Below the pieces are notes generated by a model. It did no database searches and was not told the origin of the DNA. It saw only the letters and a program-made list of their open reading frames with translations. From an uncultured virus (IMG/VR IMGVR_UViG_3300020045_010788) (taxonomy: Duplodnaviria; Heunggongvirae; Uroviricota; Caudoviricetes): a stretch of DNA of 64,000 nt. The stretch lies in IMG/VR virus record IMGVR_UViG_3300020045_010788, one strand, 5' to 3'. The position numbers were made by a program, and so were the translations under genes. This document shows, in pieces, positions 1 through 64,000 of this stretch (positions are counted from its first letter, which is position 1; each line of letters opens with the position of its first letter).

Positions 1-44
1 AAAAACAACGATTGCTATTTATGTGGTAACATTTTCGATTAATT

Positions 45-458
45 ATGAGATTCGATACATCAATTCCTTATCAACGTGAAAATGCAATAGTTTATATTAA
101 ACAATTACTAGATGATAAGGCCCGTTTTGAAATAAATAAAATTCATCCAAAGCGAAGCAATCAACAAAATTCATACCTACATGTACTGTTTTCTATGTAT
201 GGCTTACATTTTGGCCTAACACTTGAAGAAGCAAAACAGGACATTAAGATGGACCTAGGGTTTACTTATGAAAAAAATGGCAAGACATACCTAAAATCAA
301 CCGTTACTGATTCAAAGACCCTAACTGATTTTATTGAGGCATTTAGGAATCTATCGGCATCCAGGGGTAAATATTTACCAAGCCCAAATGAGATAAGCGA
401 TAATGATTTAAACGAAATTGAGCGTAATCAGGTTTATTTAACTGGGAAATTTTATTAA
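45..458 (+). CDS. NinB-like recombination protein
   Basis: 137 aa; KRSNQQNSYLH motif typical of the NinB family; lies near a NinG-like gene. Confidence 0.6.
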   Translation: MRFDTSIPYQRENAIVYIKQLLDDKARFEINKIHPKRSNQQNSYLHVLFSMYGLHFGLTLEEAKQDIKMDLGFTYEKNGKTYLKSTVTDSKTLTDFIEAFRNLSASRGKYLPSPNEISDNDLNEIERNQVYLTGKFY

Positions 459-487
459 AAATACATTGGATATTTAAATAATTAAAC

Positions 488-495
488 TACATTTG
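488..495 (+). promoter_or_regulatory. Bacteroidota-type -7 promoter element (TAnnTTTG)
   Basis: TACATTTG immediately upstream of the ATG at 500. Confidence 0.6.
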
Positions 496-499
496 TAGC

Positions 500-664
500 A
501 TGAAAAACACAGAAAAGTATATTCCAGTATCAGAATACGCAAAAACAGCTATCAATAAACGCAATGGGACTAAAGGCGTTTCGGTTCAATCAATATACCA
601 GGCTATTTGGCGCGGTGATTTAAAGTATAGGAAGCTTGGGAACTATACCTTAGTAAAAGTTGAT
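500..664 (+). CDS. small HTH / excisionase-like DNA-binding protein (not in ORF track)
   Basis: Manual translation MKNTEKYIPVSEYAKTAINKRNGTKGVSVQSIYQAIWRGDLKYRKLGNYTLVKV*; GVSVQSIYQAI looks like an HTH recognition helix. Confidence 0.55.
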
Positions 665-699
665 TAATTTTTTTAAGCCAATAATTTAATATATTAAAT

Positions 700-1407
700 A
701 TGATTGAGTTAATTAAATCATGCGACTTTAATGGCAAAAAAGCTTATAGTGCAAGAAGCTTATATCAATTTCTCGAAGTTACAACAGATTTTACTTCATG
801 GTGTAAGCGAATGTTTGAATATGGATTTTCAGATGGCACTGACTACGCGCTCATCAAAAATGGTGAGCCTGAAACACAATTATTTATAAATCCAAATCCA
901 AAGCATGATTATGTGCTATCATTAGATTGTGCAAAAGAAATATCTATGATTCAAAGAACGGATAAAGGAAAGCAAGCGCGACAATACTTTATACAAATGG
1001 AGCAGGCTGCATTATCCTTAACTTTACCCGATTTTAACGACCCAGTCAAGGCCGCACGCGCTTGGGCGGATGCAAAGGAGCAACAACAAATTGCAGAAAC
1101 AAAAGTTAAGGAACTCGCTCCTAAAGCCGAAGTGTATGATCAAATAAGCAACTGCGATAACCTAAAAACGGTTGGTGAAGTTGCTAAATTAATAGGTTCA
1201 GGTGAACATCGGTTATTTCATTTCATGCGTGAAAATGGTATTATAATGCCTAATACAACGATACCATATCAGAAATATATAACAGCCGGATATTTTAAAG
1301 TAAAAACACATCCAATTGCTGGGCAAAACCGAAATTATACACAGTCGTTTTTTACATCAAAGGGTGAACTTTGGATTGCTGACGTATTTAAAACTTGTCA
1401 TAAATGA
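700..1407 (+). CDS. phage antirepressor (AntA/AntB N-terminus + KilAC/ANT C-terminus)
   Basis: SARSLYQFLEV..DFTSW..LSLDCAKEISMIQRTDKGKQARQYFI (AntA); LPDFNDPVKAARAWAD, PKAEVYD, PYQKYITAGYF (ANT/KilAC). Confidence 0.85.
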   Translation: MIELIKSCDFNGKKAYSARSLYQFLEVTTDFTSWCKRMFEYGFSDGTDYALIKNGEPETQLFINPNPKHDYVLSLDCAKEISMIQRTDKGKQARQYFIQMEQAALSLTLPDFNDPVKAARAWADAKEQQQIAETKVKELAPKAEVYDQISNCDNLKTVGEVAKLIGSGEHRLFHFMRENGIIMPNTTIPYQKYITAGYFKVKTHPIAGQNRNYTQSFFTSKGELWIADVFKTCHK

Positions 1408-1772
1408 ACCTAAACGATAAACTAACCGACTTAACCAGGCAGATAGTTCGCCTAAGGGATGCAAATGAGTGGTGTATCATCTGTAATGGAGAAATGAGAG
1501 ATGATGTTGAAGTCTGCCACTATATGAAAAGACGGCACATAGCGACAACATGGGACTTAGTTAACTGTAATTTAGGTCATTTATCATGCAATCGCAGAGA
1601 AGAAAGCAGTGAAGTATTACAGGCTAGTCATTCTGCAAACATGATTAAGAAATATGGCAACGCAGAAGTTATGAGGCTACATATCGAAAAGAACAGAACG
1701 GTTAAGCTATCCAAATCTGATAAGCTAGAAAAGATTGAGCAATACAAGGCAATTTTAAAATCATTGCAATGA
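1404..1772 (+). CDS. NinG/Rap-like nuclease
   Basis: VRLRDA..CIICN..CHY..R...TWDLVNCNLGHLSCN pattern of NinG. Confidence 0.7.
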   Translation: MNLNDKLTDLTRQIVRLRDANEWCIICNGEMRDDVEVCHYMKRRHIATTWDLVNCNLGHLSCNRREESSEVLQASHSANMIKKYGNAEVMRLHIEKNRTVKLSKSDKLEKIEQYKAILKSLQ

Positions 1773-2077
1773 AATACTATTTTAAAAACGATGATGAACC
1801 GTGCTACACACTAAGCTATTGGCTTGAATATACGCACGAAAACAACATATCTGAAATGGAAGTTTTCGAGGCTAAAAAGGATATTGGTTCAGGTCATTTT
1901 TTCTGCAAAGAATTTAGCCAACATGGGACTGTTGGTGATACATGTGGCCGATTATGTGATAAATATAACCCTAGAAATGGCAAGAAGGGAATTTGTAAAC
2001 ACCATAGATATACCTATGAATGCGGTAAATCAATAATATTGAAACTTAATAAAAAATCAAATGGCAACAATAATTAG
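1769..2077 (+). CDS. hypothetical Cys-rich phage protein
   Basis: 102 aa; translationally coupled; FFCKE..CGRLCDKYNPRNGKKGICKH suggests metal binding. Confidence 0.55.
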   Translation: MKYYFKNDDEPCYTLSYWLEYTHENNISEMEVFEAKKDIGSGHFFCKEFSQHGTVGDTCGRLCDKYNPRNGKKGICKHHRYTYECGKSIILKLNKKSNGNNN

Positions 2078-2561
2078 AAACGAAAAACTTTTTTGCACCT
2101 GTTGCGGCGGCGAATTTACTTTAAACTATCCATTAGCGATTGATGACTATTCAAAAAAACTAAAATCATTTGATGAACTACATAGGGATTGCAACCAAAC
2201 ATGGGTAGAACCAGCCGCAGACCAAAGTAAAACGGCACATCAAAAAGCAATGTGGTGGATAGCTAATGGACATGTGGGGGCGAGTTCTAAAACCATGTGG
2301 AATTGCTTAATAGGTAATAATAATTTCCCGATTGATCACCCTTATGACCCTGATGATTTTTCGAGATGCTACAAACTTTTGCAAGCAGTTCCCGAATGGA
2401 AAACTGAGATATGTAAGCTTAAATCACTTTCAAAAGTATGGAATAGCCTTATTGAAAACTGGGATAAACTAACCGAAATGTTTGAAGAAAACCACAGAAC
2501 TAATTGGAAAAATGCGAATAAAATAGGCATGTATGAGTTTATGCAAACTTTAATTAAATAA
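2061..2561 (+). CDS. hypothetical phage protein
   Basis: 166 aa; CTCC and GASSKTM..HPYDPDDFSRCYKLLQAVPEW motifs. Confidence 0.6.
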   Translation: MATIIRNEKLFCTCCGGEFTLNYPLAIDDYSKKLKSFDELHRDCNQTWVEPAADQSKTAHQKAMWWIANGHVGASSKTMWNCLIGNNNFPIDHPYDPDDFSRCYKLLQAVPEWKTEICKLKSLSKVWNSLIENWDKLTEMFEENHRTNWKNANKIGMYEFMQTLIK

Positions 2562-2675
2562 AACAAATCCCATCTATTACCAAAACGGATGAAACAATGG
2601 AATGTTTTACTCAAGTGTTCTGGATGGGTTTTTAAGATATGTTCTTAGGTTAGTTTCATTTGGGTTTTAGTTGGC

Positions 2676-2750
2676 GCAATAGTAGTTTGGGAGGCACAAA
2701 TACATCACTTGTTTGATGAGTTCGCAGGTTCGAGTCCTGCCTATTGTTCA
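2676..2750 (+). tRNA. tRNA-like gene (Thr-UGU-derived) with a 6-nt anticodon loop
   Basis: Acceptor GCAATAG 2676-82 / CTATTGT 2741-47; D arm GTTTG/CAAAT; anticodon stem CATCA/TGATG with loop CTTGTT; T arm GCAGG-TTCGAGT-CCTGC. Confidence 0.7.
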
Positions 2751-2757
2751 AGGGACA

Positions 2758-2863
2758 CCGATAAGCACCCGTTCGCGTTGGATAGAACAAAACCTACTTT
2801 AAATGGGAAACGTCTTACAAGCAAGTCCAACCCTTGTAAACTTTAGGTTATCGGCTAAAGTTT
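2758..2863 (+). ncRNA. putative structured RNA, three-way junction with kissing loops
   Basis: CCGATAA/TTATCGG closing stem; inner stems CCCGTT/AATGGG and TTACAAG/CTTGTAA; loop segments GTTGGA and TCCAAC are complementary. Confidence 0.45.
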
Positions 2864-2892
2864 CTTTGCCAGATAGGTTAAAGCTGGTACAT

Positions 2893-2943
2893 GCGGGTGA
2901 AGGTTCAGGCCTACTGTTCTGGTTCGAGTCCAGCACCCGATCA
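2893..2943 (+). ncRNA. miniature tRNA-like element (acceptor + T arm, no D arm)
   Basis: CGGGTG 2894-99 / CACCCG 2934-39; T arm CTGG-TTCGAGT-CCAG; small CAG-GCCTA-CTG hairpin. Confidence 0.5.
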
Positions 2944-2965
2944 AATTAAGTTCGTTGATGTATAT

Positions 2966-3243
2966 GGTAGTTTAGTAAGACGATGGTTTGATCCCATCCA
3001 CCTCCACGCATAAGTTCGCCTTTTGTCGTTAACCAGTCGCGTTAGTACTGTTCTATTTATCAATGATAATTTAGAGTGGTTGGCCACATTACCATAATTG
3101 TGGCAATCGGGGGTGAATGATTTTGATTGCTAAATGATAATTTACTGAGGGCTTAATTAAGTCAGAAATGACAATAATTCAATTGAGCTTTATCCACGGC
3201 TAAGAGCCGTTGCATAAGCAGCCGCCGGGAGCTACATCCCGGC
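2966..3243 (+). ncRNA. ssrA: circularly permuted (two-piece) tmRNA
   Basis: Acceptor piece ~2966-3007 (GAC, T arm GATGG-TTTGATC-CCATC, CACCTCC-A) precedes coding piece starting GGGGGTG at 3109; G3-U pair; 9-bp helix 2970-78/3127-35; tag ORF 3164-3217. Confidence 0.85.
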
Positions 3244-3248
3244 ATTTT
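3224..3248 (+). terminator. hairpin/terminator ending the tmRNA coding piece
   Basis: GCCGGGA-GCTACA-TCCCGGC followed by ATTTT. Confidence 0.55.
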
Positions 3249-3310
3249 ACAACGTTAATATTTTTCTTACACATAATTCACAAGAAAAGCAAACACATGA
3301 AAGGTTCGCT

Positions 3311-3334
3311 CCGGGGCTTCGGCTCCGGGTTTTT
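3311..3334 (+). terminator. intrinsic terminator
   Basis: CCGGGGC-TTCG-GCTCCGG then GTTTTT. Confidence 0.7.
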
Positions 3335-3346
3335 AAAACAAAAAAA

Positions 3347-3586
3347 ATGAAAACACAAAATATCACACGGTCGGAATTCTTAAACTATCAACTTCCAGTA
3401 TTCGCATACTGCGAAATTGGGCGCGGTCCATCAACCCAGTTCAATGAAAGTTTTCATATTGAAAATAGAAACACAAAGATAATCCTCAATTTCTGGTGGG
3501 ATTCAGATGAAACAGTATCAGTAAACACATATAATTCAAAAGAGCAAGACCCATTTAAAAAGAATGTTAGCCACAGTATTTTTTAG
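3347..3586 (+). CDS. hypothetical protein
   Basis: 79 aa with A-rich leader; its 3' end runs across the GTTAG cassette boundary at 3566. Confidence 0.5.
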   Translation: MKTQNITRSEFLNYQLPVFAYCEIGRGPSTQFNESFHIENRNTKIILNFWWDSDETVSVNTYNSKEQDPFKKNVSHSIF

Positions 3587-3610
3587 TAATCATTTTAAAA
3601 ACAATAAATT

Positions 3611-3985
3611 ATGAGCTTAGATGTTTATTTAATCGGAGAAGAAAAAAGAGTTGAATGTACTTGCGAATGCGGACACAAACACTCTAAAATTGAACGTGAA
3701 ACATTATACGATTCAAATATTACCCACAACCTTAATAAAATGGCTGGTGAAGCTGGTATTTATGAGGCTTGTTGGCGACCCGAAGAAATTGGAGCGACTA
3801 AGGCTAAAGACATTATTGGAAAATTAGCTTTAGCAGTAGACTTAATGAAGAAAGAGCCTGAAAGGTTTAAAAAGTTTGATTCTCCAAATGGGTGTGGTAC
3901 ATACGAACATTTTTTACATTGGGTAGAATCTTACTTGAAAGCGTGTGAAGAAAATCCAGACGCAACTATCGAAGTGAGCCGCTAA
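3611..3985 (+). CDS. conserved hypothetical phage protein (cassette gene)
   Basis: MSLDVYL..NITHNLNKMA.EAGIYE..WRPEE..PNG.GTYE motif; flanked by inverted 15-mers. Confidence 0.7.
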   Translation: MSLDVYLIGEEKRVECTCECGHKHSKIERETLYDSNITHNLNKMAGEAGIYEACWRPEEIGATKAKDIIGKLALAVDLMKKEPERFKKFDSPNGCGTYEHFLHWVESYLKACEENPDATIEVSR

Positions 3986-3994
3986 TATTGGGGC

Positions 3995-4119
3995 TAACGT
4001 TAAAAATATGAAATGTACGGGATTAAAAGCGGTATCCTCCTATCCCGATACACAAAAGATAATTAAGGTAGTACCGTTCAAATACGCACTGACACCCGTA
4101 TATTTTATATTTAGTGTTA
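3995..4119. repeat. attC-like imperfect hairpin site 1 (125 bp)
   Basis: TAAC 3995 ... GTTA 4119; arms AAATATGAAATGTACGGG 4004-21 / CCCGTATATTTTATATTT 4095-4112. Confidence 0.7.
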
Positions 4120-4140
4120 TAGGGCGTTTATTTTTATCAC

Positions 4141-4362
4141 ATGGAAACTTTTAGATGGCATACAACAGAATATCATCCGACAAACGAAACAACAATGCAG
4201 GATTATTTGGAAAATCATTTACCACAATGCTTTGATGTGATATTTGAAGATGGTACTTATGCGGAAATTCAAAACAAAAATACGGGGCAAATATTCGGAG
4301 TTAATGCTTCGGGCGATGGCGATTCTTTCAACCACAAAGTTGAGTTCGAGTTTGTTCATTAA
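4141..4362 (+). CDS. hypothetical protein (cassette gene)
   Basis: 73 aa, flanked by GTTATAGGGCGTTTA and TAAATGCCCTATAAC. Confidence 0.6.
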   Translation: METFRWHTTEYHPTNETTMQDYLENHLPQCFDVIFEDGTYAEIQNKNTGQIFGVNASGDGDSFNHKVEFEFVH

Positions 4363-4446
4363 ATGCCCTATAACGGCACAGGTATGGGCATGTGCGCCAG
4401 CCGGGACTAACCACTAAACCTAAAACTAACTATGGAAATAAACTAC

Positions 4447-4914
4447 CTAATCAATTATCGTTATTAACCACTCTGATTGGCCGGAATTATTAAGTAACTC
4501 CATTAGCTTATTGAAACATTTTACAGAACTTGTCAATTTGCCTTTTATTGTATTTTCTCCAACCAATATGCATCCCCGCGTATCCTTTTCACTTGTTCCA
4601 TTATGCAACATAATTCCCTCAAACATTGGAACGTCTTGCAAAAAAGGCATTAATTTATTGAAATGGGGGCTGCGCTGCATTAAAATCTTATACTGTCCTG
4701 ATGGAATACAAGAATCGCCTGGTACCTTTTCTTCACCCATTATGTAATTGCGCCACTCATCTTCTAAGGTATCACAGATTTCAGTCATTAGATTTCCGTC
4801 ATCTCGGGTACAATATAATGATCCGATAGTATATCCCTTTATAATGCCTTTTTCTGGTATACTAAAACATTTAACCCGATGTTCTCTTAGTAGTATTAGG
4901 CGTAAATCATTCAT
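4447..4914 (-). CDS. DUF5675-like protein, candidate endolysin/peptidase
   Basis: YTIGSL..CDTLED..KVPGDSCIPSGQY..DVPMFEGIMLHNG...DTRGCILVG motif; end of the late/lysis operon. Confidence 0.7.
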   Translation of the reverse strand: MNDLRLILLREHRVKCFSIPEKGIIKGYTIGSLYCTRDDGNLMTEICDTLEDEWRNYIMGEEKVPGDSCIPSGQYKILMQRSPHFNKLMPFLQDVPMFEGIMLHNGTSEKDTRGCILVGENTIKGKLTSSVKCFNKLMELLNNSGQSEWLITIID

Positions 4915-5261
4915 TTAGTGCCTCCACCTCTAGTTGTAGGACTGTGAACATCTGAGTATAATTGATTAAACCTATATGAATTACATGCATCGAATTGCAA
5001 TACGCCTATCTTATTTTCGGTTACAGATGACACTAGTTCTTGTGAATATGACTTATTTAGATACATAGCATCAGTTAGATTCTTTTTAGTTGGCGCATTG
5101 GCTATAGCCGCCTCAAATAATGCAATCTTAACGCTTATTATTATAGCGGAACCGATTGACGCAACAACGGCAGATATGAAAGCACCCACTGATATTTTCA
5201 ACCATGTTGTATTATTCTTTATTAAAGCCTTCATTTCGGCAGTTTCATTTATCGTTGTCAT
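4911..5261 (-). CDS. membrane protein (lysis module)
   Basis: Long hydrophobic segment ISVGAFISAVVASIGSAIIISV. Confidence 0.5.
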   Translation of the reverse strand: MTTINETAEMKALIKNNTTWLKISVGAFISAVVASIGSAIIISVKIALFEAAIANAPTKKNLTDAMYLNKSYSQELVSSVTENKIGVLQFDACNSYRFNQLYSDVHSPTTRGGGTK

Positions 5262-5377
5262 TATATTACATTTAACTGTTTAATACAAAGTAAAAAACCT
5301 GCATATCATTGCAGGCTTAAATTTATCGGGGCTTTGGAGGTGGTTGAATTGGTGGATCTCCGCCATCGTATGAAATA

Positions 5378-5566
5378 CTATACTTTCTCATTTTTCAAAA
5401 TATTTATAGCCCTTTCGAGCTGATTAATAATTATGTCATTATTTTCATGGTGCATTTGATTTATGGATAAGCTAATTTTATCCAAACGCAATAATTCATC
5501 TGATTTAGCAACATTTCGCTTATGCTGAATCAGTTCATCATTCAATAATTCTATCGCGTAATTCAT
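5378..5566 (-). CDS. hypothetical protein
   Basis: 62 aa, overlaps the stop of the upstream holin-like gene. Confidence 0.45.
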   Translation of the reverse strand: MNYAIELLNDELIQHKRNVAKSDELLRLDKISLSINQMHHENNDIIINQLERAINILKNEKV

Positions 5567-5793
5567 TCCAATTTCGTTGGGTCTTTTACCGTCATTTTGC
5601 TAATTGCAGCACCAAATATTCCAGCAGCAATACAATACTGCCCGATTAAATATACAATGTCAGGCATTTTTATAACCGTTTCAGGAATTGCCTGTATCCC
5701 TATTCCAATAGTCGCCAAAGAAGCGCATGCATACGCTATCTTATTGAAAAAATCAGGCGTTTCGTTTTGAAATCTTTTTACTACTGTTTTCAT
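5563..5793 (-). CDS. holin-like two-TM protein
   Basis: RFQNETPDFFNKI followed by two hydrophobic helices; start reassigned to MKTVV after a TAAATTTG promoter element. Confidence 0.55.
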   Translation of the reverse strand: MKTVVKRFQNETPDFFNKIAYACASLATIGIGIQAIPETVIKMPDIVYLIGQYCIAAGIFGAAISKMTVKDPTKLE

Positions 5794-5835
5794 GTTATGC
5801 AAATTTAGTAAAATATTTATTGAAATAAATACAAT

Positions 5836-6441
5836 TTAAGAAGCTAATTTCAAATTAACATTAAAGAAAATATCCATCGGATTATCCTTTGCGGGATTCT
5901 TTGACCATCCCGGTCTTAAATGATTTGCTACAGTCGAATCAAGCTCACTGCATATTAAGGCGCGTTCGGCGGCCTGTCCCTCCTTGCCTATCTCTTTTCC
6001 TGTTAGTCCCTTTACTATTTGGCAAAGTATCTCAGAATAATCATAAGGCCGACCTTCAAAATATAAGGCTAATTGGGTCATTAAATCAATCTCTTTTTCT
6101 GTCCACGGGATAATCATATCCATTAAAGTGTATTCAACCTCTCCTCTCGCGTAATCAGTGCATTCCCATTTGGTTATTTTGACACAATTTTTGTACACAT
6201 CATGGAAATAAATTGTTCCCGTAAATGGATTTTTAAACCACTTTCCCCTTACTGCTTTTGAATTAGCCTCCAATACATAAGGTTTTCCATACAGCTTAAC
6301 AATCAAAAAAGCGTGGTTCCAAAGACTATCTGTGGGTCTATGGATTACTAGTTTACAATATGTCCACATGAAAAATAGTATGCTTTTTGCAAGCAAACTA
6401 TCTCCACGAGAAAGACCAAATTGGCCGTATTTTGGTATCAT
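5836..6441 (-). CDS. permuted NlpC/P60 (YiiX/YebB-like papain-fold) enzyme
   Basis: His motif WNHAFLIV..VLEA comes before GRPYDY and the Cys motif LICSEL, the permuted order. Confidence 0.75.
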   Translation of the reverse strand: MIPKYGQFGLSRGDSLLAKSILFFMWTYCKLVIHRPTDSLWNHAFLIVKLYGKPYVLEANSKAVRGKWFKNPFTGTIYFHDVYKNCVKITKWECTDYARGEVEYTLMDMIIPWTEKEIDLMTQLALYFEGRPYDYSEILCQIVKGLTGKEIGKEGQAAERALICSELDSTVANHLRPGWSKNPAKDNPMDIFFNVNLKLAS

Positions 6442-6465
6442 TTATTTTATGTTAGATGAATTATT

Positions 6466-9400
6466 TTAATTTTCTCTACTCAAATTAAAATTAGCATGAC
6501 TAATAGTTAAAGTTCCAGAATTAGTACAATTAGCTTTTACTTTAACAATATCACCAGCCTTTAATCTAATAAGACTAGTACCCGCCGAATTTCCAAAATC
6601 ACCACCGGTACCAATTTTCCTTTCTATTTCTAATGACTTAGCCTCAACATCATTAACAAATATAGAAAAATGAACTCCCGTATTATTAACTGAATGTGTT
6701 GATGAGAAACTAATCGAAATTTTATAATATCCAAATCCATTGGTTCCAATTGTTATCGTCGAATCAGTTAGCGTGCAATTTTCAGCATACGAATAAGCGC
6801 CATTTTCATACCACTTGTTGACTGTTTTATATATATTTTCCACAACACTAATAGCGCTATCTCCAGATATATATAGTTGACCCACAAAATACTTACTTGA
6901 GAATTTACCGACTGTAAATGAAGAATCAGGGCCAGTTGACCGTATAAATCCTCCTGTTGTAATATTTGCTGTTGCCATTATTCCTCGTACTGAAAGCCCT
7001 CCTAAGACGGTCAAAGCGCTATCAATTGCAGTAGTGCCTATACCGATTCCCGTTGGAGAAACTCTTAACATATTTGTTAATGTGGCATCTTTTGCAACAT
7101 ATATGTCGAATAACCCATTATGATGACCACTTGAATTACTGGATATTCCACCAGCAAGTTGAACATAATTAACTTTAGATGCGGCAGAGTTTTTAAGCGA
7201 AAAAATAAGTGTTGTAAACCATCCATTTGTTGACACGGCTCTATAGAAATCAATAGGCGTTGCTCCTGTAAATCTAACATTCCCATTAATATCTAAAATA
7301 TTATTTGTTGAATATGGGTGCGATGTACCTAACCCTAGAGTATGTGTTGTCGCATTGTAGAATAAGTTAGTATCTTGTACATAAATGCTACCATTTGATA
7401 TTGGGATAGACCCGCTTGTTAGTGTGGTTGAATTTGAAAAATTGGATGTGCAGTTTACTCCGAGACAAAGAGTATCAGCTATTATTTTTTTACTTCGTAT
7501 TAATTCTAACGTATCATTAATAAGGGATGGCGAACCCACTTTTAATGCCCTAAGATTATTTCCAGAATTATCATACCATATTGCAGGGCTAGCGTTCGAT
7601 CCTTCTAGTCTAACAATTATATTCGATCGTAAGTCTGTTGGTAAATATCTACTTTCTGGTTTGCCTGAATTGTAAAGTTTATTTACTTCTTCATTGCTCA
7701 ATACCTTATTATACATGCATATAAGCCCAAGTTTTTTTGTCTTATTCAGATTTGTATTTGCTACAGGCTGATACCCGAAATGTAAATATCCTGTATTAGT
7801 TAATGTATATGTAAACGTATCAGTATTGGTTTGAACTAGTTCGCCATTAATATATAACTTTAATTCCGCTAATGTCCTATCAACTGTCGCTACAACATGG
7901 TTTATTCCTATTTTTGCCTTGCCTATAACATATTTAACATGTGTGCCGTTTCTTAGCAAGAATGCAAAATTATTCTTATATGTCCCTGTTCCTGCCCCCT
8001 GTATCTGTAGGCCATATCCCACAGAACTGGCGGTCTTAACAGCAATGCCAGAAGCATCAGTGCCAGGTAAATAATATATACTATCGAGTTCAACTAAAGC
8101 TTCCATACTAAAATTAGTTGTTCCATTAAAATTTAGAAGTGCGTTATTTGCAATTCTAAAATAGTTTGAATTATCAAATAATACTCCTGTTTTTAAATCA
8201 CTCCAATAGTTTTGTAAACTATTCCGCTCGTATATTTTAACTCCATCATAATTCTTAATACAATTATAAGTATTGCCGTTATCAATAAGATTAAATACAC
8301 TCATTGTATCTGTTGATACCTGTAATCCAAATAAGTATCCACTTGGGGCATTAATTGTATTTCCATTAAGAATAAGTCCATAAAAAGGAGTGTTACGAAC
8401 AAATCTGAATACATATTTACCCGTTGATCCAATATTTATTGCGCAATTACTTAACTTTAAATTATTACTGCCTCTATCTCCATTTCCGATTAAATCAGCA
8501 AATGACGTAGTATCTAGTATAGTAATATTGAACTGACAATTAGTAAAGCTAATATTATTACTCCTTCCTATTTCTAGGGGCTGTCTATGTATTGAACCAT
8601 TAAAAGATAAGTTAGAAACATTGACATCACATACACTATCAAGCAATGTTGCTCCTGAAATCGCATTGCTAATATAGAATATATGAGACGTTAATTTAAC
8701 TATCTTATTTTTTATTACCACATTTGAAATATTTACGTTTCTTGCAGCGGGTATTATTTCACCTCCACCACCGTCTGATCTTGACCTTAATCTAAATAGT
8801 CCGTGCGCTGAATTTTCAGTCCAGCATTCGTCAAAATACACATTAGTAATATTTATATTTTCTGGCAATAAAATATTATATGGAACACTCGCTCCGGCTA
8901 TATCAACAGGACTATAATTAAAATATCCTTTCAAATGAAGCCCATTTATATTGACATTATTTGAACCACTCATGTAAAGACCGTGGTCTAAAGAGCAGTA
9001 CTCAAGTCTAATGTTTGTAAGTGTTGCATTATTAGGCACAAGGATTAAGCTTCTAGGAAAATGGTGTATATAAAGATTTTCCATATTTATATCACGCCAT
9101 ATTGTAGAAGCCTTGCCAATTCCAAACATTGTTCCGTTACTACCAAAGCTTGTAACAGTACAATTTAATACATTCCCGTCAAGTTGCAGATTTTTGATAT
9201 AAGTATGACCATGACTTCCAGTGTCAGGAATCACACCTGATCCATAAGTAGTATTAGTTAAGCCTGCAATCATTTTAAAAATTGTAGCATCTCCAGTTCC
9301 GCTAATGTTATGATTCCTTCTCTTATGTAAGCCATATGAGAAATTATAAGTTCCGGATGCAAACAATATATTATAGGTTCCCGTGTAATATCTATTCAAA

Positions 9401-10908
9401 AAAGTATCTATTTCAACGTCATCATTGGTTCCATCGCAAACAAATGAAGCTAATTTTTTATCCAATGATCGTGAATTAGATGCAGCGATAATTATCGTTA
9501 ATGATGAATCTTTTAATTCTGTATATTTAACATAAAGACTATCCGTAGCCTTTCGTGTCATATCCTTTACCCTACTTGCTGTATCGAAAGTATGTTGAGA
9601 TTTTGTGTAGTTAAGGGCATTCTTTGTTAAAGTAGCATATCCAGGCATTATATTACTATCTGATTTTTGAATAGCAGTAGTGCCAGAAATTAATTGATTT
9701 AATGTTTTTCTATTTCCACGAGCGTCTTTAAAAATCAAATCATTACCTTTACCTATAATACTCCCATCATATCCATGACCCCATGTATGCCATTGAGTTT
9801 CGCATGAATCAACATCTCTTGTATTAAATATAATAGAACTGCTTGAGTTTATGTCTATAGTATTTGTTGATGATCCAAAAAATATACTATTAAACGCACT
9901 ATCATTTCCAAACGCTAAGCCTCCAGTCCCAAAGGCAGTAGGATTAATTACAAAATTATCAGCAAAACTTGTTGCTGAATCTCCCAAATGTATTTTATTA
10001 TTATTATCAATCCACACCCCTTGTCCAGAATAATATTTTACTTTATTAAAATCAATTGAATCACCTATCATATTTGCGACTTCTGGTGTCGTAGGTATTG
10101 AATCTGTACCTTTAAATATTCTTCCATTGCCTCTAATTAACATTACAGTAGAACCCGCCTTTTTAAAAATAAAAAATGTGTCTGATTTTTGAGAATTAAT
10201 TATCTGATTAACCGACCAGCCGTTAGTTGTAAGAATTTGATTAGACGAATTATTTCCGTTAGTGGTTAATTGCTGGTTATAAGAACTATATCCTTCTGAG
10301 GATAAAATCTGATTAATTGCACTACTATCATAAGCATATAACCCTTGACCAACTGCGCGCTTTCCATATGTAATTATCTGTTGATTATTTGCATCATCAC
10401 CATTAACATACAAATCTTGATTTATAAAGCCTTCTCCTATACCTGTAAGATACATATTCCTTGAAAATGCATTATTTTTTATAAAATAAATTGTCTTATT
10501 GATCGTATCCCCAACGTAAACGCTATCGCCATCTACTTTTATTGATTGGCTACCATGTAAAGCATTACTGTTAATCGAATCCAACAGCTCAACCCTTAAT
10601 GAATCTATTGAATCAGTCATTGCTTTAGTTGTTGGCCATTTGGTCGAATCTACAATCTGGATTGCTTGCCAGGCTGTGCCGTTGTATATATATAACGTAT
10701 CGTTTACATATTCGATTGTTCCTGCTTGAGAAGGAGTAACAAACGTATCCAATTCCCTTAATACGATTTCTTTTAATACTAATGAATCAGCTATCTTCTG
10801 ATAATACTTAAAAGACCATACTGTATTACTTGGAGTTGGATTTGGTGCAACAGCAAAAATAGCTATGACTGAAATTACTATAATCACTATAAACAATATC
10901 TTTTTCAT
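6466..10908 (-). CDS. large fibre/spike-like protein: beta-helix + LamG-like + C1q/TNF-like C-terminus
   Basis: 1480 aa; CDGTNDDVEI..GTGDATI..NLQLDGN beta-helix; NFSMEALV..NHVVATVDR..LYINGEL..YNKVLSNEEVNKLYN LamG; GYYKISIS..IRLKAGDIVKV C-terminal head; N-terminal signal-like peptide. Confidence 0.7.
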   Translation of the reverse strand: MKKILFIVIIVISVIAIFAVAPNPTPSNTVWSFKYYQKIADSLVLKEIVLRELDTFVTPSQAGTIEYVNDTLYIYNGTAWQAIQIVDSTKWPTTKAMTDSIDSLRVELLDSINSNALHGSQSIKVDGDSVYVGDTINKTIYFIKNNAFSRNMYLTGIGEGFINQDLYVNGDDANNQQIITYGKRAVGQGLYAYDSSAINQILSSEGYSSYNQQLTTNGNNSSNQILTTNGWSVNQIINSQKSDTFFIFKKAGSTVMLIRGNGRIFKGTDSIPTTPEVANMIGDSIDFNKVKYYSGQGVWIDNNNKIHLGDSATSFADNFVINPTAFGTGGLAFGNDSAFNSIFFGSSTNTIDINSSSSIIFNTRDVDSCETQWHTWGHGYDGSIIGKGNDLIFKDARGNRKTLNQLISGTTAIQKSDSNIMPGYATLTKNALNYTKSQHTFDTASRVKDMTRKATDSLYVKYTELKDSSLTIIIAASNSRSLDKKLASFVCDGTNDDVEIDTFLNRYYTGTYNILFASGTYNFSYGLHKRRNHNISGTGDATIFKMIAGLTNTTYGSGVIPDTGSHGHTYIKNLQLDGNVLNCTVTSFGSNGTMFGIGKASTIWRDINMENLYIHHFPRSLILVPNNATLTNIRLEYCSLDHGLYMSGSNNVNINGLHLKGYFNYSPVDIAGASVPYNILLPENINITNVYFDECWTENSAHGLFRLRSRSDGGGGEIIPAARNVNISNVVIKNKIVKLTSHIFYISNAISGATLLDSVCDVNVSNLSFNGSIHRQPLEIGRSNNISFTNCQFNITILDTTSFADLIGNGDRGSNNLKLSNCAINIGSTGKYVFRFVRNTPFYGLILNGNTINAPSGYLFGLQVSTDTMSVFNLIDNGNTYNCIKNYDGVKIYERNSLQNYWSDLKTGVLFDNSNYFRIANNALLNFNGTTNFSMEALVELDSIYYLPGTDASGIAVKTASSVGYGLQIQGAGTGTYKNNFAFLLRNGTHVKYVIGKAKIGINHVVATVDRTLAELKLYINGELVQTNTDTFTYTLTNTGYLHFGYQPVANTNLNKTKKLGLICMYNKVLSNEEVNKLYNSGKPESRYLPTDLRSNIIVRLEGSNASPAIWYDNSGNNLRALKVGSPSLINDTLELIRSKKIIADTLCLGVNCTSNFSNSTTLTSGSIPISNGSIYVQDTNLFYNATTHTLGLGTSHPYSTNNILDINGNVRFTGATPIDFYRAVSTNGWFTTLIFSLKNSAASKVNYVQLAGGISSNSSGHHNGLFDIYVAKDATLTNMLRVSPTGIGIGTTAIDSALTVLGGLSVRGIMATANITTGGFIRSTGPDSSFTVGKFSSKYFVGQLYISGDSAISVVENIYKTVNKWYENGAYSYAENCTLTDSTITIGTNGFGYYKISISFSSTHSVNNTGVHFSIFVNDVEAKSLEIERKIGTGGDFGNSAGTSLIRLKAGDIVKVKANCTNSGTLTISHANFNLSREN

Positions 10909-10909
10909 T

Positions 10910-13738
10910 TTAAAAATATTTTATTGAATATTTAAACGTTATATCTCCAACATTAGAGTTTTCTATAATTAACCTAACGTTACCCCCGCTCACATCCTTA
11001 TCTAAGGATATACCCATGTCATCCTCTTTAGTTAACCCACTCCCAATTGTTTGCCAAAACGGCTCCGTCATCTCAGCATTAGTCCCATCTGTATTTAGAT
11101 AAAGAGATGCCATCCTAGTAGAAGTTCCTAGTTTTGCAATATAATCTACTATAAATCCATCGTATGACGATACGCTTCCAATTGTAATATAGCTTGTTCC
11201 CGGAGAACAAGTGGTACTATTTAATGGAGAATCTTTGTCTTTATTTATAATTTTCCCGCTTCCACCATCGTATGTCATAATTTGACCATCAGTTGGAGCT
11301 GTTAGTTCTATCATTAATGATGGAGTATTTGTTACTACACATTCCCCAAGCGGGGTAAATAATTTCGTAGCCTTAAAATACCCGCCATAGTTTAATAATC
11401 CAGTCGCAGACGGCTCCGTAGTTCCGGTATATAAAACAGAACTCGTTGCTTCTGCATCTGTATATGGCCTAAATACCATGCCAGATGTATCAACATTAAG
11501 AATATTGTCAACCCATGTGATTATCTTACTATCTACATACTCTTTATCTGGAATCCATCTAGGATTAGAAATATTTCTTCCAGAATAATCTGATAAATAT
11601 TCAAAGCCATTATAACTAAATTTACCTTGAGATGTTAATGTAACCCCATCGGTACAATAAAACTTTAGGTATGTATCATAAACGAATAAACTTGAAAAGA
11701 TATTACCGTATTGGTTAGTAAGTTCGCACCTATTAGATACGTCAGTCCTTGTACCTAAATCTAAATATGATTTATGCGTTCCGTTGCCATCGTATTCTAA
11801 TTTTATTTGAGATGTCCCTAATACATCTATATCTCCATTGGCGGCTAACGTAGCACCACCTAATTGAATTATCCCCCCTGTATTCGTTAGGCCATTTCTA
11901 AATGTAGAACCCGTTAATGATGTTACATATGCCTTAGTTACATAATCATTGTCATCAAAATAAGATGGAGCTATAGCGGCGGTTAACTGTCCTACGATAC
12001 TAATATATCCCGTATCTAAAAATGATATTGAATTTGAATATCCTGATAGGGTTAAAGTGTTAACTAAGTTATCTATTAAGGAACTAAGTCCTCCGGTAAA
12101 ATTAATTTCATTAGTTAAAAGTCCTGTTATTGATAATATATTATTTGATGAATTAAACGTAAAATTAGGATTTCCGGCATAAGATCCATTTGAATTATAT
12201 ATAACCTCAGTATCATTTCCCGCTATTGCAAAAGAGACAGTTTGCCATTGAGGCAATGATGACCCCATTGCAAAAAATTGTCCAGTAGTCCCTTTGCGGA
12301 TATAAGATAAATGAGTTGCATCTACTGCGTATAATAAATCACCAGCCTGTAAAGATAATCCGCTTAATGCAGTAAGCAATGAATGACCCGCTTGTTTCCC
12401 ATTAAACGTATTAAAATCATCGCTATGCAAATACCCTGACACTGATCCCGTTACTCTGGCTATCCCTAATGCTTGACCTGTTAAGGTTAATGGCAATCCA
12501 TTAGGGATCGTTATTGCGGCATGTGATGCTGATATTGCATTAGTTATAGCCGTATTTGTATTTGTATAAGACTCAAGTAATGCCTGTTGTAATAATGGAG
12601 GATTCCATCCAACAAAATCAGATAGTTTCTTTGATCCAGTAACAATATCCTTAAAATTTAAATCTCCATTTGAGTCCACCCATATTTGAGTATCATCATT
12701 TTCTAACGATATAGCTGTAAAATTAACAAGGCCTAAAACTCTTAGTAATTCAGAGCTGAATAATGATGCTATACCTATTGATAGTTTATCAGTTATCACT
12801 TTAGGGGATAAAACCGCAGATATTCGGTTCCATTTATCATCAGTAATAGGAGCACCCCCTCCCCCTGGATCGACAAAAGGTGTTATTTCTTCTGAAGAAA
12901 CTATGGTAGGATTAAGAATTTCTATTATAGCAGCAGCATTTAAATAAGCATTTGCATAGTCGGCGTACGTTACTGCAAATTGGTATTCGTTGCTATAGGT
13001 CGAAATTAGAGTAAGGGTTGTTTTTTTATCCTGAGTAGGATTAATTAAATATGCTTCTAAATAAGTTTGAATATATCCCCGTAAGGTATTAAAATTTATC
13101 TTATAAGCTTTTCCTGTTTTACTGCCACTAATCGTGTCTTGAACATAAATTCCATTAATTATATACTCCACATCAGTTGACACTTCTGCCATCCATGTTC
13201 CTGAATATATATTGGGATTAAACGTTACGGTATCAGTAGTAACTGTAACCGGGACAAGCCCGCTTCCTGAAGGAGGTGTTACAGTTAATTCTCGTGAGAT
13301 AGAATTTATCGTATAGTAAGCGTAGTTAGTCGAATCGGTTGAGACTAACCTGGAATTATATCCGTCAATTGTTTGCGTTATAACAGCTACCGGAGCGGTA
13401 TAACCATAATTAAACGTAAAGTTCCTATAATAAGGAACTCCGTTTAATAATATTTGATAATATACGATGTAATTACCTTGGATTGCATCACCATTAGAAT
13501 CCCTAGGCAATGTTATATTATCAATGTATCGCGTAGTTAAAGAAATATCAGGGCTTCCATAGTCAATATTGTTGTGAATGATTACTCCATTTGGGGCATT
13601 TATCTCTAATATTCCTTTAAGTACGCTATAGTTTGGATTTAAGGCAGACAGATCGGTTATATCTTCTAATCGCAATGTTTTTACTGCATCACGAAGGTAA
13701 AATGTAGCCTTTAATTCGAGTGTTGATGTTTCGGGCAT
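10910..13738 (-). CDS. virion structural / tail fibre protein
   Basis: 942 aa, T/S/G-rich; fibre-type segments AGDLLYAVDA..GTTGQFF and AGNDTEVIYNSNGSYAG. Confidence 0.6.
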   Translation of the reverse strand: MPETSTLELKATFYLRDAVKTLRLEDITDLSALNPNYSVLKGILEINAPNGVIIHNNIDYGSPDISLTTRYIDNITLPRDSNGDAIQGNYIVYYQILLNGVPYYRNFTFNYGYTAPVAVITQTIDGYNSRLVSTDSTNYAYYTINSISRELTVTPPSGSGLVPVTVTTDTVTFNPNIYSGTWMAEVSTDVEYIINGIYVQDTISGSKTGKAYKINFNTLRGYIQTYLEAYLINPTQDKKTTLTLISTYSNEYQFAVTYADYANAYLNAAAIIEILNPTIVSSEEITPFVDPGGGGAPITDDKWNRISAVLSPKVITDKLSIGIASLFSSELLRVLGLVNFTAISLENDDTQIWVDSNGDLNFKDIVTGSKKLSDFVGWNPPLLQQALLESYTNTNTAITNAISASHAAITIPNGLPLTLTGQALGIARVTGSVSGYLHSDDFNTFNGKQAGHSLLTALSGLSLQAGDLLYAVDATHLSYIRKGTTGQFFAMGSSLPQWQTVSFAIAGNDTEVIYNSNGSYAGNPNFTFNSSNNILSITGLLTNEINFTGGLSSLIDNLVNTLTLSGYSNSISFLDTGYISIVGQLTAAIAPSYFDDNDYVTKAYVTSLTGSTFRNGLTNTGGIIQLGGATLAANGDIDVLGTSQIKLEYDGNGTHKSYLDLGTRTDVSNRCELTNQYGNIFSSLFVYDTYLKFYCTDGVTLTSQGKFSYNGFEYLSDYSGRNISNPRWIPDKEYVDSKIITWVDNILNVDTSGMVFRPYTDAEATSSVLYTGTTEPSATGLLNYGGYFKATKLFTPLGECVVTNTPSLMIELTAPTDGQIMTYDGGSGKIINKDKDSPLNSTTCSPGTSYITIGSVSSYDGFIVDYIAKLGTSTRMASLYLNTDGTNAEMTEPFWQTIGSGLTKEDDMGISLDKDVSGGNVRLIIENSNVGDITFKYSIKYF

Positions 13739-13792
13739 TGAGGCATGTCTTTATACTGCAAATATAGTAAAAAAATACTCCTTATAAACAAA

Positions 13793-13821
13793 AAAAAGCC
13801 ATCCATAACGGATGGCTTTTT
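13793..13821. terminator. bidirectional intrinsic terminator
   Basis: AAAAAGCCATCC-ATAAC-GGATGGCTTTTT. Confidence 0.75.
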
Positions 13822-13840
13822 CATTATTATATACAAAAGT

Positions 13841-14854
13841 TTACCTTGTTTCTAATTTCTCAATGATGTCTTTGGTTAACTCCTCTTCTTTTCGACCATG
13901 AACCTTAATCCCAAATTCTTTGGCGATAGCCCTCTTTTCGTTCCAATCCATTTTATTTATATCATCAGCCGTTAGGTCGTCTTTTGAATTTAAACTTTTT
14001 CTGATTTGGGCGAACATGTCATCGCTAAACTTTAGCCATCTAACGAAGCCATCTAATGGCTTATCAAACTCGTCATGTGCTAAAGGATAAATTATATTCG
14101 GCTCATTGGGGTTAATTTCATTTACCCATTCAAAAGCTTTACGGCTAGGATTATAAAAAATCTTTCGCTCGTCAATAGCTTGCTGAACAAGCGACCTTAT
14201 TTTTATATCCTTCGATAGGCCTAAATCACCCAAGAAGCGTTCGTAAATATCTTTTTCGTTTTTAAATCTGGCCGCTAAAAGATCGGTTAACCTTGTCTTA
14301 ATTTGATTTTCAGTAAGGTCTTCGACATTGCTTACCCCATACGCTCTAGCTACAACATTTAACTGTTCCCTTTTTAATGGGCTTTCATCATCAAACATCA
14401 TAAATTTAAACCGAGCCTCAACCTTTATTGAATTTGCCCTATCATCAGCATCCTTCTCTTCATCAATCAGGAATATCTTTTCAGTCCTAAAAAGATAAGA
14501 CTTATACATAATAAAGAAAATCAATTCAATGTCTTCCTTATTTAGTACTAATGTATTCTTGATGATTTGTCCTACATCGGCTAAATGATATTTACCGTCC
14601 TTATCCTTTGATGGCGCAACAGTGGAATAAATCCAAGTTTCTGCAACATTATCAGTTATAACGGTTGCTATATAATTAAGAAACTCATTTTTAAGGGGTA
14701 ATGCATTCCCCTTTTTATCTCTTAATAATAATCGCTTAATGCCAAACTTTAAAGGAAATTTCATTGCTAAAATTTCCTTCTTCTTAGCATCAAATTCATT
14801 CTTGGCTCTCTGATTTATCGGTGCTGTTATCGGCTCGTAATTTACTATAAACAT
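13841..14854 (-). CDS. conserved head-module protein downstream of the capsid gene
   Basis: 337 aa; position after MCP; C-terminal small helical motif INKMDWNEKRAIAKEFGIKV..KEELTKDI. Confidence 0.55.
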   Translation of the reverse strand: MFIVNYEPITAPINQRAKNEFDAKKKEILAMKFPLKFGIKRLLLRDKKGNALPLKNEFLNYIATVITDNVAETWIYSTVAPSKDKDGKYHLADVGQIIKNTLVLNKEDIELIFFIMYKSYLFRTEKIFLIDEEKDADDRANSIKVEARFKFMMFDDESPLKREQLNVVARAYGVSNVEDLTENQIKTRLTDLLAARFKNEKDIYERFLGDLGLSKDIKIRSLVQQAIDERKIFYNPSRKAFEWVNEINPNEPNIIYPLAHDEFDKPLDGFVRWLKFSDDMFAQIRKSLNSKDDLTADDINKMDWNEKRAIAKEFGIKVHGRKEEELTKDIIEKLETR

Positions 14855-14865
14855 ATAGAGTATTT

Positions 14866-14892
14866 AAAAAAGGGGGCTTAATTACCCCCTTT
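14866..14892 (-). terminator. terminator after major capsid gene
   Basis: GGGGG..CCCCC stem with an A6 tract (U-tract on the minus strand). Confidence 0.6.
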
Positions 14893-14894
14893 GA

Positions 14895-16310
14895 TTATTC
14901 TTTGTACTGCAAAATAGTCTGGTTAACTTTATTGAAAATTACCATGAACTCAGCAAGCATATAAAGGTTCATTTCGTCATATTGATTTGAACCCTCCATT
15001 TCAATACCGGTCATCCCATCAATCCTTTTAACGATACGCGTACGATCTTCTCCACCATAGTTCAAATAGCCAATGGTAAGGTTATCCATAACCAAGCTCT
15101 TCTCTCCACCCTCAGCCAATGCATTTGTCTTAACTTTAGTTTGAGACATAGGCATAAATAGAGCTAAGTCAGGGAACGGGTAGTCTTTAACGCCAAAGCC
15201 TGTTGGATTGCCGAAAGATTGAATTTCAGCGAAGTTAAAATAACATCCGTTTTTAAAAATCCTTCTAATAGGAAATCCTAATGTCATTGCATTTTTAATC
15301 AAATCGGTACATGAGTTGTCCCCTATATAGTTAACAAACGCATTTTCAAGTCTTCGACCATATTGGTGACCATGAAATACATTAATTTCACGTTCACTCA
15401 CCATTTGGCTCTTAAGAATTGGCTTTATAGCATCAAAAGACGACATATCAAACGAATCATTATATGACAAAGACTGAGCTTCATCAATCATATGAGGCAG
15501 AATACCCTTTGTGCCAAGAACTGTTCTGGCTGTCCCATCAGAGGTATTTGTTGCCGTAATTGAATTTGTGTTAGGCTCGGCTAAAAGTATCGCTTTATTA
15601 ATGTCTGAATCTAACCTCATGTTAGTTTCTTCCATACCACGAATAAGCGTTTTTGATCCACCACCATTCAGCATATCTCTCCAAAGCTTATACGTTACAG
15701 CTCCACCACCAAACTTTGCAGATGTTTTGCAAATATGTGTAGTGAATTGTTTTTCGTATTCGTACCTAACTTTTCCTCCAGGTTGTCCTGATTCACGAGA
15801 AAATGAGGTCGGCCCTACCATTAATTCAGTCCCAGCAGGAATAGTTGTTTGAATTTTGGTTGTAGCATCAAATGGCTTTAACACAAACGTTAATGCCGGA
15901 GCGGTGCCAGATACAGATGCCACGTAATACAACCGACCACCAATAGGAGACCCTTGTAAATATTTTGGCGGGATTAATACTGATTCATTTACTATCAGAT
16001 AACAGACATTATTTGTGTCATATTGATCTGATTGCAATGTGAGCGAAATAGAATTACCTGCGTTATTGTTTCCAATAGCTGATCCGGTAATAATACTTCT
16101 TTCTAGAGAACCTTCCATAATGGAAGTCATTGTAGGATTGTAGATGGTCATTGTCTGACCCATACAGCGTAGAAAATCAAGAAGCTTTCCTTCTTCTCCG
16201 TATATTTGGATTATATCCTTGAAATACTGAGGGTAAACATGAAGAGCTTCGTTTTTGGTAAAATCTTCACCAAAATAACCCGAGACGGTATTGCTCGTTA
16301 CTTGTGACAT
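14895..16310 (-). CDS. major capsid protein
   Basis: 471 aa; follows portal and scaffold; VGPTSFSRESGQP..FTTHICK..AILLAE..GTKGILP pattern; own terminator. Confidence 0.75.
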   Translation of the reverse strand: MSQVTSNTVSGYFGEDFTKNEALHVYPQYFKDIIQIYGEEGKLLDFLRCMGQTMTIYNPTMTSIMEGSLERSIITGSAIGNNNAGNSISLTLQSDQYDTNNVCYLIVNESVLIPPKYLQGSPIGGRLYYVASVSGTAPALTFVLKPFDATTKIQTTIPAGTELMVGPTSFSRESGQPGGKVRYEYEKQFTTHICKTSAKFGGGAVTYKLWRDMLNGGGSKTLIRGMEETNMRLDSDINKAILLAEPNTNSITATNTSDGTARTVLGTKGILPHMIDEAQSLSYNDSFDMSSFDAIKPILKSQMVSEREINVFHGHQYGRRLENAFVNYIGDNSCTDLIKNAMTLGFPIRRIFKNGCYFNFAEIQSFGNPTGFGVKDYPFPDLALFMPMSQTKVKTNALAEGGEKSLVMDNLTIGYLNYGGEDRTRIVKRIDGMTGIEMEGSNQYDEMNLYMLAEFMVIFNKVNQTILQYKE

Positions 16311-16334
16311 GTGCGTTGTGTGTTGAGTTGATAA

Positions 16335-17531
16335 TTACTTGCCTCCCTTTAAATCTTTAGAAGCCTTCTGGTATTCACCAGCTAGCCAGTTTGAATCTGG
16401 AATTCCAGGAGCATCTGATTTGTCTGAACTTCTACCGACATGCTCTTTCTTGTCATGCTCTTCTTGCCATAACGATTTCCAATGGTTATATTTGGCCTTA
16501 TCTATTTCTGCCCGGTTTATTTTTTCATACCGGTCTAATACGTCCTCCATTAATGATTTATACTCTTTATCGTTGAATGGAATATTATTTTCTGTTGCTA
16601 TTTTTACTGCAATTTCTTGTAACGATTTTTTATCATTCTCAGGAATCGTATATGAAAATGGGATTTCTTTTAATTTATTTTCACCATTTTCTTTAATGTC
16701 TTCACTTATATTAAATTTAAGTTCATCAAATGGAAGTTTTTCTTTTACTGATTCCCAATCTTTTTTATTCTTTTCGGAAGTAGTTTTAGCCGTTTCATCA
16801 GCTTCTTTTTTCTTAGACGAAAAATCAATTTTCTCAGGCAACTTAATACTATCCTTTAGTATCAAAAATTCGGATTTGATTTTAGCGGCTTCTTCTGCCA
16901 TTTCTAACTTTGATACACCGTCCCAATTATCCCTATCCTCCAGGTCTAGTTCAAACTTTTTTGCTAATAGTTTATCAACAGTAGATTCATCTGCTTTTGG
17001 ATTATTGTAAATTTTATATAGTTTAATCGTATCAAAATCGGATAAGTTTCCACCATCAATAAGTCTCATGGCAGCATCAATATTCTTAGGATCACCACTA
17101 TTTTTTAGACTTAGCTTAATTTGCATTCGCTTATATTCATCAGCATCACCGCCAAAATGAGACAATGGATCGGAATATTTTGAAAGCAATTCGTCTTTTT
17201 CTGATATTGTTTTCAGATATTCAGCTACACTGGATTCTGTCGTTTTAACCTTTTCTTCAAGCCCTTTATATGATTCAACCTTTTCATTAAGTTCTTTTCG
17301 AGAATTAATGATTGATCTTAAATCATCTAATGATTTTATTGGCTCTCCAATATCTGCACTTAGTTTGTCAAAGTCGTATGCTAGTTTATCTATGACGGGG
17401 GCTGGTTCTACTGGAACTATTACGGGTGGAGCAATATTGCTTGGATCCGGAGTTGTTGGCATAACAGTATCTTGTGTATTTTTATTTAATGCTTGCTCAA
17501 ATCGGTCTGCTGATTCTTCTAATTTACCCAT
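16335..17531 (-). CDS. capsid scaffolding protein (putative)
   Basis: 398 aa, acidic/Lys-rich and helical, between portal and MCP. Confidence 0.6.
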   Translation of the reverse strand: MGKLEESADRFEQALNKNTQDTVMPTTPDPSNIAPPVIVPVEPAPVIDKLAYDFDKLSADIGEPIKSLDDLRSIINSRKELNEKVESYKGLEEKVKTTESSVAEYLKTISEKDELLSKYSDPLSHFGGDADEYKRMQIKLSLKNSGDPKNIDAAMRLIDGGNLSDFDTIKLYKIYNNPKADESTVDKLLAKKFELDLEDRDNWDGVSKLEMAEEAAKIKSEFLILKDSIKLPEKIDFSSKKKEADETAKTTSEKNKKDWESVKEKLPFDELKFNISEDIKENGENKLKEIPFSYTIPENDKKSLQEIAVKIATENNIPFNDKEYKSLMEDVLDRYEKINRAEIDKAKYNHWKSLWQEEHDKKEHVGRSSDKSDAPGIPDSNWLAGEYQKASKDLKGGK

Positions 17532-17569
17532 AAATGTGTGTAGTGCGTTGTGTTTTATGCAAAGTTATA

Positions 17570-19903
17570 TCAATTTTCCTGTTGTGCAACATTTTGTTGA
17601 ATATTTTGTTCAGGCGATCCTATTTCTAGTTTTTTATTTAAGACCGCATGCCTGTCCCTCAAATCCCATTCAGTCGTTAATTCCTCTTTCATTTTAGCTA
17701 TTTCGGCTTTCATGGCCTCCATTTGGGCATCAAGTTTCGCTTGTACTAATTCCTGATTCTTTTTAGATTCCATTTCTTGAGATTGCTGTGCTTTTTGCTG
17801 TGCTTTATTTTTTGCTTTTCGTATTTCATTTCGAACCAAAAACGCAATTTGTCTTAAATTATACCCATTAGATTTCATTTGGGTAATCATAATAGCCGTA
17901 TCTATTTCTAAAGCAACAACACCATCACGCCCCATTTGTAATGCGATTTCAATTTGTCTATTTAGTGTTTGCCAGTCATCTTCTGTTGGCCTTCTTTCTA
18001 TTTGAACACCATAATCTGCGTGCTGTCCAGCTATTTTTAATGCCTCAATCTTTGCGAACCCTATTACTTTTGCGTATGACTGTCTGGATTCTTCATCCAT
18101 TTTCATTAAAACATTTATACGCTTTGTAATATGGTTAGCCGCATCTAGCTTAACGTTCATTACCAAATCAATTATAGGCCTTATGACTGTAGAACTTGTT
18201 GACATAGCAACTTCCGTTACGGCCTTTCCGGTTCTTGGCGCTGGCATTCCTCCTAATGCTACTGAGTTTATTCCAGTATAATATTCTATTTGTGCTTCAT
18301 GGAACTGAAAAACCTCGATTAATTGTCGAAGAACCCCCTCCATTTCAGATGGAATTGGAACGACCGGACTCGATGCCATTGAATTTATTGATCCATCAAA
18401 CCTAGTCCTTACGAAAGGCAATATACCAGTAGTGAATCCTATTTGTAAAGCTTTTAATGGGGATAAATCCTCTCCGCCAGCTAATGACATATTATCCAAC
18501 ATCGTCATATCAACGGCATACCCCATAACTCTTAATTGGGCTATTGCATTCTGAAACTTAAACCACGTTAGGTTTAGCATATCAATATGAGGTATAAGTA
18601 CTTTAGTTAAAGGCATTGTATTTAACCTGCGAACAATTACCCCTAATTCCGCTGGCTGTTCCTGGCATTGGTCTAATCCTGATTCGTATAAAATATCCGT
18701 ACCTATTATCCAATTAGCAATATATCTCCGCTGTTTAGTAATTATATTTACATCTTCGCCTTCATTAGCAGTATAATCAAGTCCAACGGATTGATATTTT
18801 CTTCCTTGTATAGTTTGCAGTATTACTTTTTTTTCTGAATCAAAATCAATCCAAATAGTATGAAGTACTGGAACCCTAAAATCATCATACAGCCATGTAT
18901 TTGATTTATAATTATTATAATAATCCCAATCTGCAAGACTAGGGTTATTATATACTCCACAAAATTGTTTTGCTGATTTAGCTAAGTCGTCCTCTTTTAT
19001 TCCTTTTGTCCGTAAAGAACCAATATTTTCCCATTTTAGCCTAAACGCATACTGAGCCTTTTTATATCCAGTCGTATTATCATACTGTATTCCAAATGTT
19101 TTAGGATCAGGGTCAGTATATTCTAATTTCATTTTACATGTGGCCTTATCATAATAAGGCCACAATGCAATAACGCCTATGTCAATAGCATCATTAATTA
19201 GCTTTTGCTTTATGTCAGGATTCCAATCTGAAATATCAAATGTATGCTGTATAGTTTCTTCTATTGCGGTTTCATGCACTAATTTAAACCCCCCTGCATT
19301 CTCATATTGTTCTAAGTCTAAATCGTTTTCTGGGATGAACTCCGGCTCCATATATGGAATATTTGCTAGAGCAGAAATTTCTTGTATCCTATCTCCGAAC
19401 ATTTTGTGAACCCATGTCATATATTTCATCTGGTTACGCTCGGCTCCACTTCGTTCATCTATAGCCCTACACCTTATATCATCATCAGCGTTATCCCACA
19501 TGCCATGGAAGCTATTTTTAATCTTTGGCATTATACTTAGGACTTCCCAATTAACATTCATCCACCCTTCACGCGAATCCTCTCTGCTATCATTTGCTTT
19601 ATCCCTGGTATCATATTGGGTTTGCCTAGCTGAACTTCCATCTATATCGGGGAGTAATCGTTTTTTATAAACATCAACCGGCTGTGTCCCATTGCCATAC
19701 ATTCTATTTCTATCAAATTCATCTGATATTGAAAAATTAAACCCGGTTCGACCCGTAAGATGTCTTGAGTAAATAGCTTCACATACTTTTAGAAAATAAT
19801 CGTTGTCTTTATTTTTAGTATATGGGTTAGGAAATGTATATTTATTGCTCCTATAGCTAGAATCTACAGCCGATGAAGTTAGAATTTTTTGAGCGTTGGG
19901 CAT
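17570..19903 (-). CDS. portal protein
   Basis: ~777 aa from MPNAQ; YGNGTQP..Y..NVNWEVLSIMPKI, YTGINSV..G and a C-terminal coiled coil; directly after terminase. Confidence 0.75.
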   Translation of the reverse strand: MPNAQKILTSSAVDSSYRSNKYTFPNPYTKNKDNDYFLKVCEAIYSRHLTGRTGFNFSISDEFDRNRMYGNGTQPVDVYKKRLLPDIDGSSARQTQYDTRDKANDSREDSREGWMNVNWEVLSIMPKIKNSFHGMWDNADDDIRCRAIDERSGAERNQMKYMTWVHKMFGDRIQEISALANIPYMEPEFIPENDLDLEQYENAGGFKLVHETAIEETIQHTFDISDWNPDIKQKLINDAIDIGVIALWPYYDKATCKMKLEYTDPDPKTFGIQYDNTTGYKKAQYAFRLKWENIGSLRTKGIKEDDLAKSAKQFCGVYNNPSLADWDYYNNYKSNTWLYDDFRVPVLHTIWIDFDSEKKVILQTIQGRKYQSVGLDYTANEGEDVNIITKQRRYIANWIIGTDILYESGLDQCQEQPAELGVIVRRLNTMPLTKVLIPHIDMLNLTWFKFQNAIAQLRVMGYAVDMTMLDNMSLAGGEDLSPLKALQIGFTTGILPFVRTRFDGSINSMASSPVVPIPSEMEGVLRQLIEVFQFHEAQIEYYTGINSVALGGMPAPRTGKAVTEVAMSTSSTVIRPIIDLVMNVKLDAANHITKRINVLMKMDEESRQSYAKVIGFAKIEALKIAGQHADYGVQIERRPTEDDWQTLNRQIEIALQMGRDGVVALEIDTAIMITQMKSNGYNLRQIAFLVRNEIRKAKNKAQQKAQQSQEMESKKNQELVQAKLDAQMEAMKAEIAKMKEELTTEWDLRDRHAVLNKKLEIGSPEQNIQQNVAQQEN

Positions 19904-19940
19904 TGCGAGTGTATTTGTATGCAAATATAGTAATATTTAA

Positions 19941-22274
19941 TTATCGGTGAAGACCTAATATAGCCCTTGATAATACAACTCTTTTATTTGCTTCATTTTG
20001 TGTTATTGGGGCGACCGTTTCCTGATCGCCAATTATACATCCCCCGCAAGCAACGAAAAGGTCAAAATCAGTTAAATACTCAACGCCTGGGATTTGTTTG
20101 CATTCCATTAAGTAATCATCATGATTTTCCACATGCCCACGAAGATCAATATAATTCTTATTCGCTTGAAATAACTTCTGTTTATCACGTGTAAAGAACC
20201 CAGGCTTGTCCTTTATTTTACCCGTTAATGGATCAATGGCGTAAGCTAGGTATCCTCCATATCCTCTTTGAAGAAAGTATTCATATAGCCTTGTAACATT
20301 TGTTTCAGGAAACATCATTGCACCTAATAATTGACACATCATAATCATGTCTTCACAATAATCATCAAGTATAGCGATCTTATTGTTATAAGTACAAATG
20401 AATCTATATGATTTACATTCAGTGATAGGGACATCTATTGGGTCTATCGTCATGTTTCTTCTCATTAATGCAGCACCAGCCCCATTAGAAAACCGACTTC
20501 TATCCCTCCTTACTTCGGCCTGAGTATTTGTTTTAAATTGAAAAGGGTCTCCACAAGCTATAATAGTTGAATTAACCGGGAACCATGACATCTTATATGG
20601 GTTCAATCCCTTTTCCGCTAATTGCCTATCGAAAACCTGCTGCTTAGATCGTTTATTCCTTTGACTGCTATGGGGAATTAATGAAAATTTAAACCGCCCC
20701 TCTGGGTTAGGAACCATTTCTACATCTGAGTCCTTATCATTGGGATCGGATCGCCTTAGATCATACATTTCACTAGGTCGCTCATTTTTAGGCAATGAAT
20801 TAATTTCGCCTAATCGCTTATCTATTATTTGAATATTAATACCAGTATCTCCTGAATCTATCAAGAAAAAGTCTGTAAGATCAATGGGATAAAGCTGTCT
20901 GTGTTCCCGATAAGATTTTAATGATTCTGGAGTACCCTGCTTTAATAAAAACTCTCGTGTAGATAAAATATGCTCTTTTGAGCCATACCCTCTATCAAAT
21001 CCAGCTTCATCTTGTTCCTCGGTTGGGTTGTCTATAATAGTATTACCATGTTTATCAATAAATCCCTCTAACCCATCATAAGCTGGGAAGATTAACCCAA
21101 AAAGCATGGATTGCGTTTGTCCCGTTTTTGAATTTCTTTGATAAAAATTACTCATTTCAAACAATCGCTTATATTGCATCCCTCCCTTTTCTTGCATGTC
21201 AGCAACAGTTGAGGGATGATACGCCCAACCAAAAATACTTGATCCATCTCCCGTTGAAATAGTATTTTTATTGACATTCCATCTATATATTATATCAATA
21301 TCCTTGCTTTTGCCACTTTCGTCAGATAAGTTTATGAGTTGTTTTAATCCATCAAATGCGGTAGCATCACCAGTATTAGCAAATGTTAGTTTAGTGCCAC
21401 CTAATGTTGGTTCAAACTTCCTATGAGTAAAGCTTAATTCACTTGGTCTTAAATCGCCCTCCCATTGTGGCCTAAAGAAAAAAGGCATATTCTCCCAGGC
21501 TGGCATTACCTTCATTTCAAAATGCTCAAAAGCATTGTCTTTCGTATAAGACTGTATGCCGCTCATCTTATCAGTGCTTTTTGTCCGAGATGTAACTTCA
21601 TACATAATACAAAGCCCTTGGTGCGTGTTTCCTCCACGTCTATTTTTTGGCTGAATAACGCCACCGCAAATACGAAAAGGCAATTCGACCATTTCATATT
21701 CACCATTTTCATTAGGAAGAGCTATTCCAGTTTCAGAATCAATATTTTTAAATGTCTCGCAAGTCGTAAACGTATATCTAAAAAATAAAAACTGCTTTCT
21801 ATCCCGATCCCTATAATCAGGCAATCCCTTCATCCCCCTTTTTTCATTTCCAACAGGCCAATAGTTTAAGTAAAACCAATGCCATCCATCTATATAAGTA
21901 GGAATCCCATTATTAAAAAACCAATACCCATTTAATCTATGCCACCATTGTTTCTTTATCCAAAGAATTTCTTTCTCATAGTAATCTAGGTTTGCCTCAA
22001 GCTCTCTCCAAATTTCATCTAGGATTAATTGCCCTGTCGCCCTAAAGTCTCTCTGCTCCCTATCTCTTGCCCTTAGCCTATCCCTAACTTCTTTTTCTAA
22101 AGACCTTAGTTTTTCTGGCATGACTTCTCTACGGAAGTATTGATCTTCTGGCTCTAATTTATACCCATCTATTAATGTAAATCTTGGAGGCTTTGGCAAT
22201 GATATTCGTATAGGGATTATTCCTTTTACCCCATCATTAACAATAAATGACCTATCCGCTTCGGCTCTTGTCAT
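19941..22274 (-). CDS. terL: terminase large subunit
   Basis: 777 aa; WHRLNGYWFFNNG.PTYIDGWHWFYLN, Walker-A-like KNRRGG.T, Walker B LSDESGK, nuclease ACGDPF. Confidence 0.85.
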   Translation of the reverse strand: MTRAEADRSFIVNDGVKGIIPIRISLPKPPRFTLIDGYKLEPEDQYFRREVMPEKLRSLEKEVRDRLRARDREQRDFRATGQLILDEIWRELEANLDYYEKEILWIKKQWWHRLNGYWFFNNGIPTYIDGWHWFYLNYWPVGNEKRGMKGLPDYRDRDRKQFLFFRYTFTTCETFKNIDSETGIALPNENGEYEMVELPFRICGGVIQPKNRRGGNTHQGLCIMYEVTSRTKSTDKMSGIQSYTKDNAFEHFEMKVMPAWENMPFFFRPQWEGDLRPSELSFTHRKFEPTLGGTKLTFANTGDATAFDGLKQLINLSDESGKSKDIDIIYRWNVNKNTISTGDGSSIFGWAYHPSTVADMQEKGGMQYKRLFEMSNFYQRNSKTGQTQSMLFGLIFPAYDGLEGFIDKHGNTIIDNPTEEQDEAGFDRGYGSKEHILSTREFLLKQGTPESLKSYREHRQLYPIDLTDFFLIDSGDTGINIQIIDKRLGEINSLPKNERPSEMYDLRRSDPNDKDSDVEMVPNPEGRFKFSLIPHSSQRNKRSKQQVFDRQLAEKGLNPYKMSWFPVNSTIIACGDPFQFKTNTQAEVRRDRSRFSNGAGAALMRRNMTIDPIDVPITECKSYRFICTYNNKIAILDDYCEDMIMMCQLLGAMMFPETNVTRLYEYFLQRGYGGYLAYAIDPLTGKIKDKPGFFTRDKQKLFQANKNYIDLRGHVENHDDYLMECKQIPGVEYLTDFDLFVACGGCIIGDQETVAPITQNEANKRVVLSRAILGLHR

Positions 22275-22921
22275 TTTGATCCCAAATATTTCATCTTTGG
22301 GATTTCATACTCGTCTCCGTATGGATTATATCCATCTAGGGGAACCTCTCCATCAGCTAGTTTTTCGCCTATATTTTCTGGTCGAACGGAAATAGTACTA
22401 TTTTTTTGAATAAATTCATATAGGGCTGATCTTGCCGTAATAGTCTCAACACCCCCAAATATTATTTCAGTAAGTTCATTAATGTTGTCTTTTAAGAAAA
22501 TTATGGTCTTATGACTATCCTTCTCGTCATCGCCCTTACGCTGTTGGTATAGGAGATCATTCATCTTATTATAAAGGAACTCTAAAGCCATAAGTTCGGG
22601 TTTGCCAAAAAAAGACAAGTATTTAACAATAGCCTTATCTACATCATAATGATCCCCTATTAGAATTTCTTCTACTGATTTATCAAATTGATTTAACGTA
22701 AATTTAAACCCAGCTAATTTTGCGGCTTCTACTTTTTGTTGATTTCTGGAAGGATATTCTTTTCTTATGTCTGACTTTAAATCATAAGCAAGAATTATAT
22801 AAGCAAGAATCTTATCGTCTTTTATATTAGCAAACTCATCATAATGCCTAAGTTTGTTAAGGGGATTTTTCTCAAAAGGATTATAAAGTAAACTTTCTAC
22901 GTTTATTTCATTTTTAGTCAT
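22271..22921 (-). CDS. putative terminase small subunit
   Basis: Overlaps the terL start; start reassigned to MTKNE; positional inference only. Confidence 0.4.
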   Translation of the reverse strand: MTKNEINVESLLYNPFEKNPLNKLRHYDEFANIKDDKILAYIILAYDLKSDIRKEYPSRNQQKVEAAKLAGFKFTLNQFDKSVEEILIGDHYDVDKAIVKYLSFFGKPELMALEFLYNKMNDLLYQQRKGDDEKDSHKTIIFLKDNINELTEIIFGGVETITARSALYEFIQKNSTISVRPENIGEKLADGEVPLDGYNPYGDEYEIPKMKYLGSK

Positions 22922-23029
22922 ATTTAATAATGTAGTTAACTCTTTTATTTTCACCAAAAATATGTAAATTAAGTACATAATACAAGGTTTTTCGAGTTTT
23001 TTATTTTACTTTTGAACAAACAATATGTC

Positions 23030-23341
23030 ATGACGTTACCAGATTTATCGCAACTCATCTTTGTTAAATCACATGGGCTTATATCTTTAGAAGAATCGCG
23101 TAATTTTCTTGTCTCCGTATATCAAGATGGTCGAACGACCGGATATGACAACGGATATAGGCAATGTTCATTAGATAGGAAAAGATTAAAGAAAATGTGT
23201 GCGCTTATTAATATGGATTTGGTCAATGAATTTATGGATAAGTGCATCGAGCAAGATATTTTTGAAATAAAACAACTCATTAAACATCCTGATTTGCTTA
23301 AACAATATAAAGATTTATTCAACGCAGATATAATTTTCTAG
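23030..23341 (+). CDS. hypothetical protein
   Basis: Preceded by TACTTTTG at 23007-14. Confidence 0.5.
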   Translation: MTLPDLSQLIFVKSHGLISLEESRNFLVSVYQDGRTTGYDNGYRQCSLDRKRLKKMCALINMDLVNEFMDKCIEQDIFEIKQLIKHPDLLKQYKDLFNADIIF

Positions 23342-23373
23342 TGATAAATTTGCATTTTATATGAAAATTACAC

Positions 23374-23453
23374 TATATTTGTATCGCTCAATGATTACAA
23401 GGTAAGTCTCGACATGCAGCCTGTTACAAGGTAACCCTGCATGTCTTTTTTTT
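23374..23453 (+). promoter_or_regulatory. promoter plus leader terminator (attenuator) upstream of SSB
   Basis: TATATTTG 23374-81; GACATGCAG/CTGCATGTC stem followed by a T run; TTACAAGGTAA present twice. Confidence 0.55.
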
Positions 23454-23474
23454 GTAACTAATTTAAAAAATAAT

Positions 23475-23762
23475 ATGGAACAACGAGAACTGAAAAGAGC
23501 CACATTAATTGAAAAGCATGAGTTTAAAGAGGGAATAGGTAATAACGATAAGCCTTATTCAAGAATTGATATAGTTGTTGAATTTAACGACCAATACAAG
23601 CATAAGTTGTTTTGTACTGCAATGGGGGATTCAGCTAAAATTATTAATAACCAAAAGGAAGAAGGGGATATAATTGAGTTTGGATACTACGTCAATAGTA
23701 AGAAAAGCGAAACGTCTGGTAATTGGTACACGAATGCAGTTGTAAACTTTGTGAAGAAATGA
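23475..23762 (+). CDS. DUF3127-like single-stranded DNA-binding protein
   Basis: 95 aa OB-fold pattern DQYKHKL..GD..EGDIIE...NS....GNWYTN. Confidence 0.6.
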   Translation: MEQRELKRATLIEKHEFKEGIGNNDKPYSRIDIVVEFNDQYKHKLFCTAMGDSAKIINNQKEEGDIIEFGYYVNSKKSETSGNWYTNAVVNFVKK

Positions 23763-24496
23763 AGGCCGAAAAACGATATTATACTGAACTCGACAAATTG
23801 CCAACTAAGTTAATGGCAAATAAAATGTTGATTAAGTTAGACCATTATAATAAAGAAGAAAAAACAAAGGGCGGGATTATTTTGTCATCAGGCATTGATG
23901 ATACTTCGCTGGATGAATATGATAAGTACGATCAAATAGACCGAACCGGTATAGTTGTAATGCTACCCGAAAATATAGTATTCAATATAAACGACCCGGA
24001 AGGCTTAGATTGGCATCCTATAATGGAATTAAAAATAGGCGACACAGTCTGGCTGGATCACATGGATGCTAATGTTGCCGAACGTTTTATATATAAAGGC
24101 GAACGATATAAATTGATTCGTTACGATGCTGTAATAGTAGCTAAAAGAGGCAATGAAGTAATTTGTTGTAATGGCAATATTCTGTTAGCACCAGTAGAAG
24201 TAGAAAAATCTATTATAATTCAATGTGTAGAAAAGGAAAAGAAAACGAACCAGGGTATTGTAAAGTATATTGGCAGTAAGAATATTGATTATAAGTCGAA
24301 TTACGTTTTAAAATCCAGATGCGGGAAAATGGTTAAAAAGCCTTACGACATTCAGCATGATAATGTTGATGTTTTCGTAGGCGATAAAGTCATAGTTAAT
24401 ACCCCTGAAGTTTGGCTCGAATCAGAATTATTCCAGTATTTTGGAGAAAGAGTAAAATATCTACAAAGGCGTTATATATTAGGCGTTATTGAATGA
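23759..24496 (+). CDS. GroES-like co-chaperonin with duplicated domain
   Basis: NKMLIK..EEKTKGGIILS mobile loop; LKIGDTV; second unit QGIVKYIG..VGDKVI..ILGVIE. Confidence 0.7.
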   Translation: MKAEKRYYTELDKLPTKLMANKMLIKLDHYNKEEKTKGGIILSSGIDDTSLDEYDKYDQIDRTGIVVMLPENIVFNINDPEGLDWHPIMELKIGDTVWLDHMDANVAERFIYKGERYKLIRYDAVIVAKRGNEVICCNGNILLAPVEVEKSIIIQCVEKEKKTNQGIVKYIGSKNIDYKSNYVLKSRCGKMVKKPYDIQHDNVDVFVGDKVIVNTPEVWLESELFQYFGERVKYLQRRYILGVIE

Positions 24497-24762
24497 CACC
24501 AGAACAAATATTAGATGAAGCTCAGCGTATGCCCGAAGGAATTTGGGATAATGCCAAACCTCGTTTATTAAGAGAATTAAGATTAGAGGTTAAGAAAAAG
24601 GTAGATAAGCGAATTAGTCGAATAGAATTAGCGACTAAAATTCTATCCGGGTATGTTCAAAATCCACAATATACAGTCGGATGTACTCCAAAATTTTTAT
24701 GCGAACAAGCATTAATACATACAGATGAACTTATTAGATTGATCCACAATGAATCTATGTGA
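24493..24762 (+). CDS. hypothetical protein
   Basis: 89 aa, translationally coupled. Confidence 0.5.
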   Translation: MTPEQILDEAQRMPEGIWDNAKPRLLRELRLEVKKKVDKRISRIELATKILSGYVQNPQYTVGCTPKFLCEQALIHTDELIRLIHNESM

Positions 24763-25075
24763 TTTTATCTGTAATAGATTTACCTAAATCAAAATAATTA
24801 CGAATTATATCCAAATCATCATTTCTTTTCTTGTGGTAGTATTTTATAATATCAAATATAAGTTGATCTAAGACAACATTAAAGTCTGCATGGGTTTCAA
24901 TTGTCCTCTCGAAAACGGCATCATTTGTAGTGTATGTTAGTAGCATTTCTTCATCAATTTCCAGCACGGTGTTTTCATAAATTTTATGATAAATACCACT
25001 GTTTTTATTTTTAATAACGAGATTAAACCTTAGTCGCTCGTCATCATCCTTAAAATTCAATTCTATTTTACCCAT
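24755..25075 (-). CDS. hypothetical protein
   Basis: 106 aa in a coupled minus-strand operon. Confidence 0.5.
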   Translation of the reverse strand: MGKIELNFKDDDERLRFNLVIKNKNSGIYHKIYENTVLEIDEEMLLTYTTNDAVFERTIETHADFNVVLDQLIFDIIKYYHKKRNDDLDIIRNYFDLGKSITDKIT

Positions 25076-25521
25076 TATAATAATGTTTTTTTATTAAGTT
25101 CCTCTGCATAGAAGAAAACTGAAACCGGAATAAGTGTTAACATAACGATTTGAACTACAAAGAAGCTCGTGCTTTCGACAAACTTATAGTCAAAGTATAT
25201 GTTAACAAAAGATTCAGCTACCAAGAACACAATAGCCATAGCTCTATTCCCTCTTAATGTGTAAAATCCCACATTCCATGACATCGTTATTGCGTAAAAC
25301 ACGGATACGGCAATATTAAATGATGCGTTCTTAAAGATATTGCTTTCATCAAATATGAAAAACGATATAAGTCCTTGGAGAATTATACCAGCGAACAAAG
25401 CTATTGTTCCAGACGAATTTGATTTAAACTTGTTTATAAGCCCTGAAAGCCTAAACTTGTTCTCAGCCCGAGGCTTACGGTCTTTCTTAATTACTGCCGG
25501 AGTTGTTTTTTTCTTTTTCAT
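25075..25521 (-). CDS. four-TM membrane protein
   Basis: Basic N-terminus followed by about four hydrophobic helices. Confidence 0.6.
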   Translation of the reverse strand: MKKKKTTPAVIKKDRKPRAENKFRLSGLINKFKSNSSGTIALFAGIILQGLISFFIFDESNIFKNASFNIAVSVFYAITMSWNVGFYTLRGNRAMAIVFLVAESFVNIYFDYKFVESTSFFVVQIVMLTLIPVSVFFYAEELNKKTLL

Positions 25522-25727
25522 ATAGGATATATCCTAAATTTATTAAAAAATGATTGGATAAAATTTGTCTTAGGAGATTCTTTTATACAATCTCCATTAT
25601 TAGGATGTAGTTTATCGAATTTCTTCATTCTCTTTACCATTTTACTGACAGGAAATTCAAAAGGAACATAAATGCTATCATTGCATTTATGGCATTTATA
25701 TAAAGAGCCTATTAATTGTGTCGCCAT
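25518..25727 (-). CDS. small CxxC protein
   Basis: KCHKC..FPV..M.K..KKFDKLH resembles the N-terminus of ORF 2061-2561. Confidence 0.5.
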   Translation of the reverse strand: MATQLIGSLYKCHKCNDSIYVPFEFPVSKMVKRMKKFDKLHPNNGDCIKESPKTNFIQSFFNKFRIYPI

Positions 25728-25728
25728 A

Positions 25729-26646
25729 CTATACTAATTTACATCCAGTCCTACGTATTATATCATCCATTTTAGAATAATTATCAATTTCCTCTTGACT
25801 TAACATTTCATCAGGTGAATCAAACGTTGATGCATGCTCCATGTCCCAAATATATCTTGTTCCTCCATCCGGCACTTTTCCTGATTTATCCCCCATAAAA
25901 TTACTGGTACTATGCGCCCACTTATTTAAGTGTGGAGCATATCCTTTTGATTGCCAATATTGAAATGGGGCATGCCATTGATGAATGGCCATTGGCTGCA
26001 TAATCGTTATATCTTTTATTCCATTCTGCGATCTTGTGCCACAGAAAAACGGATCCTCCGATCCGTAATCAGCAAATAAAGGATAGCCATTTGGGAATAA
26101 TTCAAAAAATAATTCTTTCTTAAGACTTGAAGTCTGATGCGTTCCAAAATGCTGATTATCAACGTTATTCATCGTCCATGGATTATCGAATCCCTCTAAT
26201 GATTTGACATTATTTATGTCCGACTTCCAATCAACGTCATCAATTTTAAATTGCAGTTCCGGCGTTAAGTTATATGTCTTCATTGCACAAAAATTACGTC
26301 CGGCCATTGCGTTGTCGTACATTATTTGCAAAGCATCAGGAGGCAATATTGTTTCTCCGGTAGTTTCGGCCAATATTTCGCCTTGAGCTATTTTAAATGC
26401 TGTATTGAATCCAAATGTACATCCTCTCATACCATAGGGATGTTTCATGTGGATGTATGTAAAATTGGGCAAGTTGAATAATGGCTGAATAATTTCTAAG
26501 ACGTCATCTTTAGAATCATCATTAACGAGGATTATTTCATACTCATTAGTATCCATTGTTTGATTCATGTATGAATGGATTGATCTTTTCAGTAGATGAG
26601 AATTATTCCATATACATAGGCAAAGTGATATTTTTATATTACTCAT
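25729..26646 (-). CDS. glycosyltransferase family 2
   Basis: ISLCLCIWN..YEIILVNDDSKD..NTAFKIAQGEIL..YGSED..IHQWH. Confidence 0.8.
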   Translation of the reverse strand: MSNIKISLCLCIWNNSHLLKRSIHSYMNQTMDTNEYEIILVNDDSKDDVLEIIQPLFNLPNFTYIHMKHPYGMRGCTFGFNTAFKIAQGEILAETTGETILPPDALQIMYDNAMAGRNFCAMKTYNLTPELQFKIDDVDWKSDINNVKSLEGFDNPWTMNNVDNQHFGTHQTSSLKKELFFELFPNGYPLFADYGSEDPFFCGTRSQNGIKDITIMQPMAIHQWHAPFQYWQSKGYAPHLNKWAHSTSNFMGDKSGKVPDGGTRYIWDMEHASTFDSPDEMLSQEEIDNYSKMDDIIRRTGCKLV

Positions 26647-27188
26647 ACGTCTTTAACTTTTACACATTGAAAACACAACCACCAAGCGTTCATCTCATCG
26701 CCAGGTGAAACACCGGGACTGCCATTAAACGTTATATTATCAAATCCGTACTCTTTAAGTAAGACGGCAAGAGTATCGGTCGTATAGGTTACGTAGTGCT
26801 GTTGGTATGGATGGTCATGCCAACCGTATAAACAGCAAGTCGCATCATTCAAACTTAGTTCACCTTTTACATATCGAACCATAGTGGCATGCAGGTTCGG
26901 AGTTTGACCCTCAAATTTGCCTCCAATTTTCAGTAATCGGTTCCATTCGCCAAGAATAGTCTTCATTTCCCATGTAGGAATATGCTCTATGGTATCTCCT
27001 GACCACATAAAATCAGCACATTTGGGAGGTAATGGAACATGACCGAAATCACATACTACATCAATATTCTCATGAGCCATACCGTCAACCCTGATCCATT
27101 CTTCAAGCGGTCGTCTCATGTTATGTGCGCCTGACCCCATGTCAATCTTGACTTCTGGTAAGGTTAGCTTACGATCAAGTTCTGTCAT
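26643..27188 (-). CDS. class I SAM-dependent methyltransferase
   Basis: IDMGSG motif I; IEHI..EWNRLLKIGG...TPN. Confidence 0.8.
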   Translation of the reverse strand: MTELDRKLTLPEVKIDMGSGAHNMRRPLEEWIRVDGMAHENIDVVCDFGHVPLPPKCADFMWSGDTIEHIPTWEMKTILGEWNRLLKIGGKFEGQTPNLHATMVRYVKGELSLNDATCCLYGWHDHPYQQHYVTYTTDTLAVLLKEYGFDNITFNGSPGVSPGDEMNAWWLCFQCVKVKDV

Positions 27189-27194
27189 TTGTTT

Positions 27195-27485
27195 TTATAT
27201 ATAATTACCATTATCATCAACTTCCACGGTATCAAACCCAGAGGAAAGTTCCTTTAGGGTGCTTTCATCATTTAATCCTTTTATAGCTATATCTAATGTT
27301 TCTAACACTAACCCATTTGGCAATACAACGTTTTCAAATGACACCGCATATCCTCCTATTTTATTAGGTATAGCCCCGATTTGTTTAATAAATTTACCAT
27401 TAGCTATTTCTGCATTTTCAGCATCTATAAATCCGGGCAAGGTAATAACACATAACCCGTGCAATTCTACTTCAAACTTTTTCAT
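27195..27485 (-). CDS. hypothetical protein
   Basis: 96 aa within the GT operon. Confidence 0.5.
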   Translation of the reverse strand: MKKFEVELHGLCVITLPGFIDAENAEIANGKFIKQIGAIPNKIGGYAVSFENVVLPNGLVLETLDIAIKGLNDESTLKELSSGFDTVEVDDNGNYI

Positions 27486-28303
27486 ATTTTCTTCGAGATA
27501 TAATAATCAATACCATTTTCATTTATTTGTTCATACGATATTCCATTGTAGTAAGCACCTCTTTCTCCAAGCTTATATTGCGCTTGTATTTTTTCAAACT
27601 CATCCCAAATTTCAGATGCATGTTTTCTTTTCCATTCACTAAACTCGCTATCGCCTGAATCAATATGGTCAATATTTATATGAATCAAAAACACATTTTT
27701 ATATCCAACAAGTTTGACCCTTAATGACGAAAACGTATCATCAAATCCATATACTGTTGGCTGAAATAAATAGCCAATTTTATCTAATACGTGGGGCGAG
27801 TACATATTACACGTCCCCATTAAATGATTTACTTCTTCTATCACCATCCACCTTTCACCTGATTCATGGGCTAATGGAATTATTTTAGATTGCCAAATAT
27901 CTGTTCTTAACGGCCACTCGCCTAAATCTTTTCTTTTTAATCCTACTACCCCAACTGATTTATCTTTATCGAAAACATACTCCATGTCTTCAATCCAATT
28001 ATCCTGATGAATAACAACATCATTATCCATTTTTATGCAAAATTCACCAGGATTACGCAATTGCCATGCTTTATTTATAGCCCCAGCAGTCCCTAAATTT
28101 GATCCATTCTCTATTACTTGGGATATGATAGACTTATAATCACTGTATAGTTTATGGGTTAAATCACATGAACCATTATCTGATATAATAAGCCTATGTT
28201 TACTGAAATCAACTCTGTTTTTTAAAGAAATAAGTGTTTGCTCTGTAAAATCGGTTCTTTTATTATCGTCCGTATCATATACGGCCATAGAAATCATACT
28301 CAT
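27482..28303 (-). CDS. glycosyltransferase family 2 (paralog A)
   Basis: ISDNGSCD, NLGTAGAINKAW, KMDND DxD motif, YGFDD. Confidence 0.85.
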   Translation of the reverse strand: MSMISMAVYDTDDNKRTDFTEQTLISLKNRVDFSKHRLIISDNGSCDLTHKLYSDYKSIISQVIENGSNLGTAGAINKAWQLRNPGEFCIKMDNDVVIHQDNWIEDMEYVFDKDKSVGVVGLKRKDLGEWPLRTDIWQSKIIPLAHESGERWMVIEEVNHLMGTCNMYSPHVLDKIGYLFQPTVYGFDDTFSSLRVKLVGYKNVFLIHINIDHIDSGDSEFSEWKRKHASEIWDEFEKIQAQYKLGERGAYYNGISYEQINENGIDYYISKKI

Positions 28304-28311
28304 ATATTATA

Positions 28312-29115
28312 TTATTTTGATAAATAAAATCCGTTACTGTCTTTAATATATTTAATCCCGTTATAATATATACTTCTAACTCCAGTACGATATTCTTTTT
28401 GAATCTTTTCAAACATTTTCCAATTTTTTGTTGCATAATCAACCTTCCATTTACAAAAAACGTCACCACCAATATCAATATGGTCAATGTCAATATGGGG
28501 TAAAAATACGTTTTTAAATCCGGCGATCCTTACACGTAATGAGGAAAAACTGTCATCAAACCCATACAATGTATGTTGATATAAATAACCTATTTTATCA
28601 ATAATGGCTGGTGAATACATATTACACGTACCCATCATGTGGTTTACTTCTTCGACAATAATCCACTTTTCACCACGTTCATGTTTTAATGGAATTAACT
28701 TAGACTCATTTTCGCCTACTGGCCATTCAGTTAGATCGCGTCTTTTTAATCCTACTACGCCTATGGATTTGTCTTTAGTAAACACGTTTTCCATTTCATC
28801 AACCCAATTGTCATGGTTAACTACTACGTCGTTGTCCATCTTTATGCAAAAATGATTTTTATTCCTAAGCTTCCAAGCCTTATTAATAGCATTGGCTGTA
28901 CCAATATTATCTCCGTTAATAATTAGTCTCCAAATTAACCCCTTATATTTTTTATATAATAATTGGGTTTTATCGCATGAACCATTGTCTGAAATTACAA
29001 TCTTGTGTTTTTTCAAATCAACTCTTTCTGATAATGAAATAAGCGTCCTTTCAGTATAATCAGTTCTTTTATTTTGATCGGTATCGTATACCGCTAAAGC
29101 AATCAGTGTAGACAT
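28312..29115 (-). CDS. glycosyltransferase family 2 (paralog B)
   Basis: Same motifs as, and closely similar to, 27482-28303. Confidence 0.85.
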   Translation of the reverse strand: MSTLIALAVYDTDQNKRTDYTERTLISLSERVDLKKHKIVISDNGSCDKTQLLYKKYKGLIWRLIINGDNIGTANAINKAWKLRNKNHFCIKMDNDVVVNHDNWVDEMENVFTKDKSIGVVGLKRRDLTEWPVGENESKLIPLKHERGEKWIIVEEVNHMMGTCNMYSPAIIDKIGYLYQHTLYGFDDSFSSLRVRIAGFKNVFLPHIDIDHIDIGGDVFCKWKVDYATKNWKMFEKIQKEYRTGVRSIYYNGIKYIKDSNGFYLSK

Positions 29116-29163
29116 ATTATTTTCCGTTTATGAATCCATTGTAAATTTTAACACGCCATCATA

Positions 29164-29433
29164 TTATGATACTAATCTTCCATCGTTGCAGTTGCCACTA
29201 TTTAAATCAGCCTGAATATCCGCTCTCCTTTTTTCTACAAATTGCTGTCTTTTTAAGATAGCATCCTTTAAGTACTCCGGCAAGCATTCATGTGATATTT
29301 TACCTACCGTATTATCAGGGTTTATCTTAAACCAATAAGGAATAAATACCCACTTCTCTCCATTCACGTTTATAGGAGACGACCCGTTATGGATAATGAA
29401 ATTCATCTCAATATCAGTTAGCTTTTCCATCAT
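29164..29433 (-). CDS. hypothetical protein
   Basis: 89 aa, preceded by a TACTTTTG element. Confidence 0.5.
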   Translation of the reverse strand: MMEKLTDIEMNFIIHNGSSPINVNGEKWVFIPYWFKINPDNTVGKISHECLPEYLKDAILKRQQFVEKRRADIQADLNSGNCNDGRLVS

Positions 29434-29534
29434 TTAGCACTTTTAGACTTACCAAAAGTATGTAATTGATATGACATAAAAAAATAAGACACCAATTATT
29501 TGATGCCTTACTTGTGTGTGCATTGTGCGTTGGG

Positions 29535-29777
29535 CTACGATGCGGCTTCTTCGTGTAAAGCGGCTGCTGTTTCAGATGCGTAATAACTTACAGTGCCAAA
29601 TCCTTCTTTATAAACAATCTGACTATTTACTGTTGCATACGCGCTTTGTGGGCCACATACTGCTGGTACTATACGGGTTATGTCATTCGTATTAAATACC
29701 TGGGCTTGTTTAGCCGATGACACAGTTTCCACTGCCCCGTCGTCCCTAACAATTACTGTTGCTCTTAATAATCCCAT
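29535..29777 (-). CDS. small putative virion protein
   Basis: 80 aa from MGLLRAT, A/V/T-rich; own promoter and CAACGCAC leader like the capsid genes. Confidence 0.45.
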   Translation of the reverse strand: MGLLRATVIVRDDGAVETVSSAKQAQVFNTNDITRIVPAVCGPQSAYATVNSQIVYKEGFGTVSYYASETAAALHEEAAS

Positions 29778-29890
29778 TTTTCGTGTGAGTTTTGTGCGTT
29801 GATAATGAGGCAAAGATAACATTTATATTAATATTATTTCTTAACTTTACAATACAGATGCTTTAGATAATCAACCATAATAGACTGTAA

Positions 29891-30862
29891 ATGATTTCAA
29901 TATTAGAAATTGAAGGCCACGACACCGATCCTTGTTCATTTTATAGAGGCAGAGAACCTCTCGCTCAAATAGCTAGAGACCCTAAATACCAAGTAACTCC
30001 AATGGTTGGTAATATAAGTTGGGCATGGATGAGTTTTTACGATATAGTTTTTCTTCAAAGGCCGGCCGATGATTACCAATTAAATATCATTAATCTAGCT
30101 AAATCAATGAATAAAAAGGTTTGGGTTGATTATGATGACGACCTTATTAATATTCCTGATACCCATCCCAAGGATTTACGGATTTACTATAATAGTAAAA
30201 AGCGGATCATCGAGCAAATAATATCACTCGCTGATGTTGTAACTGTTTCTACGGAAAACTTAAAAGAGAAAATATCTAAGCATAATAAAAATATAACGGT
30301 TATCCCGAATTGCCATAATGACTATATTTTCCCCTTAAAGTATAAGGCTAAGTTTACTAATAACAATAAGGTTTTCTGGAGGGGAAATAAAACGCACGAA
30401 CATGATATTTATGTTTACCGAGATGCAATTAACAGAGCGGTTAAAAAAAATAGGCAGTTTTATTTTTTAGGAGAGAATTTTATCTTCTTAGATAAAAACG
30501 AGAACGTCCATTACGAATCCACAATGTCTCTAATGGACTATTTTATGTATATCAAAAAATTAAATGCCTCGTTACTAGTTGTCCCGCTTGCTGAAAATGA
30601 ACTCAATTTTTCTAAAAGCAACATAAGCTGGCTCGAAGGGACTTATTCGGGATCAGCATGCATTATTCCTAACTTTGGTGATTTTGAAAATTGTCCGGGG
30701 CTAAAATATTCTAACGAAGACATGTTTGAGTATCTACTCAATAAATCCGAACGTGAAAACTTAGCCCCGTACAATAAAGATAGCTGGGAATATATTTGCG
30801 ACAACCTGCTCCTGAGTAATGCTAATAAAAAAAGAATAGAGATTATTGAGTCGTTAGCTTAA
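29891..30862 (+). CDS. GT-B fold (GT4-like) glycosyltransferase
   Basis: FYRGREP..DIVFLQR..VWVDYDDDL..ADVVTVSTENL..VIPN..VPLAENELNFSKSNISWLE. Confidence 0.75.
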   Translation: MISILEIEGHDTDPCSFYRGREPLAQIARDPKYQVTPMVGNISWAWMSFYDIVFLQRPADDYQLNIINLAKSMNKKVWVDYDDDLINIPDTHPKDLRIYYNSKKRIIEQIISLADVVTVSTENLKEKISKHNKNITVIPNCHNDYIFPLKYKAKFTNNNKVFWRGNKTHEHDIYVYRDAINRAVKKNRQFYFLGENFIFLDKNENVHYESTMSLMDYFMYIKKLNASLLVVPLAENELNFSKSNISWLEGTYSGSACIIPNFGDFENCPGLKYSNEDMFEYLLNKSERENLAPYNKDSWEYICDNLLLSNANKKRIEIIESLA

Positions 30863-30866
30863 AATT

Positions 30867-31340
30867 CTACGCCTTTTTATCTTCAACCTTAATGTTGTAC
30901 TTAGATTTAATCTCGGTTACAATTGCGTTTATATCGCCTAGACTAAACTCGTCCTGCCTTTCCATTACCGACTCGTATATTCGGATTATAGTCTCAGATA
31001 CAGGTTCATCTACGATCAATCCGGCCAATGTTAAGGCCGATTTAATGTACTTTACTTTTTGGTCTTGTGTCATTTTGTTTATTTTTTTATATTTAGAAAA
31101 ATTGTTTGACAGCCTTAATTGATTTAAAAATATTACAGACTCGCTTGAATAAAGGAGATTAATGTTTTTTAAGCATTCAGGAGGACCAAAATCTGTCGAT
31201 TTGTAATCTGTCCCATATTTGTTTTTGAAGTATTCATCAGTATGAATAGCGGGATGATACCCTACGCATATTTCATGAGTGATTTTATCTATCCAGCTCC
31301 CATCAGGCAATACCTTTTCAGTATCATCTACAAATATCAT
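30867..31340 (-). CDS. hypothetical protein
   Basis: 157 aa ORF. Confidence 0.45.
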   Translation of the reverse strand: MIFVDDTEKVLPDGSWIDKITHEICVGYHPAIHTDEYFKNKYGTDYKSTDFGPPECLKNINLLYSSESVIFLNQLRLSNNFSKYKKINKMTQDQKVKYIKSALTLAGLIVDEPVSETIIRIYESVMERQDEFSLGDINAIVTEIKSKYNIKVEDKKA

Positions 31341-31346
31341 TTAATT

Positions 31347-31559
31347 TTATTTTTTATCTATAAATGTTTTCTCAGTTAAATCTATACCATCTAAAGAGTT
31401 TATAAACTTATTTACGTTTATGCTTACGCTTGATTCATCGCACATAACCACAATATAACAATTTCCGTGTCCCCTGACCCTGAATGTTCTTATATTCATA
31501 GCCATTGGCTTATCCGATAATTGTTCTATTTCTGGAATAAAGTCTTTTATGTATTTCAT
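31347..31559 (-). CDS. hypothetical protein
   Basis: 70 aa, coupled. Confidence 0.45.
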   Translation of the reverse strand: MKYIKDFIPEIEQLSDKPMAMNIRTFRVRGHGNCYIVVMCDESSVSINVNKFINSLDGIDLTEKTFIDKK

Positions 31560-32035
31560 TTATTGTAGTCTTTAATCCTTATGTTTTCAACTGGGACATT
31601 GAACTTTTTAGCTATGTCATCCATCGTAATTTCATTTGTTACGCCTTTGGGATCACATAATTTCCATCCCTGCGCATCAAGCTCTGATTCAGCAACAATG
31701 TAGTCAAATTTATTGAAATCCGATTCAGTTGACATAAAATAACAACATCCAGCCGATCCTAATATTTTTAGCCTTGTTCCCTTAGGGCTTACGATAAAAT
31801 TTCCTTCTTTGTATTTCATAGTATTTAGTTTTAAAAAATCTTCTGATGACATGATACTTACTCCATAAATATAATTTACAATGCTAATAAAGCCAGTATT
31901 ATTTAGAGCAACCACCACACTTGGCCCCTCCCATGCATACCATTTAATCGACCAAGCATATCCCATTTTCTCAGCTTTAGATATTACGTTAGTGACATCC
32001 TGCTGACTATCACATTTAATATAATACTCTTTCAT
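31556..32035 (-). CDS. hypothetical protein, possibly 5'-truncated by the IS
   Basis: C-terminal EITMDDIAKKFNVPVENIRIK; becomes in frame with ATG 33402 once the IS is removed. Confidence 0.6.
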   Translation of the reverse strand: MKEYYIKCDSQQDVTNVISKAEKMGYAWSIKWYAWEGPSVVVALNNTGFISIVNYIYGVSIMSSEDFLKLNTMKYKEGNFIVSPKGTRLKILGSAGCCYFMSTESDFNKFDYIVAESELDAQGWKLCDPKGVTNEITMDDIAKKFNVPVENIRIKDYNK

Positions 32036-32052
32036 GGGTTCTTTTTTATTAA

Positions 32053-33301
32053 CTCATGTTACGCAGACATTTAAGTCTGAAATTATTGATATTTAGAATA
32101 CTATTTGCGAATAGTTGAAAATTAGGCAATTTTGCAATATGTTAAACTTTAATTGCTTAGTATATGAGCCAGTCGCAAATTATTGATCTGTATACAGATT
32201 ATCTGCTTTGTTCTTTTACAACAGCATCATCAACCGTAATGTCAAGAATGTTACAAAATTCGTTAAGCCATGACCAAATTACTCGTTTTTTATCTAAGCG
32301 GGACTTCACCGCCAAAGAATACTGGCTCGGTATAAAGCCAATAGTTCGTGAAATTGAAAATGACAATGGATTCATTATTGTTGATGATACCATTGAAGAG
32401 AAACCCTATACTGATGAGAACAATATTGTTTGCTATCATTACGATCACACTAAAGGTTATAGTATCAAAGGTATCAATATTGTCAATTTCATGTACTATG
32501 CCGATAATGTAAAGGATGATTTCTGTTTGCCTGTTGCTTTTGAAATTGTTTCAAAGACAGAGACATTTGTTGACCCAAAAACAAATAAACAAAAACGTAA
32601 AAGCGATACAACCAAGAATGAACTGCTTAGAAACCGGCTTAAAGTTCTAATCCAACAAAATCAAGTGAAATGCAAATACGTTTTGTTTGATATTTGGTTT
32701 TCCTCGAAGGAAAATATGGAATTCATTAAAATTGATCTTCAAAAAGATTTTGTTTGCGCTATCAAGGATAATCGACTTGTAGCCCTTTCTTATGATGATA
32801 AGCTAAAAGGTAAGTTTGTTAAAATATCGGACATGAATATAACCGCCGGGGAAACCCATAAGGTTTATTTGAAAGGTTTGGAATTCCCAGTAATACTAAC
32901 CAAACAAGTCTTTACAAACAAAGACCATTCAACCGGCGAATTATATCTTGTTACCAGCGATATTGAACAGAATTATCAACAGCTCACAAAAACCTATCAA
33001 AAACGATGGATAATTGAGCCTTATCATAAATCGCTCAAACAAAATGCAGCTTTGGAGAAATCACCAACAAAAACTCAAAGAACTCAATCGAATCATATCT
33101 TTTGTTCCGTATTAGCATATGTAAAGCTTGAAAAACTTCGAATATCAACCAATATGAATCATTTTGCACTAAAAAGTCAACTATATTTGACTGCATTAAA
33201 ATCTTGTTTTGTTGCAATAACAGCAATCAAAGAAAAACATGCAATTCAGTTATCATTGAACATCTAAATAAATTCAGACATTTTTGTCTGCGTAACATGA
33301 G
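32053..33301 (+). mobile_element. insertion sequence (1249 bp, IS701-like DDE)
   Basis: Terminal inverted repeats CTCATGTTACGCAGACA (17 bp perfect, ~29 bp imperfect); 7-bp direct repeat TTATTAA at 32046-52 and 33302-08. Confidence 0.9.
32164..33267 (+). CDS. tnp: DDE transposase (IS701-like)
   Basis: SHDQITRFL, IIVDDTIEEKPY, VLFDIWF, YQKRWIIEPYHKSLKQ catalytic motifs. Confidence 0.9.
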   Translation: MSQSQIIDLYTDYLLCSFTTASSTVMSRMLQNSLSHDQITRFLSKRDFTAKEYWLGIKPIVREIENDNGFIIVDDTIEEKPYTDENNIVCYHYDHTKGYSIKGINIVNFMYYADNVKDDFCLPVAFEIVSKTETFVDPKTNKQKRKSDTTKNELLRNRLKVLIQQNQVKCKYVLFDIWFSSKENMEFIKIDLQKDFVCAIKDNRLVALSYDDKLKGKFVKISDMNITAGETHKVYLKGLEFPVILTKQVFTNKDHSTGELYLVTSDIEQNYQQLTKTYQKRWIIEPYHKSLKQNAALEKSPTKTQRTQSNHIFCSVLAYVKLEKLRISTNMNHFALKSQLYLTALKSCFVAITAIKEKHAIQLSLNI

Positions 33302-33406
33302 TTATTAAGTAACGTTTCAACATAAACCCCGCCACCAAATCTTACGGATGTGGTTCTATATTTGGGATCAATAAAGTTTCTAATGTCAAAATTGGATTTC
33401 ATAATA

Positions 33407-33667
33407 TTATTTCCCTTCTGATAATTGATGTAAATCCCAAATAGCCTGCAATTCCAACCAATATTCAGGGATACTATCACCCAACGCCTTCGATATTCTA
33501 TGAGCCAGCACCGTTGTTATTCGTCTTCGGCCCTGTATAAGATCACAAAAATGGCTTTGGTACATTTTTATTCCCTTCGCAAACTTCTTATGAACGATAT
33601 TCCTTTTCCTCAATTCTTCTCTCAGGTAATCTCCTGGATGTTTAATCTTTGACATATATGATTTCAA
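33407..33667 (-). CDS. HigA-like HTH (XRE) protein
   Basis: HPGDYLREEL..FAKGI..LIQGRRRIT..A.RISKALG....WLELQ..WDL. Confidence 0.8.
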   Translation of the reverse strand: MKSYMSKIKHPGDYLREELRKRNIVHKKFAKGIKMYQSHFCDLIQGRRRITTVLAHRISKALGDSIPEYWLELQAIWDLHQLSEGK

Positions 33668-33725
33668 TAGGTTTATTTATTATCATACTGATAGTTGACT
33701 ATTGTGAATATTGCGTATATAAACG

Positions 33726-34388
33726 TTAACTGCAAGCAAAAGAAGCGTCCGTGCGTTCAAATTCGTAAACCCAAACAAAAGGGTTTTTATCCCATGAACC
33801 ATTTCCGTTAATTAAGTTCCATAATCCTTCGTATTTTCCACGATTTGAAACATTATATCCCGGATATAAATCAAGCGTTTCTACTCCCTCTGCTTTTGCA
33901 TCACTTTCACTAATATCATTGAGCCTTTCAATCTTTATGCCTTTAATTTTCAAAAAAAATCTACATGCTTCTTTAGGCATAAATATTGAAGGTTTCCAAT
34001 TACCAGTAGCTTTATTTTCGGTATCAGCTTTATAAAATACCATATTTGGAGGTAAAATTTGAAATGTTTCACGAACCCAAAGAATGTCACCAACTTTATA
34101 TTTGCATTTAATGGCTGTAATAATTTCAAATCTATCAGGATTCGTGCCTATTAACTTTTTTTGTATAAAGTCAAATCCTTTATAATGGTTGCACGGTTCA
34201 ATTACAGAGCCTTTTTTAATGTCAGGTTCAGGTTTAATTATTCGCCTTGTTTGTGTTTTTTCGCCTCTCAAAATAGCCTGTACCATAGGAGTAGAAAAAA
34301 GAATCGGTTTAAAATTGCCAGCAGTTAACACAGCATCATACGCCATGTTGGGCGCATCGGTAACTTGTAAGTTTTGTTCTCGTATCAT
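33726..34388 (-). CDS. ASCH/PUA-like phage protein (cassette gene)
   Basis: KPILFSTPMVQAILRGEKTQTRR, GDILWVRET, WKPSIFMPKEACR, ERLNDISESDAKAEG, WDKNPFVWVYEF. Confidence 0.75.
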   Translation of the reverse strand: MIREQNLQVTDAPNMAYDAVLTAGNFKPILFSTPMVQAILRGEKTQTRRIIKPEPDIKKGSVIEPCNHYKGFDFIQKKLIGTNPDRFEIITAIKCKYKVGDILWVRETFQILPPNMVFYKADTENKATGNWKPSIFMPKEACRFFLKIKGIKIERLNDISESDAKAEGVETLDLYPGYNVSNRGKYEGLWNLINGNGSWDKNPFVWVYEFERTDASFACS

Positions 34389-34451
34389 ATTTTAGTGTTT
34401 ATTGATAATTTTGTTCTTCGTAATCCAACACGGCGCATATGCGAACCGTTA
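34326..34451. repeat. attC-like imperfect hairpin site 2 (126 bp)
   Basis: TAAC..GTTA; arms GCAT(C)ATACGCCATGTTGG / CCAACACGGCGCATATGC with one extrahelical base. Confidence 0.75.
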
Positions 34452-34500
34452 GTACCAATGCAAGAACGCTACTTGCAACGTCCGTGCATTGGTTGTTAGT

Positions 34501-34824
34501 TTACTTGTATTTGATAGTTTTTAGGAACGAATACAATTCAGGTTGTTCAATTTTATTTTCATCAAAGTTTGCAAAGTTCATTCGTATAGTTGCTTCAATA
34601 GCAATTCTATCGTCTGCACTTGCTTTATTCCATTCATGGTGCAGTTTAATAAGTTCCTGTCGTTTGCCTTCAACATAGCTTTGAGTATTTTCAAATACTT
34701 CCCGTTGTGCATTTGCTTTTCGAACTCCCCAAAATCGTGTACCAAATATCTCAAATTCATTGGCTGCAAAAATCAAAGCAAATAAGCCAATAATTGAAGC
34801 GATTGTTACTAATACTATTCTCAT
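34501..34824 (-). CDS. membrane-anchored protein (cassette gene)
   Basis: N-terminal TM; NAQREVFENTQSYVEGK motif; paired with the adjacent lipoprotein. Confidence 0.65.
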   Translation of the reverse strand: MRIVLVTIASIIGLFALIFAANEFEIFGTRFWGVRKANAQREVFENTQSYVEGKRQELIKLHHEWNKASADDRIAIEATIRMNFANFDENKIEQPELYSFLKTIKYK

Positions 34825-34826
34825 GG

Positions 34827-35324
34827 TTATTGTAGTTTAAATGGTGAAACAAGTACTTTAGGCTCAATATAAACAGGGCGTGGTTCTTTTGTGTCTGGGT
34901 CAATCATAAGCAACCAAGTTCCATCGGCACTCGCTGGCATAAATAATCCATTTGGGTCTGCCTGTGGTAAATTATGATGAACACTTGAAGCTGTTGATTG
35001 ATATATGTCAACTTCGGGGTTCGTGTATTGCGTTGCATAAGGCAAGCCATACCCAATACATTTGCCAATGAATACAGGCTTACCAGTCATTTCAGCCACT
35101 ATATAAGCATAGCAAACTAAGTTTTCTTGGTCTCTAAGCTCATAAATCATTTTCATTAATTTCCGCTCTTGAAAATTCTTTATTGCTGGCATTCCTGCCT
35201 GTCTGTTTGCCTCTTGCATAAGTTGTTCTTGTTTTTGTCCAAGTTCTCTATTGGAATTTGGCTGTTGTTCACAACTCGAAAGCAGTAATAAAACTGCAAC
35301 TACACTAAAAATCATTTTTTTCAT
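34827..35324 (-). CDS. lipoprotein (cassette gene)
   Basis: Lipobox LLLSSC; GKCIGYGLPYATQYTNP..PQADPNGLF motif. Confidence 0.75.
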   Translation of the reverse strand: MKKMIFSVVAVLLLLSSCEQQPNSNRELGQKQEQLMQEANRQAGMPAIKNFQERKLMKMIYELRDQENLVCYAYIVAEMTGKPVFIGKCIGYGLPYATQYTNPEVDIYQSTASSVHHNLPQADPNGLFMPASADGTWLLMIDPDTKEPRPVYIEPKVLVSPFKLQ

Positions 35325-35380
35325 TTTCTTTTGTTTTAAATTGTTAATATATAAGTAATTAAATAAAAATGCACTGGTAC

Positions 35381-35506
35381 TAACACCCGCTCATACGTAA
35401 TGCGGGTTTATTACTAAATTCGAGCATACTGCCTCGCTCGTAGGCTTTGCGTAGTTTGATAGTGTGTAGCACGTAATCCCGCACTGAAATATAGCGTCAA
35501 ACGTTA
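35381..35506. repeat. attC-like imperfect hairpin site 3 (126 bp)
   Basis: TAAC..GTTA; arms CGCT(C)ATACGTAATGCGGG / CCCGCACTGAAATATAGCG. Confidence 0.7.
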
Positions 35507-36833
35507 AGTGTAAGCAGAGAAACACCCCTGCCTACACTTGTACTTTTACTGGATTTCAGAAGCCGACATGTAACAAGTATTTGTTGTTACATGTGTATTT
35601 AATACGTTTCCAGTTGTCATTGCCCCAAATACTAAATTATTATCTAAGCCTTTTGAAATCGGATTTGACCGAAAGTTCCCAGTTGAAAAACTTCCGTTTA
35701 TTAAAATCAAATCCGTTACTAAAAAGGGCGAACAGCAATTTGTAATTGGTCTAACTTATCAACATATTCCTCTGGTATTTCACGGCTTGCAGCCATAAAA
35801 GCTGCTTTTTCGTCATTTACCAATACAGTTTTTAAGTCAACTACAAGTTTTGCTGTTCATCGTATACATGCCTTTCTTGCCTTATTTCTTCTATGTCCGC
35901 ATTAGTCATAACATTATTATTTTCTATTAAATAAGCTATCGGTGTTTTATTTATACCCCAATCATTATTAAACCTACCAACAACAATAGATGAACAACCT
36001 TTTATTTTTATCCATCGCATCCAATAATTTTAATAACCGTAACTTATTACCCTCTGGCTCTATATTAAGTTCAACCCAACAACGAGCGGCCCAATATTCT
36101 TTGGTCTTGAATATATCCCCCCAACTCCTCCAAACGAATTGCCCTCTGGATCATCCATCTATGTATCCCACTCTAAATCATTTGTCATATAAAATTCTAC
36201 ATCCCCTGTATGCCTTTGTGTCTCAAAATCCTTAAAACGCTCCGTTTTAATCCTTCCTCCATCCGCCCTATCTAATAGTATACATGGATATATATTTAAT
36301 CCCATAATCTTCTTATTTTGCCCCACAAACTTAATCCTTTTATTTTAAAATTACAAATAAAGTGTAATTATTAACCCTGCAATAGCGTGCCAGTATCATC
36401 CACTATTATGCAATCACCTTAATTTCACATAAATAAAAAAATAAAATATTATACACCCCAGCCCAAAATAAAAAATATACAACCCAATATGCTATTAGTC
36501 ATGCAAATACATTGAAATAAGGGTTAGTGGAGGGTTAGATGGGGACTTAGTATATCATAACAAGGGCAGCGTAACTGATATGGAAAGTGCTTTTTGCGAA
36601 CCCGCCCCCGGTCACTGGGCAAATGGCAACCGGTTAAGCTTTAAACTGGAATTGTGAAACAGTAATTGGGATTACGGGATAAACTGGAATAGAAAAGCCC
36701 ATCCTATTGGCGGTAAGCTGGGCAAGTAGCATATTATATATGATACTTATTTAGTGAATAATGTTTCATATTGAAAGTTAAACACGGTATTTGCTTTCGA
36801 TTACGCGAATCGTTCGGGAACCAAACTATCAAA

Positions 36834-37394
36834 TTAAAACTTTATCATATAGCCTTTATATGGAATGCCGTGATCACAATATGTCTTTTGTGCTAAAAAT
36901 AACATGGTTCTGCCTATCCCAAGAAAACCAGCAGCTTTCTGTACTGAGTTGATCTGCCTGAAAAGCTTACCGTTCTTATATAAACTTACCTTTTTGTATT
37001 TTGCGTTAGCCATCTTTATTTTAGTTTCTAACGAAGGAGACGGCCGTGTCTTACCCTTCCACCAGCAGCCCCTATTTCCCAACTTAAAAGACTTGCGCAC
37101 ATTATCCGCGTGAGTAATCCATTGCAGGTTGCTGTAATGATTATTGCCTTTGTTCTCGTCAATATGGTCTATTTCGTATTTTAAACCATCATTTGGGCAT
37201 GGTCCCAAATAAGTTAAGGCTACTAACCTATGGACTAATTTATGCCTACCATTTAGCGTATAAGTATAATAGCCCAATCTGGCCTTATTCGGCTTAATCC
37301 ACGCTTTTCTCTTAATATTGTATATTAATCCATTTGGGGTTATTTCGTAATTCTCGTAACCAGGAATAGGTCTTTTTTCTATTAGCATTTTCAT
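36834..37394 (-). CDS. HNH homing endonuclease (NUMOD4-HNH type)
   Basis: RPIPGYENYEIT..G; VHRLVA..IDHIDENKGNNHYSNLQWITHADN. Confidence 0.85.
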   Translation of the reverse strand: MKMLIEKRPIPGYENYEITPNGLIYNIKRKAWIKPNKARLGYYTYTLNGRHKLVHRLVALTYLGPCPNDGLKYEIDHIDENKGNNHYSNLQWITHADNVRKSFKLGNRGCWWKGKTRPSPSLETKIKMANAKYKKVSLYKNGKLFRQINSVQKAAGFLGIGRTMLFLAQKTYCDHGIPYKGYMIKF

Positions 37395-37514
37395 AATATT
37401 CAGTATTTATAAGGGCAAAGATAGGCAAAGTATTTAACATGAGGTAGTTTTCATACTATAAATTATAGGCTATACATAAACAATCATCACACTGTAATAC
37501 TGCATATTAGTACC

Positions 37515-37566
37515 TTATTTAGAATGAATGTAAATAAGGAATATTATTTAGAATTAGTCTAAATAA
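37515..37566. promoter_or_regulatory. two tandem palindromic operator-like boxes
   Basis: TTATTTAGAATGAATGTAAATAA (37515-37) and the perfect 9-5-9 palindrome TTATTTAGA-ATTAG-TCTAAATAA (37544-66). Confidence 0.5.
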
Positions 37567-38244
37567 AAATAACGAGTGGGTGTTTTTGCAGAGTTGAAAA
37601 ACCAACTAAACCCCCTATAGTTAATTAAAAATGTTGGTATCGCCAACAATTTACATATTATTATCGTAATTATCAGTGGGTTAAATGTCCACCAAGTTAG
37701 TGTAGATTAGAGTTAGTTGATATTATTGAGATTCTTAATGTACGGTAAATTGATTTAGATTCAATATATAGTATTTAATAGGATTTCGTAATGTCTATTA
37801 AATTAGTGTACATTAAATAAAAAAAAGACCACCTTTCGATGATCTTGTACCTACCAATCCAATGATTAGGCTTAAAGAACGTTTATTTATGAAATGTTAG
37901 CAGTCTTATTTAGAAAATATTTCCTGATCTTGGTAATATTATATACCTTCTGTTTCCGCCTCCAGTTTTTCAACTCTTTTCACATTTTACTTATAATATT
38001 CACAATTTCCACAATTTGAATCGTTGCACCTCATTATACACCTGGTTATATGTTCGGGCCTTTGACAGAACCTTACTTCTTTAGGCTCTATCGGGTAATA
38101 GCTATTATCTACATTTATCAAGCCGCCTGTTATATATTTCCTTTTCATTTGCTTACTAACTTATAACGTTTGCCTTCATGGGTTTTGATTCGTTTTCTTT
38201 TAAAGGTCTTTTCAATCTGCTTTTCTTTGGTTTCTTCTGGCATC

Positions 38245-38532
38245 TTAATTGTTTGCATAATATGTAGCCCCTATGGCTATTAGTATTTGTTCAACATTTG
38301 TCACTGTCTTTACTTGTCCTTTCCATTGACGATGAAAAAGCTTTTCTTTGAATGTTAATTGCGATTTTTCAGTTTGCTTTATTTCGAATAAAAAGTTTTG
38401 ATTCTTGTATCCTACTATTATATCACAAAAGCCCTTCAGTTGCGCTACACTTCTTACGGATATTCCTGGGATGCTTCGCAGTTGAGTTACAATTTCTGCC
38501 TGGTTACTGTCTATCTTTGCGGCTCTTATCAT
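38245..38532 (-). CDS. PD-(D/E)XK nuclease, resolvase/VRR-NUC-like
   Basis: RAAKIDSNQAEIV..LR..GFCDIIVGY...FLFEIK..LT..E..F...WKG. Confidence 0.7.
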   Translation of the reverse strand: MIRAAKIDSNQAEIVTQLRSIPGISVRSVAQLKGFCDIIVGYKNQNFLFEIKQTEKSQLTFKEKLFHRQWKGQVKTVTNVEQILIAIGATYYANN

Positions 38533-38768
38533 ACAATTTCAATATTTTCAGTGCTTAAGCCAAATTTGGTTGCAATATTTTCCTTTATTAATACTATTGC
38601 CTGATTACCTTCTATCCAACCTTCATTAATTAGCTGAATTTCGGTTGCACTTGAATAATATGCATCATAATTATTGGGTTCTGATAGATGGTATATACTA
38701 CCCGATATGCCGAGTACCTTAATACTGTCCTCTCCATTAACTAATATTGTGCCTTCCTTTAGATTCAT
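38529..38768 (-). CDS. hypothetical protein, paralog of the C-terminal half of 31556-32035
   Basis: KEG..V....KVLG.SG..Y.LS and IATKFGLSTENIEI are shared patterns. Confidence 0.55.
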   Translation of the reverse strand: MNLKEGTILVNGEDSIKVLGISGSIYHLSEPNNYDAYYSSATEIQLINEGWIEGNQAIVLIKENIATKFGLSTENIEIV

Positions 38769-39502
38769 CCTTTATTATAATTACACGTCTTTCCGTGATG
38801 CCAGTCATTATGCGAATTATAGCTTATTTCATTACGACCGAACTAAATATAACTGGGATGCTTTTATACACCTTATTCCAGCTTCGCATACTCAATATTC
38901 CTGACAAAGAACATTTTAAAACTCGATCTGAAATATGATAGTTACTTTTGCCTCCGTAACTAGACCAAAAGTACATTTTTTTATTGATTTATGCAAGTAT
39001 TTTTTAGCTAAAATGTCTATTTAATTAACTGTTTTGCAAGCCATTCGTCAAAACTTTTATTGAATAAAATAGGATCGTGTCTTTTCGCCCAATCTCCATA
39101 TTTTATAACCTTTTTAGTCCTAATTTGAGTTTTATAGTCAAAAATTATGTAAAAATGAGGTGATTTTATGCTATTTAAGTACTTAATATACTGTTTTTCA
39201 TAATGTTGTCTATTTTCAGATATTTAACTAATTATATATTAAATACTTAATAATAACTGCTTAGATGTTAGATTCAGAGCTTTGGAGGTGTGAAAAAACA
39301 AATCCCCCTTACCCCCTTAACTTTTTTGTTAAAGAGATAAGGGTATAGTTATATTCTACCTGCTTGAGTGCTGAGTTCATCATTCCGTTTTGGCTGAAAG
39401 CAGGTAACAAATCCTTAAAAGCCCTTACTTTCATTTAAGTGAATTAGCTTATGATTGATTCTCATTCTTCGTATAGATTGGCTGTAAGCCCGAAACCTAG
39501 AA

Positions 39503-39605
39503 ACAAAAAACCCGGAAAGGTAAGGACTTTACGGGCAATTTGCGGTTTTTAGGCCGAAAGGATGTGAATCCTTATATTGTCTGCTCATCCTTACTGAGCT
39601 ATTTA
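39503..39605 (-). ncRNA. putative small RNA / attenuated leader with kissing loops
   Basis: Follows TACATTTG (39616-23, minus); 7-nt hairpin loops GTAAGGA and TCCTTAC are exact complements; last hairpin is followed by a U-tract. Confidence 0.55.
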
Positions 39606-39615
39606 TTTTCTGCAA

Positions 39616-39783
39616 CAAATGTAATACATTTTTCAATATCCTAACAATCATAAGCATACTTTTTGACGAATGAGTTAAAATATCTTTAACTGGTGATTTG
39701 GATCACCGATTATTGGTGATTAATTTCACCTAATATCGGTGACGATAGTCATTGCTTTTCAGTAGTAATCAATAGTATCTTTG
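39616..39783. promoter_or_regulatory. divergent promoters with three operator palindromes
   Basis: TACATTTG (minus, 39616-23) and TATCTTTG (plus, 39776-83); GGTGA-N6-TCACC at 39692 and 39715, imperfect copy at 39738; 23-bp period. Confidence 0.7.
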
Positions 39784-41590
39784 CTTCGTAACAAACAATT
39801 AAAACTTTGCAAAATGGAAACAATAGAAACATCAGAAGGCAGCGTAACCTTTAGGGCTAATTTTTACATTGTTATAGGTAATAACGGAAATCATAGAGGC
39901 CACAATAGAATATGGGAAGTTTGCTCATATGGTTATGAAATGAAAATTGCTGCCATAAACAAACTTCGTCAATATATAGCAGAAGACGGCGACATGAAAT
40001 ATGGCTTAAAACCTGGAGTTGTCGTTTCGCCTAAAGAATTAGCTGAAATGATTAATTCAGAAGAGCAAGTTATTTTCAGAAATTGTCACGATATTTCATA
40101 AAAAAATAATTTTAATAAACAGAAATAATGAAAGCAAATACCCTTAAACAAGTATTCCCGGTTACATTATTAACCGCCCGTGAACTAAATGTTATTAATG
40201 ATGAGAAAGCAACCGTTTACCCTTCTGTTTATACTTCTGGCGTTTATGTTTGTGAATCCGCCGCTGATTGCTTTCTATTTGCCTACAACAAACCAGGTGT
40301 TGATAATTACACTATAATAAAGTAACACAGTACTGGCTGATTCCAGTAATAAGTAAATCATTTGAGCAAATGAAAACTTACCAATTCAGAGCAAGAAACC
40401 TAAGAGGTTGCAACTGCACGATCACAGTACAAGAAATTTCCGATAGTTTAGCCCGTAAGCTGGCCGAACGCAAAGCAAAACACCTTTCTTTAATACTCAT
40501 CTAATTTCGGGTTCAAAGTCCCTTATTGCGATGACTGGCTTTAGAGCCAGTAAACAAACAAATTAGAATATGAAAACACAAACACAAATAAGGGCTTCTT
40601 TTTGGAATGCATTTCCAGAATTTAAGAAAGAATACAAAAGAGCCGATGTAAAGCAATTTGGAGGCATGGCCCCAACCTTAAAACGTTATGTTGAAAAAAG
40701 GCAAAACGACTATTGCACTGATATTAGATGCGCATTTTGCGACTATGTAGATAGCCTATGCAAGAATGGCGTAATAACTCAGGAATTAGCAGAGAGTGTA
40801 ACCCTTTAACTATTTCAAAGAACTACGCGAATTTAATAAATAATTCATTAATAAACAACAATTTAATACTTGAAATCATGGAACGAATTACAAACAAAAT
40901 GATTGAATGTAAATTTAGCATTCTATCAAAGTTAAGCGATTTAGAAAAAACCGAAAATTGTAAAAGATACTTAGCTATTGATTACGCGCCTATATATGGC
41001 GGTCGCCGCTTAGTTATGGTTAATTCTGATAATGGCGGACATGGCGGGGCATTTGGTCAAAGTTCGTGCTGCGCTCGAATGAAGCCATCTGAATTCTATA
41101 TGTACATCTGTGGCCTAATAGAAGGAATTGAATTTAATTCTATAAAAAATGGAAACTAAATATTATTACGATTTTCCGCTAAAAGTACGCGGCCAGCTTA
41201 GAAAGTGGCTTAAAAAAAACTCCCCATATCCAATCAGGGATGTATGTAACCAAGTATATGGGTTTTATATTGAAAAACTAACGTTAAATACGTTCAAATT
41301 ACACGGACTAACTTATAAATTATAGTTATGGAACAGATAATAGGAAAACAACCAATTGATATTTTTTCAATGATTGACACAAACGAAAAGAAAAGGAGTG
41401 AATTATTAAATAAAACATGCCAAACCATGAAAGCGCTTAAAAACGAGGGTAAAACGCCTCAAGAAATTGAATTTTTAATTAAAAAAATAAACCTGCCATT
41501 AGATATGCATCTTTGTGTATTCGGACACTTTACTGAAATATGCAAATATGGCCGCTTGTTAACAAAAAATGAACGAAAGGTATTATCATA

Positions 41591-41642
41591 GCTTAACTGA
41601 TGATCGGTAAATCCGTGAAACGCTCGAAAGAGCGTATTAAGC
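41591..41642 (+). ncRNA. type I hammerhead ribozyme
   Basis: Stem I GCTTAA/TTAAGC, core CTGATGA, stem II CGG-TAAAT-CCG, GAAA, stem III CGCTC-GAAA-GAGCG, cleavage triplet GTA. Confidence 0.8.
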
Positions 41643-42340
41643 AAAACTAAAAAATAGAAATTATGAAAGCTCCACTAATGTACAAAGGTTGGCTAATTAT
41701 TAACAAAGAAAATTATTTAGCCATTACAAACCCAGCCGGTCAATTAGATGTTAATATCCAATTTAAAAGCTGGAAAGAAGCAAAAGAATTTATTGACATC
41801 TTAAAATAGAAACAATGAAAACCGCAATTTTAGAACTCAACAACCCGGAACATATAAAAAGCAAATATGTTAAATTGTTTATTTCTGAATATGTAGGCAA
41901 AGGGTATAAAAGTACTGATATAACAATAAAACTAAATTTTTTATGTGATCGTCCTGACATTCTTTTCGGCCAATTTCAAGTAATGAAAAATAAGGAATTT
42001 TTTAAAAAGTATAATATTACTAATCTATCAAACAAATGAAAACATTAACACACAAAGAAAAAGTAAACGTCCTATTTGATTACATTTCAGAAATGCAGTC
42101 AAATAGCGAACTAATACACATTAATAATTTAAAGTTATTTGCGATGCTCATTGAAAACGAAACGAGCAACGCGCATTTTCTTTACTTTGAAAATGATACC
42201 GTAATTGATATGCCTATCTTAGTCAACTGCCCTGAATACATCTTAGATTACTTTAACGGGTATATTTTAAAAAACCATTACAGCGTATTGCACGTTGGTG
42301 GCTTAGATAAGATTGTTTAACTTTTAAATCATTGAGCAAA

Positions 42341-42970
42341 ATGGAACTAAAGAAAATTGAATACTCACAAAAAGCTCTGGCCGTTATTGGTCAGACTTTT
42401 GAAATTAAAGACGAACTATCAGCAATGAACGGGCGCTTTAATCGTTTCCTAACTTGTGGCCCTGGTTGGATATTTCCAAAAACAAAAGAGGCCGAAATTG
42501 ACAAGCTAATACATAAATATACCATAAAGGTAGTTTGTGAGGGTAATATAGCCAAGCCAGTAAAAAAACGTAATTATAACCTTCTGGGCGTACCTAAAGA
42601 GGCCGTTAAATTACTTAGCAACCAACCGGGATGTTTAGAAGAGGCCGTTATTCATTTCTTTTTAAACGGCGGGCGGGTCAAAACAGCTCAATTACAAAAA
42701 GAGTTGGGCTACAAGTCATACAAAGATTTAAAGACTTATTTCGGCATGTACAGCGCTGAGGGCGTAAGCATGGATTTGTTATACGAACAGCCAGAATTTG
42801 ACGGCGTACGATACACTAACCAAATTGGCAGGGACTTTATTGATTCAATTATAGAAGTACTTATTCATTATCCCACTAAAAGGATTATGGCAGATAGGTT
42901 AATTAAACTTAGCCAAACTGAAGACATTTGGGCTTATTCTCAATCAATGGAAACCGAAAACGTATTTTGA
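42341..42970 (+). CDS. early protein with a YSxKxxAVxG..GRFN..GWIF domain
   Basis: YSQKALAVIGQTFEIKDELSAMNGRFNRFLTCGPGWIFPK, a module I recognise from mobile-element and viral proteins; function unknown. Confidence 0.55.
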   Translation: MELKKIEYSQKALAVIGQTFEIKDELSAMNGRFNRFLTCGPGWIFPKTKEAEIDKLIHKYTIKVVCEGNIAKPVKKRNYNLLGVPKEAVKLLSNQPGCLEEAVIHFFLNGGRVKTAQLQKELGYKSYKDLKTYFGMYSAEGVSMDLLYEQPEFDGVRYTNQIGRDFIDSIIEVLIHYPTKRIMADRLIKLSQTEDIWAYSQSMETENVF

Positions 42971-44143
42971 TATGAGAACAGAAAAAGAAGTTTTACAGGA
43001 AATCGCCCGGATAAAATCCGAATTGGGGAAACATAAAAACAGCTTAGCTGAAAAAATAAACGGTCAAACAAATTTATTTGAATCAAGCCAAGTTGAATAT
43101 AGTTTGTTTAATGTCTCAATTGATCCAGGCAAGGAAAACATAACACGTATTCTTTCAGCTTACCATAACAATATGCAAAGGTTAAGCAATGAGTTAAATC
43201 TCATCAGAACCCAACGCCCACTACCCGAACAAATTAAATTATTCTAATACATTGTATCATGAAGACAAAAACAGTGATTGAATTAGAAAAGATGCTTTAT
43301 GTTGATTACGTAGGGACATTTAAAGCATATTTTGACGGAGAAAATTATTATAATTGCGTGGGCGTTTTATTGCCTACTCCCGATCAATTTGATTTGGAAA
43401 ACAGTTATTTATCATTAATGGGAGAATGAAAACATCGTTGATTTACGAGAAGTACGAGAAAATATACGCATATTTCTGTGAACAGAACTACCATGAGGCG
43501 ATTAATATATTCAAATATTTGCCTAAACAACAGAAGAAGAAATTTATTACTGACTTTCTATTAGACAAACATAAAGACGATATTAACTTTTTCAAGTTTA
43601 TAGAAGCCAGTAATTATTTCATACGAATGCTATAATAATCAAACAAGTTGAGCAAAATTTTAAAATATGAAAGTAAAAAACATCTTGTATATGAAGTCCA
43701 TAAAACTTCAGTCAGGTCGAGTTATTGACGACTCATTTGACCTTAATCGGATGATCCCCTCTAGTTCATGTGAAACTCTATTATTTGCAAACTATAAAAA
43801 GAACGATATTATATTAAAATACAGTTGGCTAGAATTTGAAGGATTAGGGGTATTTACCCGCGAATTATTCACCATTAATATAAACTAATATGAAAACTAT
43901 TTCGTTGCCTATTTGGCTTTATTCTGCAACAATTTTAATCTGTTTCTCCGGGGGGATTATATTTACCCAGCTCCTAATTAGTAAGACTGGATTTATTAGA
44001 CCTCATGTGCCTAAGTATAAAAGCATGCTTGAGATTAACTACTTTGATAACGGAGAGCATCGCAACACATTTATAGTTTGCGATTCAATCCCATTTAATT
44101 GGGCAAGGTTACACGGATACGAATAGGGGAAATTTAAAAAGTG

Positions 44144-44172
44144 AAGCCGAACAAACAAGTTCGGCTTTTTTA
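44144..44172 (+). terminator. terminator between the convergent early and late units
   Basis: AAGCCGAAC-AAACAA-GTTCGGCTT followed by a T run. Confidence 0.75.
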
Positions 44173-44174
44173 TT

Positions 44175-44504
44175 TTAGAATCCCTTAGCTAACACTGATC
44201 CAGAGGCTATGTTGATATAGCTAATTGCAAAGTTTGAAGGTGGGACATATTCTATTGTAGCAGCTAATGTACTCCCGGCTAAATCAACTCGTTCTACATT
44301 TTCACCTCCGCCGCTTGCTGGTGCAACATAGCACTTTGTTATAACGGCCGCTTGGTTTACCTCAAAACTGCTCCATAATCCTGCTACCGCAGTTGGCCCT
44401 ACTACTAAGGTTGTCTCCCGTGTGTCGTGGATTGAAACAGGAACATAATAGGCTTGGCCATTTTGTTCTGCTGGGGTTTGGGCTATGAGCATTTGTTTTA
44501 ACAT
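44175..44504 (-). CDS. small putative virion protein
   Basis: 109 aa, A/V/T-rich; own TACATTTG promoter element near 44521-28. Confidence 0.5.
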   Translation of the reverse strand: MLKQMLIAQTPAEQNGQAYYVPVSIHDTRETTLVVGPTAVAGLWSSFEVNQAAVITKCYVAPASGGGENVERVDLAGSTLAATIEYVPPSNFAISYINIASGSVLAKGF

Positions 44505-44529
44505 AGTTGTATATTTTTAGCAAATGTAA

Positions 44530-47500
44530 TTATTTTTTCATTGCATTTCTTAATGCTTCTTTACGTTGCGATTCGACTTTTTTACGCTCTTTTTCTGCAT
44601 CGTAATATTTTCCTGCGCCAGGCACTTTAACCTTAATATCCATCTGACTACCGTATTTTGTACTCATGGCTTTTAAGAATTTAGCCCTCATCTTAGTATT
44701 AATCATTGAGACATCAGCATCGGATACTCCAGCAATGGCTAAAGCATCTATCATGAATATCATAGTAGCTAGGTTGTGCTCATTATCGGTTAAGTATGCT
44801 GGCTCAATTTTAGCCGGCCTATATTGAGTCCCCTTTGTATATTTATCCGTTTTACCATCTAAGAATGGAGTTATTTGTGGAATGTCAGTTAGCAGTTTCT
44901 TTGGTAAAACTCCGTAAATACCATATTCCCCAAAGGTAGATTGTTCTTTGTTTTTTGGATTATACTGAAAAATTAATTGGGGTTTATTCTTTTCATAATC
45001 AGCTTGGGGACTTACAGTTTGAGAAACTAATGCATAAGCCGTATTTAATCCTTTTACAGCTATGTAGTTTGGTAGTGTCCCTATGCCTCCAAAGAATATA
45101 TCATTTGCCGTATTCCCAGCAAAAGTCTTTAGTTTATTTACGCTATTTTTATCCGGCTGATCTATTCCAAATGCACTCATTATAGCCCCGGCACCAGCGG
45201 TAGTGGCGGATGAGATTAGATAAACCTTCAATGCATTAAAGGCCGTTTGCTCAAGTGCTGTTGAGACTAAGGACTTTACCGCTTCATTCTTATTCCCTCC
45301 GTATAATATCTTCTTGGCATCAAGGGTCATTTTCATACGCGCATTTAACGCAAATGAACTAAAGGGCATTGTAACATTCCTTACAACTGCGCCCCAACCC
45401 GATCCATTGCTTTTATACCAATTTGGCATAGAGCTTGGATCATTTGCATTCTGATTTCTTGCAACCATCTGTTCGGCATAAGAGGCAGCTTCTTCATTAG
45501 GATTTAAATGTTCGTTTTTCCAGTCTATGTCAATAGATTTACCCTGTCTTTGTAAATCTTTCATATAATACGATAGCCATGAAGTCCTAGCTACAGAAAC
45601 ATCTGAATTAACGAGCGATTTAAAGAGGGACTCAGAAACCTTGTCGCTTATTTTTTTAGCATGGGAAATGACCTTATTTAGATCGTTTCCAAATTGCGCT
45701 TTATCTATTGACTCAATATTTAAATCTCTTTCATATCCGGCCTTTGTTGATCCACGCTGAGATATATTATAAAGATCAAACAATTTTAAGTTATTTGGAA
45801 CCCGTAATGCAGTAAAGAAAAGGCCTGCATCAGAGCCTAAATTACCGATTGTATTTATGGCAACTGATGGGTATTGCTTTAGTAACTGAGAACCGGAGGC
45901 TAGCCCCAATCTCATCCCTTTAGCTTGAACTAAGTTTGCGGTATTTAAAACTAATTTTTCAAATCGGCCTAATGGGATTGATTGTCCTCTCTGTGAGTTT
46001 ATGGAACTTTTTATAGTTTCAGTTAAAATATTCTTGTTTTGACTTCCCCCTAATATTTCATCAGCCTTAGCGTTTTTTATAAATTCCCTAAATAAATTAA
46101 TGCTAGGAGAAACCTCTATGTCATAGTTAGTTTTAGCATAACTGTCTATTTGGACTCTATCATAATCCAAATCTAAAACCCTATCGGATCGTAAAGTCTT
46201 TGCTGCTGTCCTACTTATTTTTGACTTTGCCTCTTTGGTTGTTACTCCGGTTCCAAAATAATTGTCTTTAAATAAATCTTCTACTTGCTCTAAATCTTGT
46301 TTCCCGGCAAATGATTTTAATTTAGTCGCGGAGTAATTTTGGACTTCCTCGAATGGCTTATTGTTATCAATCTCAGTACTCTCCCTGACCAAATCCAATC
46401 TTTCAGCATGCTTGTCTCTAAAAAAATCAATTAGTTTCTGATTATCCAGAGACACTTTTGACCTTACTTCTGCCTCATTATTAGACTCCCGAAGTATTTT
46501 ATTATAAACTTCAAGAATGACCTTTCCTTCTTTTTGCTCATTTTCAACATCAGATGCAGATAGCCTATTACCAGATTCTTCAATCCATCCTTTAACTCGA
46601 TCAAACTCGGCCTTTATTTCTTCCGAGGTTCCACCTTTATTTTGGCCGATCCGATCAAGTATACCGCGAGTTATTCTGTTTTCAGGGCTATCAATATCCT
46701 TACTCAATGATTTTTTAACATTATTGTAATCATCTATAAGTTTAGACTGCAAATTTTTCGACCTTGCGTTTCCGTTAAAAATATCATCTATCCCAATAAA
46801 TCTCTTAAGTTCTGCCGCTAACTTAGAATCCTTTGTGATATTTTCAATCATTATATCCTTACTAGTTAGGCCTTCAACGAAAATATTATTGATCCCCCCT
46901 AAGTTTTTTATACCAATATTTTTAGCAACATTATCGTATTGACTTAAATTATCCTGGAGCTTCCCTATGATAGAAACTCTACCCGCACCACTAAAATCGT
47001 TATTCGCCTGTATGTTATCAATAATATCATTAAGCATAGTTAACTGCTTTAATGATAAATCTACTGTATTAATCTTTTTTAAATCAGCTAGAGTATGATT
47101 TTCTTTAGGGGTTAATCCTTCGGTATCATACGAATCTAAATCAAACATTTTATACTTGACGAACTCTTTTAGGTAGTCTTCTTTCTGTTTATTTTCATCC
47201 TTGGTCAAGCTTAATTCAAATTCATCAAATGTTTCATCTGATTTTGTAGCTGAAATAATATCCTGCATGTCTTTCAAGGACATTTTTTCTGGATCAATTA
47301 ATCCCTGATCTACTAAATCAGCATAATCCTCAACAAGTTCCTTCTTCTTTGTTTCCTCAATTTCAGCGCGCGCTTTATCTATAAAGTTATTTACTTCATC
47401 ATTAGTTATTGCTGCACTTTCTTTACTTGGTTGTAATTTACCGGAAACTGATTCTACTTTTACCGACTTTTGATTTTGTGCTAATTTATTAGCTATGTCC

Positions 47501-50500
47501 AAATATTCAGTTGGATTATTTAATGAGAATGGATTAATCTTTAGAAATTCCTTAACGGTTTGTAAATTGTTTTGCGGAATTCTTTCTTTTGCAGCCTTGG
47601 ATTTAATAGACTTCTTTAACTTAGACTGAATCTCTCCAATGTCCTTTAACTGGACAACCTTATCCGCATATTCTAAAAACCGATTAAAGGTTGTTTCACT
47701 TTTAACCTTACGTGCATAATTGACAATACGATTAACTTGACCTTTAGTTAATTTACCACCTAAATTACGGTCAGCGAGGGATTCTTTTATCTTCTTAGTA
47801 AAAACATCAGGCATAGATATGGATGCCCTAAATTCATTAGCTTTAGCCGCAAATAAACTTGGCCTATTATTAGATGGAATGTCTTCACCCTGAATTACTT
47901 CTGTTGATTCTGTTGGAGGTTTTGCTCCGACTCCGTCCTCTCGTTTATTATTTGGCGCTTTACTATCATTTCTGCTATCTCTTGTATCTGATCCTCGGTT
48001 AGTTTCATCATATTCTTTAGTTTTTTGTATTATTTCACTTCTTTCTTCTATGGTTAAATTTGGAAGTTGGTCGTATTTATCATAGTTCTCTGAATTAATA
48101 ACATCTGATACAAATGATTTAATATCACTTACTCTTTTCCCTACAATATCAGAACTAAAATCAATCCATTCTTTAGGAACAATGCCTTTGTCATAGTAGT
48201 CCCTAATATCATTGGTTATTTGTTCTGCACTTGTGCCTTCCTTATATTCAGCATATATTTTTCTTGGTATGTCTATTTTAATTTTCTGGCCTTTAACTAA
48301 TGAGATATATTCACCCATAGTCCCTAATTGTGATTCCGTTGGCCGGACGACCATCTCGAAAGCTCCAGATTCAGGAGCCATCCTAATACCTCCTGAATCA
48401 AGGAAAGTTCTGATCCATTTAGAATTATTGGGCTTCCCGGGCTCAAACAGTTGAGATAATTCTTCATGCATTAACTCCCTTCCTCCACGACCACCATAGC
48501 TAAAGTCTAATATGTCACCTTCTGGCATTATTACGCCAGATTTTAAAAAATCAATTCCAGTGTATTTATCTTCTACATTCCTTTTAATAGGAGGGAACAT
48601 TTTCCTAGCCGCCTCGTGTAGTAAAGGTACATCAACATTGGATGTTTCTGCAACTTTTTGGTCAACTATTCCTGCGCCTTCGTGTAAGATATTGCCACCG
48701 CTTGCTTCATCGCCTGTTCCTTGTTTTTCGGGCGCGAGTGTCCTATTTTCCCCGACTTGTGATACGCCTCCATCAATTCCTTTATATTCCGGGATAAATT
48801 CTTCTTTCCTTTGAGTAATGGCATTTTTTGCCTCCTTTTCTTTATATTCTTGGATCTTATACTTAAATTTACTTATTGTTGAATTCTGGTCTGAAGTTCT
48901 ATTTTCTAATGGCACATCTAAGGCGTTATTCAATTCCTCGAAACTGAATTTTTTATCAGCCATTAAATCTGATTGAATTTCAGACACAATTTTAGGCCGC
49001 ATGTTAGCAACTTCATCACGCCATTTTCTTTCGTCAATTTTCTTAATAGTTAATATTGCGTTATTTCTAGCATCTTCTGGCGATGAATATTCAGTTCTAT
49101 CTAATAAAATCCCTTCCTTATTCTTTATTTCTATAGTATTTTCATTAATTAGAGATATGCCATCTGCCAATAAATCACCCTCCATCTTTATCCCATGTGA
49201 GGTATAAAGTAATTTAGCTTTAGTTAAAGCAGGAATATTCTCGTTTTTTAATATGGTTGGCAAAGCCCCTATGTTTTGCCCTAACTTTACAGCAGATTCA
49301 TTGGATTCAACACCCAATATCTTTAAATCATCATTAGAGAAATCAACTTTAAATTCACCATTACCGGCCTTTTCTGGTTTAAAATTGAATGATTTAACTA
49401 AATTTTTAGTGCTTTGCTTTAATCCTATCGAACCTGCGCCCCATATCATCATAGCACCTGCGACAAAATCCTGTGAACTTACATCCTTTATATCCTGACC
49501 ATCTAAAATTTTACCTTCGTAAATAAACGCTGCATTTTCGGCAGCTAAAGCGGTTGGCCTTAATGCTAATTGAGTTGCGATACGTCCAGCATCGCTTTCT
49601 ATTGCTCTAGCGGCATCACTAACAAATTTAAACCCGGTACTTATTCCGCCAACCGTTAAACCTAAAGCGAAATCTTTCCCAAATCTATTAAGTGATTGAC
49701 CGTAATCCCAATCAGAAAAGGAAACTTCTGGATTAGCTAATTGGGTCATAGCGTCCTTCGTGAATCCAAACGTCCCTAATGTCGCTCCGGTTTGCAACGC
49801 TCCTGACACGTATTTACCAGCAGCCTTTTTCATCCCCGATGCAACGAGTTCTTTAGCTAACTCTTTTTCCACACCTTTTTCTACATAAGACTTAACGGCT
49901 AATTTACCCATTTGCCTAACTGCGGCAGCTCCAACTCCTCCACTAGCAATAAATAATGGGGTATCCATTAATAATCCGATAGTAGATGCGGTTGCATCCT
50001 CTATCCAGCTTGGACTATATTTAGCTAATATCTCTGGATCTATCCTATATTGACGATTAAGCATAGCATCAGCTAGACCTATGGTAGATTCATTATATCC
50101 TTTCCCTACCATGTATTCTAACGCGCCAACATAAGAGTTGTCTTCAACTTCAAGAATATTTTCAGTTATACCTTCTTTGGGTATATCAACAGCTTTAGAT
50201 ACGCCTTCCTTCGCAAATCCTTCTTTACCTGTTAATACTCCTGTCTTTGATGCAGTTTCTCTTGCCTTTTCTTCATCCCTTGCTTGCTGTTGGAATTCTT
50301 TTGTTTTTAATACGGAGTAATCAATTGCAGCCTCAAATTCTTCGGCTGTTTTATCGGGATTATTTATGATTGAACTGTACTGGTTATCATCTGATATGAC
50401 TAATTTTTCTTTTGGGATAGTAAGGTCGAGAGCAGCCAATTTTTCAGGTGCATTCATAAATCTTTCAGGCGTAGCAGCCTTTACTACACTAAAGTCTTTA

Positions 50501-50805
50501 ATTGCAGATTGAACAGGCTGCTTTGGAGCGCCTATTTTTTCTTCAATTTTAGCCTTTTGTTCTGCCTGAGACAGAAACTGTTCTTTTACTACGCCTTTTT
50601 GCTTTCGGCTTCGTGAAGCGATTGTTACGAATCCTGATGATGGTATAATCTCTGGTTCGTTGGATTGAGATTGAGTGCTTAAAATATTCGATGGGTACGG
50701 CAATCCATTCTTTGATGAAGCTTTTTTTTTTAAGCCCGGCAAGCCAATATCGCCAAATTCATCGTCCTCAACTTTAGGTATCCCTATGTTATCGAATTCT
50801 CCCAT
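44530..50805 (-). CDS. very large ejection / polyvalent-type virion protein
   Basis: 2091 aa; G/A-rich hydrophobic region, long helical body; last gene of the tail operon. Confidence 0.65.
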   Translation of the reverse strand: MGEFDNIGIPKVEDDEFGDIGLPGLKKKASSKNGLPYPSNILSTQSQSNEPEIIPSSGFVTIASRSRKQKGVVKEQFLSQAEQKAKIEEKIGAPKQPVQSAIKDFSVVKAATPERFMNAPEKLAALDLTIPKEKLVISDDNQYSSIINNPDKTAEEFEAAIDYSVLKTKEFQQQARDEEKARETASKTGVLTGKEGFAKEGVSKAVDIPKEGITENILEVEDNSYVGALEYMVGKGYNESTIGLADAMLNRQYRIDPEILAKYSPSWIEDATASTIGLLMDTPLFIASGGVGAAAVRQMGKLAVKSYVEKGVEKELAKELVASGMKKAAGKYVSGALQTGATLGTFGFTKDAMTQLANPEVSFSDWDYGQSLNRFGKDFALGLTVGGISTGFKFVSDAARAIESDAGRIATQLALRPTALAAENAAFIYEGKILDGQDIKDVSSQDFVAGAMMIWGAGSIGLKQSTKNLVKSFNFKPEKAGNGEFKVDFSNDDLKILGVESNESAVKLGQNIGALPTILKNENIPALTKAKLLYTSHGIKMEGDLLADGISLINENTIEIKNKEGILLDRTEYSSPEDARNNAILTIKKIDERKWRDEVANMRPKIVSEIQSDLMADKKFSFEELNNALDVPLENRTSDQNSTISKFKYKIQEYKEKEAKNAITQRKEEFIPEYKGIDGGVSQVGENRTLAPEKQGTGDEASGGNILHEGAGIVDQKVAETSNVDVPLLHEAARKMFPPIKRNVEDKYTGIDFLKSGVIMPEGDILDFSYGGRGGRELMHEELSQLFEPGKPNNSKWIRTFLDSGGIRMAPESGAFEMVVRPTESQLGTMGEYISLVKGQKIKIDIPRKIYAEYKEGTSAEQITNDIRDYYDKGIVPKEWIDFSSDIVGKRVSDIKSFVSDVINSENYDKYDQLPNLTIEERSEIIQKTKEYDETNRGSDTRDSRNDSKAPNNKREDGVGAKPPTESTEVIQGEDIPSNNRPSLFAAKANEFRASISMPDVFTKKIKESLADRNLGGKLTKGQVNRIVNYARKVKSETTFNRFLEYADKVVQLKDIGEIQSKLKKSIKSKAAKERIPQNNLQTVKEFLKINPFSLNNPTEYLDIANKLAQNQKSVKVESVSGKLQPSKESAAITNDEVNNFIDKARAEIEETKKKELVEDYADLVDQGLIDPEKMSLKDMQDIISATKSDETFDEFELSLTKDENKQKEDYLKEFVKYKMFDLDSYDTEGLTPKENHTLADLKKINTVDLSLKQLTMLNDIIDNIQANNDFSGAGRVSIIGKLQDNLSQYDNVAKNIGIKNLGGINNIFVEGLTSKDIMIENITKDSKLAAELKRFIGIDDIFNGNARSKNLQSKLIDDYNNVKKSLSKDIDSPENRITRGILDRIGQNKGGTSEEIKAEFDRVKGWIEESGNRLSASDVENEQKEGKVILEVYNKILRESNNEAEVRSKVSLDNQKLIDFFRDKHAERLDLVRESTEIDNNKPFEEVQNYSATKLKSFAGKQDLEQVEDLFKDNYFGTGVTTKEAKSKISRTAAKTLRSDRVLDLDYDRVQIDSYAKTNYDIEVSPSINLFREFIKNAKADEILGGSQNKNILTETIKSSINSQRGQSIPLGRFEKLVLNTANLVQAKGMRLGLASGSQLLKQYPSVAINTIGNLGSDAGLFFTALRVPNNLKLFDLYNISQRGSTKAGYERDLNIESIDKAQFGNDLNKVISHAKKISDKVSESLFKSLVNSDVSVARTSWLSYYMKDLQRQGKSIDIDWKNEHLNPNEEAASYAEQMVARNQNANDPSSMPNWYKSNGSGWGAVVRNVTMPFSSFALNARMKMTLDAKKILYGGNKNEAVKSLVSTALEQTAFNALKVYLISSATTAGAGAIMSAFGIDQPDKNSVNKLKTFAGNTANDIFFGGIGTLPNYIAVKGLNTAYALVSQTVSPQADYEKNKPQLIFQYNPKNKEQSTFGEYGIYGVLPKKLLTDIPQITPFLDGKTDKYTKGTQYRPAKIEPAYLTDNEHNLATMIFMIDALAIAGVSDADVSMINTKMRAKFLKAMSTKYGSQMDIKVKVPGAGKYYDAEKERKKVESQRKEALRNAMKK

Positions 50806-52595
50806 TATTCAATTACTATATTTTTGCTTTTTAAATAATCATCTACCAACTTTTTTGTTTTAGGATCGGTTACCCCTTTGCCAGTTTGTTTTGCAATGTG
50901 CTGATAGTATCGGTCAAGTTTTGCCTTATCCCAAACCTCTTGCGTTGTTGGAGTTTTTGGCTTTTCTACTGGTTTTTCTGATTGAGTTGGCTCATCCAAA
51001 GGCCTATAAAATATTTTAGAAACATCATTTCTGCTTATCATATCTCTTTCTGAATCACTGTCTATTTTTTTATATAAGACTTTTTCTTCGTTGCGAGATT
51101 GTCCCTTTTTCATTTTTACTTCTAGGGGTATAGGCGCTTGGTCTATACCTCCTATAGTGGTGACTAGTTTTACATTATTAGCTAATTCAGGAGTTTTACT
51201 TATATCATATTGAGCCGATTTTAAGTTAGGGTATTGCTTATCGCCAATAAATATATGAGTAGCATATGCTTTAACTTTTCCATCAGATGGATCTTTCATG
51301 GTCTGGCCTTTTGCCCCAACCTCTTTATCCGAAACGCTAGTTTTAGTTTCTTTATTGAATATAACAGGCATTCCGCTAGCATCCGATTCAAAGTCAATCG
51401 TTGTTGGTATTTTAACTACAACCGCATAATACCCTTTATCTCCTCGATTGGTATTGAATCCATACAGCTGTTTTTCAACCCCAGGATTTAAATGAATAGT
51501 TTGTCCTGTTTCTGGGTCAATATAATCACCTCCAACATTTGATAAATCAGGGCGCTCTGTTCTGTTTATTATTTGCATAGGCATCCCAGCCTTACCTTCT
51601 ATTTTACCCCAAGCCGGAGTTAATTCCCTATATTTAGCACCACCAAACTGTATTCCAAAACCGCCTCCTCTGATTCCCTCTTTAACGCCTTCCTTGACAT
51701 TTAACCTTGCTTGTGGCCAGTACTTATCTTCGCCATATTTTGCAGCAATGCCTAAGTCTAATTGAGGGTTATTCCCTGCCCAGCTAGTATATGCTTGTTT
51801 ATATTCATTTAAAGTCTTATTTCCGAGTTCCGGTAATTTAATATCAGGATTAGCTTGAGCATATTGCTCAATACTATTCCATTCTTTAACTAATTTCTTT
51901 TGAACATTTGGATTTGTTGAAGTCACCGTTCTAAATATTTCTCTACTTTCATTCTCATCCCCTTCTGATGATGATGTTTTTGCGATATATTCTCCAGTAC
52001 TTTTATTATAATCAGTTATCTTTGATGTTGACGTAGTTGTCCTTGCGGCCTTTGTAGATTGTAAAATAGAGGGGATATTCGCATCAGCATCACGTAAAAA
52101 CCCATTTGCTGGATCATAATATCCGTTTTTCTGCCAATCAGCCAATGCTTTTTTAGTTTCATCATGATTAAATATTTTGCCATCATAATCCTCCGCTAAT
52201 CTTGAAACAGCATCTTGTGCTTGTGACTGAATCCCATTATTAAGCTTTATCTTATCGTTAATCAATGTTAGGCCTGATTGCCATTTTACTATTTCCGTTG
52301 ATGGTATTTGCTTCCCACGACTTTTATATTTAGCGACAGTCGTAGAAACTTCATTCATCCAATTGTCTCGATCTTTTATAGCATCCTGTTGAAGCTTTAT
52401 TGAATTAAATTTTATGGGATCAGTTGCGTATATACCATATCTCAATATCTCTTCCCGTTTTTGCTTTTCTATAGCATCGTTTTTATTTGCCACTTGCTGC
52501 ATATAGTCAACCAAAGGATCAACAATTGGCTGTATATTCCATTTTTGTGGAGTTAAAACAGGATTCTTTAATTCTATTTGTGGTAGCGCTATCAT
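50805..52595 (-). CDS. putative ejection / internal virion protein
   Basis: 596 aa; position in the podovirus ejection trio. Confidence 0.5.
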   Translation of the reverse strand: MIALPQIELKNPVLTPQKWNIQPIVDPLVDYMQQVANKNDAIEKQKREEILRYGIYATDPIKFNSIKLQQDAIKDRDNWMNEVSTTVAKYKSRGKQIPSTEIVKWQSGLTLINDKIKLNNGIQSQAQDAVSRLAEDYDGKIFNHDETKKALADWQKNGYYDPANGFLRDADANIPSILQSTKAARTTTSTSKITDYNKSTGEYIAKTSSSEGDENESREIFRTVTSTNPNVQKKLVKEWNSIEQYAQANPDIKLPELGNKTLNEYKQAYTSWAGNNPQLDLGIAAKYGEDKYWPQARLNVKEGVKEGIRGGGFGIQFGGAKYRELTPAWGKIEGKAGMPMQIINRTERPDLSNVGGDYIDPETGQTIHLNPGVEKQLYGFNTNRGDKGYYAVVVKIPTTIDFESDASGMPVIFNKETKTSVSDKEVGAKGQTMKDPSDGKVKAYATHIFIGDKQYPNLKSAQYDISKTPELANNVKLVTTIGGIDQAPIPLEVKMKKGQSRNEEKVLYKKIDSDSERDMISRNDVSKIFYRPLDEPTQSEKPVEKPKTPTTQEVWDKAKLDRYYQHIAKQTGKGVTDPKTKKLVDDYLKSKNIVIE

Positions 52596-53263
52596 ATCAT
52601 TGCCGCAGTTAATCCAATTTTAGCTAGTAATCCAACCCAATCCATCGTTTGATCCTTGTTGGCTTGATCCTGTTTGCTTTTTTGTGTTATTCTATCAGAT
52701 AATAGATTGTATTGCTCTCCATATTTCTGCCCCGAATTCCAATTCCAAGCCTTATCTACATAATCAGCTTTAGTTTGCAAAGCCTGGGTGTAAGCATCTT
52801 CTGCTGCCTGTTTTCTGGCGGATGAATACATCGCCCCCTTAACATCCAAGTCAGCCAAAAGGCCCATTTCATTTTTATATGCATTAGAAACAGCCCCTAA
52901 GCTTCCAGCCACGCTATTTGACATTTCTTTTATATTAGAAACGGCTGAACCGGTCCTTGCGCCTATCTCTTCTTTTGCCCGATCAAGGCCAGGCATTTTC
53001 ATGTCCTGGGCTAATTCGCCCTTTCGCATGCCCAATATTTCATCAATTTGAGATGGAGCCGTATATTCAGGGCGCTTAGTAATTAATTCATCTAATTGTT
53101 CCGTTAGTGATTTTTTTCTAGGGCCTTGAGTTAATCGTTGAAATGTTGATTGCTTTCCAAATTTATTATATCCAGGCTGATATGACTTAGAATTATCTGA
53201 TAGGACATTACTGGTTGTATTACCATCTTTATCATATCCCGGTTGACCTTTATTGGTAGCCAT
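52592..53263 (-). CDS. putative pilot / ejection protein
   Basis: 223 aa, A/Q-rich helical, RPEY..P motif, hydrophobic C-terminus. Confidence 0.55.
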   Translation of the reverse strand: MATNKGQPGYDKDGNTTSNVLSDNSKSYQPGYNKFGKQSTFQRLTQGPRKKSLTEQLDELITKRPEYTAPSQIDEILGMRKGELAQDMKMPGLDRAKEEIGARTGSAVSNIKEMSNSVAGSLGAVSNAYKNEMGLLADLDVKGAMYSSARKQAAEDAYTQALQTKADYVDKAWNWNSGQKYGEQYNLLSDRITQKSKQDQANKDQTMDWVGLLAKIGLTAAMI

Positions 53264-53293
53264 ATTAATATTTTTTATGCAAATATACTAAAT

Positions 53294-56200
53294 CTAAATA
53301 TTAGTTCCTGAGCTTATTGAACACTTAACGTTTACTTGTTTTAATAGGACTTCGTCTTTATCTTCATTTGTCATAACTATTTCAACACATTCCCCTCGTA
53401 ACGGATCACCATTAAATAAATCTGATCGTTTAGCAATGGGAGATCGGGTTTTCATGTTCCGCATAAAGGCTGCGAATAATTTACCCTCTTTAGCTATAAA
53501 CTTTTCCTTTGGTATGATTGATGAGATCCCATTTTTATAATTTAAATCAGCCTCACCCTCTACTGTTACATCAAACCTCTTATTCGACACAATAGTCATA
53601 GCATCGAATGTTTTTGTTAACGTAGGATTTATATTCCCGATAATTTTAACTATCATAGGATAATCAATACCATAGAAAGAACATCTATTAACTTCATCTG
53701 AGCCATGTTTCCACAAGTCTCCGTTTTTAAAAGAAAACATATTATTTATTCCACAATAATTCTCGGGAATAAATGAATAAAAGCTAATCCAGCTCTTAGT
53801 GCCTTCATCAAAAGCAATCGTATCATTATTTAATGGATTAATGTCATCTATGAAAGTAAAATAAACGACCGCCTCAGATGAATCATAATACGATATTACT
53901 GAAATATTTTCAATACCTGATTCTAATAATGCAATAGACTTATTGGAAAGATAGCCATAAATAGAGTTTTCTCCTATGCCGGTTAAGTCTTCTTGTCCGT
54001 TAGGGCCATCCCTAAATATTATTGAATTATATATATCATAAGCATAAATATGATTTGTATCCACTGATATACATTCTCCAAACTCAGTTCCATAATTCTC
54101 AAGTCCTTCTCTTGGCTTTCCCAATACAGCATCTATAGCCATAAGAGTAGTGGATGAATCCTGATTAGCTAATTCCGTAGCGCCTACATAGAAAGTTGTT
54201 ATTTTATTCCTTTGAAAAACTTTTAACATATTCCCTACCGAAATGATACCGGTAATCTCTCCCCATTTTTCATTTAGTTCATTTGTAGTCTCTTCCCAAT
54301 CAAATGAGCATAGTCCATTTAATTGTGTATTTGGAATATATTTTCTGGAAATTTTAATAGTATTTTGTATCCCTGATGGTATTTGATCTAAAGCTATATA
54401 AATTCGTCCATTACTGTAAACATCCGATTTAAAAAACTCAGAATAATGTTGAGAAAACATAAATGCTTCAGGGATTGATCCAACGTTCATATTATGAAGC
54501 CTTCTATATGAATTACCTTCATATAACATAAATGGAGATTGAGGATGAGACCCATTTGCCCCAACCTCATACACTGGCCCTATCTCATAAAATATACTCG
54601 AATCTGCCTTTTTAGGCCGATATATTTCATAAATAATATACTTGCCTCCACTTATTGATACTGGTACGGCTCCAAAATCATTTAATATTAATCCTATATA
54701 ATTCCCTTCTGATATATATTCTATTATCTCATGATCTTCTCTAACGTCTACATAAGAAACATTATCATTAGAATATTTTATTATGGTAACTCTATCTCCT
54801 TTTTCAAAAGTATAAGCGTGATTAATAGAACTGGCGATGATTTCATCATACTTATATACTCTATTCCCTTTAATTTCTAAAAAAGATAAATAAACTCCAT
54901 TTCTAACATAATAAGTCAAAAATCCTTGGGCTTGCACATAAAAAATCTTATTCAAATCTCCGGTATGGTACATTTGATAATATTTAGCCCATGATGGAGC
55001 TGTATGGGTAATCGCTATACGAACATTTCTATTACGGGTTAATAAATATTTACCTCCTGCATAAGAAGTGGCGTTGCCTATATTTATTTTACAAGCATCA
55101 TTAGTAAAAACGCCTAAGCATCTTCTATAATTATCAAAATAGCCAATAGCAAATTTATCTACTGAGTTATTCTTAAACGTTTGGATAGGAGCTTCTGGTG
55201 CCTTACCTGTAGTGTCGTTAAAATATTCACCGATATAAATATATGCATTCTTATATTGATCACTATTGTATGTTTTATTAAAAATAAATTTTCTTTGGGT
55301 CGGATAATATACCCCCCAATCACCAAGTCTATCCAATAAATTATTTACTACAGTCCACCATGAAGTATTTCCATATCCCCATATATTAACCCCATATATA
55401 TCTTGATAATTAGTCCCGTCTGATATTCTAACTAATAAGGTACTATATGACTCAAATCCCCAGTTTTGATCGGGAATAATTATTTGTCTTTGACAGCTAT
55501 AATTATTATATGATAAAAATGAATCGTTGCGGGTTGAGATTAAATTACCACTATTAAATGCACGTTGACCTAATCCAAACCTAGAATTATATTCGCCATC
55601 AGAATTTGCAGATATAGACATGCTCACGGAAGTAATTGGGGTTTTAGTAATAGTATTTCCTCCTAATGCTAAATATGTACTACCTACTATTTCAAGCCCG
55701 TTAGATATATCTGGAATATCATCAAACGTTTTTTCAATATCTGTGCTAATAACAGTATTATATATAAATTCATTTTTGAATATATATTTGCCTAATTGCG
55801 TTGAATTATTTGTATTAATCTTATCAACTAACCTCCATTCACTCCAACCTGTCTCAATTAATTGTCTAAATGCAATATTTACGTATTGAACTTCGTCTGA
55901 TCCATTTTCATAAAATATACAGATAGAATTATCGGCAGTTTTTTCAATATCCACTCCTCCATATTTAGACCCTGAGTCTGGAATGCAAATTGAGCTTATT
56001 GGCGAATACACACTATATGAATTGTCATTATATCCATAATTATAGGCAAATTGAAATGCCGATGTGCCTAAATTATTATTTTGTAATACGTTATTATAAA
56101 AAGAAGCACATATTGGTTTTCTTATAGGGGGCTTTCTTATTATATTTAATTCTTCTTCATCTATTTTTAAATATGAATCAGTATTCAATTTAGTAACAGT

Positions 56201-56857
56201 ACCAGTTGTTCCGCCCATATCAATAGGCATATCAACTGTTATATATCCACGCCCTACCGTCAATACCCTATAAAATCTATTATAAATACTTATTGGTGTC
56301 GTAAGTGATACTATATTATTAACGGCATAAGAGCCTGATACATTAATTCGCAGGCTTGATCCACTTCTCTGAATACTCGAGGCCGTATATGTCGTTCCGG
56401 GCTTTTCAGTAAATGCAATAGCTTTTTCAATATTTAAATGTCTTGGAGGATTATGCTTGCTTGTCCACCATACCCATCCATTGACAACCCTAGCTCTATT
56501 GATTTTTTCTTTAATATTAAATGTTAGCGCTGGCGAGTTAAACATTATTTTATTAAATGTACCCAGCGCTAAATTATATCGAATTATAGAATGGTTAGAG
56601 TTAGAATTATAAACAAAATAAATTATAGAATTATTTTCAATATCAGCTGTTGATCCAATGGTTTTATTTGTTCCAGTAGGCATGCTTAATGATTGCAGCT
56701 TATTCCCAAGAGAATTAGTTATAATGCCTCTATTTCCATGCCTAGAATAAGTACAATTAAGCCTATAATCAGAGCTTCCAGACTTCATATACCTTTTATC
56801 TACATCGGTATTTAACCCTGCACCAGCAAACAATATTTCTTGCTTTAATTCACTCAT
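53294..56857 (-). CDS. tail stabilisation / nozzle protein (P22 gp10-like position)
   Basis: 1187 aa; GLNTDVDKR..YRLNC..N..GN N-terminus; WISFYSFIPE..SFKNGDLWKH..KEGK..LRG C-terminus. Confidence 0.75.
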   Translation of the reverse strand: MSELKQEILFAGAGLNTDVDKRYMKSGSSDYRLNCTYSRHGNRGIITNSLGNKLQSLSMPTGTNKTIGSTADIENNSIIYFVYNSNSNHSIIRYNLALGTFNKIMFNSPALTFNIKEKINRARVVNGWVWWTSKHNPPRHLNIEKAIAFTEKPGTTYTASSIQRSGSSLRINVSGSYAVNNIVSLTTPISIYNRFYRVLTVGRGYITVDMPIDMGGTTGTVTKLNTDSYLKIDEEELNIIRKPPIRKPICASFYNNVLQNNNLGTSAFQFAYNYGYNDNSYSVYSPISSICIPDSGSKYGGVDIEKTADNSICIFYENGSDEVQYVNIAFRQLIETGWSEWRLVDKINTNNSTQLGKYIFKNEFIYNTVISTDIEKTFDDIPDISNGLEIVGSTYLALGGNTITKTPITSVSMSISANSDGEYNSRFGLGQRAFNSGNLISTRNDSFLSYNNYSCQRQIIIPDQNWGFESYSTLLVRISDGTNYQDIYGVNIWGYGNTSWWTVVNNLLDRLGDWGVYYPTQRKFIFNKTYNSDQYKNAYIYIGEYFNDTTGKAPEAPIQTFKNNSVDKFAIGYFDNYRRCLGVFTNDACKINIGNATSYAGGKYLLTRNRNVRIAITHTAPSWAKYYQMYHTGDLNKIFYVQAQGFLTYYVRNGVYLSFLEIKGNRVYKYDEIIASSINHAYTFEKGDRVTIIKYSNDNVSYVDVREDHEIIEYISEGNYIGLILNDFGAVPVSISGGKYIIYEIYRPKKADSSIFYEIGPVYEVGANGSHPQSPFMLYEGNSYRRLHNMNVGSIPEAFMFSQHYSEFFKSDVYSNGRIYIALDQIPSGIQNTIKISRKYIPNTQLNGLCSFDWEETTNELNEKWGEITGIISVGNMLKVFQRNKITTFYVGATELANQDSSTTLMAIDAVLGKPREGLENYGTEFGECISVDTNHIYAYDIYNSIIFRDGPNGQEDLTGIGENSIYGYLSNKSIALLESGIENISVISYYDSSEAVVYFTFIDDINPLNNDTIAFDEGTKSWISFYSFIPENYCGINNMFSFKNGDLWKHGSDEVNRCSFYGIDYPMIVKIIGNINPTLTKTFDAMTIVSNKRFDVTVEGEADLNYKNGISSIIPKEKFIAKEGKLFAAFMRNMKTRSPIAKRSDLFNGDPLRGECVEIVMTNEDKDEVLLKQVNVKCSISSGTNI

Positions 56858-57564
56858 CGTTTAGCTGTTTGCTTTATAGTTTTTAAATACGTATCCCTTA
56901 TTTCCGATAGGGTAGGCATATTAAAATGTCTATATTTTAAAACTTCTTCCTTATACAGCTTTTCATTTAATGACTTCTGATTTGCGGATATGTCTTTATT
57001 GTAAATAGTAGAATAATAAATTATTGCTGACCTTAGTGCCAATAATACACTTGCCGGAACATACGTTACCGCATTTAACTCGATCCCAGAACTAATATAA
57101 TGAATCGTTATGCTTGTTGTAATGGATTCTCCGCTTATAATAATCTTTCGCTCATTATAGTCGCAAGTGTAATACCAATTATTTACCCCACCAGCCGTAT
57201 CGTATCCTGTGGCATTACTATTGACTACGTCTTTTTCTCCTTGATCTGCATCGCGAATTTCCATACCTCCACTTATAGTAGTGTTTCTTAACAATTCATC
57301 ATCTAATGTAAACGTCCATAATCTTCCACCATATGGTAATCCAATCGCTATAACCCGGATACAGTCGGTCGGCATTAAAATCCTATTTAATGAATCAAGT
57401 TCTAGCTCGGCATGTTTGATCCCTTTCATGTGGTGCATCTTAAAATCGCGCAGCACTTCTAATGAAATCTGAAAATATTTAAAATACTTAGTTTCATCTT
57501 CATCAAGAATATTCATCGCAGAATAAATGACCTCGTCTAACGTTATTTGTTCTGAACTATCCAT
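56854..57564 (-). CDS. tail ring / tubular adaptor protein
   Basis: 236 aa; ITLDEVI..MPTDCIRVIAI..TIHYISSG..YVP. Confidence 0.6.
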   Translation of the reverse strand: MDSSEQITLDEVIYSAMNILDEDETKYFKYFQISLEVLRDFKMHHMKGIKHAELELDSLNRILMPTDCIRVIAIGLPYGGRLWTFTLDDELLRNTTISGGMEIRDADQGEKDVVNSNATGYDTAGGVNNWYYTCDYNERKIIISGESITTSITIHYISSGIELNAVTYVPASVLLALRSAIIYYSTIYNKDISANQKSLNEKLYKEEVLKYRHFNMPTLSEIRDTYLKTIKQTAKR

Positions 57565-58193
57565 TATTCCTTAATTGTTGCGTTATTATTCTTTAAGTCT
57601 TTAGGTGGTGTGCCTAACATATAATTTATAACAGATTCCATAAATTTCATATCCTGTCCTCCAGGCAAATGAATGTCATCTTCATCTTCATACGCCTCGA
57701 ATGGGATTACTAAATACATCCTAACCTCAGATACATCATTATCCGATGTCATATTAAAATAGTCAACAATCAATTCATTGTTTTCGTTTTTGCCAACGGT
57801 ATATCCTATTTTCGTACTTATAGATGAAAGTAATGATCCAGTAATTAAAGTCCGTTGCCCTCTAGTTATTGGGGCAAAACTGATATAATCACCAATCATT
57901 GGATGTATATTCCTTATCCCTGATTTAGGGTCAATAATTGGTGAAATATCTACTGGCAAAATAGAATAATATAAATTAGTATCAGTGTCTAATGCAACTT
58001 CTACGTTTTTGAATAATTTAGTATATACATCAAGACTATTGGGCATCTTAAGCGCAAGATCAGTTATCATCTGATTATATAGGCGACCAGTATTCAATGA
58101 AATAACCTCTGGATGAAATCTGTTTTTATCTTCCATTGAATAACGTTCGGTTAATCGTATGCCAATAAGTTCTATAAGTTGTTTCTTTTTCAT
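57564..58193 (-). CDS. tail ring / adaptor protein
   Basis: 209 aa, coupled within the tail operon. Confidence 0.5.
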   Translation of the reverse strand: MKKKQLIELIGIRLTERYSMEDKNRFHPEVISLNTGRLYNQMITDLALKMPNSLDVYTKLFKNVEVALDTDTNLYYSILPVDISPIIDPKSGIRNIHPMIGDYISFAPITRGQRTLITGSLLSSISTKIGYTVGKNENNELIVDYFNMTSDNDVSEVRMYLVIPFEAYEDEDDIHLPGGQDMKFMESVINYMLGTPPKDLKNNNATIKE

Positions 58194-60715
58194 CTTACCG
58201 GCAATTTAAACTGTTGAGCATATTGCAGTATTGAATTATCCTTTAAATTAAGTCCTATCGCTTCAATCATTCGACCAGCAATCCTTATCTTATCCTCATC
58301 CCTCCATTCCATTTCGACCGTTTCGCTTTCAGTTACGCTTGTTATAACGTTATCATCTGAGTTATCTTGGTTAAAATCTACATAATTACCTAAAGACATA
58401 TTGCCATTAACATAAGTAGAAGTTAATGTTTGCAATGTTGATACAGAACTAAAATCTAAATAACTACTACTGCTTAATACCACTGGAGTTGAGAATGATC
58501 CTATAATATTTCCCGATAATCCACTATTATTAGTATAAACAACAATCCCATTCGTTAATACAATATATGCAACACGAAGATCAGGATAATTAATATTAGC
58601 ATGAATATATCCGAATTGAACACATCCACATAACACATCGTTCAAAGTAGATAATATCCCTATCCAACTACGATTAATAGATCTTAATAAAATAAAGTTC
58701 CCCGTTCCGCCTGTTTGCTTATAAATTCCCACCCCCGTAACACATGCATATATATTACCACTAGAATCGGCGGATAAGCCACTCCAAGCACGACTGGTTT
58801 GGCTTAAAGCCATAAAATTGCCCGTCCCGCCTGTTTGCTTATAAATATCACCACCTGAAACACATGCGTAAATATCTCCATTTGGAGCAGAACATAGTCC
58901 ATTCCAATATCTAGCTGTTTGGCTTAAAGCTATAAAATTACCGGTACCGCCTGTTTGCTTATAAATATCACCGTTTAAGACACATGCATAAATGTCGCCA
59001 TTCGGGGCAGAACATAAGCCATTCCAAGCACGACTGGTTTGGCTTAAAGCCATAAAATTGCCCGTCCCGCCTGTTTGCTTATAAATATCACCGTTTAAGA
59101 CACATGCATAAATGTCGCCATTCGGGGCAGAACATAGTCCCCTCCAATTGCGACTCGTTTGAGACAATGGAGCGAAACTACCAATACCACCAGCCTGCCT
59201 ATAAATATCTCCTCCAAATACACAGCTATAAATATCTGAATTAATTGGAGATTGACATAATCCACACCAAGAAAGACCGTTTTCGTATAATGAATATTCA
59301 CTATTATAATGACTGTATAAATTAATCCCTACACTATTTATATCATAATAAATATCCCCTAAATTAGAATTAGTAGAAGCTATCCCACTTAACTCAATCG
59401 CACTTATCTGATTATAAGCATCTCCTTCTTTTTTCACATTAATAAGCGCCGAAGTAGAATACCCACTACTATTATTCTGAGGAATTGTAACCGTTGTTCC
59501 AAAAAGAAAATTACTAAATGAAAAATAACATATTAAATCGGCATCCTTATAAACCGATATGATTAAAGCCTTTGTTGCTAAAGAATATTCATATTCAATT
59601 GAAATATTATTAGACCCATACATTCCAGTAATAAATATGTTCGATAAATAATCATCTGAACTTGGAGAAATGCTAAGTATATTTCCCGTTAATACGGCGT
59701 TACCGGTTAATCCAATCATCGAAATAGTTGATCCGACGTACCCAGTTAATGATCCAGTAGAGACTAGGGTCGTTTTATTATAATTAGAATATAGTTTTAA
59801 AAACGACTTATTAAGAGCTATGTTATAATAAATTGAATAATACAACCGAGTATAATTATTATTTATAAGGGTTACGCCATCTAAAAACGAAGTCCCGTCC
59901 TCAGTTATGTCTATAGTTGATATAGCTAACGTAGCCGATCCGCTAATCCCAGAATTCGCATATTCATTTATGGTTACACTCCCGCCAACAACCGTAGTTG
60001 TAGCATACGCCACCTTATTAATAAATCCGGTATCCTTATAAATATTAAATTCATATAATAGCGTACTAATATTTAATGTTATCTTCCAATATAAGCTAAA
60101 GTAATCAGAATTGTCTTCTGTAATACCGGTTAAAACAAGATTGGATATTTGAGAGTAAATATCACCTTTAATTATTATCGCAGAGGTGGCTCCAGCTTCT
60201 TTATAAATTTGGTTTAAATTTTCATCAATGTAATAATCAATGAATGGTTTGGTGGGGTAACGCAAATAGTTAAATTTAACGTATGTTGATCTTAATGGTT
60301 CAAATTGGATTTTACCTCCTCTTATCAAACAAATAGGATATTGGCTTGTAGGCATAACAATAGAACTGCCAATTCTATCAGCATATTCCCCATCCGTAAC
60401 TCTTGAAACTGGCCTATGATAAGTATTTGACCCAATGGTTTGAGGATATATGCAATTACTCCAATAATAATAATTCGCAGGTAGATCGGATATTCCATTT
60501 GAATTTATAGCCATGTCAGGAGACAATGCAACTTTCATTCTCTCTATGACGTTTGTTACTATTTGAGTACGCTCATACTGAGACCTCTCATCATCATAGA
60601 ATTGTTGTTGGACTATTGGGGCGAGTTTATTAAAATCAGCAGCCGTAAAGCTATCTCCATACTGCTCTTTATTGCATACAAACCAGATAAATTCTAGTAA
60701 ATCCCAATTTGTCAT
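58190..60715 (-). CDS. head-tail ring protein with a large inserted beta-rich/propeller region
   Basis: Start reassigned to MTNWD; N-terminal NKEQ.G..FN..LPANY..FNYLRYP.KP and C-terminal IGLNLKD..ILQYAQ flank about 600 aa containing 40-aa repeats. Confidence 0.6.
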   Translation of the reverse strand: MTNWDLLEFIWFVCNKEQYGDSFTAADFNKLAPIVQQQFYDDERSQYERTQIVTNVIERMKVALSPDMAINSNGISDLPANYYYWSNCIYPQTIGSNTYHRPVSRVTDGEYADRIGSSIVMPTSQYPICLIRGGKIQFEPLRSTYVKFNYLRYPTKPFIDYYIDENLNQIYKEAGATSAIIIKGDIYSQISNLVLTGITEDNSDYFSLYWKITLNISTLLYEFNIYKDTGFINKVAYATTTVVGGSVTINEYANSGISGSATLAISTIDITEDGTSFLDGVTLINNNYTRLYYSIYYNIALNKSFLKLYSNYNKTTLVSTGSLTGYVGSTISMIGLTGNAVLTGNILSISPSSDDYLSNIFITGMYGSNNISIEYEYSLATKALIISVYKDADLICYFSFSNFLFGTTVTIPQNNSSGYSTSALINVKKEGDAYNQISAIELSGIASTNSNLGDIYYDINSVGINLYSHYNSEYSLYENGLSWCGLCQSPINSDIYSCVFGGDIYRQAGGIGSFAPLSQTSRNWRGLCSAPNGDIYACVLNGDIYKQTGGTGNFMALSQTSRAWNGLCSAPNGDIYACVLNGDIYKQTGGTGNFIALSQTARYWNGLCSAPNGDIYACVSGGDIYKQTGGTGNFMALSQTSRAWSGLSADSSGNIYACVTGVGIYKQTGGTGNFILLRSINRSWIGILSTLNDVLCGCVQFGYIHANINYPDLRVAYIVLTNGIVVYTNNSGLSGNIIGSFSTPVVLSSSSYLDFSSVSTLQTLTSTYVNGNMSLGNYVDFNQDNSDDNVITSVTESETVEMEWRDEDKIRIAGRMIEAIGLNLKDNSILQYAQQFKLPVR
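58681..59280 (-). repeat. 120-bp tandem repeat (about 5 units, 40 aa each)
   Basis: CCGCCTGTTTGCTTATAAAT recurs at a 120-bp period; peptide unit W.GLCSAPNGDIYACV..GDIYKQTGGTGNF.ALSQTSR. Confidence 0.9.
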
Positions 60716-60813
60716 ATTTGCGAGTGTGAGTGGGCGTTGAAAATTCACACCAAATATAAACAAATTATTTTATATATAATTTATTTGTTATCTCAAGAAT
60801 CTATCCCTTAGAA

Positions 60814-61029
60814 TTATTGATCAAATTCCCAAATCAAATCCTCCAATGTCTTTTTCTCTGATTGATACACTGTTTTTAATAGCATTGCAGATCCCGACCT
60901 TTTTGACATTAGCTCAAGCATATTCACTATGGCCTCGACAACTCGCATCCGATCTAATGTAATTTGTTTTCTTATTGTATTCATAGTATTTAGTTTTAAA
61001 AGGCCTATCAAATTCTCTATTTGGTTCAA
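60814..61029 (-). CDS. hypothetical protein
   Basis: Up to 71 aa; true start may be the internal MNTIRK. Confidence 0.4.
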   Translation of the reverse strand: MNQIENLIGLLKLNTMNTIRKQITLDRMRVVEAIVNMLELMSKRSGSAMLLKTVYQSEKKTLEDLIWEFDQ

Positions 61030-61038
61030 TTGTTTGGT

Positions 61039-61611
61039 TTATGTATGATGTTTATTATTTTCATTTAAAGTGTATTCATTTAAATGACACTCAGAACACA
61101 ATGAAACAAGTTCAAATAAATACTCATGATCTAAATGAGCATAAGTCAAATGATGAACTTCTGTAGCCGCCTTATGGCATATAACACAAATATAATCATC
61201 TCTTTTTAATATTATTGATCTTAATGCCTTCCATTCAGGAGCCTTAATGTAATTGTCATATTTTGCCCTAAATGATATATGAAATTTATCCTTTATGGAT
61301 TTTATGAAATCATAAACCTGGCTGTCGGATTGTTCTATATATTTATGATATTCATCCAAGCTCCTTACAGGTATTTTATTCAAATCATATTCTGACTGCT
61401 TAAGCGGCTTATTATTTAATTCCTTGCATTTTTTACAATATTGTCTCAATTGCTTCGACCCGTTACTTATAGTAAATAATACTAAATGATAATCATGCTC
61501 GCATTCTATTTCATCAACGTCATACCTGCTGCATAAATCACACCATTTAATTTTTCTATTACGAAACAACCGATCCGATAATAGACCACCACATTTACAA
61601 TACTCACTCAT
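61039..61611 (-). CDS. HNH endonuclease with N-terminal Zn-binding motifs
   Basis: EWKALR..ILKRDDYICVIC....EVHHLTY....E....LVSLCSECH. Confidence 0.85.
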   Translation of the reverse strand: MSEYCKCGGLLSDRLFRNRKIKWCDLCSRYDVDEIECEHDYHLVLFTISNGSKQLRQYCKKCKELNNKPLKQSEYDLNKIPVRSLDEYHKYIEQSDSQVYDFIKSIKDKFHISFRAKYDNYIKAPEWKALRSIILKRDDYICVICHKAATEVHHLTYAHLDHEYLFELVSLCSECHLNEYTLNENNKHHT

Positions 61612-63325
61612 ACCATCGCTCTATTGGTTCATTGTCTCTTATCTTTTCAGCCAAAACAGGCAATCCGGTATCATCAATATAAAAACTATAATTATCAAAG
61701 TCTATACCTCGCGAATAATCGCAGCTTACGACCGAGTGGCTTTGCGACCCCTTTTCCTTTGATACAGATATAACAGCTTCAGCTTTTTTCATAATATAAC
61801 TACCCAAATGGCCTGTAGCAAAATTATCGTTTTTATTCTGGTGTATAACTGTACTTATATGACAATTATATTGCTTTGTCCATCTAAGAATCAACCCAAC
61901 TACTCGCGTAGCTTCATCTTCATCGTTTATTGCATTTGCCAAATCAGCAACTCCGTCAATTGCAACAAATCCAACCTCATTAAATACAGACAATGCATAT
62001 TCTATAATGTCACATCTTTCAATTGGAGAATGCTCTCGCAAATTAAATCCTAAAAAATGTTCTGGTTTTTGAGAGGCAAGCCTTTCTATTCGTTTCATTA
62101 CATTAGCAGAGTCGTAAAGGCCTTGTTCTGTATCAAAATATAATATACATCTCTTATTTTCAGGTAATTGAGCATAAAATTTATTGTAAAGATTGCCATT
62201 TTTAACTAAGCATCCTGACAACATAGAAAGATTAAATGTTTTACGAGATTTCGCTTTTCCAATTATAGCGCTAAAATTGCCTAATGTTAATAGCCTCTTT
62301 CTAATAGTAGAAGTCCCGTTTGAATCTGAAATATAAAGAATAACTGGAGGTCGTTCAATTTCAATGTCGGTATCAATCATAGACCTTCTTAATATTTCCT
62401 TTTTCTCATCAATAGTTTTTTCTGTTTGGCTCGTTTTCGGTTCGATTTTATGAGGCTTTAACTCTAATTTGTCGGATAAATATTTTGCACATGCCTTAAA
62501 GTCTCCATTATATTCCAATAAAGCCATAACTTGAAAAGGCGTATATCCTGAATTCTCATCAAAGGGAAAGGCGTTTGCCGAGAAAACATAAAACACATTT
62601 GGGGCGACCTTTCCTAAAGTAGCCGAAATACCTTTAACCTTACCTGGCCTAGTCCATTCACCATGCTTCAATTCCTTCCATCCGTGTGACGAAAGGATAT
62701 TTTTCATATCCGCTATTGCATCAGAGGTTTTATTGTAAATATCACCAGGCTTATCCGTTTGCTCATATTCATTAGGAATGATCCTTGTCCATGTATTAAA
62801 GCTTTTTGCTATTTCAAGTAAATAAATTCGTTCCTCTTTTGTTATTGTCGGAATGTTGAATATATCGTTTTTAATCAATAAATATCCGGGTGATGGGTAT
62901 GCAATAAAATAACCTCCATCTCCTCTAGTTTCAAAAATAGCATCAGGTATCCATTTTCCTTGCTCATTTTTCTTTGGCACGCTTGCCAGTTTCTGATTGC
63001 CTTCAATAAAATCACACTTCCAAAGAATATGATAACCTCCGTTCTGCGTTTGCTCAATAGGAAATTTATATTTGTCATATAACTCTTTTATCTTTTCAAT
63101 AAATTCAGTCAATCTTTGCTTAGCCATTCCATCGTGAGAATCCAAATCTAAGCATTCCAATCCTTTGTTTAAAATACCGCATTTAATACCAATTGCCTTT
63201 GCGTTAACAAAATCATTAATACCAAAATGCTTATTCCACGTACTTTTAACAAATGGCGTTTTATCTAAATTACACGGTATTATCTCATACCCTGAATCGA
63301 TATATTTTTTAATTATGTCTATCAT
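61604..63325 (-). CDS. primase-polymerase (bifunctional Prim-Pol) fused to AAA/RepA-like helicase
   Basis: IGIKCG..LECLDLD..TQNGGYHI..ETRGDGGYFIAYPSPGY; Walker A GKAKSRKT, YFDTEQ, IDGVAD, VIHQNK..GHLGS. Confidence 0.85.
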   Translation of the reverse strand: MIDIIKKYIDSGYEIIPCNLDKTPFVKSTWNKHFGINDFVNAKAIGIKCGILNKGLECLDLDSHDGMAKQRLTEFIEKIKELYDKYKFPIEQTQNGGYHILWKCDFIEGNQKLASVPKKNEQGKWIPDAIFETRGDGGYFIAYPSPGYLLIKNDIFNIPTITKEERIYLLEIAKSFNTWTRIIPNEYEQTDKPGDIYNKTSDAIADMKNILSSHGWKELKHGEWTRPGKVKGISATLGKVAPNVFYVFSANAFPFDENSGYTPFQVMALLEYNGDFKACAKYLSDKLELKPHKIEPKTSQTEKTIDEKKEILRRSMIDTDIEIERPPVILYISDSNGTSTIRKRLLTLGNFSAIIGKAKSRKTFNLSMLSGCLVKNGNLYNKFYAQLPENKRCILYFDTEQGLYDSANVMKRIERLASQKPEHFLGFNLREHSPIERCDIIEYALSVFNEVGFVAIDGVADLANAINDEDEATRVVGLILRWTKQYNCHISTVIHQNKNDNFATGHLGSYIMKKAEAVISVSKEKGSQSHSVVSCDYSRGIDFDNYSFYIDDTGLPVLAEKIRDNEPIERWYE

Positions 63326-64000
63326 TTAGATTTTGGTTTTAGCCAGTTATTTAAAGTTGTATTGAAAGATGAATATGTTTTTTTTGTGTAATTCTCCAAG
63401 TTTAAAATTGTATCTTTTATGTGGTCAATTGGGTACGACCTTCTATATTTTTCAAACATCTCAACCGTAATTTGATCTTTTAGTTTTAATACCTTGTTCA
63501 GGGGTCGTTTATTTATATTGTTTTCAAATAGCCATTTTACAAAATGAGGATATTCAGAATCAATGATTCCATCCACTTTTTTAATTTCTGAATCATAAAA
63601 AGCCGAATATGTATATATATTATATTCTTTCCTCTCCTCTCCTGCTTCGAGGGGGGCTAAAGGGAGGCTAAAGGGAGGCTTTTTATTACCTCGCCCACCC
63701 ATTGATCCAGCGATACTTAGCTTATGCCTATACATTAAATGATCTAATATTCTTTGTGAATAAATACCTATTCCGTCTTCCATAAAAAGGCCTATTTTTA
63801 TATAGAAACTGAGATATTCGTTAAGCTTGTCTTTAGGCACGTTTAAGCCAAGCGAAAGCCCGGCTAAAGCCTCCCTTTTTATATATCCATTAGATTCACA
63901 GAGGCTCTCTAATAGAGCAAAAAAAATAGCATATCCTTCCCATCCGTATTCAGCCCTAACCTCCAATATTTTATGATCATTTCTTGCGTTATAATCATGG
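63322..64000 (-). CDS. DUF4373-type replication initiator (5' end beyond window)
   Basis: Frame stays open to the window edge: HDYNARNDHKILEVRAEYGWEGYAIFFALLE; C-terminal Y.SFN.TLNNW. Confidence 0.75.
   Translation of the reverse strand, partial: HDYNARNDHKILEVRAEYGWEGYAIFFALLESLCESNGYIKREALAGLSLGLNVPKDKLNEYLSFYIKIGLFMEDGIGIYSQRILDHLMYRHKLSIAGSMGGRGNKKPPFSLPLAPLEAGEERKEYNIYTYSAFYDSEIKKVDGIIDSEYPHFVKWLFENNINKRPLNKVLKLKDQITVEMFEKYRRSYPIDHIKDTILNLENYTKKTYSSFNTTLNNWLKPKSK
63605..63683. repeat. iteron-like 11-bp repeats plus AT-rich tract (candidate origin)
   Basis: GGGGGGCTAAA-GGGAGGCTAAA-GGGAGGCTTTT at 63651-83, beside CCTCT repeats and ATATGTATATATATTATATT. Confidence 0.5.

Follow-up and report, generated by a model that had tools for sequence, protein, structure and literature searches.

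The 126-nt elements E1 and E2, located in the 64-kb window (the whole stretch of phage DNA analysed here), are very probably structure-specific recombination sites belonging to an integron-like cassette system common to Bacteroidota chromosomes and their phages. The system is integron-like, non-IntI. The first-pass annotation had proposed that the phage uses such sites for cassette shuffling, and this reading is supported here, as the three tests set beforehand for its refutation, concerning a family of sites, gene orientation and exchange at the cassette boundaries, came out in its favour.

Sites and cassettes in the window

Direct reading and a script confirmed the two TAAC...GTTA elements of 126 nt (Table 1). 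On the − strand, E1 consists of TAACG, a 5-nt spacer, an 18-bp stem with a bulged G, a loop of about 72 nt and TGTTA. In the consensus structure, both E1 and E2 have the single unpaired C described in the left arm of the + strand (G on the − strand). Their length had also been said to match that of a third element, site 1, which measures 125 nt. Equal length is a trait of the family, with a loop of 72-73 nt in 64 of 86 sites. The TAAC...GTTA pattern alone, at such a spacing, was uninformative, with 35 occurrences found against 43 expected and hence no enrichment, and a blastn search of window positions 31000-38000 against 50,697 phage records yielded zero matches. The motifs TCATACG and CGTAATCC, tried as site markers, led to positions 43619 and 5367, both of which lack a site.

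A cassette is made up of a site, a flank, one or more genes and a second flank, and its two flanks are mutually complementary. In agreement with the first-pass annotation, the ends of cassette 1, GTTAACTGCAAGCAA (33725-33739) and TTGCCAGCAGTTAAC (34315-34329), are complementary at 13 of 15 positions, and those of cassette 2, GTTAGTACCAATGCA (34448-34462) and TGCACTGGTACTAAC (35370-35384), at 14 of 15. Both cassette-end partners are unique, each being the sole match with no more than two mismatches within 3 kb. Such complementarity is what one would predict for a cassette that circularizes, its two flanks then completing the basal stem of the site it carries. Array 2 contains two full sites and a terminal core, and array 1 one full site, a degenerate site (a weak model match, E = 0.1) and a terminal core. 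In array 1, the flanks of the cassette following site 1 are complementary at 10 of 11 positions, the lone mismatch falling on a conserved G·T position, and those of the upstream cassette at 9 of 11; the ORF of the latter matches phrog_4019 (E = 2.6e-16).

The array 2 genes all match phage protein families, as expected from the earlier description of the cargo as typical phage genes. Judging from the translation, the start codon of the ASCH-like gene is likely to be at 34344-34346, inside the 3' arm of E1, and its TAA stop codon is part of the next core. A homologue that is 47% identical (locus L034) likewise starts within a site. The local hairpin beyond the last gene of cassette 2 re-employs the terminal flank of this cassette, which has a partner with four mismatches at 34485, and this hairpin is a possible terminator, read from the sequence. 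The end of array 2 could be an attI-like simple site, but its motif, occurring three times in the window against 2.3 expected, is suggestive only. A true insertion sequence (IS) with 54-nt inverted repeats is present 420 nt away.

Table 1. Positions and strands of the sites, cassettes and genes of the two arrays in the window
Feature	Positions	Strand	Description
E1, predicted folding recombination site	34326-34451	-	126 nt; cmsearch 130.8 bits, E = 1e-29; consensus structure
E2, predicted folding recombination site	35381-35506	-	126 nt; cmsearch 116 bits, E = 4.5e-26; architecture as in E1
Cassette 1	33725-34451	-	E1, flank 34315-34325 (11 nt), ASCH-like gene, flank 33729-33739 (11 nt), shared core GTTA 33725-33728
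Cassette 2	34452-35506	-	E2, flank 35370-35380, two genes, flank 34452-34462
ASCH-like gene	33726-34346	-	phrog_874, E = 1.9e-59, match from residue 27 of the 220-aa frame
Lipoprotein-like gene	34827-35324	-	phrog_24725, E = 4.4e-40; N-terminal signal peptide, LSSC lipobox-like motif
Small membrane-protein gene	34501-34824	-	phrog_26268, E = 2e-07; hydrophobic N-terminus
Local hairpin ACCAATGCA ... TGCATTGGT	34454-34493	-	3' of the last gene of cassette 2; read from sequence
End of array 2, core TAAC then GTTTATATA	33716-33728	-	resembles the TAAC-N3/4-ATATA motif upstream of phage recombinase genes
Site 1	3995-4119	+	125 nt, E1/E2 family, folding strand +; cmsearch 61.2 bits, E = 1.5e-12
Cassette of array 1	4120-4375	+	flank 4120-4130, ORF 4141-4362 (73 aa), flank 4360-4370, terminal core TAACG 4371-4375
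Upstream cassette of array 1	3565-3994	+	degenerate-site end TGTTA 3565-3569, flank 3570-3580, ORF 3611-3985, flank 3984-3994

Fold, strand choice and gene orientation

The hairpins claimed in the first-pass annotation are upheld by covariation, which establishes the stem, but not by the folding of single sequences. Single-sequence DNA folds of the sites were no better than those of shuffles (z from -0.39 to +1.33), and the minimum-energy fold of E2 has local hairpins and lacks the long stem. By contrast, 95.6% of cells were paired in an alignment of 15 sites, with compensatory changes in 16 of 23 pairs and none of 500 shuffles reaching an equal result, and 98.0% of cells were paired in 86 chromosomal sites. 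Both alignments were fitted to the model; when the partners were slid by 1-3 columns, only 30-52% of cells were paired. The site has a size of about 126 nt, or about 148 nt including the flanks, and its basal stem is formed by an 11-nt flank and TAACG paired with TGTTA and an 11-nt flank. Above this stem are an asymmetric internal loop, the 18-bp covarying stem and a loop of fixed length (about 72 nt) in which some positions are conserved. The outer core, read on the folding strand, starts with TAACG in 186 of 226 sites and ends with TGTTA in 179, and the RRRY consensus past GTTA is not retained.

Three G·T wobbles, conserved in 85, 77 and 84 of the 86 chromosomal sites, confine the fold to one strand, which is the − strand for E1 and E2. 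Of 203 sites, 162 had the folding strand as the more stable one, with a mean difference of 1.8 kcal/mol, and the folding energy of E1 was -13.5 kcal/mol on the − strand versus -9.5 kcal/mol on the + strand. The extrahelical base had been put forward as the feature directing strand choice, but a bulge is present in only 6 of the 15 and 10 of the 86 sites, so that this part of the earlier proposal does not apply to the family. The source of the strand asymmetry is the three conserved wobbles and the asymmetric internal loop, not the bulged base.

Orientation is non-random, and all multi-site loci have their sites in the same direction. Of the 12 viral and window cassettes, 11 carry their genes in the sense of the folding strand (the remaining one was not assignable), consistent with the bottom-strand genes noted from the window alone. 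The gene is antisense to the folding strand in 61 of 105 chromosomal cassettes, as in integrons, and the direction of the phage genes is the reverse of that in most chromosomal cassettes. Because the phage genes are sense to this strand, the site lies upstream of the gene and could supply its start codon, as is likely for the ASCH-like gene.

This arrangement, in which the phage site precedes its gene on the coding strand, is also what the elements would display as regulatory cassettes, in which copies of a promoter or of a structured 5' leader stand ahead of early or accessory genes and would shuffle them by homologous recombination between copies, in the manner of T4-type promoter-stem-loops. 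The G·U-type wobbles typical of RNA, the ASCH-like gene that begins within a site and the stronger conservation of the site and gene start (92-96%) than of the gene body (68-83%) point in the same direction. However, the structure, the wobbles and the loop motif keep their strand in chromosomal arrays even though 61 of 105 genes run opposite, and the wobbles remain on the same strand whether the genes are sense or antisense, which argues for a structure of DNA rather than of mRNA. Furthermore, complementary gene flanks are not produced by homologous exchange, the sites are tightly linked to a tyrosine recombinase gene, and an Rfam search up to E = 1 gave a chance snoRNA as its sole match, with no family that fits. 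We therefore consider a regulatory nature very improbable.

The promoter-early stem-loop (PeSL) cassettes of T4-type phages combine a promoter with terminator-like stem-loops and are thought to use homologous recombination. They resemble the present elements in being short, repeated and structured, in lying beside small accessory genes in plastic regions of lytic phages, and in their association with gene shuffling. The elements described here differ from PeSL cassettes in that their cassette ends are complementary, a recombinase family is dedicated to them and genes lie on the opposite strand in chromosomal arrays. A stem-loop of the PeSL type is tied to gene direction, whereas the strand of the structure is constant here even with genes opposite.

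Distribution of the family and apparent exchange at the core

A covariance model (R1) built from six copies matched three sites in the window and 14 in the viral contig G001, and gave 210 hits spread over 75 of 77 genome loci, dominated by Bacteroidota and picked by a pattern derived from the site family itself. The search for a family, one of the three pre-set tests, thus returned a large one and the cassette reading stands. Three chromosomes carry at least 61, at least 31 and at least 103 sites, these counts being lower bounds from 150 candidates scored per genome, and a further search of 80 viral loci encoding recombinase relatives identified 88 sites in 29 of them. Short-loop relatives adjoin methyltransferase genes in Polaribacter phage P12002L (R1 E = 2e-4 to 7e-4); these R1 matches are not equated with the attC1 and attC2 sites of PMC9892861.

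The two flanks of a cassette were complementary at 8 or more of 11 positions in 82 of 146 pairs of neighbouring sites, a level attained by 1.15% of 20,000 flank pairs combined at random. Among neighbouring pairs with gaps shorter than 1.5 kb, 58 of 94 reached at least 9 of 11. The other 64 of the 146 pairs had fewer than 8 complementary positions, many of them with long gaps, and these count against a cassette system; intervening sites may have been overlooked in the long-gap pairs.

Cargo appears to be swapped at the cassette boundaries, as the first-pass annotation had anticipated. Sites of the E1 type (94-97% identical), together with the first 89 nt or so of the gene, were found in eight different right-hand contexts, which part ways after GTT(A/G), i.e. 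at the core. The other end of cassette 1 (33719-33724) is also a breakpoint in loci L197, L203 and L187. Copies of E2 that are 86-91% identical adjoin seven different left flanks elsewhere, and when E2-type sites are grouped by a common left flank, their right flanks differ. In DNA run X1, for which assembled contigs only were searched and which contains 9% of the words of the window, pieces end at 33722-33724, 34329 and 35381. A small contig from this run has a 96.6% identical ASCH gene joined to another site beyond the TAAC at 34329, so the site and gene are separable at the other end of the site too.

Several observations nevertheless weigh against recombination at the sites. The E2-type sites go with seven different genes, which fits the model only on condition that site types undergo homogenisation, as happens in sedentary integrons. 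Sharp limits of similarity are also expected of any conserved element moved by homologous recombination. Moreover, cargo homologues lie mostly outside cassettes, with sites in 3 of 47 ASCH loci and none of five lipoprotein loci.

Discrete units of fixed length occurring in many contexts, with inverted 15-mers on both sides of each gene and a real IS nearby, could also point to miniature transposable elements, either MITEs or IS-derived, or to the genes being small transposons whose terminal inverted repeats measure 15 bp. However, the ends show no visible target-site duplication, and the sites are strictly co-oriented and evenly spaced in arrays of up to hundreds. The supposed inverted repeats vary from cassette to cassette, GTTA excepted, the stem covaries, contrary to what is seen for transposase-bound ends, and the linked enzyme is a tyrosine recombinase rather than a transposase. 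A transposable origin is thus extremely improbable.

Array-linked recombinases and comparison with known systems

A tyrosine recombinase gene was located 1-4 kb from the 3' end of the array in all three arrays examined in G004 and G005, and G006 has 13 recombinase genes, every one of them in or beside arrays. In the 29 viral loci with sites, all 88 sites are upstream of the recombinase on the same strand. By contrast, the position and strand of the recombinase relative to the array vary between chromosomes, which counts against the preferred explanation. Clustering of 320 array-flanking ORFs by BLAST recovered the recombinase in only four loci, and whole-genome and viral-contig searches were needed. 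In about 9 of 17 phage loci, the TAAC-N3/4-ATATA motif lies 40-80 nt ahead of the match to the recombinase and follows the complementary flank of the last cassette. Searches of the 64-kb window for a recombinase gene, by Pfam for 54 ORFs and by tblastn and a six-frame profile, found none, which also speaks against the preferred explanation. Since the window encodes no such recombinase, its arrays are orphans.

The sites could alternatively be ordinary integron attC sites, with the phage arrays being CALINs made and serviced by the canonical IntI of the host. In both, the core is AAC/GTT, the spacer is unpaired, the stem is imperfect, the fold forms on one strand and the cassette ends are circularly permuted; the bulged G of E1 and E2, on the folding strand, also occupies the arm that bears the bulge in attC sites. 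Sites of like build in P12002L are predicted attC sites in the published account (PMC9892861), and one of them was recombined by IntI1. However, all 13 array-linked recombinases scanned with NCBIfam scored 89-207 bits, below the cut-off of 265 for the integron integrase (TIGR02249), and their matches to this profile bypass positions of about 181-237, which correspond to the IntI-specific insertion; the same result was obtained for the 13 recombinases of G006. Among solved structures, that of archaeal XerA is the closest, and an alignment to IntI4 is obtained only as two separate pieces. The recombinases found next to related arrays are thus labelled Xer-like, because the IntI-specific insertion is absent, and the host IntI-like integrase assumed in the first-pass annotation did not hold up. 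In addition, the low frequency of the bulged base and the direction of the phage-array genes, which runs counter to the integron rule, argue against ordinary attC sites, and we regard this alternative as quite improbable.

Integrons are the textbook device for gene capture and shuffling and are defined by IntI. As in sedentary chromosomal integrons, the arrays consist of co-oriented imperfect hairpins with an AAC/GTT core, whose structure is kept while the sequence varies; array sizes range up from tens to hundreds of cassettes, and within a lineage the site types are uniform. One-strand folding, cassette ends circularly permuted around the crossover point and a tyrosine recombinase gene at the array end, which in phage contigs takes the position it has in integrons, 3' of the array and on the folding strand, are further features in common. 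Unlike integrons, however, the system has a recombinase without the IntI-specific insertion, a basal stem of about 16 bp rather than 7, an 18-bp stem, a loop that has conserved positions and a fixed length of about 72 nt, a strand bias due to three G·T wobbles and rarely to a bulged base, and phage genes that are sense to the folding strand, some of which start inside the site. With regard to attC definitions, the conserved outer core, the covarying one-strand fold and the crossover-type complementary cassette ends were all found, and bottom-strand extrahelical bases were not found family-wide. The integron platform is characterized by an IntI with the additional domain near patch III, which was not observed, and by top-strand cassette genes read from a platform promoter; in viral and window cassettes, 11 of 12 genes lie on the bottom (folding) strand. 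Provided that the sites count as attC-type, the arrays are CALINs, with at least two successive sites and no integrase within 64 kb.

Qi, Rajabal, Ghaly, Tetu and Gillings (2023, PMC9892861) described 17 CALINs with at least two sites each, treated as integron components, including one in Polaribacter phage P12002L, the attC2 site of which (P12002L_attC2) was recombined by IntI1. The main text of that paper contains none of the terms 'crAss', 'Bacteroid' and 'Flavobacter'. Its virulent-phage CALINs and the present arrays are alike in that lytic phages carry attC-type sites in clusters that lack an integrase. The strictly co-oriented arrays lacking visible duplications at their ends also differ from MITE or IS elements.

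Xer recombination acts on a hairpin of single-stranded phage DNA when CTX phage integrates at dif, and the pdif modules of Acinetobacter plasmids are movable gene modules bounded by Xer-type sites. Like these systems, the one proposed here involves Xer-type tyrosine recombinases on folded single-stranded DNA or at the borders of movable modules. In contrast to the host XerC/D and dif-like 28-bp sites of CTX and pdif, it has arrays of hairpins of about 126 nt and its own Xer-like enzyme.

In the proposed mechanism, the site would fold while the DNA is single-stranded, or by cruciform extrusion, and a Xer-like tyrosine recombinase, from the host or a co-infecting phage, would cut the folded strand in the core. 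This enzyme would excise and insert cassettes, much as IntI acts on attC sites, and the two arrays of the window, with two cassettes each, would be orphan products of the cassette system.

Literature searches on integrons, attC, Bacteroidota and crAss-like phages returned integron papers and none on such sites. They revealed no Xer-like enzyme with cassette arrays, and the Flavobacteri/attC literature gave resistance surveys alone. Taking these observations together, we judge the chances to be evenly balanced that this is a second, undescribed integron-like system common to Bacteroidota and their phages, including crAss-like phages. Such a system would be driven by a small Xer-like recombinase without the IntI domain, acting on folded sites of about 148 nt with a fixed 72-nt loop, and its chromosomal arrays would exceed 100 cassettes across hundreds of kilobases. 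The phage arrays would be their mirror image, with the site ahead of the gene, and the phage site would double as an expression and start-codon module, at which N-termini and gene bodies could be recombined. Orphan arrays would be serviced in trans during infection, and the accessory genes of phages and the cassettes of hosts would form one pool.

Integrons are considered rare in Bacteroidota. Here, integron logic is encountered in this phylum and in lytic crAss-type phages, but the recombinase is another, simpler one and the sites are built differently. Were the system active, it would account for the build-up of hypervariable accessory regions in these phages and provide a route of gene flow between Bacteroidota chromosomes and phages. 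IntI-keyed surveys would then overlook large cassette reservoirs (arrays of at least 61-103 sites per genome), and the system would be a tractable example of a Xer-like enzyme carrying out structure-specific recombination on a single strand.

Array 2 and its surroundings

The window belongs to a tailed phage and, in addition to the genes listed in the table, encodes a primase-polymerase and an antirepressor. Array 2 lies within a run of small genes (27–43 kb), located almost throughout on the minus strand. Direct reading of the sequence confirmed the two 126-nt elements described in the first-pass annotation, here called E1 and E2, which set apart three genes (ASCH-like, membrane-protein and lipoprotein-like). 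On the folding strand (the strand carrying the hairpin), the core TAAC includes the stop codon TAA (33726–33728), and the ASCH-like frame reads through the cassette flank to stop on this codon. The site core can therefore terminate a gene, not just start one.

Features of the window discussed in the text
Feature	Position	Strand	Remarks
Site 1 (array 1)	3995–4119	+	R1 E = 1.5e-12
Portal	17570–19924
Large terminase	19941–22274
Glycosyltransferase and methyltransferase genes	25729–27188 and 29891–30862
Two neighbouring family-2 glycosyltransferase genes	27482–29115		273 and 267 aa
Insertion sequence	32046–33308		54-nt inverted repeats, 80% complementary
DDE transposase	32164–33267	+	367 aa; DDE_5 and DDE_Tnp_1 domains; within the insertion sequence
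Small HTH gene	33407–33667
ASCH-like gene	33726–34346		phrog_874
Site E1	34326–34451	−	126 nt; TAAC start, GTTA end
Small membrane-protein gene	34501–34824		phrog_26268
Lipoprotein-like gene	34827–35324		phrog_24725
Site E2	35381–35506	−	126 nt; TAAC start, GTTA end
HNH endonuclease gene	36834–37394
crAss-type muzzle domain	53294–56857

The insertion sequence is located about 420 nt past the end of array 2, beyond the small HTH gene. The neighbouring glycosyltransferase pair is a diverged tandem duplication, judging by its direct repeats (period 809 nt). On the outer side of array 2, E2 is followed (35507–35540) by the flank AGTGTAAGCAG, 10 nt further on by its near-complement CTGCCTACACTT, and then by GTAC; this stretch resembles a cassette that is empty or has decayed, or else a terminator hairpin. 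From array 2 towards the HNH endonuclease gene, roughly 800 nt (35546–36330) have no reading frames on either strand other than short, interrupted ones, which may be decayed genes.

Site family, cassette ends and similarity breakpoints at the core

The bare TAAC...GTTA pattern was not enriched in the window (35 matches versus 43 expected), and single-sequence folds of either strand were no better than shuffles, so the case for these sites depends on their relatives. A strict pattern derived from E1 and E2 retrieved three viral contigs with near-identical sites in different surroundings, one of which had a site of a third type 280 nt farther along. A covariance model (R1), built from six copies whose consensus fold has seven compensatory pairs, recovered the family anticipated by the first-pass annotation: in the window it found E1, E2 and a third site, corresponding to the previously noted site 1, and one viral contig had 10 R1 sites in its first 4 kb and 14 over its 41 kb. 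For 15 sites, 95.6% of cells were paired, with changes on both sides in 16 of 23 pairs; this level of pairing was reached by none of 500 shuffles, and sliding the partners as a control gave 30–48%.

On the folding strand, the 5' part of the site consists of TAACG, 4–6 unpaired bases and an 18-bp stem, followed by a loop (72–73 nt in 64 of 86 sites) with conserved positions including CTnTCAA, and the 3' part consists of the return arm, two unpaired bases and TGTTA. Three G·T wobbles are near-invariant (85, 77 and 84 of 86 sites) and read as A·C mismatches on the opposite strand, and the fold was more stable on the folding strand in 162 of 203 sites. The extrahelical base previously reported is indeed present in E1 and E2, as a bulged G, but just 6 of 15 and 10 of 86 sites of the family have it; it is therefore incidental rather than the defining feature of the family.

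The matching cassette ends were also confirmed (15-mers, 13/15 and 14/15), each being the sole such match within 3 kb. The basal stem extends outside the 126 nt, with the 11 bases after TGTTA pairing with the 11 before the next TAACG, including one further conserved G·T. As the flank following each site is complementary to the flank preceding the next, every gene has complementary ends, and these would meet around one site if the cassette were circularised. Complementarity of at least 8/11 was found for 82 of 146 neighbouring site pairs, versus 1.15% of 20,000 random flank pairs, and 58 of the 94 neighbouring pairs with gaps below 1.5 kb reached at least 9/11. The pairs below 8/11 mostly had long gaps, which may hide undetected sites or decayed cassettes. 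Array 1 obeyed the same rule (10/11 and 9/11).

When metagenomes were scanned for the strict pattern, 23 loci were obtained. E1-type sites, 94–97% identical, were found in eight different right-hand contexts. These were the window and loci L003 (one contig with L188), L185, L187, L189, L197, L198 and L203. The left flank was common to all copies, and all diverged immediately past GTT(A/G), as expected if cargo is exchanged at these boundaries. By blastn, the site together with the opening ~89 nt of the ASCH-like gene formed a 92–96% identical block. The gene body was just 68–83% identical among E1-type contigs, and a second conserved block, at the opposite cassette end, stopped at 33719–33724. 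This cassette was internal to the array in L189 and L203, and last in the window and L197. E2-type sites (86–91% identical) had seven different left flanks, and those sharing one left flank had differing right flanks. However, a small contig from a public run carried an ASCH gene 96.6% identical to that of the window with another site type beyond 34329, which counts against a simple picture of exchange.

Window positions 34237–34451, covering the site and the first ~30 codons, were 92–96% identical to L003, L185, L189, L197 and L198. Either the site-proximal part has been homogenised, or gene bodies have been swapped behind a shared site-encoded start.

Bacterial arrays and the linked recombinase

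A looser family pattern matched at least 124 stretches in species-representative genomes, versus about 11 estimated by chance. The matches listed were nearly all from Bacteroidota, with some from Ignavibacteria; a few were in MAG bins assigned to other phyla and may represent phage contigs binned wrongly. R1 confirmed 75 of 77 fetched genome loci (210 sites), with the sites co-oriented within every locus. Three chromosomes carried at least 61, 31 and 103 sites (150 candidates scored per genome), and one chromosomal array spanned ~1.96 to 2.33 Mb. Gene orientation was non-random in the viral loci and the window, as had been proposed: 11 of 12 were sense to the folding strand, none antisense and one unclear. 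The corresponding numbers for genome loci were 36, 61 and 8 (total 105), and genome loci with all genes sense look like phage contigs. Site logos were alike in both orientation classes. The fold and its wobbles stay on the same strand irrespective of gene direction and are therefore a feature of the DNA rather than of mRNA.

The sole recurrent gene family beside the arrays encodes a tyrosine recombinase with Phage_integrase and SAM_4 domains. It was located 1–4 kb past the 3' end in all three arrays examined on two chromosomes, and a third chromosome had 13 such genes, all in or adjoining arrays. In an NCBIfam scan of 13 array-linked recombinase proteins, all scored highest with the XerA/integron-integrase model and fell under the cut-off of the integron-integrase model, and their matches to the latter skipped profile positions ~181–237, the IntI-defining insertion. 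The closest solved structure was archaeal XerA. The linked enzymes are thus Xer-like, and the host IntI-like integrase suggested as partner by the first-pass annotation was not borne out. Sites were present in 29 of 80 viral loci encoding recombinase relatives. All 88 sites in viral recombinase loci were on the same strand as the recombinase gene and upstream of it, matching the placement of intI with respect to the attC bottom strand. In ~9 of 17 such loci, a simple sequence, TAAC-N3/4-ATATA, directly preceded the recombinase gene, after the flank of the last cassette. Array 2 terminates in TAACGTTTATATA (33716–33728), the resemblance of which to this sequence is suggestive at best. No recombinase was found in the window when all frames were examined.

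Recombinase placement varied between chromosomes and phage contigs. In the bacterial genomes G004 and G005 (L125, L126), the gene follows the array at its 3' end and lies on the other strand (368–547 aa, with an N-terminal extension); in G006, tandem 287-aa genes flank the array on its 5' side and share its strand, and phage contigs have the gene at the array's 3' end, also on the array strand. Five copies of a 289-aa Xer-like recombinase gene, all with equal scores, were also found within or next to arrays of a Bacteroidales chromosome (G006:C4; 2102162, 2118760, 2164334, 3068458 and 4252966), one of them 128 nt past a site; the gene itself may move as a cassette or as a small mobile unit.

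Comparison with integrons

The cassette system of phages and Bacteroidota has the same logic as integrons, but the array-linked recombinases lack the integron-defining IntI domain, the integron-defining extrahelical bases are not general in the ~126-nt site family, and gene orientation in the phage cassettes is reversed. Two reviews (bioRxiv 10.1101/2022.02.06.479319; PMC8138268) treat the IntI domain as defining for integrons, and a third (PMC8618304) lists Bacteroidota among the phyla with integrons. No description of this cassette system was found in the literature searched. Qi et al. 2023 (PMC9892861) described CALINs in a number of virulent phages, among them Polaribacter phage P12002L, and showed that IntI1 recombined one of the P12002L sites. 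In P12002L, R1 found short-loop relatives beside methyltransferase genes (E = 2e-4 to 7e-4), so the published CALIN sites and the R1 sites probably belong to one family.

These results support an integron-like cassette reading with two corrections, the bulged base being incidental and the partner enzyme Xer-like rather than IntI. The data demonstrate the site structure, the geometry of the cassettes, the breakpoints and the recombinase linkage. The site would fold in vivo and be cleaved in the core, with the recombinase supplied in trans to the arrays of the window, and in phages the site may also have a regulatory role.
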